Assembly (NCBI GenBank): GCA_026025075.1
Contig: JAPEUI010000102.1
Location: 1-57,071 of the forward strand
Source of the DNA: Vezdaea acicularis
Lineage: Eukaryota
Direction of reading: 5' to 3'
Length of the DNA stretch: 57,071 nt
The notes under the pieces were generated by a model. It ran no database searches. It worked only from the letters and a program-made list of their open reading frames with translations, and had not been told where the DNA came from. Position 1 is the first letter of the stretch; the number at the start of each line of letters is the position of its first letter. Position numbers and translations under genes: made by a program. Shown in pieces: positions 1 to 57,071 of this stretch.

Positions 1-63
1 GTGAGTTTACGCTTGCATAACCTTAATACTATGCGCAAGGCTTGGACTAATTGGGCGTAAGAG

Positions 64-1344
64 ATGTCAGCGGCGTTTGCCAGAACTTTGTATCTAAATA
101 CATCACTCGGCCGGATCTCGACCACATTTGACTTAAGGGAAACGCTGGACACCCGGAAAAACCACGGTTTGATTTTCCTAACATTGGCAATTCTGGCTGC
201 AGCTATCTTCGCACGTCTTCTTCCGTTCACTCTTACGGGCTGGCAAGGTTCTCTCTCTAGAGCTGTTGCGAGTATGGCAACGGCACCTAAATACAGTCAT
301 GAGCTAGAGATAGCCTCACTTGCTGTTCAAAAAGCGGCATTGGTTACCAAGAAAGTGTTCAATGAAAAGGTTAAAGCTACAATTACAAAAGACGACAAGT
401 CACCTGTCACTTTAGGGGATTTCGCAGCGCAAGCAATTATTCTCCACTCGATTCATAAGCACTTCCCTGACGATGAAATCGCGGGCGAGGAAGAGTCTAC
501 TGATCTTAGAAAGAATGAAACGCTCCAAGAGCAATTGTGGGAGCTTGTGAAAGATATTCGGCTTGATGCTGATGCAGAGAAAATCTTGGGAGAGCCCATA
601 AGTTCCGTTGACGACATTCTTGAGGCCATTGACGCTGGGAACAGCAGTGGCGGTGCAAAGGGGAGGATTTGGACGATAGATCCAATTGATGGAACGAAGG
701 GTTTCCTTCGAGGGGGCCAGTACGCAATCTGTCTGGCTCTTATGGTCGACGGCGATGTGAAGGTCGGAGTTCTTGGGTGTCCTAACTTACCTGTAGACGA
801 CAATTCTCCTCTGGATTCCAAGGCGGGAGAAAGCCAGACAGACGGGGAAGGCAAAGGGGTTCTTTTCTCTGCTGTTCAGGGGCATGGCGCCACAAGTCGG
901 CCCATCGGCCGTGGCCTACTTCAGCCTGAACAAAATATTTCGCTCAGGCCAATTTCTGATGTGAGGCAAGCAACTCTTTGTGAGAGTGTCGAGGCCTTGC
1001 ATTCAAAACATGACGATGTCACCAAGATTAGCGCCAAGCTTGGGATCGAAAGGAGCGTTAGAATGGACTCGCAGGCCAAGTATGGTTCTATTGCTAGAGG
1101 CGCCGCTGATATATTGTTAAGGTTGCCGACAAGTATAGCGTACCAGGAAAAGATCTGGGACCATGCTGCAGGGTATCTGATAGTTAGGGAGGCTGGGGGA
1201 GAAATATCTGATGTCTTTGGGAAAAACTTGGATTTCAGTAAGGGAAGGACGTTGATCGGAAATAAGGGGGTCATTGTTGCACCAAAAGCAATTCATAAAC
1301 AGGTCCTTTCAGTCGTCGGGGAGGTCTTCCAGATGCCAACATAG
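64..1344 (+). CDS. MET22: 3'(2'),5'-bisphosphate nucleotidase (Met22/Hal2, inositol monophosphatase family)
   Basis: Motifs KDDKSPVT, GEEES, WTIDPIDGTKGFLRGGQYA, RMDSQAKY, EKIWDHAAG. The conserved part starts near the ATG at 274. Positions 1-63 look like an intron (GTGAGT...CTAAT...AG), so the 5' end may lie outside the window. Confidence 0.95.
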   Translation: MSAAFARTLYLNTSLGRISTTFDLRETLDTRKNHGLIFLTLAILAAAIFARLLPFTLTGWQGSLSRAVASMATAPKYSHELEIASLAVQKAALVTKKVFNEKVKATITKDDKSPVTLGDFAAQAIILHSIHKHFPDDEIAGEEESTDLRKNETLQEQLWELVKDIRLDADAEKILGEPISSVDDILEAIDAGNSSGGAKGRIWTIDPIDGTKGFLRGGQYAICLALMVDGDVKVGVLGCPNLPVDDNSPLDSKAGESQTDGEGKGVLFSAVQGHGATSRPIGRGLLQPEQNISLRPISDVRQATLCESVEALHSKHDDVTKISAKLGIERSVRMDSQAKYGSIARGAADILLRLPTSIAYQEKIWDHAAGYLIVREAGGEISDVFGKNLDFSKGRTLIGNKGVIVAPKAIHKQVLSVVGEVFQMPT

Positions 1345-1436
1345 TTCCCATAATTTATCAAGCAAATGTTTGAAGATTACTTGATACCATGACAGTACAT
1401 GCAGATGATGCCCCATACTCCTCTGCGCCATTCAGT

Positions 1437-2283
1437 TTACTTTATCTTCTTGGCTTTAAGCTTGATGGTCTCCCCATTCACGAAGATTCCTTTTCCTTTA
1501 TATGGTTCCGGCTTCCTTTTCGCCCTGATCTCTGCCGCAAATTGAGTCACCACCTCCTTATCTACTCCTTCAAGCAGTATTCTTGTCGGCTGCGGACAGC
1601 TAGCCTTGACCCCTTTGGGCACCCCTAGCTCTACGGGATGAGAATATCCAACTTTAAGTACTACGAACGGCTGGCCTTGATACTTTTGAGAGACGGTAGT
1701 TGCTGTAGGCTCAACTGTAGCTCGGTATCCAACGCCAACGAGACGTAGAATGGCTGTATGGCCCTCAGATACGCCTAGGATGTGGTTGGATATGATGGCG
1801 CGAGTAGTGCCTAGCGAAATTCAGGGATGGAAGTATCGGGCAACAAATATGAGAACATACCCCACATCTCCCGTTGCTTTCGCTCTTCTCGATCTTCTAC
1901 AGTAACAGACGCTTTCTTTGATTGCTGGTCATGTTCGAATTTCATGTAGGGGGGTAGTGACAATGTCATCTTCCCTGCTGCGCGTTAGCTTGCCAATGTA
2001 GATCAGTCGTCCTCAGCAGCCTACCAAGCGGCCCTTCAATCTCCAAGGTAGATAGAGGCTCATTTCTACCTACCGCAGGGCCCTTGCGAGCTAGAGGCGG
2101 AACAACGCTAAGGTTGACTTCGGGTGGTATCGATAAAGGCGCACGGCCAATGTGAGAATGGCGTGGGGTTGATGAGGAGAATGGGCGCATCAGCGCAGGG
2201 GTAAGGAATAACGGCGGAAGAATTGATGACACTGTTGAAGCAAGTGCATGTTCAACGCAGCTCCGCTGAGCCGGACGTAACAT
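1437..2283 (-). CDS. MRPL6: Mitochondrial ribosomal protein uL6m, multi-exon
   Basis: Presequence-like N-terminus followed by SHIGRAPLSIP...EIEGPLG. The middle reads RAIISNHILGVSEGHTAILRLVGVGYRA. The C-terminus is RKPEPYKGKGIFVNGETIKLK. Introns near 1811-1860 and ~1975-2025. Confidence 0.93.
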
Positions 2284-2444
2284 ATTGCCGCAGGTGATTG
2301 AGGAGAGAGATGGAGGAACTGCGGGTTTGATCAGAAATATTAGGCGACATTCACGCGCCACAAAACATTGCCGCGGATAACTACTGTATATGGTTTCGGG
2401 TATCGTCCTCCGTATACTTGCAGATCCTGAACCTTCACCTGAAT

Positions 2445-3443
2445 ATGCAAGGCCTAGTAGATTATGGCAGCAGCGACGAAGACGAATCTGAGGACAAGGC
2501 CAACAGGATCAAAGACCAAGTTCAAGTAAGAACCCGACCTCTAATCAGCTCCATAAGCACCACACAAGAGCTGATAGCCCAGACCTAGACTCCAGAAACA
2601 CCACAGAATAACACCTCTACGATAGCAGGGTATGCAGACGGTATTCAAAAGCCCCATTTCCTGTATACGCACCATATTGCTGACATTACCCTAGTCTTTG
2701 AGACCAACGGCCATCCTAGCCCCAAACCTGCCTCCACACCAATAGAAGCTGCACATGTCCAAGGTCCCGTCCTGGGCCCTACAGCGCCCTCGCTCCCTCG
2801 AGCCGGAGCCACAGATGACAACCCTCCTCAATCACCTTACTCCCAAAACCGGTCCCTAGTCCACTCATTCACACTTCCTCCATATCCAGACCTCGATATC
2901 CCACCCTCACCCCCCGGTTCCCCTCCCGCCGAAACCACTGCTAAATTCGCGCAATTTCTCAAGCTTAAACGTCAGGGGACACACTTCAATGCACGCCTCG
3001 CCTCATCAACAGCCCTTGCGAACCCGTCACTCCTAGCGAAATTGCGCAGGCATGCTGGTATAGACGATAAGCAGCAATATGCCAGCACGCTTCCGAAGGA
3101 TGTTTGGGATCCCGATGGGTTCCCCGAGTGGGCATATAAAGAGGGCTTAGAGGAAGGAATGCGACGGGCGCAGAAGAGGAGGGAGAGGGAAGAAGGGGAG
3201 CGAGTGGAATTCGTGTCAAAGGGCTTTGAGGGCATACCCTTGCAGACTGATGACAAAGGGTCTGGGCCGGTCAGTGCAGCTGAGAGGGTCATGAGGGGGT
3301 TAGATAGGCGGAAGGCGAGCTCGAGGTCTCCAGCTGTGGTGGAAGGTACGGGAAAGAAGCGGGTCAGTCGCTTTGACGATAAGAGTAATGAAAGCAGTAG
3401 AAAGAGCTCTCCAGCAAGAAGGAAGAGGTCGCGGTCGAGATAG
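2445..3443 (+). CDS. HCNGP-like / SAP30BP-like protein, multi-exon
   Basis: Starts MQGLVDYGSSDEDE. Core reads DIPPSPPGSP...AKFAQFLKLKRQGTHFNARLASSTALANPSLLAKL...QYASTLPKDVWDP...FPEWAYKEGL, with an RS-rich tail. Introns at about 2526-2588 and 2641-2694. Confidence 0.8.
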
Positions 3444-3984
3444 AGAATTCTAAGCCTTGGCCTCGGATTCACTGCGTCAGATTTCATTTGTTGTGCAATT
3501 ATACCCGAATATTTAAAATTTTGTATGCTTGGCTCTCAATATGCATTGCACGTAGAGCTTTGTAGTTGGAGGGAGTGCCAGCATATCGAATATACTACCC
3601 GAAAAAGCCTGCGCAGTACCACCTAGCGTACACCCTCTTCGTGATGTGTGTACTTGCATGTCGTAGCCTAATTCAATCTTGAGATAGTGGCTCATGACTT
3701 GTCTGCAGGATGCACTCTGCGTAGCTGACGGCTCAAGCCAAGTCCCTCCATCATTTTTGTCCTCAATCGAACGCCAAGTTGTGATGATTCAGTCTCAGAA
3801 AAAAAATAAAAATAATATAAAGGGATCACGGAGGAAAACCGCAGAAATCTGCGATTGGTTGAGTACAGTTGAAGATTTTTGCTGTCATGCATCTTTGAAG
3901 ATTGCGGCTCTGTCAAAGCGCAGAAGCCATTTTTTTACCGGCTCTGTGGAAGCGAGCGCTGGTTTGGTTCATAAAGTTCGAAGC

Positions 3985-4600
3985 TATCACATGATGTTCA
4001 CGTGATCTTACAATTTTCCGTCCCCATTCTCCCACGACAGAACGGATGCCACCCCTGAACTCCAGATACCGCCTTCGCAAACGCCGATAACTAAGTTTCG
4101 GAAGCAGAATCACAACTCATAGATGTGCTTGGATTGATTCTTTAAAGTAGATTATGATTAAACTCAAAGATGGGGGAGCTCAAAGTACCTTCCCCTACAA
4201 ACTGTATGGGATGGTACTTTATGAGCAGCAAGCGAAAGAGCACGGCCGCACCACGATCACTGCAACGCATAATGTTCAAATATATCACATGACTCTCACA
4301 TGACCTTGCAATTTCATGTTCCCATTCTCCCACGACAGGATCCGGATCGCATCTGGATTCAAGATAGCCACTTCGCCAGTGCCGATAATCAAGTTTCGGG
4401 AGCGGAATAATAAACTATGCATGTATCTAGATCGATCCTCCGCATCAAATCTCAAATATATCCAAAGATGGTGGAGCTAGAAGTATCTCTCCGCACAAAT
4501 CGTATGGGAAGATACTTCGCGAGCGGCAAAACAAAGTGGTCGCACCAAAGACTTTGCTGCGCTCATTTGAGAGTGCAACACAAAAACCACGTTCTCACGT
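3985..4600. repeat. Degenerate tandem duplication, two copies with a period of about 298 bp
   Basis: Shared blocks TATCACATGA (3985/4283), CCCATTCTCCCACGACAG, GCCGATAA..AAGTTTCGG.AGC.GAAT, CAAAGATGG.GGAGCT and GTATGGGA occur in the same order in both copies. Confidence 0.8.
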
Positions 4601-4759
4601 GCTCTATTCATCTAGTCACGTGAGCTTTGACTTTCCGCATCACGATCATTCCCTGGATGAACATGGCGGCTCCTCCCTGCGGGGCCCTCTGCGATTCCTA
4701 ATGGCCCTCTATTCCACGGCCACTGACGCAACGCAAAACTTCAACCCACGTGCCCTCCT

Positions 4760-5362
4760 CTCTTACTCACGTGATAAACCACTTTTCGCATGGCGAGTAA
4801 CCCTATGTCCGGACGCATTGCGGCACCCCTGCGGCACACCTGCGAGGCGCCAGTACCAGCGGCCCGAGTCAACACTGCTTTGCTGAAGCACGAGTCGCCT
4901 CTTCCGCGCGCTGATTATCACAAGCGCCCTCCACCCCATCAAATCTGCTCTCAATCCAATATTGAAGGGGGGGGAATCGAGATGGGGGCATCTACGGGCT
5001 TTCATCCTATTACTTCACAGCATTTTAGAGTGGGTTCGTCCGACATTCATACGGGTTGCATGATATTGAAGGGTTGCGGCTTTGTAAAATGCATTAACCT
5101 CACAGGCTACGGTAGAAGCATTTTCCTCTTACCAACGTGGTGGTAGCAAGTGATATAAAAGTGACCTGAGTCGGCCTATTCTGTCGTTGACCCTTCTTAG
5201 CGCCATGGATCCCATGTCATATGGGATCAATCTCGGCGCAATTCATGTGCTGGTGCAGAGTAAGGGATTTGTACGTTTTACGAGTGGGTCGTGCATATCT
5301 GATGGCTAATGTCTTGAAGCCGCCAGTTCCGTACCGTCCAGCGGCGGAAGAGGCTTAATACA
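4760..5362 (+). ncRNA. Putative structured non-coding RNA (telomerase RNA candidate)
   Basis: Long-range helix 4897-4913/5339-5354, several local hairpins, and a possible H-type pseudoknot at 5006-5092. Also a three-way junction at 5191-5266, TAACCCTA at 4798-4805, and splice signals at 5271 and 5305. The identity is unproven. Confidence 0.35.
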
Positions 5363-5574
5363 GAGAGAAGAAGTTGCTTTACCTTTGCAGTGCTTCGTGA
5401 TAAAAATACAGCCGGCCAACGTCACAATATGCTATGCAATGGCAACCGCTCGGAAAAACACAATACAATAGCCCATGCCTCCTCCCTCTCCAAAGCTGAA
5501 AGATCACACGCGTTGTAGAATCAACCCTCCCTCTATCCGATCTTCTTACTACTCTCATTGTGTTGGTCGGCTGG

Positions 5575-8500
5575 TCAATCAGTGACACCGGTAGTATTTG
5601 TACCTCGCGCCTCTTCCGGGGGCACATCTAACTCGTTGTGGCCTCTGTCTAGTCTGACTGACTTCTCTTTACTTGGTGCCGTCTCCGCAGTGAATACGTC
5701 TGGTCGTCGTTTCTCAAACCAACCGCCCTTCTCCCATTCTCCTGGCTTATACAAGCATTCTACGCGCTTGTCATCTATGACAATGCCGGCAAGTAGCGTG
5801 TCGAGTCTCTTAAAGTCTACAGGTTTCAGGATCCATCCATCGAATCCAGCTGTGAGGTATTTCTCGCGTTCTTTTTCGAGAAGAGAGGCCGAGACAGCGA
5901 AGACAGGTACGCGTCCATTTAACGTTGCGCGGCGAGATAACGTCATAAGGGGATGGCTCTTCTCATATGAACGGATCATTTTTGTAGAAACGAGACCATC
6001 GACAAGAGGCATCTGCAAAGTCTGTCAGTAGGTTGATCTAAGCTATGGTAAGTCCATGACTCACCTGCATGTCCATGAGCACAACGTCGAAGAGGGCAAC
6101 CTTTTCGCTATAAAGTGTTGCACATTCTTCGCCGTTGACTGTCAATGTTACTTCATGACCAAGTTTCTCCAGTCTCTTCTTCATGATTTTGCTATTAATC
6201 GGATCATCTTCAGCGACTAATATTTGTAAGTTGTCAGCTGTAGGTGGAGCAGCACTCTGCCTGGCAGCCTTCGAGTCCATATTGAAGGAAACCCTTGAGG
6301 GAGGACTCAGTGGCCTGGTGACATCGACAGTATCACCAGGTACTCGCACAGCCTTAAGGGGCATCTTGGAATCCGCAATGACTTGCTCTCCAGGAGTGTC
6401 TTCTCGTGTAATTTGGAAGCGCTCCGGAACAACACTAGATCGCTGAGAAGAATCGCCAGGCCTAGCGTCACTTCCCTTCGATTTACTACGTCTCTCAGCC
6501 AATCTATTACCCCGCTCGCTACTCGGCCGAGAGACCATTTGAGGCTCTTGAATCGCACCAATCAATCTGTCAACATCGCTCATCCCGCTTCTGGCGCTCG
6601 AGCCGCTCTTCATACTCATAAGACTCTGAATGCTGTCAATGCTCCGCTTTCGTGTGTTCACATGTTCCTTTCCGCTCGTGGGAGGGGTCTTGAGACCGCT
6701 TGCTTGAACGTTGTTGATGAGCATAACTTCTCCTTCCGTAGGCGGTGGAGTTGTTGGACCCAAGCTGCTTCCCCCTATTGTCTGCGAAGGTACTCTACTC
6801 TCAGGCCTATCATGATGTGGAGGAAGCATAAAAGGGAGCTGAATTACGAAACGGGATCCTTTCCCTTCCTCAGACTTAAGTCGGAGTTGGCCGTTCATGT
6901 TTCGCACGACTCTAGACACGACTGCTAAGCCTAGACCCAACGGCGCTGTCCCTTCATTATCTGGGTTCAATGACTTTGAATCAGCAAAGGAGTCCTTGAA
7001 CACCTCGTCTCCCTCGGTCGAAACTTGCTCTAATGCTCTGAATAAAGACTCTAATTTCTTGACGGACATTCCTGCCCCTGTGTCCTGCACAATAATTTCA
7101 ACATCGACTCGGTCGTCATATTCATTTGCGATCCACAGTTCTACTACGACTGAGCCAGCAGTCGTATTCTGAACCGCGTTCGCAGTGATATTGGAGATAG
7201 CTTGTCTAACTCGTCGTTGATCACCCACAACCATCCTCGGGAATTCTGAATTCTCAATTACCTGAAAGTCAATACCTTTACGCTTTGCATCACCAACGAA
7301 CATATCGGTTGCTTCCTTAACGGTAGCAGGTAGATCAAAAATCTCATTTTTAATGAGGTTGCGGCCCTCTTCGGTCTTCGTGAGATCCAACAAGTCGTTT
7401 ATGACGTATATTAGAGATTTTGAGGCAGAATGAGATCGAGAAAGGTTCTCGCGAGTCTCAGGATCTAACGACCCTTCCAAAGCAATTTCGAGATAGTTGA
7501 TAATTGCGTTGAGTGGAGTTCGGACTTCGTGAGCGGAGTTTGCAAGCAGTAGTCTGGTCAACTGGCTTTTTTGCAGTGCAGCCTCCTTTTGTCGCCATAC
7601 GTCAATGAATTTGCCGTAAACAAGGCATAGGACCCCAGCAGTCTCAACTTGCTCTTCATTCCAGTCTCGGCACTTCCCTACGACTGTCTCACGCCATGTC
7701 TTAAAGCTGTTTCGAGGCTCAAGGGAACCATTCGTTCCTTCCTTGACGAATTTTTCGTACGGATTGCCGGCCCATGTCACTTCTCTTACTTGACTCTTGC
7801 GGAAAAAGACAATGAAATCTTCGCCATCAACCGAGAGAGGGACAAGAAGTAGGCCTGCAATGACCTGGAATCCTGGATCATATCGTAAATCAGGAAAATC
7901 CCCACGAATGTCACACGACGCTGTGACGGAAGTGAGACTCCTAACACGAAGGTATTCGAGGAGTGCAAGAGCTTCGTGTGATTGATCAAGGCTACCAAGG
8001 ATCTTCGTCTCGTCCCGAATGGAGAGTAGCCCAAAGTCAGCGTCAAAGAGTGCCAGAAGATCGTCTGAAGACGCCACAATGTAACCAGATGGGTTCCGCT
8101 CAGACGGCATAGTGTTGATCAATTTTCTCGCCTGAAGTCGTGAGGCATATGACAACCGCTCGATATTTCTTGAGGCAGAATCGCCAATAAGTCGACACAT
8201 CTTTCGAATGGGAAACGACACCCTCATGCCCTTGGTGCCATACCCGTGACATGCAACGAGGCCCCAAAGCTCGTTGAATGCAGTTATAGAGACTGACATA
8301 GAAGATCTTACTCCCATGTTGGTGAGGTACTTGATATGGATGGGTGACATTGCTCGAAGGTAGGATAGACTCAGATCGAGGGGAGTTTCAAGATCTTCCA
8401 CAGTTCGGCACACAAGCCGTGCCGCTTCTTGATCTCGGTCATAGAGAAGTCGAACTTTGTTGATTTTGTACAAGTCTCTAGCTTGCTTAGGAATGTCAGA

Positions 8501-9820
8501 CGCAGGAAAGTTCAGCCCCTTGTAGAGATCCTTAGTCGCCCTAGGGTCCACTAGTTCTGCGACTACACGACCATTCCATGCAGAATCGAATTGATAGATC
8601 ATGGCACGATGAAACCCGGTGAGCTCCTTCACGACACCTACCAAGACTTTGAGGAACTGGTTCAGGTTTGGGGCATTCGCCAGTTGTTCTTGTACTTGTG
8701 ACATAATGTTGAAAACTTCCATTGCTGCTGCTTCCCCTCTCCGCTTTCTTGCACTTCTCAGTATCCTTAAAGGCCGGCTTGCGATCACTGTACTCGCTGC
8801 AAACTCTTCATCAGTCGGTGCAAGCTGAAGTATGTCCTCAGGTTCCACCACTTCCGGTGAAACCAGAGGATTGACAGGGTCATCATCTAATTCAAACTCG
8901 CAGATGATGAGGTCTGGGTTTTTCGGATTGATGTGAATGGCGCACCAGAGCTTAAGGGTCCGTTTCTGAGGTGGTCTTATTGAGAGAGTGAAGACCTCAG
9001 GCCCACTTGTTGCTGGATCAGCATCATCATCTTTGATGAAGTCAAGGTGATCCAAAAGATTGTCAGCTTGGTCTTCTGATAGGATGTCAAGAAAATTATC
9101 GATAGCGAAGAGAGCTCTTGGCGAGTAACCGATTATTCTCTTCGAATTCTCGCTCACGACTTTAACCGACAACTTCCCTTCAACTTCTTCACAAAGTGCG
9201 ATCAAAAGCCCAAAGCCTTGCACTGCCCCTGGAATATGTATTGGCTCGTCCTCGCATCGTTGTAAGGTATCCCCATCTCGACCAGTAATCACTGCGTGGC
9301 CTTCAGCAGTTGTAATATGTTTGAACCTTGCTGTGACAGCTCCTACATCTGAGTCTTTAGCTTCTTCGCTTTCGACTGACCCTGCTTGACCATTTATCAA
9401 CAGCTTGTTCTCTCCACTGCTTTCAGTGCTTTCAGACTTTGTCGACCAACTGTCGCCAAAGATCCTGTTTGGAAGCCCACGATATAACGGAGTTGAAATC
9501 TTCCTTTCGTTACGGGGCCTTCCGAGGCCTCTTGTGGATATGTCTGGGTTAGTACTTTGCTGCTTAGAAGGTACGTGCATGGCGTCTGGGGCCTCAGACA
9601 TCTGCAAGCTGGCCTTGCTGCGTTCAAGAGATGATCGATTCAAGTCATTGTCTCCTGAGAATCCCCCGCTTGTCTCTTGTCGAGCTAGAGGGGCTGGCAC
9701 CGGGTCCACCGAGACGACTGATCGAATGGGGAATATGCGGTCGGCTACATCCGCTGTGAATGGTGGATTCGAAGCATTCGATGCCGGAGAATCCGGACCG
9801 CGAGAGTCTGAGCCCGACAT
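5575..9820 (-). CDS. fphA: Fungal phytochrome (PAS-GAF-PHY-HisKA-HATPase-receiver)
   Basis: N-terminal bilin-binding Cys in RCEDEPIHIPGAVQ; GAF motif FPASDIPKQAR; PHY tongue WAGNP...EPRNSF; H-box SAHEVRTPLNA; DTGAGM and GLGLA ATP-lid motifs; receiver VAEDD...LMDMQMP...WILKP. Intron 6013-6064. Confidence 0.97.
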
Positions 9821-10795
9821 TGCTTTCAGCCGGAGCTTTGGCTATGAAAGTTACCGTACTGAGAAGTCGTGCGTCAAGCTTCGCCCGATTGTGTATGCGG
9901 TATGGAAGGTGAGGGAGATAATTGTCGAAAAGGGCACAGCCCAATGGCCCTGTATCGGAAAAATTCTACTCTTCCAAGGTTCGTACACCGCATACCACAT
10001 AAGCGAACTATCAACTTAAAGGATAGGATGCTGAGCCATTGTGGGTCGTGGTTCGAGGGGCACTAAGCCTCATAAGTGGCTGTGTCGTAGCCTCGATCGA
10101 CGCAGGCGAGTCGAGTCGCGACAAAGTCAAAATTTCCTCTGTGGTTAGGCGGCCAGCATTTTGTAAGCTTAATTAAGGAGCAAAGGGTCTTCTTTGTTGG
10201 CACTAAGCTTCGATATCGCAGCAATGAAAGTTAGGTGGATAGTTATAGGTTCGTTTCTAAGGGTTGGTACATAGTGATATGCTTTAGACTATCTTTCTAT
10301 GATGCCCTATTAGTGGCCAAGATGGGATAGCGCAATCTGCAATCTGCATAACTTTCTGGGTCCGATTTCGTCGGTGGCGGCGGCACCAAACGCCGATGTC
10401 CAATCAGATGCCCTTGTCAGGGGGCACGGAGAAACCACCGCCACGTTTGATCCCACCAACGCCGTGACCAGGATCGGCTCGCTTGAGTAAGTTCGTGGCA
10501 TAAGAATGATGGAGTTTCGGTAACTCAGTGTGCTGTCAGCGTAAGTAAACTTGCGGTGCTTGGCCTCTTTTTGATCTGGGCACCTACCAAAACAGTCAGG
10601 GTGAAAGCATAATTTGTAACAAATCATACCTAATTAAGTATTTGAGCAATATTCCTGAATCTCTGGGAACCAGCCTTAACCTATCGTAATTGACGTCCAT
10701 GAAAGTGACCCCGCAGCCAACAGGTCCTTCTCCACCTATATGTCTTTGCTTTACCAGTCTTGCCAAACAAACAAATTGAACTATACTTCGAGACA

Positions 10796-12565
10796 ATGGC
10801 GCCTTCAAGGCGAATGCCCACCCTGAAATGGACAGCGAATGAACCATTTGTCGATGTCGATTCATTAGATGGGCGTCGCACCCTCAGAATGCTTGTTGCT
10901 ACAACCGATCCTTCAGATGCTGGCACAGAGACCCAGATCGTCTCTCGTATCTGGAAGAATAGTTGCCATAAAGGTATAGCTATGCGTACAATTCATGGTC
11001 ATCAGGAGTTTGAGGGATCCGAGGCATATGCGGATGAGTATGCCAGATGGGCGGATCTGTTGGTGGTAGCGCCCGTGCACTCTGATACGTTGGCGCGTAT
11101 GCTGCACGGAATCGCAGACAACCTGATCCTAAGAATTATAAGAGGGTGGGATATCTCAAAGAGGATCATACTTGTGCCCGGGATGTCTACACGTATGTGG
11201 GAGAACCCTATGACTAAAAAGCAACTGAGCAAGCTGCGCCGGAAATGGCATTGGGTTCAAGTCATGCAGCCGATCCTTTGGACGATCGAATGGCCTATGC
11301 CAGATGGTGAGGTTGTTTTCAAAGGAAAGACTGAGCAGTTCAAAAAGAAGTATGAATATGAGGGTCACGACGAACTGATAGAGACAATCGAATACCAGGC
11401 TGGCCTTATGAAGATGGGCCAGGACAACGACCTCACTCTAGCCAAGCCAAGCCCAGCATTTCAGGGGAATGCAAAGACAAAATTGAGATTGCCCCCGGAA
11501 ATCTGGACGATCATTCTTGAGTACCTCGGAGACTGGGAAATAGCAAATGCTTTGGGCATCTTTACGAAAATCAAACCACCGTTGAAGTGGCTTCCTCATA
11601 TCGAAAGCCCCAACTCTCTATCCTCTATGCAAAACCTAGAATGGATAATTCTTACACACCCTCTCGAAGACGTCGTGACTGAACTTGATAGAAATCCAGA
11701 GCCTCCATACCTTTCCCACATTTGCGTCGAGCTCATACTGAAGTTCAGCTGGATTGAACTTCTTGCACATCTAGAAGCTCATCACCAGGCCCTCTTCTTC
11801 TCCTCTTTTGGACAGACACTTATTCCAACCAAAGCGAGCGCTGTCTTTGGGAAGACTGCGGTTTTGGACTGGTGGAAAACATCCCCTTCCTTCCTGGCGA
11901 AAGAGTATACCGAAGAAGCCGTCAACGGGGCGTCGGGTGCTGGCTTCGTTCACGTCCTCGATTGGTGGCGTAAATCTGGATTGCCCATGAAATACAGCGA
12001 AAGAGCTCTTGAACAATCCTGCTCGCACGGCCATATTCACGTTCTAGAATGGTGGAAAGCCGAGAGCTCTCACCACGGCGCCTACTTTGTCGACAACTCG
12101 CCTTCGTCTTCTTCTCCTGCGCAAGACACTGCGGCGCAGAGAGACCCCCCACTGAAGCTCAAAGTCGGCAAGTCCATTTGCTTCGCCGCGCAAAAGGGGC
12201 AAGCGGACGTCATCCGCTGGCTACATGCCAGCGGCATCCCCTACTCGCATGAAGAGACGGTAGCGAAGATCGCGTCGGCTAGCGGACATACCAATATCTT
12301 GGAGTTGTGGAAAGAGCTGAAAGGCCAGAAGATGATCTTCGACAACCAAGTGCTTGTCGCGCCAACGAAGAATGGTCATGCGCATGTGCTGGAGTGGTGG
12401 AAGAATAGTAGCCTTAAGGTGGAATACAAGACGTGTGATATTGAGGAGGCACTGGAGGACTGCATTAATCCTGCAGAGGAGAGGAAGGTCAAATGCTGGT
12501 GGGCGATGAATGGGCTAAATTTGAGCGTCAGGACGAGCGAATGGATGCAAGTCAAGGTTCTGTGA
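10796..12565 (+). CDS. Flavoprotein (HFCD/PPC-decarboxylase-like) domain + F-box-like motif + ankyrin-like repeats
   Basis: Flavoprotein fold: WADLLVVAPVHSDTLARMLHGIADNL...IILVPGMSTRMWENP. F-box-like motif: LRLPPEIWTIILEYLGD. Repeated AS.xG[HF]xxVLxWW units are ankyrin-like. Intronless. Confidence 0.85.
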   Translation: MAPSRRMPTLKWTANEPFVDVDSLDGRRTLRMLVATTDPSDAGTETQIVSRIWKNSCHKGIAMRTIHGHQEFEGSEAYADEYARWADLLVVAPVHSDTLARMLHGIADNLILRIIRGWDISKRIILVPGMSTRMWENPMTKKQLSKLRRKWHWVQVMQPILWTIEWPMPDGEVVFKGKTEQFKKKYEYEGHDELIETIEYQAGLMKMGQDNDLTLAKPSPAFQGNAKTKLRLPPEIWTIILEYLGDWEIANALGIFTKIKPPLKWLPHIESPNSLSSMQNLEWIILTHPLEDVVTELDRNPEPPYLSHICVELILKFSWIELLAHLEAHHQALFFSSFGQTLIPTKASAVFGKTAVLDWWKTSPSFLAKEYTEEAVNGASGAGFVHVLDWWRKSGLPMKYSERALEQSCSHGHIHVLEWWKAESSHHGAYFVDNSPSSSSPAQDTAAQRDPPLKLKVGKSICFAAQKGQADVIRWLHASGIPYSHEETVAKIASASGHTNILELWKELKGQKMIFDNQVLVAPTKNGHAHVLEWWKNSSLKVEYKTCDIEEALEDCINPAEERKVKCWWAMNGLNLSVRTSEWMQVKVL

Positions 12566-12855
12566 ACCGGGCACTAAGTATAAAACCCTCTTTTTACAGA
12601 TCAGCGAACATGTGCTCTAAACAATCATGTTACTGCAAGAGCCAAGCGTTTTAGGGGTCTAAGAAATGCTCTAATCTAGTAAATGTTGGCAACGCCGGGG
12701 AAAGCTATGCTAATAATCTATGAAAATATGATGTGCCTTGAGATATGGTGGTATAGCGCCGCTAAAAGGGTACAGTATCTTAGACAAGTAATAAAAGCTT
12801 CGGCTAGGAGGATGGTGAAAGATAGATGAGGAAGAAGATAGATAAAGATCGCTAT

Positions 12856-14849
12856 TTAGACGACTGAGGTTTTCTCTTGTAGTCGATCAAGTTCATCCGC
12901 GAAGCGAGGCATGCTCAATTTGGGTACTTTGAGACGTCGTCTGTAGACTGCACTGATGAGTGACGCACTAAGGAATACACTCCCCGCCGCGGAAATAGTA
13001 AGAAAGACGTATCTCGAAACTCTATTTATTGCGAATCCGGACGGCGAGTGGATAGGCTCTATTGTAGCCATCAATTGATGGACGAAGTCGACGACGCCCA
13101 AGTTGCTGACAATGATGCAAAGTCCAGCCACTATGGCTATCAATCCAGCGGCTCGTTTACTGACCAGGGCGATGCCGAAGATAACAACCACTGACGGAAC
13201 CCAGCCAATCACAGACGTTCTAAGACCGTTAAACACACTTATTTCCTGCAACTTAATGGAGGCCTCTTCGATGCTGGCATGTAAATTCGCTGTGGTCTCA
13301 GACACTTGGGTTATCAGACCCTGGGCAATATGCATGTTTGTTCTGAATGCGTCGTGTAGGTCCACTTGTGATACCTGAGCCAGCAATCTTAGTATGTCAT
13401 ACGAGAGAGGTAGAGGTCTGGGCTGTTACTCACTGCCTGCGCATCCTGCGATGCCTGGAGTGATCGTGCTCGGTTCTCTAATTTCTCAAATGCGCCGTCT
13501 AGCTTGAAGATCCGCTCATCAAGGTTGCCCTGCCGGGCATATATGAGTGCTATGAGCTCCGTCGATGTATGCTAGTATTGCTTAGCTAAACTACACATTT
13601 GCACAATTCGTGACAAACAAACCAATTGCTCTTGCATATGCGCCAGCGCGCTAAGCAAATGGTTCATTTCTTGTCCCTGAATGCCGGATAGAGTTGACTG
13701 AACACCTAAAGCTGCCGCGTGGCTCTGTTCCCAGTCATGAGCTTGCATGGCAGCAAGCTCTGTACCTCTCACAAGAACATTTTGAAAGACTTTTCCAAGA
13801 TTCTTTTTGAGGCCGTCGACATCATGTTGAGAGCGTTGAATGGCCTGGGCAGTCAGTGAATTGTTGCGGAAACATATTCTCGCTTCATCTCACCTTGCCT
13901 AGGTTTTGGAAACTCTCTTCTGCTGCATCACCACTTGATTTTACCCTTCCCAACATTGAATCAATCGCAGCCTGAATGCGATGCAACGTGTTGCCAAAGT
14001 AATTGTCCGAGGTTGTTCGCATAGTTTCTAGATCGTGTAGCGTCTTCAATTGAAAGGCTCGAAGTGATTCCGCGAACTTCCCTTGGTCCTGAAGGTGCTC
14101 TCTGACTGTCTGAAGAACTTGAGCTGCGCCTGAAGTGAGGTCCGAAGTCAGATCTGCCATCAAATGGTGAATGCGTAGAATTTCATCTAAATATCAAGTC
14201 CTTTAGCTTTGACTGATTGATGACACGAAGACGCCGTACCTTTGTCGATTTCAATTCTTGCAGCTTGGCACATCACTGCAGCATTCTGTCGGCCGTTGCT
14301 GTAGCTCGTCCACCATTGCGGTCGAGTTTCCAAAGCCTGAAGACATTGACCCAGCTGCTTTCCCTCCAGGAAGTCTTGGGGTATTCCCTTGATCCGAGGA
14401 TCAGGTATCAAGGGATGACACTGCAGGGGAACTGCTGCGCCCGCCCCAGTTAGCTCGCAAACTGCTAACCTTGCAGCATAGAGAGATTTAAGGTTCTCCA
14501 TCTTATGCCGAGATTCTGTGGACCAGTCCTGCTTTGGGCCATTGACTGAGTCCTTCGGCAAGCCTTCAAGGGACTGGCAAGAAGAGAGAAGAGAAGCCGT
14601 TGCAATACGATTGCAAGAGGGAGCCGACTCAAGTGAAAGTAAAATCTCATATGCTTTCCTGTATATTTCAGGTTGTTCAATGAGAGGAGTTTGAAGAAGA
14701 GATACCAGACCAGAGTTGGCAATTGTTCCATGTGAGGCATCCGCAAGAATCCCAGGAGCTGGCTGCGATCCTGAGAAAAGAGCGGCGCAAGCCTGAACGA
14801 AGATACTGATGCAGGCCAAATTCCAAGTGTGCTTCCTAACGATATCCAT
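12856..14849 (-). CDS. KAR5: Nuclear membrane fusion protein Kar5/Tht1, multi-exon
   Basis: Signal peptide; Cys-rich domain SCNRIATASLLSSC...YAARLAVCEL...CLQALETRPQWWTSYSNGRQNAAVMCQAAR; coiled-coil exons; C-terminal TM segments. Confidence 0.9.
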
Positions 14850-15569
14850 ACTGCCTGAGGGTTAGCAGAAAAGCATGCACGGTCTTGTCCAGGCCTTTGA
14901 GAACCTTTCTAGTAAATATAGGAGCTAGCGGAAGATTTGTGGTCAGTATGAAGAAGAGAAGGAGACTGTGGAGAAATTCATCTCAGGAGAATGTATGGAT
15001 TTAGCGGTCGGCTACGGAATATTGCGCGAGGACGGCGAAATGGTCATTGGGATATGCAGGAGCGACCCAGGATATCTTGCCGCCAGGCGCAAGTGGGCAA
15101 ACTTAACTCACGCTAGGGGCTCATTCAGATGTTCTTCCTAGCGGCTAGGGAATGATACCTGTCTGTATCTTATATTGGAGCCATGATTGCCGCCCTATGC
15201 TCAGTACGCGAAGTTCGAGCTCGATACTCAAAGTTATACTCTCCCCTGTTGGAAAGCATATCGTTTCGACCTAGCTATGACACTTGTCTGAGTCATCTAG
15301 GTTGACTGCTTAGGCTTTCCGAGAACATTGGAAGCATCCATTGATCGTGTTCGCGGCAGCTAAGAGCGGAGTTGTGTTTTGGGAACAGAGTGGTGTTGAT
15401 ACTCACAGTCCTACTCTTACCGAGCAGGGGTGGACACTAGTGCAATAAGCGAGGCAGCTACAGACGCGCACTCGCTGGCTGGACCACAGCCCAGCAAATC
15501 GCCTTTCCTCTCAACTACAAGCTTAGATCCTTGCCTTTCTCTCTACACATTCACCCCGAAAGTATCAAG

Positions 15570-16420
15570 ATGGCGGCGTTCCTCCCTACCGCAAATCCCA
15601 TGGACAATACTCCGGCATACTCGTTCTCCCAAAGCTCCGCGGCACCGGCTGGAGCTCGCGAGCATGCCTTCAACCCGTATGTTGGAATGCATCTTCTGCT
15701 ACTATGTATAATTCTAACAATTCTCATAGTTACACCGATAACGGCGGCTCGACACTCGGAATTTCCGGCTCAACCTTTACCATTCTTGCAGGCGACACAC
15801 GGTCTACAAGCGGCTATAGCATCAATACACGCTACGCCCCCAAGCTCTACCCTATAGGTGTCGATGAGACCTCTCCTGAATCTTCCGCGAATATCGTACT
15901 GTCCGTTGTTGGGTTTGCAGCAGATGGTCTTGCTCTCAAGGAGCGCCTCGATGTGGTCGTAAAGATGTACCGATATCACCACGGCAAGCCGATGAGCATA
16001 AAGGCATGTGCACAACGCTTGAGCACAATACTCTACCAGAAGCGATTTTTCCCGTACTACGTACACGCCATCCTTGGAGGTCTGGATGAGGATGGAAAGG
16101 GGGCATTGTATTCGTATGATCCTGTTGGAAGTTATGAGCGCGAGCAGTGCAGGGCCGCAGGCGCGGCGGCCAGCTTAATAATGCCATTCTTAGACAATCA
16201 AGTCAACTTCAAGAATCAATACATACCAGGCAGCGGTGAAGGTCATGCTTTGAAGCAAAGAGAGGCTGTGCCGCTGGAGAGGGATCAAGTCGAGCAACTC
16301 GTGAATGATGCGTTTACAAGTGCAGTTGAACGACATATTGAAGTTGGTGATGGGCTGCAGATGTTGGTAATCACAAAAGACGGAATTGAGGAAATATACA
16401 GGCCACTGAAGAGAGATTAG
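15570..16420 (+). CDS. PRE7: 20S proteasome beta-6 subunit
   Basis: FNP|YTDNGGSTLGI, AGDTR, YQKRFFPYYVH, SYDPVGSYERE, SAVERHIEVGDGL, C-terminal PLKRD. Intron 15677-15729 restores the frame. Confidence 0.96.
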
Positions 16421-16762
16421 GGGCACCATTGGCTGTGGAGAAAGTTTGGGTCTATTATTGCATGACTGTAGCGTTATATTAACTTCAAGTCGCATCTCCA
16501 AACTATAGAAAGCTGCTATGAGTCATAATTTTAGGGCATGTGCTTAGAGGAGCCATGAAGGGTTCGATCTATGTTCTATATACAGTCGAGATGAGCAGCC
16601 CAGTCTACCGCCATTATCGAGATCACCAAGGCACTAAGATCCAACGCCGAAGTATGCATATATACAACTGCTAGGTTGAAGGAGAGATTTTGGGCCCTAT
16701 ACCTAGAGCCATGATACAATGTAGCCGTAATAAAACACAGCCCGCCATTGGTATAACTCCCT

Positions 16763-19028
16763 TTATGCAATGTTACCCGCCATTCCCATAAACAACGCCT
16801 GAATTGCTAGTTGTAATGACCATAGGCCGACCTTTCTCAGACGTCGCATCCGTTGTTGGTCATCCACGACATCTCTGGCAAAAGCTTCATAGGTCTTGAT
16901 AGTAGTATCAGTATGAGCGCTAACGTGTTCACAGGAAGTGACATACCTCTGCTGACAAATCATCCATCAAACCGCTGTCAAAGATCGTCCAGCTCCCGTC
17001 GAACTCAGACGCTCTCTTGACGACGCGGCAGTTGATGGGGATGAATGTATGCCGGGAATTGATATAGGCAACTATGGGTCTAATTAAAGCATTATTGACA
17101 TATGAAAGTTCTCGAGTGAATATTGGTACACCAGCTCTGACGTCATTCAAATGTAATCTTAGGTCCATAATAAGGAAGCGGTCGTCTTCACGCTTCTGCT
17201 TGGCTTGTTTTGATGGTTCTGAAGCTGCATCGCTATGAATATTGTTATGTTCTCTTCCGGGATCGAGATAGCGGCTTTGCGTAATGGTGGCCTCCATTTG
17301 GCTGTAAAAGTCTGACATGACTTTCGCAATACTTTCGTCATTATCGGCTGGGAAGAGGACGTCTGCAACAATGTCTACATTTCCTTCTCGAATCCAAGAA
17401 AAGGGTCCTTGCACACCGCGATTCAAGTGATCGATGTTAAGGGCGTCGATCCGGAGCCTACTCTGCTTTTTCCAAAGGCTTGGCTCTCCAGTGGCTTCCA
17501 GGATAGTATTTATTTGACCGTTGGCGAGGCTGTGCGACTGTCTGGGATGGATTGTAAACAGGGAATCATCGAAGCTTCCAGATATGGTGTTGGCTGATAA
17601 AAGATCGTAGAATAGCCACTGCTTCCTTAATTTAGGTAATTCGCAGGAGTAAATGCTGACAGAGAACGGTCGGAACCCGCGTGGTTGGTGGACAGTCACA
17701 AGAAGATCTTCCAGCCTGAATGAGTCGATCTCGAAATCCCCGGGATTATGTTCATGCTTATACGTTCGAGGGTCGACGTACTCGCCGGTGTAATGCACAC
17801 TTGTCCGGTCCACAACTCCTCGAATACCGTAGACTTCGACATCTCGCAGAAGCCCCTTTCCATTAAACCACTTTGCGAATGATAGAGTGACATTTACAGT
17901 GCCGATTGTTAAGTCGAATTGTGTGTAGTTGGTATCTTCTTCCTCCTCGTCAGCAGTAGCTACAGGGTCTCGAGCTTCGCCAAGCTCTTCTTTTCGCGCA
18001 GCAGCAGCAGCAGCGGCTGCTGCTGTAATAGAAGAGCCCTTCTTGACTTTGGATTTTCCTTGGCCGGGCCGCCTTGTGACGAAGACATTCTTAAATGATA
18101 TGACCCCATCACCCCACTTTGGAACTATGGCAGACTCAAAAACAACCTTAATACCAGAAGACTTGGTGAGGTAATTGCCAATCCATCTGGCTATTGTTTC
18201 TTGAGCGAAGACGGTGTTTAAGGCGAAAATACCCAGGGAGAAGAATGTAGTTGTTCCCACTAAGATCCATATGACGTGGCCAAGAAGAAACCAAGAGAAG
18301 AAAGCACTAATGTCGTCAGTGTTAAAAGGCCTCATACTTCGTATCGAAAACCATTTAAATCGTATCTTCAGACGCGACCAAAACCCCGTTGCAGCTGCTA
18401 ATAGCTCTTCTTTGCTTGGTCGGTGAATCTGTGGCATATGGGGTAGTCTATCGAGGAAGGTCTTGTTTGCTGATGATACCACGGCATCTTGCGCAGGAAT
18501 CGCACTATCTCTGGGTTTTGTGCCTTTCAATGGACTGGACGGTGCTGCGCTTTGCACAGTATCCTGGCCATTCTTCCTTGCATTGCGACCATTGCTGGCC
18601 GAGCTTTTGTTGCGTTTATTCCCAGTAATTCGCTTCTTGGTACTATTGTGTATCCCCTTCTTCCAGATAAAAGATGCTGGCGATATGATCATCTGGCTAT
18701 CTGCGAGCTTGGGACCTGAACAGAGTCCCTTTTCGGCCGCATTCGAACAAGTGATGATAGCAGCATCTTTGACGACAGAGGTAGAGTTCAGGCTGGCAGC
18801 AAACAGGCCTCCAGAAGCAAAGCTTTTTGATACGGCTCGCCTTGATGGCCTAAGAGGTAGCCGAAAGGAAAAGCCACGTGTGAGACCAGGTGGTTGTGTT
18901 GTTGATTTTGAGGTCCACGATTCTGCAGGCGAAGAGCGATGCGGTATCCGGCGAGGAGAACCTGCGAGTAAAGGACTTGCGGATTTCCATATTTGGGCGT
19001 AGACTCTGCGCCCCAAGTAGCTAGTCAT
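16763..19028 (-). CDS. MDM31: Mitochondrial distribution and morphology protein 31
   Basis: RFKWFSIRSMRPFNTDDISAFFSW, VFESAIVPKW, NYTQFDLTI, LPKLRKQWLFYD, ALIRPIVAYINS. Terminal intron 16895-16946 leads to RRLRKVGLWSLQ. Confidence 0.93.
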
Positions 19029-19346
19029 TATACTCCTAGCATCCTGAAAATGCGCCCAAGTTGTGTGCTTGAGATTATAAGATAGCTTGGAGGGAATTGG
19101 GAGCAATAACCGGAGGCAGGCATGGAGATTGCTCTTAATGACGAAAGGCAAGGGCACCTGGAAACTTTTCTTGGCCGCATTCAAGCGAAGAGCACTCGCT
19201 TATCAGACCAACGATAAAATTCGCAAATATCCACAGAAATATTTCTGGGTCGTGGAAGTTCTGGTAGCAGAAGACTTAAGCGCCTTGCGCACGTGCGATC
19301 GCAAATGTGGTATCGCTGAGCAAATACAAAATCTCTATACCTAAGT

Positions 19347-20227
19347 ATGCCTGCCCCAACAGCGCTACTGAGGCGGCCGGACGAGCTCGTCCGGCCTGAG
19401 GATATATTGCTGCCCCAAGAAGGTTTGCCCCGCTATAGCAGTAGTACACATACGAGTTTGCTGACTACTGCTAAAGAAGACGATGATGTGCTTGTCAATG
19501 TGGCAGAATCGGCATCCATAGATGCAACTTCAAAGCAGCAGCTTCTCCCGCTTGTTGATAATAATGAAATGCACATCGACGAAGAGGGAAGACCAAAGTT
19601 TGCTCCCGCTAAAGTAACAGAAGGCCCATATAGGGTTGAGACTCGCAAAGTACCCATACCACCACATCGTATGACCCCACTCAAAGCTTCATGGCCGAAA
19701 ATCTACCCCCCCCTGGTTGAGCACCTCAATCTCCAGGTGCGTATGAATATAAAGAATAGAGCTGTCGAACTTCGGACGTCAAAACATACGACGGATAGCG
19801 GGGCACTGCAAAAGGGCGAAGATTTTGTAAAAGCTTTTAGCCTGGGATTCGACGTGGATGACGCTATCGCGTTATTGCGACTCGACGAACTATATATCGA
19901 GACATTTGAGATCAAAGATGTTAAGACATTGCAAGGCGAGCATTTAGGGAGAGCTATTGGGCGGATAGCGGGGAAGGATGGAAAGACCAAGTTTGCAATT
20001 GAAAATGCAAGTCGGACAAGAGTGGTGCTTGCAGATCAAAAGATCCATATCCTAGGCGGGTTCAAAAATATACATGTCGCGCGAGAGGCAATAGTCAGTC
20101 TAATTCTAGGGGCTCCACCAGTAAGTACATTGAATCCTCACATTTGTAAAATGTTTGACAATGTTTGCAGGGCAAGGTCTACGGCAACTTACGAAAAGTG
20201 GCGTCTCGGATGAAAGAGCGGTTTTGA
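19347..20227 (+). CDS. PNO1: Pre-rRNA-processing KH protein Pno1/Dim2
   Basis: RKVPIPPHRMTPLK, GFDVDDAIALLRLD, RAIGRIAGKDGKTKFAIEN; last exon GKVYGNLRKVASRMKERF. Introns 20121-20170 and probably 19423-19476. Confidence 0.96.
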
Positions 20228-20572
20228 GAGTTAGTTGACTAAAGTTTTGCTCCACTAGCATTACATCAGGCGTTTCCGTGTGGAAGGGTTGGAATGAACA
20301 TTGCATTTGCTCAAGATCCTCTCATGCAACAAGTTATATTCCAGCAAAGCTCATATGACTAGGGTGCACCACCTACCATCATGATATCGATTAATATACA
20401 AAGATCTCTAGACGTGTTTAAGAGCCAAACGCCAGAGTACAAAGAAAGCCAGACGGAAGATGAGAAGTGGTGACCTGAGACAAGATAAGTCAAGCTCGCC
20501 TGGCAGGACGACAAACCTCTGAGACAGCAAACACCAATTGAGTGGCCTTTGTAAAGTTGATCAAGAGAACAT

Positions 20573-22895
20573 CTAGTATCCAGCGACCTGAACATGTTAG
20601 AACGTTCTAGTAATCAAGAGCTGACTTCTTACCTGTCCATTCACTGGAATAGGCTGATCACCTTGTTGCTGGTAGTACTTTGTATACGGATTCTCTCCCA
20701 TTCGAATGGCTGCTTCATTAACCTCCACACCTGGATGACCGTTCTCCATCACTAGCCTTCGGTTCGTGGTGTCCTCCCTGCCATCGAGTGCCACCTTAAC
20801 CTTGTTGACACTTTGAACGGAGAAAGGGCCATTGATCTCCCTATCCAAGGTCATATACTCCTTGATTGCGCCTTTGCCGCCTCGCTCGAGTAGGTACACC
20901 ATATAATAGTGACATAGATCTTTAACTGTTAATGGTGGCAGGCGGCTCAAGCGCCGGATATCCTCAACTACCTGTTTGATGCGACTGTAAGCTTCAGGTT
21001 CAGCCTCTGGGCTCGTGGGCTGGTCAAGCTCAAAATTGAGATAGCTGATCCAGAATGGCCGGCTATCGAGGTAGTATTGTTTGTTTGTCTGATACACCTC
21101 TCGAGCTTCGTTAGGCGACCCTTTGATCTTCCAAAGCAAACGTGCCCATTCAGCGACGAAAGCTGCTCTAGCGTAGACATCACAATCTGATGAACTTATT
21201 TGATCTTTGTAAACATTGATGGCAGCATCTAGTCCTCCAGATCGACGTTGTTGGTTTGCCCAAGATGTAGTTGTTTCTATATGACCAGGGAGATTGACAA
21301 GGATAGCCCGATGAATGTCCTCTGCAAGGTCTGGGCGGCCGCTCATTTCCTCGAAGTACGCATATTGAAGCCGTATTCCTGGTCGAGATATAGGAACAAA
21401 TAGGGTGCTTGCTCGTTGATAGATAATTCGAACTTCTTCCTCCTTGCCTGGTTGAGACAACATCCATCGCGCGTATCGATACCAGAACTCGTCGTAGAAG
21501 GCGCAAGTCACTAGACATCTTTCGTAGAGAAATTGTGTTCGGGTGTATGCACCCTCCACCTCTTCAAAGTCCAGATACTTCCGCCAATTTACCAATTGTG
21601 CTTCATCTAGTTCAGTGACGTGAAAGTATGGTCTCTTGATTTCTTGTTCGTATGTCCAGCGTTTGGTTGTCTCTGTTTGGGTTCTAGCAAAAATCTCAAG
21701 ATGAAAATTGTCGATTCTGGATCGCATTTTCTGCTCAAGCTCCTGCTCGCTGCCCTTCAGTTGTATGGTTTGCCCTGCAGCGACCATCTCAGTTTCGATC
21801 TCCTGACGAAACTGGCTGAGAGTATCCTCGGGAAGGAGCTGATCCAAGGGTCGAGTCTGGGCGAGCTGACGAAATCGTTCGAAGTAACGAGCGTACTGGT
21901 GCATAGGGATGTGGACCACTCTGTCAAGAATCGCAAAGATTCTATCCCATGCTTCCAATCTTTCTTCAAATTCGAGATACTTGTCCCAAAATGGGTGCGC
22001 AAGAAAATCAAGGCCAACGCAACTGGCGCCCCTTTCGAACAGTCTGTACGGTGACCAAAGTTAGTTACACATTCAGGATAGGGAAGGAGGTGAGGCGCAA
22101 GGGAGGTGAAGAGGATAGCAAACAGGTAGGTATGGTGCTCAAAGTATCAATCAATGATTGAATCCATCACTAAGTTCATCGCAACAAACGCGAATGTTCC
22201 GACCTGAGCTCTTTGAGAGTAGAAGGAAAGCTCCTGGCTAATAATGGTGAGAAGTAGATCCAGAGAGTATGGACGATCGGTGTGAGTTTCTCACCCATCA
22301 ACGAGCATTCAAGAGAATGAATCCGAGCTCTCTCAATATTACCCGCTACTGTGCTGTTACGACTCTAGTTACGGGAAGGAAAGCACTGCAAGTATACTCA
22401 CTCTCGAATCACATCGGGGTCATGACTAGTCTCAACCTTGAAGCTACAATAATTGGTCCACAGATCAACGGAATTGGTGATACTGGCTACACCTCTTTCG
22501 TAGACCTAAAGAGTTTCAGCGAAATGAGGTTTACGTCGGTAAGAGACAGCCTACCATTTCTGCGGCCTCCGTACCAGCAATAGAGAACTCGAGATCGCCA
22601 TATTTTTTCCAGTAGCCAAAGAGTAACGGGAATTTGGCAAGGAAGCGATCGTAGACCTCCCTTGTGGCTGCAATAGACTGCGGACTTGAATTGCGATTAA
22701 GGCCACCCTCGAGTGACTCGGCAGTGCGCACTAGTTTCTCCCAATTCTCAAAACTGTCGGTATTCGAAATCTGTTGCCAGGATGAGCTGACTTCATCTCG
22801 TCACGAGTGAACAAAGTGGAGCTTACTACTTCAGCGTATAGCTTCTTGAGCTCTGCGTTTTCCTCATCGGTGCCGCCAAAGCTGATCTCAGCCAT
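20573..22895 (-). CDS. PRP39: U1 snRNP HAT-repeat protein Prp39, multi-exon
   Basis: YDRFLAKFPLLFGYWKKY, LFERGASCVGLDFLAHPFWDKYLEFE, IKRPYFHVTELD, FLYERCLVTCAFYDEFW. Contains a 358-nt intron at 22044-22401 and a terminal intron at 20588-20632. Confidence 0.94.
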
Positions 22896-23358
22896 ACCTG
22901 TCGCGTGATTTTACAAGGAATTAAAGAACTTAAGTTAAGGATGATGTACTGAAGAGTACGTCCTTAGGCTCGTAGCAAGAACTGAAAATTCCAAATGAGG
23001 GTGAGGAGAATATCATGCACAAGTCTGGTTGGTGTTGCTGAGTGAAGACGCAGGTGAGAAGCCACGGAAAGAAGTCTGGCTAACGACACTGGTGTTCCCG
23101 TGCTCGCGTAACTCGACCCAGCACCCGACGGCTGCCCGATATTGTAATAATCAAAAACTCTGGGGCGGACTGCTGATCACAACATATTGACCTGCTCAAA
23201 ATCACCTTTTGGTGCCTCTTAGCGGAGAAGAACTTTCTTTGTGGTCTCCTAAGATGTTTTAGACCCTATGTCAACAGGGAAAGCTATGTCATTGACCGTC
23301 GGTTCCTAAATACGACCGGAACAGAGATTCAAGCTTCAGTGTCGAACTCAGAGAGGAT

Positions 23359-23871
23359 ATGCACAATGCCTATGAGGTTCTAGGCCTGGAATTTTTGCAG
23401 ATTTCGGAGATATCTGTAAGGGATATCAAACAAGCTTATCGTTCCAGCCTGCTCATTCACCACCCGGACAAATCTACGCCACTAACCGCAGACATACAAG
23501 AGCACAGTCCCGGGTCAACCATAGATGAGATAAAAAATGCATACAAAACACTTTCAAATCCAAAGCTGCGTGCTGAGCTCGATCGCCAGCTCCTTCTACA
23601 TACTTCACATTCAATACCTAACCTGAGTAAAAAAAATCTTCAAGGATCGACTGAGTCTTCACATCCTGGTCTTGAGACCTTTGACCTTGATGACATGCTA
23701 TTCGACGAAGAAAGAAAGGTCTGGCATAAAAGCTGTAGATGCGGAGATACGGCTGGTTACGCCCTGGAGGAACAAATGCTAGAGGCTGAGTCCGACGTGG
23801 GCGAAGTACTGATAGGCTGTAAGGGTTGTAGTCTTTGGATAAAAGTCATCTTTGGGGTTGTGGAAACGTAA
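23359..23871 (+). CDS. DPH4: Diphthamide biosynthesis protein Dph4/Jjj3 (J-domain + CSL zinc finger)
   Basis: J-domain YEVLGL...IKQAYR...HHPDK...AYKTLSNP; zinc finger CRCG...IGCKGCSLWIKV. Confidence 0.93.
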   Translation: MHNAYEVLGLEFLQISEISVRDIKQAYRSSLLIHHPDKSTPLTADIQEHSPGSTIDEIKNAYKTLSNPKLRAELDRQLLLHTSHSIPNLSKKNLQGSTESSHPGLETFDLDDMLFDEERKVWHKSCRCGDTAGYALEEQMLEAESDVGEVLIGCKGCSLWIKVIFGVVET

Positions 23872-24359
23872 AACTTTCCCAGCCAGCAGAAGTCACAATC
23901 ATAGCTCTTCATATCACAACGAAATAAGCGGGAAGGTGATGTTGACATCTTGAGAACGATTACATATTTGGAGACCTACGAATCGCAAGAGAGTCTTCAC
24001 CAGCACCGTCGATCGCTCTCGCGCGAGCTGCTGGTAGCTCTTAGATCTAGCAGAAAGACTGTTAGTACCCTTGCAATATTGAGCACTGCCACAAGTTTGA
24101 AGCGCCATTTCGACCTCAATGGTTTGGCTGTCATAGGAAGCTGGTACATTTTGTCTACCTTTCAGCCGCGAATCCAGATTAGATTGAGAACTATCATATA
24201 CCATAAATCTACCTGATATATACATATACCAATTCTTGTGAGATGTCAAAGTTCCGTATGATCCTCCTGCCATAATCCACGTGATTGGCGACTCCAAAGT
24301 TCCGGAGGTGCTATCTCTTACTGATTTCCTCACAATTAGGACTTCCAATATCTTGAGAG

Positions 24360-25045
24360 ATGGCGACGCCACAGCAACAAATCCAACTCGCTCGATCATT
24401 ACCAAGGCAATTGATGACTTTCTTTGCTCGGTACCCGCCACCATTGCACCAGTCTGCAGCACAAGATCCTTCTACATCAACTCTTAGCGCCCAATCTTCG
24501 GTCGCGGCAGCTCCTCTCACGTCACCCACCGACCTGAACACCGATATAGAAGCTACTCATACGACTGGTACAGATTATAGAAGTCCATTTAGGCATTATC
24601 GACATCCCGTAACGGGCAGATGGCATGACCCGAAATATTCTATGAGGCGACAGAAAGAGTTGGTCAAACTTGCACATCAACACGGAGTGGCAGAATTGCT
24701 GCCATTTACTGTTAAAAGCCCCGAGGAGAAATTCCGAAAAAGGGTTGAAAGTGGTTTGAGAGTAAAAGGCACGGGGGTGGGACAGCATGTCAAGGGTAAA
24801 GCATGGGAAAGAACATTGAAGGGAAGGTGAGATATCTGTACCTGACCATATCAAACGCGTATTGTCACGCTTATCATATTGAAACTTCTAGGCTTGAACA
24901 ACGAGTACAAGCTATGCTTGAAATGCCGTCAACAGTACAAAAATGGAAAGAGGTATGGTCTTAGCGCAGTGAATAAATGGACCCGTTACTAACAGTCATT
25001 ACGCAGAGGGGGCACGGACGCGGCTGGAAGAAATGGCCCAAATGA
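24360..25045 (+). CDS. MRPL25: Mitochondrial ribosomal protein mL59 (MrpL25), three exons
   Basis: LPRQLMTFFARYPP, HPVTGRWHDPKYSMRRQKELVK, VKGTGVGQHVKG, RLEQRVQAMLEMP; ends RGHGRGWKKWPK. Confidence 0.88.
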
Positions 25046-25409
25046 AGCGAATGGTGAACTTGTCCATAGCTGAAACATTTCTTGTACATGTGACAGATGT
25101 GAACCACAGATCCAAGGATGTTCTTTTTGGTCAAGGCATGCGTGAATGTGTGGTCTCAGAGACACTCTCTAGTGACTGATGAGAGCTCCACCAAGATTGT
25201 ATCCAGCCCAGCCTACTAAAGTAAAAACCTTCCCCCTTTCGCGATAACCATCTTTGTTTGAGAAGCCTCTTAGTATCGCGAGAATCATTGAAAGATCACG
25301 GAGCACGTGATCGCGCGAGCTTTATGAAAATTTCCGAGATCCTACAACTCGCGGCTGGTTCTTGCTTTCTTCTCTGGACCTTACCCTATCTCCCTCATCT
25401 TGCTACAAC

Positions 25410-27638
25410 ATGAATGGAGTCAAGGGCGCTCAACTGTCTTCTCTCCCACCTCCCCCTCCCCCACCTGAGCCACAAGCACCGGAGAGACCATCATCTCCAC
25501 CACCACCTCCGCCGGACCTTAACCCGCCGCCTCCCCCCCCTCAAGATGCGCCCCCACCACCACCGAAACCCAAAACCCTATCCAAAGGGCCCATAAATAT
25601 AGAGGAGCTATTAAAGAAGAAGGATGTCACGAAAGCGAGGTATATCTCTAAAGCGCAGCGGGAGAAATTGGCAGCAGCCAAGAAGGAACTGCCACAGAAT
25701 GGCGTTAAACCGACAAATGGAATGGTGCCACAGAAAGTGACGCATATTCCGACTGAGCCCGCTGCAATGCGTTCACAGAATCGCAATAAGGCTGATATGG
25801 CGCCACCGCCTCCTCCATCTACGAATGGCGCGTCGAGCTTAGGTAACAAGAAGCGCCCGGCGGGGGATATCACTGAGGCTGAGATAATCCGACAAAGATA
25901 CATGGGTGCCGACCAAAACCAATCGACGTTCTCAGCAAAGAAAAAGAGGCGAAGGACGACGGAGAAGAAGTTCAATTTTGAGTGGAATACAGAGGAAGAT
26001 ACCAGTCCTGACTACAACCCACTATATCAAGAGAGGCAGAGAGCTTCACTCTTCGGGCGAGGGCGATTAGGAGGATTTGCTGATGACATAGCCAACGGTG
26101 GTGCCAAAGACTATGCAAGAGCACTGGAGAGGAGGGACTCGGAGGCAGGCTCCGCGCGTGCGAGGGAACTGTTGGAGATGGAGAGACGACGTAGGGAAGA
26201 GTCTGGCAGAGCAGCACTAGACAAGCATTGGAGCGACAAGAGGCTAGAAGATATGCGAGAGCGTGACTGGCGGATATTCAAGGAGGACTTCAACATCTCC
26301 ACCAAAGGGGGCGCTATACCAAATCCCATGCGCAACTGGAAAGAGTCGAATCTCCCTAAAGCGCTTCTCGATGTTGTCGCGCAAGTTGGCTACACAGATC
26401 CGTCGCCAGTCCAGCGAGCCGCCATTCCAATTGCCATGCAATCCCGGGATCTCATCGGCGTGGCTGTTACGGGCTCCGGAAAGACCGCCGCCTTCTTACT
26501 CCCTCTCCTAGATTACATCCTCGACCTCCCAGCCCTGAACGAGTCAACAAAGAATGCCGGTCCCTACGCTATCATCCTCGCCCCAACCCGAGAATTGGCG
26601 CAGCAGATCGAGCTTGAGGCCCGAAAGTTTGCAACACCTCTCGGCTTCACCTGTGTCAGCATCGTCGGCGGTCACTCCCTTGAAGAGCAAGCCTACGCCC
26701 TCCGCGACGGCGCCGAAATCGTCATCGCCACCCCCGGCCGTCTGGTCGACTGCATCGAGCGCCGCCTTCTCGTCCTCGGCCAATGCTGCTATGTGATCAT
26801 GGACGAAGCTGACCGCATGATCGACCTCGGCTTCGAGGAGCCTGTCAACAAGATCCTCGACGCCCTCCCCGTCTCCAACGAAAAGCCCGACACCGAAGAA
26901 GCCGAAGATGCCGAGGAAATGCGCAAGCATCTCGGCAACCGCAACCGCTACCGCCAGACAATGATGTACACCGCGACCATGCCCGCCGCCGTCGAGCGCA
27001 TCGCCAAGAAGTACCTCCGCCGCCCCGCCATCGTCACCATCGGCAACGTTGGCGAAGCCGTCGAGACCGTCGAGCAGCGCATCGAATTCGTCGCCGGCGA
27101 GGACAAGCGTAAGAAGCGCCTCGGCGAGATCCTCGCCTCGCGCGAGTTCCAACCCCCCATCATCGTCTTCGTCAATATCAAGCGTAACTGCGACGCCGTC
27201 GCCCGCGATATCAAACACATGGGCTTCTCCTCTGTCACCCTGCACGGCGGCAAGACGCAGGAGCAGCGAGAGGCCGCCTTGGCGTCTGTCCGCTCTGGAC
27301 ATACGGACGTGCTCGTCGCCACCGATCTGGCGGGCAGAGGTATTGACGTGCAGGATGTCAGCTTGGTCGTCAACTTCAATATGGCCACGAATATCGAGAG
27401 CTACACGCACCGCATAGGCAGGACGGGTCGTGCGGGTAAGAGCGGCGTGGCCATCACGTTCCTTGGAAATGAGGATACCGACGTCATGTATGACCTCAAG
27501 CAGATGCTGATGAAGTCGGAGATCTCGCGCGTACCGGAGGAGCTGCGGAAGCATGAGGCGGCGCAGCAGAAGACGGTCAAGGGCGGGCAGAAGAAGATTG
27601 AGGAGAGCTCCGGGTTTGGGGGGAAGGGTGGCTGGTGA
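25410..27638 (+). CDS. PRP28: Pre-mRNA splicing DEAD-box helicase Prp28
   Basis: KFNFEWNTEEDTS, MRERDWRIFKEDF, AVTGSGKT, PTRELA, DEAD, YTATMP, HRIGRTGRAG; Pro-rich N-terminus. Intronless. Confidence 0.96.
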   Translation: MNGVKGAQLSSLPPPPPPPEPQAPERPSSPPPPPPDLNPPPPPPQDAPPPPPKPKTLSKGPINIEELLKKKDVTKARYISKAQREKLAAAKKELPQNGVKPTNGMVPQKVTHIPTEPAAMRSQNRNKADMAPPPPPSTNGASSLGNKKRPAGDITEAEIIRQRYMGADQNQSTFSAKKKRRRTTEKKFNFEWNTEEDTSPDYNPLYQERQRASLFGRGRLGGFADDIANGGAKDYARALERRDSEAGSARARELLEMERRRREESGRAALDKHWSDKRLEDMRERDWRIFKEDFNISTKGGAIPNPMRNWKESNLPKALLDVVAQVGYTDPSPVQRAAIPIAMQSRDLIGVAVTGSGKTAAFLLPLLDYILDLPALNESTKNAGPYAIILAPTRELAQQIELEARKFATPLGFTCVSIVGGHSLEEQAYALRDGAEIVIATPGRLVDCIERRLLVLGQCCYVIMDEADRMIDLGFEEPVNKILDALPVSNEKPDTEEAEDAEEMRKHLGNRNRYRQTMMYTATMPAAVERIAKKYLRRPAIVTIGNVGEAVETVEQRIEFVAGEDKRKKRLGEILASREFQPPIIVFVNIKRNCDAVARDIKHMGFSSVTLHGGKTQEQREAALASVRSGHTDVLVATDLAGRGIDVQDVSLVVNFNMATNIESYTHRIGRTGRAGKSGVAITFLGNEDTDVMYDLKQMLMKSEISRVPEELRKHEAAQQKTVKGGQKKIEESSGFGGKGGW

Positions 27639-30600
27639 TGGCTTTGGTGCTGCTTGCTCAGTCTCGACCGCAGCCTTGGGGGCTGCTTCATCTAATATTT
27701 TCAAGGCTAATACTCCTCATGAAAATAAAACTTCTGAAAGTGGGAAATGTGATTCCACCGTGAACACGGCATGTATCTTTAGTAAAGCATCGTCAAGACG
27801 TTCAAATTATTGTTATACTAATAATATCTACATCTTGACGCTAATGTCATGGTTGCCTTGCTTTAGACTCAGTTACGCTGCATGATAGGTGTGTGCACCT
27901 CGTTGTGACGGCTCTACGTGACCAATGCGTAGAGACTATTGAAATATCTCTGCGAAACCTTCGTAAGCATCATCGTAGTAGTGCTGGCGCCTCGTAGAGT
28001 CCCCATGGTTCAATCCTGAGGCTCTAAGGGGTGGTAGAGGCTAGAGCTTGTAACAGGCAAAGTCAGATAGCGTGATGTATAGTTCGTTTCAGGTGTATGA
28101 TTGTCACTTCAAGGCCTACTAGTCTAAATTGTAAAGGGCCACATATGGGGGTTGATGGAACGGGTAAGTATGTTAGTCGCGCGGCAGCAGTAAGCAGTAC
28201 CAAAAACATGTCGAACTACTAGCACAGAGGACGCCGGCGACTAGATGAGGGCGGTCGGTAGGGCACTAACCCTGCGGCAAATACGACCTTAAGTGGAAGT
28301 AAAGACAAGAGGACGAACCCTTTTAGAACACAAATAGTGTATTTGAATTGTGATTATTTCCCGGAGGTGATGGGTCTGGGTCAGAGTTCGAATTGGAAGT
28401 AGAAGACGGGCGGTGGAGGGACATGCTAGGGAGCTTAAGGGGAAGAAATCGCCTGTGAGATGTTTCCGTCGTCTCGTACAAATTTCGCTTTCAACGCATA
28501 CATTGAAGAAGTGTGATTCAAGCCTCTACCCGGCTTTCATTATTTCGGCACCCCCCATCTTCATATGTCGAAAGGGTTTGACCATAACCTAGAGTTTCTT
28601 TCGTATTCCAAGTTTGTTGTGGCAGACACTGAGGTCCTTGCAAGGCGTCATCGGAGAGCAGCTGCCAAGAGTGTTACCGGGTGCCGCTCTCTGTCACGTC
28701 TTACCACTGCCATACCCTACAACGCAATGAGTTTATGGACGACATTCAGGACCAAAAACATACGACTTACTTGAGTTCTCTCCTTTGTAGAGATTGATTC
28801 TCATAATAGCTTGTATCACGTCGTGATGAGAGAAGCAACGAAAGGTTTCCGTTTCCTTGAGAAGAGAGTCCAGTCTCATCTGGCTCTGCGCAATGGCTAG
28901 GCAAGGACTGATGAGACAACAGTCAGACTAATTTACTCCCACGTCTTTCAACGTTGTCACAGGCTAGCCATGGATCCAAGACAAACGTTCTGAGCCCTTG
29001 GTGAGGTAAGGTCACTCGGGTGTGATGGGTTCCGCGACCTGTGGAGAAGAGGTACAAACCGAGGCGAATGCACCATCAAATGATCATTTCTCGACTGTGG
29101 AAGACATCGGGAGGCACATATTCCTTTACTGGAACCGATGGAGCGCTGCTGGGTGGGAAAGAGAAGCATCTGGCTCGGAAGATACGGTCGGTACGAAAAA
29201 ACAGACTAAAGGCGACAGGAGCCCCTGAAAGTTGGCTCGAGGGCGTGAACCAAAAGGATAGCAATTCAAAGCATGCTTCAGATCAGAGAAGAATAATATT
29301 CGTTGTCTTGAAGGAGATGACAACAGGTCAACAGCTCATACTAGGGCTCTGGTAAGTCGGCCGAGACATGAAGGCGGCGCCAGATCGGGGCAAGAGCTCC
29401 TGTCTTAGAGCGAATGCTTATGGCGCCTCACGGTTACTACTGTGGGAGAAAGAATGCTGCAGAAGAAGACATAGTAGGGCTGAGGACAACTCAACCATGG
29501 TGTTGCGTTGTCGCCTGGAGCTGGGGGACCTGATCGAAAAGGCCTAGAACATCGACAAAGTCGAACGCAAAAAGTGAAGAGAGGGAACGGAGAGAGAAGA
29601 AAACGTGACCGGAGAGATGAGGGATGTTCTGGAACTTCAGGGTCGGCGGCGGAGCGCAGCGCCGCTCTGCTGTGTGGACCCTGAAATGAAAGGATCCCGG
29701 TCGAAACTCGCGTGGCAAGAAGGGAGAGAGGCAGATGACCGATAGCAGACGGCATCGACAGAGGCGTTCATGGGAATATTGGGTCAGAGCTTTTTTCCGA
29801 TACACATCCAACACGGACCCTGTCCAGCGGCAAGCTGCCGAATTTGCCGGTGAGAGGATCGGGGTGCCATAGGACTCAGGTCGAGACCTCGCCCGTTGGT
29901 GGCCCTCCAAGCTTTCAGCCACGTGCCATGAAATTGCCTCTTTCCTCTTCTCCAAAACCATCACGGGCGACAGAAGAAGGGGAGCGTTCGTTGGGTGCGG
30001 ATTGCACCCTTCTTTGAGTGCCTCGTATCAAACAAGACTGCCTTGCGCTGGGAACAAGAGAGAGAGACGTCGGGTCGTTCCATCTAGACCGTCAGCGACG
30101 GCGTTCGCTTCGAGGCTCTAGTGCCCCTAAGTGTGTGATCGGCAAGGCCCCACCTCCAGCCGTTGTTCGAAGCTTTTGAAGACCTTCTAAAGGGAGGGTA
30201 AGCGGGGATCCAAGCAGACATTCACGCCGTGGCGACCAGGCGACCATGGATGGCCAACTCGGTGATACCACGTACGCAGAGTGTGGAGTTTTCAACCGAC
30301 GCACGCAGGAGGTTGAAGTTGGAGTTGGAGTTGCGCTGCTTCGAGACCAGTCGATTCCGGCTCGATGCGACAAGCGAGAGCGCGAAAAAGACCCGCAAGG
30401 GTGCAGGCTCCCACGAGCCTCTCGCTCCACAGATCATGGACAAGGATCGCTTGGTGAGGAGCAGGCGCTGAAGAACGGGCGTTCGAACGGGTCGAGATGG
30501 AAAATCCGATGACCCGCCTCCACCGAGATTCGCAATCCGCATGTCGGACAAGGGCCATGACTGGGTGCGCTGAACCGTCAAAGGATAGAGGCGGAGGCTT

Positions 30601-32370
30601 TATTGATCTGAACGGGCGTCTCCCGCTAGAGCGTGAGCACCATCAGTAGTGTGCTATTGAGGTAAAGGTAGCAAAGCTCCCTCCACTCACAAAGGGGTGC
30701 GAGTTCTCGCTTCAACATTCTCGACCTGCCGCTTCGAATGAGCTTCCAGGACTTGAGGTAGGCTGACGCCATTTTGGGACGTGGAATGTCGCTCAACGCT
30801 TCGGGTTGTAGTCCAAGATTGATGTTTGCGAGATCGAAAGCAGGAGGACGAGCGTGCTCTGACCGTCTACAGTAGCCGTGGTCAGCTGACGGAACATTCG
30901 CATTGCACCTGTACTCGACAAGGCGAATAGATGACGATGCTTGTGCGACCGAGTCGACTAATGCCGCTCTTCATTCCTCCGCACGCTGTTCCGCATGGTG
31001 GGCAGGATGGGATTTGTGCTGCTCAGGCCGTGTCACGGTGAAATATCGATGTCTGATAAGGATGCGCACGGGCGTAACACTGACACGCCATCGATCAAGG
31101 CGGTGAGCCCCAATAATGACCGTTGATGTTCAAGAGCTGAAGGACCTGAACGCTCTGCTACATGACTTGGATCCTTTCTCATGTGGGGGATACTTGGCCA
31201 TCACCCTATCACGAAGCATGATGTTATGCTCGACAACGCCAGAGACTCGTGTTGGGCTCTTGCATGGGCCCATCACGGAGGGCAAGTTGCAGAGCTGCCT
31301 ACAACATTACATGCTCGAACAGAGAGGAAAGAGTCTGTCGATGCTTGCGATGGGCGGGCTGCTAGTGTACCTACCTGTCTTGGTTTGGTACTAGACGAAC
31401 CCGTCCGAGTCACTTGCTCCTACTCGATTTGTTCTCAGGAAGGCAGCAGCCACAACGACAGTCCCATCCATTCCATCTGCAAGGTGGGGGGGAACGATCA
31501 ACCATCCGCCTCACTCAAGCATATCCTCTCACGCTGCTCGAGAGAGCGGCGTGCAGCGCTCCATCATGGACGTCCTGCACGATAGCGGCGCTCACGCTCC
31601 CACTGGCCGTTTCACGTCGAATGCTTCATCACACGAGCCACCGACGTCAAACACAGCTCCCAATGCCCGATCCATCAGCAACAGCGATAGACGACCGACC
31701 AATAAATCGCGGCACAGGTTATGCCCACGCAATGCGTGGGCAAGGAAGGTGCGGAGCATTCCCCAAGCGTGGCGCTCGGGAGAGCAGCTGCCGACGATGC
31801 GACGCTTCAGCAAGGTCTCCGTCAGAGCGTGGGCAGTGCTGGCAAGCTGACGCCGTCAGACCAGACCAGAGCGGATTGGATTGTGACAAAGGCGTGTCGT
31901 GATAAGTTGGTCACGACCCTGCGCAGATGGCATCGCCGTGGTCGTCGTCTGGGGGAGATTTTCGATTTCGAGATTTCGAGATTAGAGAGTCGATTGATCG
32001 ACATGGAACCAGCAAATCGTCGCGGGGCTAGGATGAGAGAGGGCTAGCGGGCTGGCGGAAGGGGCCCTGCGGTAAGGGTTTCCCTTGGCATGGCCGTGCG
32101 AGGAAGGGGCCCCCCGCGACGGCGCTATACCTGGCAGGGGAGGAGATCGACAATGGACCGAGTTCTAGACCCCGCGCCTGCCCTGCATGGCGGCCGGTGG
32201 CTGGGCGCTGCGTCGGGAGCGAATTTCGGCGGTCGCGCCAATCAGGAGGTGATTGCTGAGTGGACGCAAGCGGCTGCCTTCTGCCTGACCGTCACGTCCA
32301 GCGCCGCGTTCCCTTACGCTACCACGTCGAACGCTGGGCAACTCGTCGCTCTCTCGTTCTTTCCTCTTGC

Positions 32371-32390
32371 GACTCGACTCGACTCGACTC
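32371..32390. repeat. (GACTC)4 microsatellite in the CT-rich leader upstream of the histidine kinase
   Basis: GACTCGACTCGACTCGACTC read directly from the sequence. Confidence 0.8.
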
Positions 32391-33067
32391 ACCCCAAACG
32401 GACTCACTCGCTTCCGCCTTTTCACTCCCGCGCCGGCTCCTCTCGCTCGTCTGCTCGATCACTCGGCTCGAGAGAGCACGGGCTCCATCTCGGGTTACGA
32501 CCCAGCGAACATTGCCGACCCCTTCCCTCGCCCGTTCGATGACGCCCATTCCTCCTCTCCCGACTCTCAACGCCCGTCCATCGGTGACTTTCGGCATGTC
32601 TTATTCGATGCTGCGGATCGTAGCACCGACGCGCAGTTGAGAGCTTTGGGCCCTCTTCTTTCGACCCCAACTGCCCCGCACAATCTGCCCCCGTCCAAAC
32701 TTTTCCTCTTGACCTCAACCTGAACAGATCTACCGTCGGTGCCATCCAGCCCCCCCCGCCCAGAACCCTCCTGTGAACTCTGCCCACCCCCTCATCCTCC
32801 CCCCCTTTCTTTTGCTCTTTCGTTGGCCACATTTCAGACGCTTTAGAGTCTTAGAATCATTATTGTGGTGGCGGCGACGATCACGACGAGGAGACGAGGG
32901 GTCCGTCGATGGCATTATCTGCCGAATAACACAACCTGCTCGAAGTTCATTTAAAGGTCGAGCTGCAGGGTACGGGACCTCTTGTTTAGGTCAGGGCCTT
33001 TCGCTTCTATTCGACATCGAAAGGACCCCAAGCTGGCAGACGGAAGCCAGCCTGGTTGAGCTTGGGC

Positions 33068-35912
33068 ATGGGGCCATCAGCAGAGGGAGACGCGCCAGAA
33101 TGGAATGGCCCGGTGGTATCCGATATGATCGTGCGACAGACGCTATGTCTACCACAGATGGACCGTCGCGTCGTCATCCAAAGAGGCGATGAGGATTTTC
33201 CAATAGAGCTGGGCCGACACTTTCGGGCGCCGGAGAGCGATGCGGCCGAGAAGCTCTTCAACCTGAAGATGAAGCTGCGGGAGGCCAACACCTACGACTT
33301 CTGGGCCTTGGTGGTCGAAGGGATCGTGGATATCACCAATGCCCAGTGTGGCTTCGTCGCAAAGCGCATTCTCATGGACGACGCGGATGTGCCTGTCGAA
33401 ATGCCTCATATTGGGGAGGAGGGGTCGTGCCTGATGGGACTGGCTTTTCACTTCGATGACGGTCATGGTATGAAGGAGACCGCTCGAAACTGGAAGTACC
33501 ATGCCTATAGCTGTCCCTGCGCCTACATGAAGCATGAAAAGGTATTCATCATCCCGGATCGCATCTCCGAACTGCTTCCTCACGCCGACAACCCGAACTC
33601 ACCTCCCTTTCCGCCGGAGTCCTACATAGGAGTTCCCTTGTTCTCAGAGGGCAAGTGTTTCGCTCATTTTGGCGCGTTCTACACGGCGGAGGGTATCGCC
33701 GGGCGGAAGTTGAGCTGGGCATTCATAGAGATGGTTCTACACTCTCTGGAGGACATGATACAGCAGCGCATGATTGACGGACAAGGTTTTACGGGCAAGA
33801 AAGTTGAAGAGCCGCATCCACGCCCGGGAAAAGTGATTCCGAGAGAAGCAGTCTCAGCCTCTCAATCGCTCAAGCCATACGCTCGAAGTCTATCCCATGA
33901 GCTCAGGACGCCCATGCAGGGCGTGGTCGGCATGCTCGATGTCATGTACGCAAACGTTCAAGAAGCTAGCGAAGGGATGGAACATGGCTCCGTTCGAAAT
34001 GTTCTCCAAACACTGAGGGAGAACATTGAAGTTGTACAAGGTTGGTCTATTCGCGTCTGCTTCCATTCACTCATATTTCATATTTGTTTCTTTCACGCTC
34101 TACACCTGCTGAACGCTTCCAACAGACAGCTCCCGCCGGGCAGTGGAAGCGGCCGATAACGTCGTTCACGCTTATGATCTGAACATGGAGGTGCCTGGTA
34201 CCCCACCCGATTCTGGCGACGTGGATGACACGGTAGACGTGGATGAGTCTAGTCCTAAGCCCGCGAAACGAGCGTTACGCCCGGACATCTTTATCGAAGG
34301 TCATGAGATAGGGACCGGCTCGCGTGGGAAAAAACGCCGGAGGCAGTCTGGCGAGTCGGACGAGAGTCCAGCAAAACAAAGGCCGCTTGCTCCCCTGGAA
34401 AGACATCTCGCTCGTGAGAGAACAATGTCACCTCGACGGCGGGGTGTAAGTGAAGCTATCAAGGAAAGCCAAGAAATCCTTGACGCTCCACCAGATCACC
34501 ACCCAGCACTAAACGCAGCGTCGACAGATCGTGCCCTCCCAGCAACATCGTATCCTGTCGCTGCAAACCTCCCACAAGCGATTGAAGCTTCCACTACTCC
34601 TGGTCTACGACCTACAAAGCTGCGAGAGCTTTTGCCGTACATCATCACGGAGTCCATGAGGGTCGGCGGTCGGCCTGACTCTGCGATCGCCGTGGACACC
34701 GACTTCGGGGAGAGAATCGAAGTTAGAACAAGAGGGTCTAACAGTCAGGTTCAGTCGAAAACTATCGAGTGGCTGGTCGACCCCGCTGTGCCGGACACAT
34801 TTTTGACAGACGAGAGAGATCTAGCGAAGCTCGTTTCATGCGTATTCCTAAATGCGTTCAAGTTCACGGAAGTCGGAAAGATTTTCATGCATGCTAGCCT
34901 GAGTCCAAGCCGTCGCTTCGTCGTAATTGATGTCAAAGACACCGGCTCAGGTATTCCCAGCGACTTCTTGCCCTACTTGTTCAAGCCATTCAGCCGGGAA
35001 GACGACTCGCTCACCCGACAAACAGAAGGCCTTGGACTAGGGCTACTAGTCGCGAAAGGACTCGCACGAAAGATCAAAGGGGATGTTGTATGCTTGCGAT
35101 CCAGTACCTCTGGCCCAGACCAAGGGTCCGAATTTTCCATACGAGTGCCGGTCATGCCAGGGGAAAACAGCATGCCAGGATCACCTCGGTATCGCACCCC
35201 AACACCCGTAAGCCGTAGCAATCGTGGGTCGTCCGGAGTCGAAATTCCCCTAGAGAGGGCCGAGTCAAATGACCGGCTCATGCCACCCGAACCGCACCTC
35301 CCGAATTCGGCAGAAAAGGGGCGCAGTAGCCCGATCGCCGACCTGCTCCCTCGCATTTCCTCGCCTCTTCATGTTTCCTCAAACTCCCGTCGCAATAGTC
35401 TTGGCCCCCAGCGGGACTCGCGTAAGAAACCTACATTCGACACCCGCCTTGCGGAAAAGCACCCCGTCACGTTTCTTGTCGCCGAAGACAACAAGATCAA
35501 TCGCAAACTCCTATTCAGCATGCTGCGCAAGCTCGGCTACAAGCATATCTACGAAGCCTATGACGGTGCGGAAGCCGTCCGACAGATGAAGATCGATCGC
35601 TCAGACCAGGACGGCGGAAACATCGACATCGTCTTGATGGACCTGTGGATGCCGAATATGGACGGCTACGAGGCCACCCGCCGTATTCTCGATATGCAAG
35701 CGAAGGGCACCCTGCCTGGAAGTAGCCCGGATCGAGACGTCACCGTGCTCGCGGTCAGCGCGGACGTCACGGGGGAGGCCCTGGAGAAGGCTGCGAAAGC
35801 GGGTATGAAGGGCTTCATGACCAAGCCGTACAAGCTCCTCGACCTGGAACGCTTGATCATCGAGTGTTGCCAGAGCAGGGCGGCGTCTATCCACGCGATG
35901 ATGCATACGTGA
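33068..35912 (+). CDS. Cytosolic hybrid sensor histidine kinase (GAF-like, HisKA, HATPase, receiver)
   Basis: H-box SLSHELRTPMQGVVG; N-box LNAFKFT; DTGSGI; FKPFSR; GLGLGL; receiver VAEDN...LMDLWMP...FMTKP. Intron 34041-34125 joins the two ORFs in frame (VVQ-DSSRRAVEAAD). Confidence 0.93.
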
Positions 35913-36624
35913 ATGAACAAAAGGGAGTAAAAAAAAGGGAAAGGGTGTTTTTTCTGTTATGCTTGGGTAAATGCCGGTCAATCTTTCCGTTTCCTTTTTT
36001 GTATCAGACGGTCTTGGATCATACATAGCGTGGGCGTTTTCTTTCTAGACCGATCATTGCATCCTCGGGCGTCGCATTCGGCGGTGTTTCATCCTGTTCT
36101 CTCCTTTCTTGGTAGATTGGATGCGGAGACTATTATCCTAATACTACATTTCTATCTGCATTTGCTCTCTCAACCCCTACCATTCTGTTTTGTTCTGTGG
36201 GGATATGCTTGAGCCGCCCGCTCCGGCGAGAAGTCATCGGATTCCCCAACCAGGCAGCAGCAACTTGACCGAGCTACTCTCATACCCCTCACCCCCTTCC
36301 TTATCCCTCACGTCCCAGGCACCACCCCATTGCGCCCTGTATCTTAGAACAGCTTATCAAGCCCACACCCATCTACCCCTCCGCCAACCACTCGAGCCTC
36401 ATTCCATCCCATCCTGTCCCATCCCACCCTTCCACATTCACCACGCTACGCTCCTTACGCCGCATACCCACCAGGCAAAGCGTGGCACAATCCACCAACC
36501 AAAGCGAATTTCTTGCGTATCTAGTGCGTGTACTGCACAAGGACTCAAATATCTAAAATCCTTGGCCCCCAAGGGGCGCGTGTGTGCCGCATGGACTGTG
36601 CATGATGTGCTGTGCCGGAGACCA

Positions 36625-36704
<80 letters not shown>
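36625..36704. repeat. 80-nt G homopolymer
   Basis: Uninterrupted G run read directly; it may be an assembly artefact. Confidence 0.9.
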
Positions 36705-37001
36705 CTGTTATCTCGACAGTTTTGTGGTCGATGGGGTTCTGGTTTGGGTGGTGGATGGGATCGGGGGTTTGTCATGTTTTGGGTGTGGGATTTGATCTCT
36801 GGGCTTGGTTCTCTTTCTTTGGGGGCTGAGGATGCTGGAGCCGTGTCTGGGGTTGAGATGGGAACCTATACATGAAGGCAGGTGCGCAATACGCGGCTCC
36901 AGCGTAGCGCTACCTCAAAGATTTACTGACGTGGTAGTATCTCACATCTCCACTCAAGTCTAAAACCCCACTTTATCCTCCACCCGCTCGAAAATCAGAG
37001 A

Positions 37002-38273
37002 ATGGCAGCGGGAATGAAAGCATGGGTCCTCACCGGCACGAACGGCTTCGACGACCTCCAGCTCCAAGAAACGAAACTGCGCAGTCTTCGCGATTTGGAC
37101 GTCTTGGTCAAGCTCAAGGCGGGCTCGTTGAATTATCGTGATGTTGCTATGGCTATGGTAATGTCCTCTCCACAGTAGTTGATATCTTTGCTTTGATATT
37201 GCAGTGTTGAAAGAAGCCCTGTTTTTGAAAACGAGTGCTAATGTTCTTCGGTGTTTTAGAACACCTATCCCGTGCCGTACAAGCTCGGGATTCCCGTAGG
37301 CTCCGATGGCGCAGGAGAAGTCATCGCCGTCGGGTCCCATGTCAGCGAATTCGAGAAAGGCGATGCAGTCTTGACCACCTTCACCCAAGACCAAGTCTCC
37401 GGCCACCCGACGCAGAAAATCATGGAATCGCAGCTAGGTGCCCTGAGAGATGGAGTCTTTACGCAATACGGCATTTTTCCGCAGCATGGGCTTGTTCGGA
37501 TGCCGAAGAGCGTGAATTGGCGGGAGGGCAGCACGTTGAGCTGCGCGGCGGTGACGGCTTGGAATGCCCTCTTTGGAGAGTGGACGACGAAGCCGGAGGA
37601 CTATATCTTGATCCAAGGAACCGGGGGTGTCAGTTTGTTTGGATTGCAAGTGAGTCGGAGCCCTTTAAGAGCCGATACGTCTCCGCCCCTGAGGACAATG
37701 TTAATCTCTTCCGCCGCTCTTCAGTTTGCAGCGGCTGCGGGTGCAACTGTCATCGCCACGACTTCCTCTGACGACAAGGTCCAGATGTTGAAAGACCTAG
37801 GTGCAAAACACGTCATCAACTATAAGAAAGACCCTACCTGGGGCAAAGCTGCCAAAGAGCTTACCCCTGACAACGAGGGGTTCGACAATATCTTCGACAT
37901 GGGCGGCGCTAGTACCCTCCGCCAAAGCCTCGAGTGCGTGAAGCTGGGGGGCCATATCTCTCTCATTGGGTTCCTTGGAGGCTTCGAGTCGAAGGATGTT
38001 CCGAGCATCCAGGAGATCTTGCTGCACCAATGCATCGTCCGAGGGATCTCGGTAGGGAGCAGAGAACAATTCCAGGCGATGAACAAGTTCATCGACGAGA
38101 AGGCTATTAAGCCTGTACTGGATAGTACGGTTTTTGACTTTGAGCACCTGAGAGATGCTTACCAGCATTTGGTGAGTTTAGTGATAGGATTGATAGGATT
38201 GATGAAAGTATTGCTAAAGCTTCTCTAGTGGGACCAGAAACACATAGGAAAGATTGTTGTAGACATCAACTAG
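37002..38273 (+). CDS. MDR-superfamily zinc-type alcohol dehydrogenase-like oxidoreductase, multi-exon
   Basis: SLNYRD, GSDGAGEV, CAAVTAWNAL, QGTGGVS, GAKHVINY; ends QKHIGKIVV. Introns at ~37157-37259, 37650-37724 and ~38172-38228. Confidence 0.92.
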
Positions 38274-39274
38274 GAACATTGACGTTAGATCTACGTTCGT
38301 GAAATGCCATTGCGTCATGAGAGAGGCAATAGAATCCCTTTGGTGGCAAGTTCTTTGAACGCGTGAAACGAGAAGTATCGGATGATCACATTTTCTAAAA
38401 ATGCAGAAAATGCCCTGAATCCTTTCTCGTAAGCGATTTCGCATGGCAAAAATAGAGAAAACATGTACTAGAAATATCAAAACCATAAATGAACGTGAAA
38501 TCAAATCCTTCGGGATTTGTGAATTTCTGTTTGGGCGCCGGTAGGGTTTGATCGAGATATGGCACACGTTTGTTCCAGAAGCCACGCTCTCGACAGTCGC
38601 TCTGCTGCTACTGTACTCTCATATCAAGACACTTACTCGTGGGATAACTCGGATGCTCAACCATGGTGAGAGATAAGGGTGGTAGAATTGTCATTGAACT
38701 GCGCTACGACTCTGCATTTGAGGTTCACGTAAGGAGCCATAACACCAAAAATCTGACGCTGTCCCGAGCACGTTTGCGGTAAGACAACCTTTACTCAAGG
38801 TAGCTAGGACAAGTATGAGCAATCTTTCCCACTGCGCTTCCTAGCCTACAAAACGGCTAACACCTAGCCACGAATTAGACGTGGAAATTAGCATACAACT
38901 AAATTTGGTCTAAAAGCACGACCAAGTTTTATAGTGAAGTACTGGGACAGCATTCTTGTCTCGCTTATCGTATCCCACTTTTCGCGTCCACCGCGTAGCG
39001 GCTAATCATATCGCCAGCTTTCTGGGCCAAGCGAACCAAGTGTCAACGTCAAGCTGAAAGGACTACCTTAATAGCAGCGCACGTCCCGATCTTGGTCCCC
39101 CTCCTCCCAATCATCCCAGCCCGAAAACACCCAATACCCCTCCAACCCAAAGTCATTACCTCAACCACCTCTACGTTCGTGTAAGTCGGAGAATGCTCAC
39201 CTTTCTCTCGTAGAATCCCTTTTGGTCGATCAGCCTCTAATAACCCCGTTTCTAGAGTCTTGAAATCTGCAACG

Positions 39275-39454
39275 ATGTGTACGTCAGCTTCGCACGCTAT
39301 CAGCCCCAAGAACGAAGTCTTGCCCAGCACAAGCAGCAGCTCAATCACCTCTTCGATCACCAAGCCAGCGGGCACACAGCCGGGGAAAACAAAATGTATT
39401 GAGTGTGATGGATACGAATGCTGCTGCCTTCCTATCCCATGCACTATCATGTAA
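39275..39454 (+). CDS. 59-aa Cys-rich microprotein with C-terminal CaaX (CTIM)
   Basis: MCTSASH...KCIECDGYECCCLPIPCTIM-stop. A canonical 5'-UTR intron at 39181-39255 (GTAAGT...CTAAT...TAG) lies just upstream, preceded by a C-rich leader. Confidence 0.7.
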   Translation: MCTSASHAISPKNEVLPSTSSSSITSSITKPAGTQPGKTKCIECDGYECCCLPIPCTIM

Positions 39455-40784
39455 ACGCAACGGTCACGAGCTACTTCATGCACAGATAGGGAAGGCGCAG
39501 AATTGGACGCATGGAAACATGGAGGGAATGTGAGACTGGATGCAGCAAATCTCAACAAGAAAGGCTTAAATCATAAATACTGCATTCTACACAGTGTTCT
39601 CTACGCTTAAGCCAGAAACAGTACAATCTTTCAAGTCAATTCATGCATGATTTAAGGAAAGCCAGACGTTGGATTGCGCAGTGTGTCCCCAAAGTACACG
39701 AAATATCCTGTACAGAAGCATTTGTTATTTAAGAGGCCACGAGCGCATTGCCTAGCCAAATATGATAGTGGTTAAAGAAAAGAGGTTCTAGAACTGGTGA
39801 TGCTCCATCTCTATCATATGAGAAACTGGAGAACGCTCAGGGTACTCGTTCTTCCAAAATAAAAAGGATGCTGCTCAAGTCCAAAACATCATTCTCATTC
39901 TCAAAACCGGAACAGCTTGTTTCAAGTAAAGAGAAAGCCAGCCATTGTGACAGCTAGGGCATGCCCGATGTGGTCAAGATGGAAGCAGGCCGAACATCTG
40001 TAGGACTGTTGCACTACGGGATATAATCCTCTTAGCACGCAGCAGCAAGAACTAATGACAGCTGGGGCACTCAAGTGACTGCGAGTCCCCCAGACCTTAT
40101 TCACGTCTATATCATAACGTTACAGACCACCCACTAAAACCAATTTCTTATCGCTGAAGCGACTGGCGAATCGAGCATGAGCCTAAGTCGGCCAGCCAAA
40201 GTTGTCACCGGCAGCAGCTTATGAACCTTGTGAAATGTGAAAAGCGTCAAGTAATTTACCGTGACAGTGATGACTATCGCTATATTTTCTGCCTAGGGAG
40301 GATGTACGGCTATGCCACGACCTACTTTTGGGAGAGATTGAGAAATTGAAGATTAAAATTGTCTCTCGCCCTGAGATGCGAGGAGCCGCTACGTGGTGTT
40401 CCTTTTGCTGGACTTTGGTGTGCCATTTGCTTCTTCAAAATCATTTTATGAAATATGTGGGGAATTTGGTGTGATTGGCTGCTTATATGAATCCATGCGA
40501 ATCGCAGCACAACTCAGGACTCCAGAACTTAAACGCAATGATTAAAGTCATGACTACTGTTCAAGTTTTTTATCCTTAAAGCTGCATATTGGGAGTGCTC
40601 TCGATCAGGCTTGAATTGGTTCCGTAAAAGATGGCCCCCCATAACGCATTGACTACCCAAAGTACGGGTTAAGCCTCATGCTACATCCAACTACAATAAT
40701 ATTCAAATATCTGGACCGTAAGCTTGACATGTATCTATCATGCCACGTTAAGAGTTACTAGAGATAACATCTTCTTTTCAAGAG

Positions 40785-42480
40785 ATGGCAGAATCGTCGC
40801 TGTCATCACCGTCAGCACCAACAGAACGGAGCCCATTGCTGAAAGCCCAGAATGGAGACCCCGAGCCTCATAATCGTGCTACCGATGAGGATACAGGAGG
40901 GGAAACAGGCGATGTCCCAACAGTAGAGGAGCCAGCCACTACAAAACTTGTAGTCATCCTGGGAAGCATCTATGTTGGGGTCTTTCTAGCTTCACTTGGT
41001 GGGTTCTCTTGAGTCTACATTTCTCCTTATCTGACCTTTTAAAGACGTCACAATCATAGCAACGCTTGCTGGCCCAATTTCGAATGAGTTTAGCTCGTTT
41101 ACGTTGTACTCGTGGCTTGCTTCGGCATATCTCATCGCCAATGCTGCTCTACAACCACTCTCAGGCAGGCTTACGGATATCTTCTCCCGTCGATGGGGCC
41201 TCGTCTTCTCTAACGTCATGTTCGGTGCCGGAAACCTCATATGCGGCCTTGCAAGGTCCGAGGCAGCTATGATTACAGGGCGAGTAGTCTCCGGCTTGGG
41301 TGGTGGTGGCATGCTCGCGATAGCAACGTTCGTTGCCTCGGACCTTGTGCCACTTCGAAAACGGGGCGTCATCCAGGGTATCGGTAACCTCGCTTTTGGA
41401 GTTGGGATGGGTATTGGTGGTGTTTTCGGTGGCTGGGTCAACGATATCTGGGGCTGGCGGTACGCCTTCCTGGTTCAGATTCCGCCATTGTTCATCTCAA
41501 CAGTGCTGGTCTTTTTCACGGTCAACATACCTGTCAAGGAGACATCCGAGTCCCGTCTAAAACGAATAGACTTTTTAGGAGCCTTTACTCTGGTCTTGAC
41601 GCTTGTACTTTTTCTAGTGGCTCTTAACTCCGGAGGAAACATCGTTCCATGGGCCCACCCGCTCGTCATTGTATCACTTATCCTATCCGCAGCATCATTT
41701 GGGACTTTTATCTATGTCGAGCTCCATCACTCGGAACCTATTATCCCTGTGCATTTGATGGCCCACCGTACCGTCGCTGGCGCCTGCCTTACGAATTGGT
41801 TCGACGTCATGACCGTGAACGCTCTGCTTTTCTATGCGCCTGTCTACTTTCAACTCAGGGGTTTGTCAAGTACACAGGCGGGCCTACGCCTAGCCCCCAT
41901 GGCGGCCGGTGCAGCTACCGGCTCATTGAGCAGTGGTCTTGTCATGAAAGCTACGGGGAAATATTGGTGGCTTGGTCTAGGCGCCCAAACCTTGTTAGTA
42001 CTTTCCGCGGCTCTCATAACCTCGCTCAGGTTGAGCACGCCGGGTTGGCCATCTTTCGTCTACTTCCTTGTTGGAGGCCTTGGCTATGGTGGCATGTTGA
42101 CGGTCACTTTGGTTGCACTTATCGCCGCCGTGGACCACAAATATCAAGCCGTCATCACCTCCGCCTCTTATGCCTTCCGCTCCACTGGAGGGACTATTGG
42201 AATCACAATTGCGAGTGCAGTCTATCAAAACCTCCTCAAATCACAACTTTGGGCTCGTTTCGGTGACAGAGACAACGCAGCAGAGATAATAGGGAGGCTA
42301 AGAGATAGGCTGGACGAGATTCGGCATGTTCCCTCTGACTGGCAAGAGGGTGTTCTCCAAAGTGTGATGGACTCCTTGACTGGCGTCTTTGGCGTTATGG
42401 TAGGTATTACAGTGCTCGGTTTGGTGACTTCCTCCCTAATGAAGGAGCACGTTTTGCATACCAATATAGCAAGACGATAG
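40785..42480 (+). CDS. MFS 14-TMS transporter (DHA2/Vba-like)
   Basis: N-terminal TERSPLL dileucine sorting motif; FLASL-DVTIIAT across intron 40999-41044; QPLSGRLTDIFSRR; GRVVSGLGGGG; SDLVPLRKRG; LKRIDFLG. Confidence 0.92.
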
Positions 42481-43553
42481 TCTCATATGTCGTAAGATTA
42501 TAAAAATAGTTGCATGACAGCAGTAATCAGAATAAATATTCTCAAGTGACCCAAATTTATTCGCAAATTTTTGTGATTCTTTCAGCGGGATGTGAACCTC
42601 GATGAGGCTTAAGGGGTTTCTAACGATCCAAACGTTATTCCCCTTTCCCACAACCATGGTCCTAAGTTCGGGCGAGATCATAAGTCTAGATTTGATGAGT
42701 ATAGCTCGTATGTGCCTTCGCCTTAACACAGAATCATGCATATATTTCTATTGTTCTCAAGATATACGTTCATTTATATGGAGAGAAGAGGCGAGCTTTG
42801 CTGGACGATTTTGTTATAGGGAGAAGCGGGCCGTAAGAGACAGGAAAGTATTCTAGATTATATATACTCGGAGGAGCAATTTCGATGGAGGAAGATGCAA
42901 GGGCAAGATAGGCAAAACGGGAATCACTCAGTACTGCACAAGCCTGGAACTCAATGATTTGGAGTGATGATTGGGCCTGTATGCTTTACATATCTCTTCG
43001 AGAATCCACTGGTTTGAAATGATACTCAGGGCGATATACTTCATATATCTCCTCAAGAATATTGATTTATTCAACCATGTAACAAAAACCACCATTCCGT
43101 GGGAATTGCCCGCTTCGCACAGCTCCTCTCGAAAGCTAGACTCGCGCTTTCCTGACTATCTTCTTCGGTAACTGCCATCCGATTTGCTAAGTATCGAGTG
43201 GTATCGACATGGTGTTATTGTTGCCTTATGTAAGGTATGTTTCTTGCATGTACAGCTCTAGACTCGGTATGTTTACCGCTATACTTATCCACAGGGATTA
43301 ATAAAAACTAAACCTAATTAATTGTTCAAGGCTTGATTTCGAGATCTTGGCGACTTGATGTTGAGGCCTGGCGCGCTCAGACGCGCTAGCTTCGCACCAA
43401 TTGGGTGGTGCTGCTACTGAAGCATATCAAGGCCGAGATCGTAGCTCCCCAAAGCGCATAAGCAATGTAAGACGTGATGGGTTTGATAATCTAAAGACTT
43501 GCTTAATTGAGTTTGAAAACTCTTTGGGGCACATCGTTCTTTCTTAGCTTGTC

Positions 43554-44344
43554 CTACGCCGTCTTTTTCCATTGGGCCCATATCCCAATCAAACTGCTCA
43601 CAGTCCCCGCAAGTCCCACCTTCCCATCATCAAAACTTGTATATCCAATTGCCGTGGCTGGAATAGTAAGATCGCAGAGGTCTGACAATAATTGCAGGCT
43701 CGCAGTGTGCCTTTCCCGTTCAACACGTTTGCTCTCTACCACGCCTTCGCCTTTGGTCTTATCGACTTTGATCCGCCGGATAGTATACAAGGTATATGCA
43801 CCTGCCAACACATTGCAAAAGATTCCGGCGAACCAAGCCCTGTACGCCTCTCGCTGTAGACGTTTTGCCGCAGGTGAAGGACGGATGCCAGCAGCATCAA
43901 GCTAGGAATGTGAACAAACATAACCAAAAGGACACAAGTTGACTCACGTAAGTAATCGTGTCAAATGTTAGATATATCCCATATCCTAGCTGCCTTCCTA
44001 TGGCGCAATATTTCAAGATCGGGTCCATACCCTTAGCATCTACTGCGAGTGCCGCAGCCTTGAAGTGCTCCACATTCTTGCCAACTCGCATTAATTTTCG
44101 ACTGAGCCCAAACTGCTTCTTGATAGCTTCAAATGGTCTTATGTCGGTGCTTGCATGGTTTCTCTTGAGAAGGTACCACGCATAGAAACGAGAGAAGTAT
44201 TGTAGTGCTCGTAGAAGCTTATCGCGACCCACTTGACATCGTCAGTGCGGTTCTTATTGGTTCAATCAACAACTTACCCGTTGTTGCTATAAACTTCAGA
44301 TAATGGGAGACCGTAGGGTGGTAGATCAACGCGTCTGCCACCAT
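43554..44344 (-). CDS. PEX11: Peroxisomal biogenesis factor 11, three exons
   Basis: MVADALIYHP..., GRDKLLRALQYFSRFYAW, RKLMRVGK, QLLSDLCDLTIP, GLAGTVSSLIG; ends WKKTA. Confidence 0.95.
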
Positions 44345-44766
44345 GTTGAACGTGTAATACCAAATCCTTTGTTACATTGATCGTGGTTAGGTAGATGATG
44401 AAAGTGGGAGGACCAGATGGCGTAACAGATCGTGAAGGTGTGGTGCACGCTAGATAGGAACCTCGGCACAAAATATGTTCATGTTATTTGTCGCCCGCCA
44501 TTGAATTGATGAATGATGAATGGCACCAGCGATATCTCCTGCTACTCATAGTTCCAAAAGGCAATAAAGAGCGCAAACACCACGTCATTTGCACAGATTG
44601 ACATTTCATTTGGGCTGGTAAGAGAAATGCATGCAGTTTAGAATAAGCTTCGTCTATGAGCGTATTTGGCTACCAAGATATTATCGCTATTCTGCTACAG
44701 TAGTCCATATGGAGTAGTCCTTGGCACGGTCCTACTGGCAATGGGCGGAGATGGTACTAGCCTACC

Positions 44767-46856
44767 TCACGTTTTGTAGAAGCAGAATGCAATGTAGAAG
44801 CCTTGACGAATCAGTTAACAGAGCCTAGATAAAACATAGGATGACTTACTTGCCGCCTCCATCTCCTCGTCTCGCACAAGCAGCGGGCCTTTGCTTTTTC
44901 CTCTAACTCCCATTCTTTCGCTCAGTGGACCCAGGATTGGATCTTCTTTCTCCTCCTCCCACACTTCTGCAAAGGGTTTCTTGTACTGCAACTCTAGATT
45001 ATACTCCTCTGCCATGAATCGGAAAGCTTCCCAGGGTACCACATACTCAGGTACCTCTTCGACAGCTTCTTCCATGAAGTAGCTATACTTCCAGCCATAT
45101 GGTGGCCTAAATATGCCGTCTTCCGGCGTTTTCCCAGGAAAACGAACGCGGTAGATCGAGTTGCCCCACTCCAGAGACCCCGGGCTTCCTTCAGCCCTTT
45201 TTTCTAATGGCTCTTCAGTCTTGGAAGTGGTAGCTGCCTGCTCATGAAAGGCAACGACCTTTTCGCTCAGTACATCAGAATTAGGGATCGTGCCTATTAG
45301 CCTTCCGCCTTTCTTCAAACTTCCAGCAACGTTTTTGAGCATTCCCCGGGCCTTTGCCTCGCTTTCGAAAGCATAATGCATACAAAACATCATAGAGACA
45401 ACATCGAAGCCTCCACCACCCCATCTTGCAGCAATAGCGCCATTAATGCCGGGTCCAGCAGAAGGATCGATTCCCACCTCATGGATGAGCGGGATCTCCC
45501 CAAGATATCCGCTAAAGGCATCTTTGACATAGAATTCGGCGCGGAATAGCCGCTGAGACCTCCCACCTCGATAACCATCTCTACCTCGTCCACCCCTCCC
45601 GCCCTTCTCTCTCATCTGCCTATATCGATCTCGAGCTTGCTCGATAGACACGTCTGCGGGATCAACTCCGACGTATAACTCCACAGGCTGAGGCGCTTGC
45701 TGCCACTTTCCGAGATCTCCACCCTTACCGCAGCCCATGTCTAGAACTACGAGGCCTCTTGGTTCTTCTCTGTCGAGCGAATCTTCATTTTCAGGGTGAT
45801 AATCCTCATTCGGGGAGAATTTCTGGATGATAGTACTTTTGACCCAGTTATTGAAACTTCTTAAGCCGCGTATCCTACTGTCAGTTTTCCGCCATTCCCG
45901 GCCTCGCTCAGGGACAGCATTATAGTGCTCCCGGACGACGTCTTGAACACCACGCATCTGAGCCTCCTTCTTAGCTTTCTCCATTTGTGCTCTATCCCGC
46001 TCCATCTGTCGCTCTCTTATTGCATCTCTCTCAGCGATTGATATACGTGAAGCGCCTCCGGGACGCTTGAGTTTGCGGGGTGGGGACCGAGGGGGGGGGG
46101 TAGGACTGCGACGCCTTTGGGGGGTTCTCGAACGTCTTCGAGGGGGATGTCGCTGATCACTTCGCCCATCGCCTGGCGACTGACGTGCTGGTGACCGAGA
46201 CCGCCTTCGGGCTCGCGCCAAGTCTCTCTTATTCTGGTCAAGCTCTCTTGCTGGACGCCCTTCCAGGTTAGGCGTAGTACCGTTTACGGCTTTCTTTCGA
46301 GAAAAGCGTGGTAGGTTTGCAGAGGTCATGGGTACAGGTGGCTCGTCATTAGTTGAATTCTCCTCAGCTGAAGGTTTCATTCTCTTGAGCGGTCGCGATA
46401 TGTTGTCATTACTAGGTGCGCCTTCTACGGCGGGAGTTTCACTAAAGGCTGAATCTCTCGGCATTGGAGAGCGAGATCGAGACCGCTTAGTTTTCGACGG
46501 CTTCATGACAGGTGAATCTTTGGGACCAGGATTTCCGGAGAATACTGGCGAATTTGAGTCTCTTGAGATTGAATACTCTCCAGACGATTTTGCGAGGAGT
46601 TTGAGTTGCTCCTACAAGGACTGTCAGTCTTAGGACAGGACCGGAGCGTTGCTTTTTATGTAGAACTAGCAGTAGTCCACAAGCTCTTTGAAAGATTTAC
46701 TTTAGATCCGTGTTTGTCCATTGCATCGGTATTGTGCCCATGGACTTGTGGTGTAGGGGTAGAGCTCTGCTCATCTGACTTATTCAGGTCTACAGCCGCA
46801 GCGTCTTCAGACGATGTGAACGTATCTCTGGCAGGGTCGTACAGATTTCTAGACAT
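44767..46856 (-). CDS. ABD1: mRNA cap guanine-N7 methyltransferase with RS-rich N-terminal extension
   Basis: LRSFNNWVKS, VLDMGCGKGGDLGKW, FDVVSMMFCMHYAFESE, VPEYVVPW; last exon FYIAFCFYKT. The first exon (MSRNLYDPARD) is inferred. Confidence 0.93.
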
Positions 46857-47183
46857 TTTGCAACTATTGGCAGGAAAATTGGCTTCGTCATTCAAATCTG
46901 ATTGAATTTGTACCACAAACGTTAGGGTTCGTAATGTGATGTTTCTGGAAACTTGATCTTGGGAGACATGAAGGCCCTTGCGCTTTCGCTACGGCGCGGT
47001 AAAAGAAGCGCGTTCCGCGTCAAGTTCCGAGTGGGACTTCGTGCCTTGCAACCAAACCTTTTCTCAGATTCCCTCGATATCGAACTGTGACAAGAACTGA
47101 GAAAAGCTCTTGGCAAGCAAAGATTTGGTTATATCAGTTTACAAGCTTCAGACAGACAGCGACGTATAGCTCAGCTAGCCATC

Positions 47184-48736
47184 ATGGGGTCTGATCCCCA
47201 ATATGTGAAATATCCAAAGCTTTCTCTCGCTCAAAACATCTTCCTACTGAGCAACAGCGCAACATCTAAATCTGTTCAGGAGCAAAATCTGAAAACCTTA
47301 CAAGATGCAATCACCGAAGATAAGATGGCACCTTTATACTGGCATCTAGCGCATCCGACTGAGGGTATATTGAACACTGTCGGCGAGGGCACCTCGCAAA
47401 GACCTGGGAATAAGAGACCTGGGGGTATATCAAGCATTGTGGGAAAGAAGCCGACTTCTAAGGTACATTTTCCTTGGGACGAAAAGCTTTACGAATCTCT
47501 TAAAAGCGAGAATTCAAAGGAATTGGAAGAATTCGAAAAAGAGGAACAAGAGGCTACAGAAAAGGCGGGTGAGACTGAAATACAAGCCGCAAAAGGCAAG
47601 AGGGCAGAATTTTGGGCGCGAGTAGGCGATAAGGTTTGTGAATTCAGCCTTTCGGAGAGGAATAAGACTCATCTACCTAGGATAAAGCAATCTCTTCCTA
47701 CGAAGCTGTGTTTGAGAAGACTGGAATTCTTGGAACAAGAATAGATCTTGTTCTGGCTATGATAAGGGTGGGCCTTTTCTTTGGTGATAAACTCCTTGTC
47801 AAGAAGACAGTCGATCGTGCAAAGGCTTTGGTAGAAAGTGGTGGTGATTGGGACCGGAGAAACCGTTTGAAAGCATACGAAGGACTGCATCTTTTGACCA
47901 CTCGCTCGTATGATCTAGCAGCACCGCTTCTCCTGGACAGTTTATCTACATTCACAAGTTACGAGCTTTGCGGTTATTCAACACTCGTCACGTATGCGAT
48001 CCTCGCGGGTTCTGTCTCACTTAAGAGAGTTGACTTTAAGCAGAAAGTTGTTGATGCGCCAGAGATCAAAGCCATCGTTGGAAGCCATGAGGAAAAGCTT
48101 TCAGCACTCTCCGGAGCCATCTCTGCAGGGCCTGGTGCAGATGATCAGGAGATGGAGGATGCTACATCAACTACGCCAAAGCCATCCGCCTTTAATCTTG
48201 CGGCTGTTGAGCACTCGTTGACAGAGCAAGCGGAGGAACAGACTGTAGACTTCAAGCCTCTCTCTTCGTTAGTCGGTAGTCTGTATCTAGGCAACTATCA
48301 GTCTTTCTTCCTCGCTCTTGCAGCAGTAGAAGACATGTTTCTGAGCCAGGACCGGTATCTATGGGAGCATAAGGGGTGGTTCGTTCGAGAGATGCGGCTC
48401 AGAGGGTACCTGCAATTGCTTCAGAGCTACAGGGTGGTTGGACTTAAGAACATGGCGAACGACTTCGGCGTATCCGTTGATTTCTTGGATCGGTAAGCTC
48501 CGGACACCCTCGATAATCTTGACAATCTCGTTAACCTGCATAGTGATCTCGCGAAGTTCATCGCTGCTGACCGGATTCCTTGTACTATTGACCGCGTAAA
48601 AGGGGTGATTGAGACGAATCGCCCAGATGACAAGAATAAGCAGTACAATGACGTCGTCAAACAAGGCGACGCTCTTATTACAAAGTTGCAGAAGTACGGG
48701 CAGGCAGTCAGGTTAAGAGGGAGCGAGCGTGGATGA
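47184..48736 (+). CDS. RPN7: 26S proteasome lid subunit Rpn7, three exons
   Basis: KMAPLY, GGDWDRRNRLKAYEG, LDSLSTFTSYEL, FVREMRLRGY.QLLQSY, FGVSVDFLD, IETNRPDDKN. Confidence 0.96.
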
Positions 48737-48932
48737 AGTCCTCTGTCATTGCTTTGCTCTCATCTTCACAAATCATCGTAATAAGCATTAGAGGAGGCAC
48801 ATCATGTACAGTTAAGTTTGAATGACGCATTTTATGCCTCTATTGTGTCTATATATCTATACGCTCAGATATTTGGAACAACAGAATGTTTCTGTGGGTG
48901 CTTCTCCCAGGTATCCCGTTGGAGATATACGC

Positions 48933-49953
48933 TCATCGAGGAAAGTAACCAGGGAAGAGCCATTCAAGCCTTTCAATTGCCTCTTTTGACCTCGCTTGTG
49001 GAGCGGTTATACCTGCGGACCCTTTGGTCATCCCTTCCAAGTGCTTCGCTTCAACCAGGTTTTTATGGCGAGGGTCTGACAACTCTGTGAGTACGCTTCT
49101 TAATAAGGTCTTTGCTTGATCTGCATTCGCCTTCATGTTGCCCATTACCATCTCAACAGTGACTACCTCGTTTGTCTCATGCCAACAATCATAGTCAGTA
49201 GACATACAGACCATCTGGTAGGCAATCTCGGCCTCGCGAGCGAGCTTTGCTTCAGGTAGTGCTGACATGTTGATCACCGACCCTCCCCACAATCGATACA
49301 TATTACTTTCTGCTCGAGTTGAGAACTGGGGTCCTTCTGTTCAAGGAATGAGAAAATCGCCAGTGAATTTAAATGACGCCTGACTTACCCATACATATCA
49401 GAGTTCCTTTTTCATGTAAAGTAACATCCTGGATACTAGAACTGCACTGCGCAATCACTTTTGCAAGGCCCTTGTCAAATGGGTCAGCGAAGCCCACGTG
49501 CCCAACCATTCCCCCTTCGAAGAAAGTGAATGGTCGAAAGTGTTTAGTACGGTCAATGATCTGATCAGGGACCAAGAAATCCCTTGGCTTGACCTCTTCT
49601 TGCAGGCTGCCTACAGCAGAGAAAGCGATGATCGTGCGAACGCCAATAGACCGAAGAGCGGCAATGTTGGCACGAGAGGGGACTTCATGTGGTGCAAACT
49701 CATGGTGAAGGCCGTGACGGGAAATGAAGGCAATTGCGGTTTCATTATGCTCGAGAATTGAAACTGGAGATGAGGGTTTGCCCCAAGGAGTTGTTATATC
49801 GAGATATGCTACTACCGTGAATGAGGGAAGTTCTTGGAGGCCTGTCCCGCCAATCACAGCAATAGTGACAGGTCCTTATTATTGTCAGAATACAAGAGGT
49901 CAGAAAAAGGCGAAATGAGGATTACTTGAATAAGTAGAAGGGATTTCCGCCAT
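48933..49953 (-). CDS. MEU1: 5'-methylthioadenosine phosphorylase, three exons
   Basis: IAVIGGTGL, TPWGKPS, RHG, RANIAALR, SAVGSLQEE, EGPQFSTRAES, INMSALPEAKLAREAE, STDYDCW. Confidence 0.96.
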
Positions 49954-50499
49954 GCTGGAAACCCTGGCAGCCCACTTGTTCTACGGAAAGCTATTGCTTC
50001 TGCTGCAATATCGATATCCAAGCTGATAAAATGGTTTGCTCGGCCTATGTTTCAGTTTCGTTGTCTTGTGTTGAGTTTCGGACCCCCAATCTTGTTTTCG
50101 TGGAGCTAATGTTGATTCACTGAATCTGTGATGGGCGATTTGATTATGAATGCTTGAGCAACTACCAAAAATGTTGGGTTACAATTGACAGGAGACCTCG
50201 AAAATTATGGGACTACCTTTGGCTGACCTTCTAGCACAAATCGCGTTCATGCATCGCTCGAGATTTCTGAAGTTAGGTTCTATTTGAATTAAGGTGTTAA
50301 GTTATATTGCTGAAGTGCTTGTTTAATAGTAGGAAGGGTATCAAACGCTGTTGTCACTTTCCGCCAGGGACCATGACTACAGCTAATAGAGACATCTTTG
50401 AACGCCGTATACTTCGAAATCAATTACTTGCAGCCAGAGATCCACCCACCATTCCCGCGCTAGCAATTGGAATTTGCCCAAGCCTCATGCAGAACTTCA

Positions 50500-51220
50500 T
50501 CACTGGCCTAGCCTCTTTATCAAACTAGCCCCCTTAGATGCGTCGTTCATCAATGGTGACACCACTACTTCCACTTCTCTCATTCGCTGGCTGAAATCTC
50601 CATGTGATTGTGGACTACAATCTTGAGTTTCAAGAGTGTGAGTCTCGTCTTCGTAGGCTTGCTGCGACAATGTCTCAGAGGAGCGAGCTAGTAACCTTGC
50701 ATACGTAGATTTCTTGCCCGAAGGATCTTGATGGCTTGGTTGAGGGGCAACAGATAGATGTGTAGCACTGGGCGAGTGCGTGACTGACGAAGATTGTATG
50801 TAAGGTACGCTTATATGATTCGTGAAGTTGCCAGAAGATTGGAGAGCGTAAATGTCGAAAAGGTGACTATTCAAATATCGAATTAGCTTCGGATATACCT
50901 AGTAGAATACAAGGGCATTACACACTCTCCAGCAGCTGCGAGAATACCCGCTAATGCCCTGTTCTCTCTATCTCTTTCCTCTTGCTCAACTAAACCTCCT
51001 TGTATGTCATTGGCCCCTAGTCCATTGATGCCGCCGTTGCCGTTGTTAAAGCTGCCATAATTGCCGTTTTGTCCGGCATAAAGTAAACCAGCTGACTCCG
51101 AAGACTAAGAACTGTTATCTTTCATGTCTATAAGGTTGGAGCAAATTGGGTCGTTACATTGTTGTAACCGCCTGCTCGACCACTACGTCGCCTGCTCAAG
51201 CAAGAAGCACAAGCACCCAT
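50500..51220 (-). CDS. Probable EGO complex anchor subunit (Ego1/Meh1, LAMTOR1-like), three exons
   Basis: Manually spliced using introns 51105-51157 and 50867-50925, with phases consistent: MGACASCLSRRR...SSESAGLL...YGS...ERDRENRALAGILAAAGDHLFDIYAL... It has an N-terminal Gly2/Cys acylation motif and an ExxxLL dileucine. The 3' end is uncertain. Confidence 0.72.
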
Positions 51221-51740
51221 TGCGTCAAACGTGTTTGGAAAGGAAGCGTAGGCAGCCCCTTGTCCGTAGCCTTAGTCGAGGTTCTGCATGCCGCGAGGCG
51301 AGAGAAGGACCGCAATGGTGTTGAGGTGAACAAAGCTAACGTGGGTATGCCCCTCGTGGAGGACAAACCAGAAGTGCAGAAATTTGATGCGGGATTTCAA
51401 GCTCTCGTTTGGGACTCGGTATGCTTTTCTTCTCAGCACGTTTTTGCTTATGCGATAGCTGCGGGAGCAGGCCCGGGGGTACCCACTAGCGTCGGAGCGC
51501 CCTCGGATTTCTCCGGTTAGTTGTCGATTGGCTAGATTTCGGTCAATTCTGGACGTTGCCACAATAAGCTTTTCTACCACACTTTTTTTCTCCAATGTGA
51601 CTACGTCCAGAATGTTCATCACATTTCTTTCCAGACTTATGGTGCTAAAAAGTGACTGGTGATTCTCCTAGCCATCATCTCAAGTAGAGTTAAATTTGAA
51701 TGGTGGATCTCTGATATACCAGCAAGTCCTTGTTTCCGCC

Positions 51741-52960
51741 ATGGTCCTTGAAGCTATCCGCTACACTTCGGGAGATCTCCAAATCCTTGACCAGCTCCAA
51801 CTTCCTTACATTGAAGTATTTGAACCTATTCATAATGCCGCACAAGCATGGCATGCAATTAGGGATATGCGTGTTCGTGGCGCTCCAGCAATTGCTATTG
51901 TTGCGGCCCTCGGCCTAGCTGTGCAACTATCGAGGTCATCTAAAAAGTTTGAAAGGGCAAGCTTAGCTAAGACCACAATAGAAGATAACCTCAATTACCT
52001 TGTAACAAGTCGACCAACTGCTGTGAACCTTGCTGACGCAGTGGGTAAGTTGAAGGCTATCGTGCTCAAAGAATCAAAGCGTGATGAAGCTACGGGCACC
52101 TCAATCAAAGCAGTTTATATAAAGGCTGCGGAGTCCATGCTCAAGGACGATATTGAGGATAACAAAGCTATTGGAAATCTAGGCGCTGCCTGGATAGTGG
52201 CGCAATCGGAATTAACTGATCGTAAAGGGGTGGATAAGAGCGAAAACAAGCTTTCGGTCCTTACACATTGCAATACTGGGTATACTCTGCGTTGAAGATA
52301 TTTATCACACGATTATTGCTGATAATACCCTAAAGGTCACTCGCTACAGCTGGGTATGGCACAGCCTTGGGCATTGTCCGATCGCTGCATGAGTCGACGC
52401 ATTTGCTCCGCGCTTATTGTACTGAAACTCGACCCTACAACCAGGGGGCACGGCTGACAGCGTATGAGCTGGTTCACGACAAAATACCGGCAACACTAAT
52501 AACGGACTCCATGGCTGCAAGTCTCCTCTCGTCGCGCAAAGATAGTGACCGATTGGTAGCTGTGGTGGTGGGCGCTGACCGTGTTGCAGCAAATGGAGAT
52601 ACTGCAAATAAGATTGGTACGTTAGGGCTTGCGGTGATAGCTCGACAGTACGGGGTGAAGTTTGTGGTGGCTGCGCCAAGAACTACAATTGATCGAACTA
52701 CAAAGCAAGGCGCCGATATTGTTGTTGAAGAGAGGGCCGCTAGTGAAGTGACCTGCATTAAAGGCCAAGTGCTCGGGGAACAGAGGGTTGAGACTATTGA
52801 GACAGCCGCGAAAGGCATAGATGTCTGGAATCCAGCTTTTGATATAACACCAGCTGAACTTATTGATGCTGTGGTGACCGAAGTGGGGGTAGTCGAAAAG
52901 GTTAAGGGGCAGTCATTCCAATTTGACGATATCTTCAAGAAGGCGAGGACCTCGTCGTAA
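51741..52960 (+). CDS. MRI1: Methylthioribose-1-phosphate isomerase, two exons
   Basis: [80 protein letters not shown]. Intron ~52280-52335. Confidence 0.97.
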
Positions 52961-53246
52961 TGCAATAAAAAGTAAAACTCTTTAAAGACACTACTAAGGC
53001 TGGAAATTAGTAGAAGGGTCTGTGATGAGAGAAATCAACCATGAAAATGATGCAATCATGCTGGTATGTGAAAGGATTTTGGGAACCCTACATGGTGCCA
53101 GGCGCGTATGGAAGACATTAGATACGCGAAGGACGCCAAGACGTTGTGCAACCAATATCGCTTCATTTGAAATAATTTCATAGCGCCTCTAAAGCTAGAT
53201 TGAAGCGAATAGAATTGCTTGGTGCCTCCGAAGGTTTAAAGTTGAT

Positions 53247-54521
53247 CTATGTATTCCAGATCACTACCCTTCCATCAACGCCACTCGCTACGTCATGTTA
53301 GCATGAAACAACAGAATGATCAGTATATCTAAGATACTCACTGCTAAACTTTTGTACCGCACCCCCTGATTCTGCATAGCTCCTGATCGTAGCTATCGTG
53401 TTCTGATGCACAGTCTTTAGCTGCGTATCATCCTTTACCTTGCCCTTCAAGTCCATCTGTTTGAACATGTTCAAAGCAGACTCTTCCCGGACAGTACCCA
53501 TTCCTGGTCTCCCTTTCGATTCAATAGACCCAATAAGATGCCAACCTTGGTCAGTTCCTTGTAGTCTTAAAGGCTCGCAGTCCTAAGCATGACTGATGAG
53601 TCTGCATTCCAGGTTGTATACAGTAATGAATGTCTACTTACATATCCTGCAGCAATTATCTCATTTTCCGTGCTCCAAATGAGGCTTTGAAATGGTAAGA
53701 GTTGCAAATAGACGCTGACGATTGCCCTTGGTGGCTCGTCCGGTCCCCCGGGGTAGACCACGGTTACACTGCTATCATGGGCGGCAAATGCCAATGCGTC
53801 TCCGCTGGGAGAAAAGGCAACAGAATGAATCCACCCGTTGGAGTTATTCAGAAATTCGCCACAGACTGTTCCGAATGGAAGCTTTGCGCCCCATGGGCTG
53901 CCCTCTGGTCTGACATCCGCCCCTTTCAAGAAGCTTGACAAAACTCGGGCATGCGAATCAGTAGATCCAGCCGCAAGAAGCACCGAGTTTGGATGCCAGG
54001 CAACGGTAGTAACAGTGCTTTTGATGGGCCTTTTCAAATGTTTTGAGACCCACCAATCGTTTTCCTTTTCAAAATAACATATTGCAATGACACGAGCCCC
54101 CGAGGCTACTGCAAATTTCTCCTCGTTGGGAGACCAGCGGACAAAAGTTGCTGCTCTATTGATCCTAAGTAGTACCAGTGTCGGTTTCCAGCCTGTTGCA
54201 GAAGGTTCCCAAACAAGTGCATTGCGGTCTATAGGTATGTTTCAGTCTAAACATTATCTGGAAGACAGTCGTGAATTGAGTGCCCCATCATGTCCTACCT
54301 TGAGAGCACGTAACAATTTTACCCGTTCGTGGTGCAATATCTACGCCAGTCACAGTCTTATCATGACCCTTAAGCTCATCCTTAAGAGTAAATTTATCTC
54401 CAGAACGTCCATAGAGCTCGACGTTATTGTCGCGAGCAACCGCTAGGGTTCGTCTATCAGCAGAGAAGGAGTGATCAGCAATTGGATGATGAAACAAATG
54501 ATGAACCTCAGGAGCAGCCAT
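53247..54521 (-). CDS. ARC40: Arp2/3 complex WD40 subunit ARPC1, multi-exon
   Basis: LKGHDKTVTGVD, IVTCSQDRNA, WKPTLVLLRINRAAT, NDWWVSKHLKRPIKST, WHPNSVLLAAGSTD, HQNTI, SGVDGRVVIW. Confidence 0.96.
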
Positions 54522-54774
54522 TTAGCACTGAGTATCTGAAAGAGAATCTTAGAGCAGTGGTAGGAGTATAGCGCTCTACTACCACTGATCTAGTTAAGGG
54601 TATGGTTGTTGAGTAATACACCTCGTACACCGGCATGGCGGGGTCGTGATTCGCGAAAATATTGCTGACTAACAGTAAGAACCTCATTCATTGGCTTAGA
54701 TATTTAAGAATAATCCGCAACGGTAGTTGAGCACCACTACCGAAGTAGCATTTATTGTAAGAGTGGCTGGAAAT

Positions 54775-55506
54775 ATGGCTTCAAAATCTGCGAATTCTAG
54801 GCCAGGACAGCCCGTAAACAAGTCTACCCTTCCCTCTGCAGCCCCAAATCAGTCGTAAGGCATATGTAACCTCCAAGGGTGATTCGCCTGCTGACAACGT
54901 GCAAATAATATAGGCTCTACTGCACAAATCTTCCAGACAAGCTCCAGAAACAAGATCTCAGACTATCGCTGTATGCTTTGTTTAGTACTTACGGGCCTGT
55001 TCTTGACGTCGTTGCTCTTAAGACGCCTAAAATGCGCGGCCAGGCACATATTGTTTTCCGCGACATTCAAGCAAGCACCCAAGCAATGAGAGCTTTACAA
55101 GGCTTTGAGTTCTTTGGAAAAGAGATGGTGAGATCTCCTCTAGCACTTCAACACTTTGAGCACTGATATATGTAACGTAAAGATAATCCAATATGCAAGA
55201 AAACAATCAAATATTCTCTCGAAACTTAGTGGGGAATTCACAATGCCAGCAGCTGCTGGTAGTGAAGTCACCGCCACAGAGCTCCAACAAAGCATATTCA
55301 ATGCTCCACCTGGCTCAATGAATGCTATTGAGCCTACGCCAGGCGCTGGTAGGACACTGAAGCCACCAACCCTGGCTGAAGGAGCGAAAAGCCCTCAAGG
55401 TGTGAAAAGAGCAAGGGAAGAGAATGATGAGGATGAAGAAGACGTTCCAATGGACGAAGATGATGACGGAGACGCACCAATGGAGGACTCCAGTGAGGAA
55501 GACTAA
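54775..55506 (+). CDS. U2 snRNP B''/U1A-family RRM protein, three exons
   Basis: PNQS|LYCTNLPDKLQKQDLRLSLYALFSTYGPVLDVVALKTPKMRGQAHIVF. The DVVALKT loop resembles U2B'' more than U1A. Acidic tail. Confidence 0.9.
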
Positions 55507-55681
55507 CGTCTAAGTTAAGAATACTACGGATGGTGTATTCGGCCGCCGGCTTGTGACAAACGCTTCCTGGTTCGCGTCCTCTACAGCTATTGTAGGAAAT
55601 CAATGCAGTTAGCAATGGGTTTTATGAGAAGTTGACCGTTCACTTCATAAAGGTCGTGAACGATCCAGGAAAGAAAACCCC

Positions 55682-56598
55682 TCAGGTTCCGGTTGATTCG
55701 CTCCCAACAACGATCTTCGCCAAATCCATAGGAACGAACAGCCCGACGGCAGCGCCAACCACTCCAAGCCACTTCAAGAGGTAGCAATCAAGAGTAGCTC
55801 CAGACTCCCCACAGACTTCGGTCATTGCTTGACTAGTCTGGCATGGATGGAGGAAAAAACACGGGATATCAGTGGAAGGATGATTGCCCATAGTGATACC
55901 GCCCATTACTCCTGTTGATTCTAGACTTGGACGCAATACCCAGGGAACAAGGTGCGCGTATAGACTAGATATAGAATCAAGAGAATGAGAGGGAAGTATA
56001 TAGAGAACAGGAACCTGGTACGAAGGAGAATACATGACATTGAAAGTCATGGTAAATGCGGCGTTTGTGGACAGAAGTTCCTCCTATATTAGTGAGATAA
56101 AAGAAGTGACCTTTACTAAGTAATAACACACCTCGTCGTCGTCTAAAACATTTTCCTCTCCGGGAGATGGGTCATAGCCTATGTTTTCTTGACGGGCGTC
56201 TTTTGTACTAACATGTACGTGATCGGCGCCTCCAAACCGGCTTTTTAAATTGTTGTGCGTTAACATGCACTTTATAGAAAGCTGTGTTTCACTTTCCTGA
56301 AATGGGTCAGTACTACTCGTATACTATGATAAATTAGATGCACGGGTTAGAATGAACAAGTAGCAACATTGGAAGACGGTTAAGTTGTGGCACACAGATC
56401 CGCTCTTACCTTTTGGGTGACCCGAAGATCAATCCAGCTTCTGAGATCACCATTTCCGTTATTCACCCATTGCCACGCACCCTCTAGATGTTCACAAGAC
56501 CTGGCAAATTCCAATCGATTAAGAAAGGGAAAATTCTCGATTTCAAGTGATAGAGCATCGGGGAGCTTGCGTGTGCAATCCTCATTGATATTCGCCAT
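55682..56598 (-). CDS. ATG10: Autophagy E2-like enzyme Atg10, multi-exon
   Basis: FPFL...EFARSC at the N-terminus, YSPSYQVPVLY, catalytic FFLHPCQT, YLLKWLGVVG..VGL. Confidence 0.88.
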
Positions 56599-56945
56599 AT
56601 TTGTAATCGAAAACGCGCTCGTGCAACGGAGAACAACAGTAGAAAACTCAATCAAAGGTAGTGTCAAAAGTAGAATAGGCCGTACGCTTGGATAAGCTCT
56701 ATCTTGACCATTAAAAATGCGTGTATATCAGGCAGATGCAAACCGGTTTGGGCTTTTGTGGGTCCTTGTTGATGTATTGTTGGGCTGGCCCGTCGGCCGT
56801 GTTAGAAATGGAGAACTGGTGAGCGCGAATGCGTTTTTGGGACGTATAGGGAACCTGCCATTTATCTTGTCTGATTGGTGTGCCACACCCCGATTGTTGC
56901 GATGTTAAGCTTATTTTACCCATTTTTTTTTCGCGCGAGTACACA

Positions 56946-57071
56946 TAGGGTTAGGGTTAGGGTTAGGGTTAGGGTTAGGGTTAGGGTTAGGGTTAGGGTT
57001 AGGGTTAGGGTTAGGGTTAGGGTTAGGGTTAGGGTTAGGGTTAGGGTTAGGGTTAGGGTTAGGGTTAGGGT
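56946..57071 (+). repeat. Telomere, (TTAGGG)n
   Basis: TAGGG followed by 20 perfect TTAGGG units to the window end, with the G-rich strand running 5'->3' outward. Confidence 0.99.

Follow-up and report, generated by a model that had tools for sequence, protein, structure and literature searches.

A pseudo-PPCDC/ankyrin protein with an F-box-like motif is encoded head-to-head with phytochrome in four classes of fungi

The phytochrome gene of Vezdaea acicularis stands head-to-head with a gene whose 589-aa product joins a Hal3/PPCDC (HFCD) domain stripped of its catalytic residues, a motif resembling an F-box and a stack of ankyrin repeats, and this pairing, analyzed here in a window of 57,071 nucleotides (contig JAPEUI010000102.1), recurs across four classes. 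The reading that we favor, tentatively, is that this neighbor is an adaptor of the SCF type whose scaffold is a pseudo-PPCDC, and that it is co-regulated with the phytochrome and is no photoreceptor itself. The partner family, conserved across Dikarya, appears to be uncharacterized, and a literature search found no paper on it or on the phytochrome-partner pair. The known partners of fungal phytochrome are few in the review passages that treat them (PMC10813442), and a gene that has stayed back-to-back with phytochrome in four classes makes a ready candidate.

The phytochrome gene lies on the minus strand. Its first exon (6065..9820, with the ATG at 9820) encodes the N-terminal extension, the PAS-GAF-PHY region, the histidine kinase and the start of the receiver; a 52-nt GT-AG intron (6013..6064) falls inside the receiver domain, and exon 2 (5575..6012) carries the remainder of that domain and the stop codon. 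The 1397-aa product is intact, without internal stops, and of the FphA type: it matches the Pfam families PAS_2, GAF, PHY, HisKA, HATPase_c and receiver, and contains the bilin Cys189 (codon at 9256, in exon 1), the DIP and PRxSF motifs, the kinase H-box and the receiver motifs, giving the PAS-GAF-PHY-HK-RR order and N-terminal bilin Cys by which fungal phytochromes are recognized. In this full domain set and bilin Cys it resembles the FphA-type phytochrome of Aspergillus, and over residues 160-1000 it is 74-78% identical to the phytochromes of lichens and other Pezizomycotina. It differs from paired relatives in a shorter N-terminal extension, with 27 aa before RIFP compared to 58-86, and is otherwise ordinary.

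The neighbor gene is a single exon on the plus strand, one open frame that runs from the ATG at 10796 to the stop codon at 12565 (10796..12565). The two start codons are 976 bp apart, confirming the head-to-head geometry proposed in a first-pass annotation of this DNA, and the 975-bp divergent spacer between them (9821..10795) is presumed from that geometry to be a shared bidirectional promoter. The same annotation had divided the neighbor protein into a flavoprotein domain, an F-box-like motif and ankyrin repeats, and this three-part layout was borne out.

Of 26 informative metagenome clusters, 14 have the head-to-head pair, as do the window and two named genomes; together these span four classes, in a sample with no Eurotiomycete locus. 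In Pycnora and Sclerophora, phytochrome and partner have consecutive accessions. The pair has been both inherited and lost: it is absent from 12 of the 26 clusters and from all 11 Leotiomycete/Sordariomycete-like rows, and four or more changes of its state are seen on the tree. Leotiomycetes keep both genes, separated (in Hyaloscypha and Stipitochalara they lie on the same scaffold, ~260 accessions apart), and those of Chaenotheca are on different contigs. Quick trees of the phytochrome and of the partner group the same loci. In addition, no other neighbor is common to so many loci; phytochrome alone is shared by the Lecanoromycete-like, Dothideomycete-like, Candelariomycete and Coniocybomycete loci. 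On its opposite, downstream flank the partner gene has neighbors that vary between clades and have changed many times. That the pair recurs in other classes points to more than chance, a judgment that is based on the loci compared rather than on a genome-wide background rate for divergent pairs. The pairing is old, the partner having already stood head-to-head with an FphA-type phytochrome early in leotiomyceta, and with conservation in four classes and matching gene trees behind it the adjacency noted in the first-pass annotation is no mere accident. A functional relation is more frequent among conserved divergent gene pairs of fungi, according to part of one study (PMC2871058), and the present pair is not among the rows shown of its gene-order supplement.

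Because the pair is conserved, the two trees are congruent and the downstream neighbors differ between clades, these comparisons argue for co-regulation. It could also be that the adaptor is unrelated to light and that the pair has persisted only because two promoters within ~1-2 kb are hard to split. Such an account fits the repeated changes in pairing state, the survival of both genes apart in Leotiomycetes, and locus L058, where another gene (panB) holds the head-to-head place beside the partner gene; other old neighbors also persist in places, KAR5, MRPL6 and MET22 being common to the window and locus L002. It does not readily accommodate a phytochrome that is the sole gene common to four groups of loci when the opposite flank was exchanged so often, and we consider it rather unlikely.

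Co-regulation is itself weakened because the pair is absent in many clusters and because no alignable or positioned cis-element common to the spacers was found across classes. The spacers of the other paired loci are 0.86-1.9 kb long. Across the spacers, GATC-type light elements show no enrichment (50 observed versus 53 expected). The sequence GCCAC, chosen after a k-mer screen, occurs 109 times versus 65 expected and is denser in the spacer than in same-locus non-coding DNA in 10 of 12 cases, scattered and with no flank consensus; locus L049, whose start codon is unplaced, was left out of this motif analysis. As a spacer element, GCCAC is a weak lead. A sigma-70 scan was set aside as inapplicable to a fungus.

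The HFCD-type flavoprotein domain is real and extends slightly beyond the ~10880-11290 first assigned to it, to residues 28-207 (10877..11416, plus strand). Pfam family PF02441 matches the window protein at E 7e-13 and is found in 71 of 72 family members, a fold search aligned the domain with Cryptococcus HAL3 (Z 16.0, rmsd 2.7 Å over 154 residues), and Hal3/PPCDC proteins are the nearest in sequence as well (E 2e-16). Catalytic His, Asn and Cys residues are named as required for PPCDC (PMC9604783). At the His position (H90 of AtHAL3a), His occurs in 0 of 159 sequences and the window protein has Ala79; at the Asn142 position of PxMNxxMW, Asn is found in 2 and Thr or Ser in 156 (Ser131 in the window), with the last Met kept in 155. 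The column of the clamp Cys (C175) holds Cys in a single sequence; 4 have one within reference positions 176-185 and 61 of 159 within the wider stretch 176-191, and the window protein has no clamp Cys. The family as a whole has none of the three features of an active PPCDC. Judged by these residues the domain is catalytically dead, and the databases, which label the family as active flavoprotein or PPCDC, apply in the latter case a name that cannot hold. Since the HFCD core stays conserved (mean 0.79 over residues 85-165) despite the lost His, Asn and Cys, a non-enzymatic scaffold is suggested.

The same alignment makes FMN binding doubtful. At the residues that we take to contact FMN, erosion has affected the N-terminal half of the site. 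The GSVA motif has its Ser in 48 of 159 sequences and Asp at the Ala position in 105, the Thr of VTK is found in none, alignment gaps replace the two-Trp loop in 158 and 156, and the window protein is short of ~25 more residues in this region. The C-terminal half is partly kept, with the Thr/Ser of the PxxAxT loop in 121 and, for PxM, the Pro in 154 and the first Met in 157. An Asp in the phosphate loop was considered as a bar to FMN and rejected, since FMN-binding PPCDCs carry one at either loop position (human, PLDANT; Cryptococcus, PCSADL).

These observations bear on the proposal, made in the first-pass annotation, of a fungal analog of ZTL/FKF1, in which an FMN-binding HFCD domain would let light or redox state alter the oligomer and so gate an SCF ligase controlling phytochrome turnover or output. 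The retained part of the C-terminal FMN half, a loop Asp that genuine FMN-binding PPCDCs also have, and the age of the linkage to phytochrome are compatible with it, as is rice OsHAL3, an FMN protein reportedly inactivated by blue light in the part of the source concerned (PMC12115001). However, the N-terminal FMN half is eroded, basidiomycete orthologs do without the HFCD domain, the pair was lost in several lineages, the spacers show no GATC-type enrichment, and the review passages on FphA name only VeA and LreB as its partners (PMC10813442). With the catalytic residues and the N-terminal FMN half gone, a ZTL/FKF1-like flavin sensor acting on phytochrome is unsupported, and so is a flavin-gated phytochrome module, as the core exists without the HFCD domain and the pair is broken in lineages keeping both genes; we find the mechanism improbable. 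Equally slim are the chances that phytochrome and neighbor make up a light module of two genes ancestral to leotiomyceta, in which the dead PPCDC would hold a flavin or CoA-pathway metabolite, act as a sensor, as is reported of rice OsHAL3, and gate an SCF ligase that sets the level or output of the phytochrome pathway. Were it true, fungal red-light signaling would have a ubiquitin arm tied to blue light, to redox state or to the status of CoA. For the HAL3 fold, a part in light responses would not be entirely novel, because OsHAL3 provides a plant precedent for blue-light sensitivity.

The fold also admits a reading centered on CoA metabolism, in which the neighbor is a regulatory pseudo-subunit of that pathway or a Hal3-like moonlighter that joins the PPCDC trimer, a CoA-synthesizing complex or Ppz phosphatase, with the F-box-like motif serving as an N-terminal ankyrin cap. 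HAL3/PPCDC proteins are the nearest folds to the domain, and in yeast the PPCDC paralogs Hal3, Vhs3 and Cab3, which are partly dead, assemble into heterotrimers and act as regulators of Ppz1 (PMC9604783, PMC6506691). Unlike Hal3 or Cab3, however, the neighbor provides neither half of an active site, and the window protein has neither the N-terminal BBxxxVTF motif nor the acidic tail to which Ppz1 inhibition is tied in Saccharomycotina (PMC9604783). The gene panB, for the first pantothenate enzyme, is near the partner gene in 3 of 42 clusters (in L058 it is head-to-head, and two Lecanoromycete-like clusters have it 6-8.4 kb downstream), but this link comes from two lineages and may be a remnant of regional synteny. 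A CoA-centered role also leaves the invariant LPxE of the HFCD-less orthologs unexplained, and it seems to us on the unlikely side.

The F-box-like element (residues 232-265; 11489..11590, plus strand) consists of an LPxE helix, a DWE helix, a short non-helical stretch and Trp265. Residues L232, P233, E235, D246, W247, E248 and W265 do not vary across all 72 aligned sequences, and the motif persists in HFCD-less orthologs of Sanghuangporus, Rhodotorula and Cronartium. Helices are predicted at 234-244 and 247-252, as expected for helices 1 and 2 of an F-box, and the third is absent from this prediction, which was made without a binding partner. F-boxes usually stand directly before a repeat domain, and so does this motif before the ankyrin repeats. 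Of the F-box-like segment described in the first-pass annotation, LPPEIW does start at 11489 in a near-invariant motif; what it shares with an F-box is a resemblance over two helices, with no Pfam match in the window protein even at E 10. Across the family the Pfam F-box cut-off is not reached (one of 72 members matches, at E 0.024), and sub-threshold F-box-like matches on the motif in four orthologs (E 7e-4, 8e-3, 0.095 and 0.16; best score 19.8 bits versus a cut-off of 24.3) span only profile positions ~2-24 of 47. Among 68 further WW-ankyrin relatives, one has an F-box match at E 0.5 or better. A profile of the motif (37 sequences) had no PDB match at E 10, a wider profile found only ankyrins among the best 60 of 81 matches, the fold searches, which barely covered this stretch, returned no F-box structure, and a regex for the complete F-box pattern found none in the fungal loci. 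Helix 1 alone is weak evidence, because a scan of viral contigs for its motif gave 37 loci that are mostly stop-interrupted chance matches; the motif profile had no clear match in 47 viral loci.

The lack of an F-box match above the Pfam cut-off and of a predicted third helix argues against the adaptor reading, which is supported by an invariant motif that persists in HFCD-less orthologs and precedes a repeat domain. On balance it is plausible, from sequence, that the motif acts as an F-box. The ankyrin repeats that follow are confirmed, in a WW-type stack longer than the ~11830-12500 first noted (residues 273-585; 11612..12550, plus strand); profile matches of the region are ankyrins, and the fold is recovered at Z 12.3 for residues 225-424 and Z ~15-16 for residues 273-585.

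If the neighbor is a co-regulated SCF-type adaptor, as we tentatively propose, its old core, common to basidiomycetes, would be a set of ankyrin repeats behind a shortened F-box, a non-catalytic adaptor that most likely docks on Skp1/cullin while the ankyrins hold a substrate for presentation. Basidiomycete orthologs have this F-box-like/ankyrin core without an HFCD domain, and in Pezizomycotina the core would have gained in front of it a dead copy of PPCDC, an enzyme of CoA synthesis, probably as an oligomerizing or partner-binding module that is neither enzyme nor photoreceptor. The shared spacer probably couples transcription of both genes, a coupling that would be dispensable; co-expression, like any light-signaling role of the neighbor, is inferred. 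If Skp1 is bound, the family would be an F-box adaptor that has been overlooked, one carrying a pseudo-enzyme module, and could link CoA metabolism to proteolysis.

Among known systems, the Hal3/PPCDC family (AtHAL3a, human PPCDC, Cryptococcus Hal3 and yeast Hal3/Vhs3/Cab3) has the same fold as the neighbor domain (Z 15-16), and the yeast paralogs are likewise partly dead, with a second, regulatory job. The neighbor differs in losing three catalytic positions at once, in its eroded N-terminal FMN half and in its fusion to an F-box-like motif and ankyrins; the words 'ankyrin' and 'Pezizomycotina' do not occur in a 2022 review (PMC9604783). A basidiomycete SAP plus ankyrin cluster shares the LPxE-DWE motif and a C-terminal signature with the neighbor, with a SAP-like N-terminus in place of the HFCD domain, and in giant viruses and chlorophytes there are F-box plus ankyrin proteins with the same WW-type repeats. 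ZTL, FKF1 and LKP2 are plant LOV-F-box-Kelch proteins, and the neighbor has their order of parts, a flavin-family domain, an F-box(-like) motif and a repeat domain. In contrast to them its F-box is shortened, its repeats are ankyrin rather than Kelch, its flavin binding is doubtful, and no PAS/LOV or Kelch family was found in it or its family at E 10 (Pfam). Rice OsHAL3 is a stand-alone HAL3, whereas the neighbor is an F-box-like/ankyrin fusion. The two have the HAL3 fold in common, and OsHAL3, in the part of the source that describes it, is reported to bind FMN and to have a non-enzymatic, blue-light-sensitive role (PMC12115001).

The phytochrome gene of the window lies on the minus strand and is complete, its two exons, separated by a 52-nt intron, encoding 1397 amino acids with PAS-GAF-PHY, kinase and receiver domains (Pfam) and a retained bilin Cys189. 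The neighboring gene (10796-12565, plus strand) is a single frame of 589 amino acids. The two ATGs are 976 bp apart, and the head-to-head pair described in the first-pass annotation is real. The window comes from a Pezizomycotina fungus, as do all named close homologs of these genes. Elsewhere in the window, a second hybrid histidine kinase (HisKA, HATPase_c, receiver) is encoded at 32990-35912 on the plus strand, and GC content is 0.53-0.61 across 26000-38000 versus ~0.47 elsewhere; this region includes an extended tract rich in G around 36700.

The HFCD-type flavoprotein domain and ankyrin-like repeats first proposed for the neighbor protein are borne out as folds. Pfam detects a Flavoprotein domain (E 7e-13) and, weakly, Ank_4, while fold searches with an AlphaFold model built from 72 sequences (mean pLDDT 86.5) match residues 27-207 to HAL3/PPCDC structures (Z 16.0, rmsd 2.7 Å, 154 aligned residues) and residues 273-585 to ankyrin stacks; residues 225-424, modeled separately, also match ankyrin (Z 12.3). 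Giant-virus and chlorophyte proteins carry repeats of this WW type too. The neighbor protein belongs to a large, unstudied family with an uncharacterized domain fusion: a homolog search gave 1173 matches among 8000 candidates scored, and the 120 matches listed carry only automatic names (hypothetical protein, flavoprotein, PPCDC-like).

The proposed F-box fared less evenly. A motif immediately N-terminal to the repeats contains residues invariant in 72 of 72 sequences (L232, P233, E235, D246, W247, E248 and W265), but Pfam finds no F-box in the 589-residue window protein, any F-box match at all in only 1 of 72 family members, and none in the family that reaches the cut-off; only two helices are predicted in this region. 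Many F-boxes end in tryptophan, and the invariant Trp265 resembles this terminal residue, lying nine residues after helix 2 in 62 of 72 sequences. Four orthologs that lack the HFCD domain give weak Pfam F-box-like matches on the motif, spanning the first half of the profile only. The motif is about as likely to bind Skp1 as not. The F-box-like motif and the repeats, along with the C-terminal signature, are retained in basidiomycete orthologs (Sanghuangporus, Rhodotorula, Cronartium), which lack the HFCD domain and several of which have a SAP-like N-terminus; we therefore infer that the F-box-like/ankyrin core predates the HFCD fusion and would need no flavin domain. In one database protein, P0238, a Skp1-like domain (E 3e-5) is fused with a shortened F-box-like/ankyrin segment; this is probably a merged gene model.

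PPCDC activity requires His90, Asn142, Met145 and Cys175, according to a review (PMC9604783). When the window protein, 119 homologs and 39 locus representatives were aligned (n=159), the His was present in 0, the Asn in 2, the clamp Cys in 1 and the Met in 155, identifying the domain, by sequence, as a pseudo-enzyme. Its core remains well conserved (0.79 versus 0.24 for the clamp loop), suggesting that the domain still does something. Among what we take to be FMN-contact sites, the GSVA motif, the VTK Thr (0/159) and the two-Trp loop (gaps in 158 and 156 of 159) are lost, and PxxAxT and PxM are present; human and Cryptococcus PPCDC likewise carry an Asp in the PxxAxT loop. FMN binding by this domain is possible, if rather doubtful. 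A light-sensitive HAL3 has been reported from rice (review PMC12115001). The flavin-gated ligase acting on the phytochrome that the first pass proposed is a minority possibility that we consider improbable. The window protein lacks, at ~11000-11015 (residues 69-73), ~25 residues of an N-terminal loop region present in most homologs, and sits on a long tree branch.

A synteny survey indicated that the adjacency has been inherited. The survey used the best 80 of 407 confirmed loci, and grouping at 90% identity gave 42 clusters. The phytochrome is head-to-head with the gene in 14 clusters, absent despite at least 4 kb of upstream sequence in 11, and 9 kb downstream in the same orientation in one; 16 clusters with <3.3 kb upstream were set aside, two of which have a different gene directly upstream. 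The downstream arrangement belongs to an early-branching Leotiomycete-like lineage (L003/L073) and looks like an intermediate after local rearrangement. By consecutive accessions, which do not give orientation, the pair is also adjacent in Pycnora (Candelariomycetes) and Sclerophora (Coniocybomycetes); the two genes are on different contigs in Chaenotheca, and ~260 accessions apart on one scaffold in Hyaloscypha and Stipitochalara.

Paired loci are placed beside Lecanoromycetes and Dothideomycetes by tree position, and the phytochrome and partner trees group the same loci. On a quick tree with some long branches (32 informative rows, 17 paired and 15 unpaired, from a sample containing no Eurotiomycete loci), at least four changes of pairing state are required and Leotiomycete/Sordariomycete-like rows are unpaired in 11 of 11 cases. 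The pair is real and old, and the simplest reading is a single ancestral pair followed by several losses, and the phytochrome may be gone entirely from some unpaired loci. A rival reading, in which the protein is an adaptor whose pairing is now a relic, we regard as unlikely. In fungi, a functional relation is more common among conserved divergent gene pairs (PMC2871058), which raises the odds of a functional link without proving one. The spacer is 0.86-1.9 kb in 13 paired loci with a placed start, and no alignable element was found between spacers of different classes in these loci. GCCAC, a motif chosen after the fact, is scattered through paired spacers, including window 9821-10795, at ~1.7-fold over expectation.

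The opposite flank of the gene differs by clade (KAR5, Dbf4, Nol10/Enp2, vigilin and others), and regional synteny survives in part, as seen between the window and L002 and in panB. The Acarospora-like locus L002 has the same MET22/HAL2-like, MRPL6-like and KAR5/Tht1 neighbors as the window (61-2508 and 12856-14861), although their order is rearranged. Two unpaired loci of different clades (L017:17107-20961, minus strand, and L058) encode an AZUL/HECT ubiquitin ligase ~7 kb downstream of the gene. In 3 of 42 clusters (best 80 of 407 loci), the pseudo-PPCDC gene has the ketopantoate hydroxymethyltransferase gene panB/ECM31 nearby: head-to-head in L058 (7943-9022, minus strand), where the phytochrome is absent, and 6-8.4 kb downstream in two Lecanoromycete-like clusters (those of L006 and L042). 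Together with PPCDC ancestry, this proximity leaves room for a role in CoA regulation, but the panB link is based on two lineages. The reading of the protein as a regulator of CoA or Ppz, its F-box being vestigial, is in our view unlikely.

A full-text literature search covering few subscription journals turned up no paper on the family and none on the pair, which is apparently unreported, and Skp1/cullin pull-down tables could already include an ortholog. In supplement file 4 of PMC2871058, none of the 8 places mentioning 'flavoprotein' is this pair, coverage of 'phytochrome' extending to 2 of 4 places. Our tentative and most likely reading is that the neighbor would work as an SCF-type adaptor, transcribed from a spacer shared with the phytochrome, in which the dead PPCDC domain would oligomerize or bind a partner and which would itself do no light sensing. 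The protein belongs to the HFCD family by fold, yet is not an active PPCDC, and it resembles ZTL/FKF1 in layout but is not a member of that group, having neither LOV nor Kelch domains.
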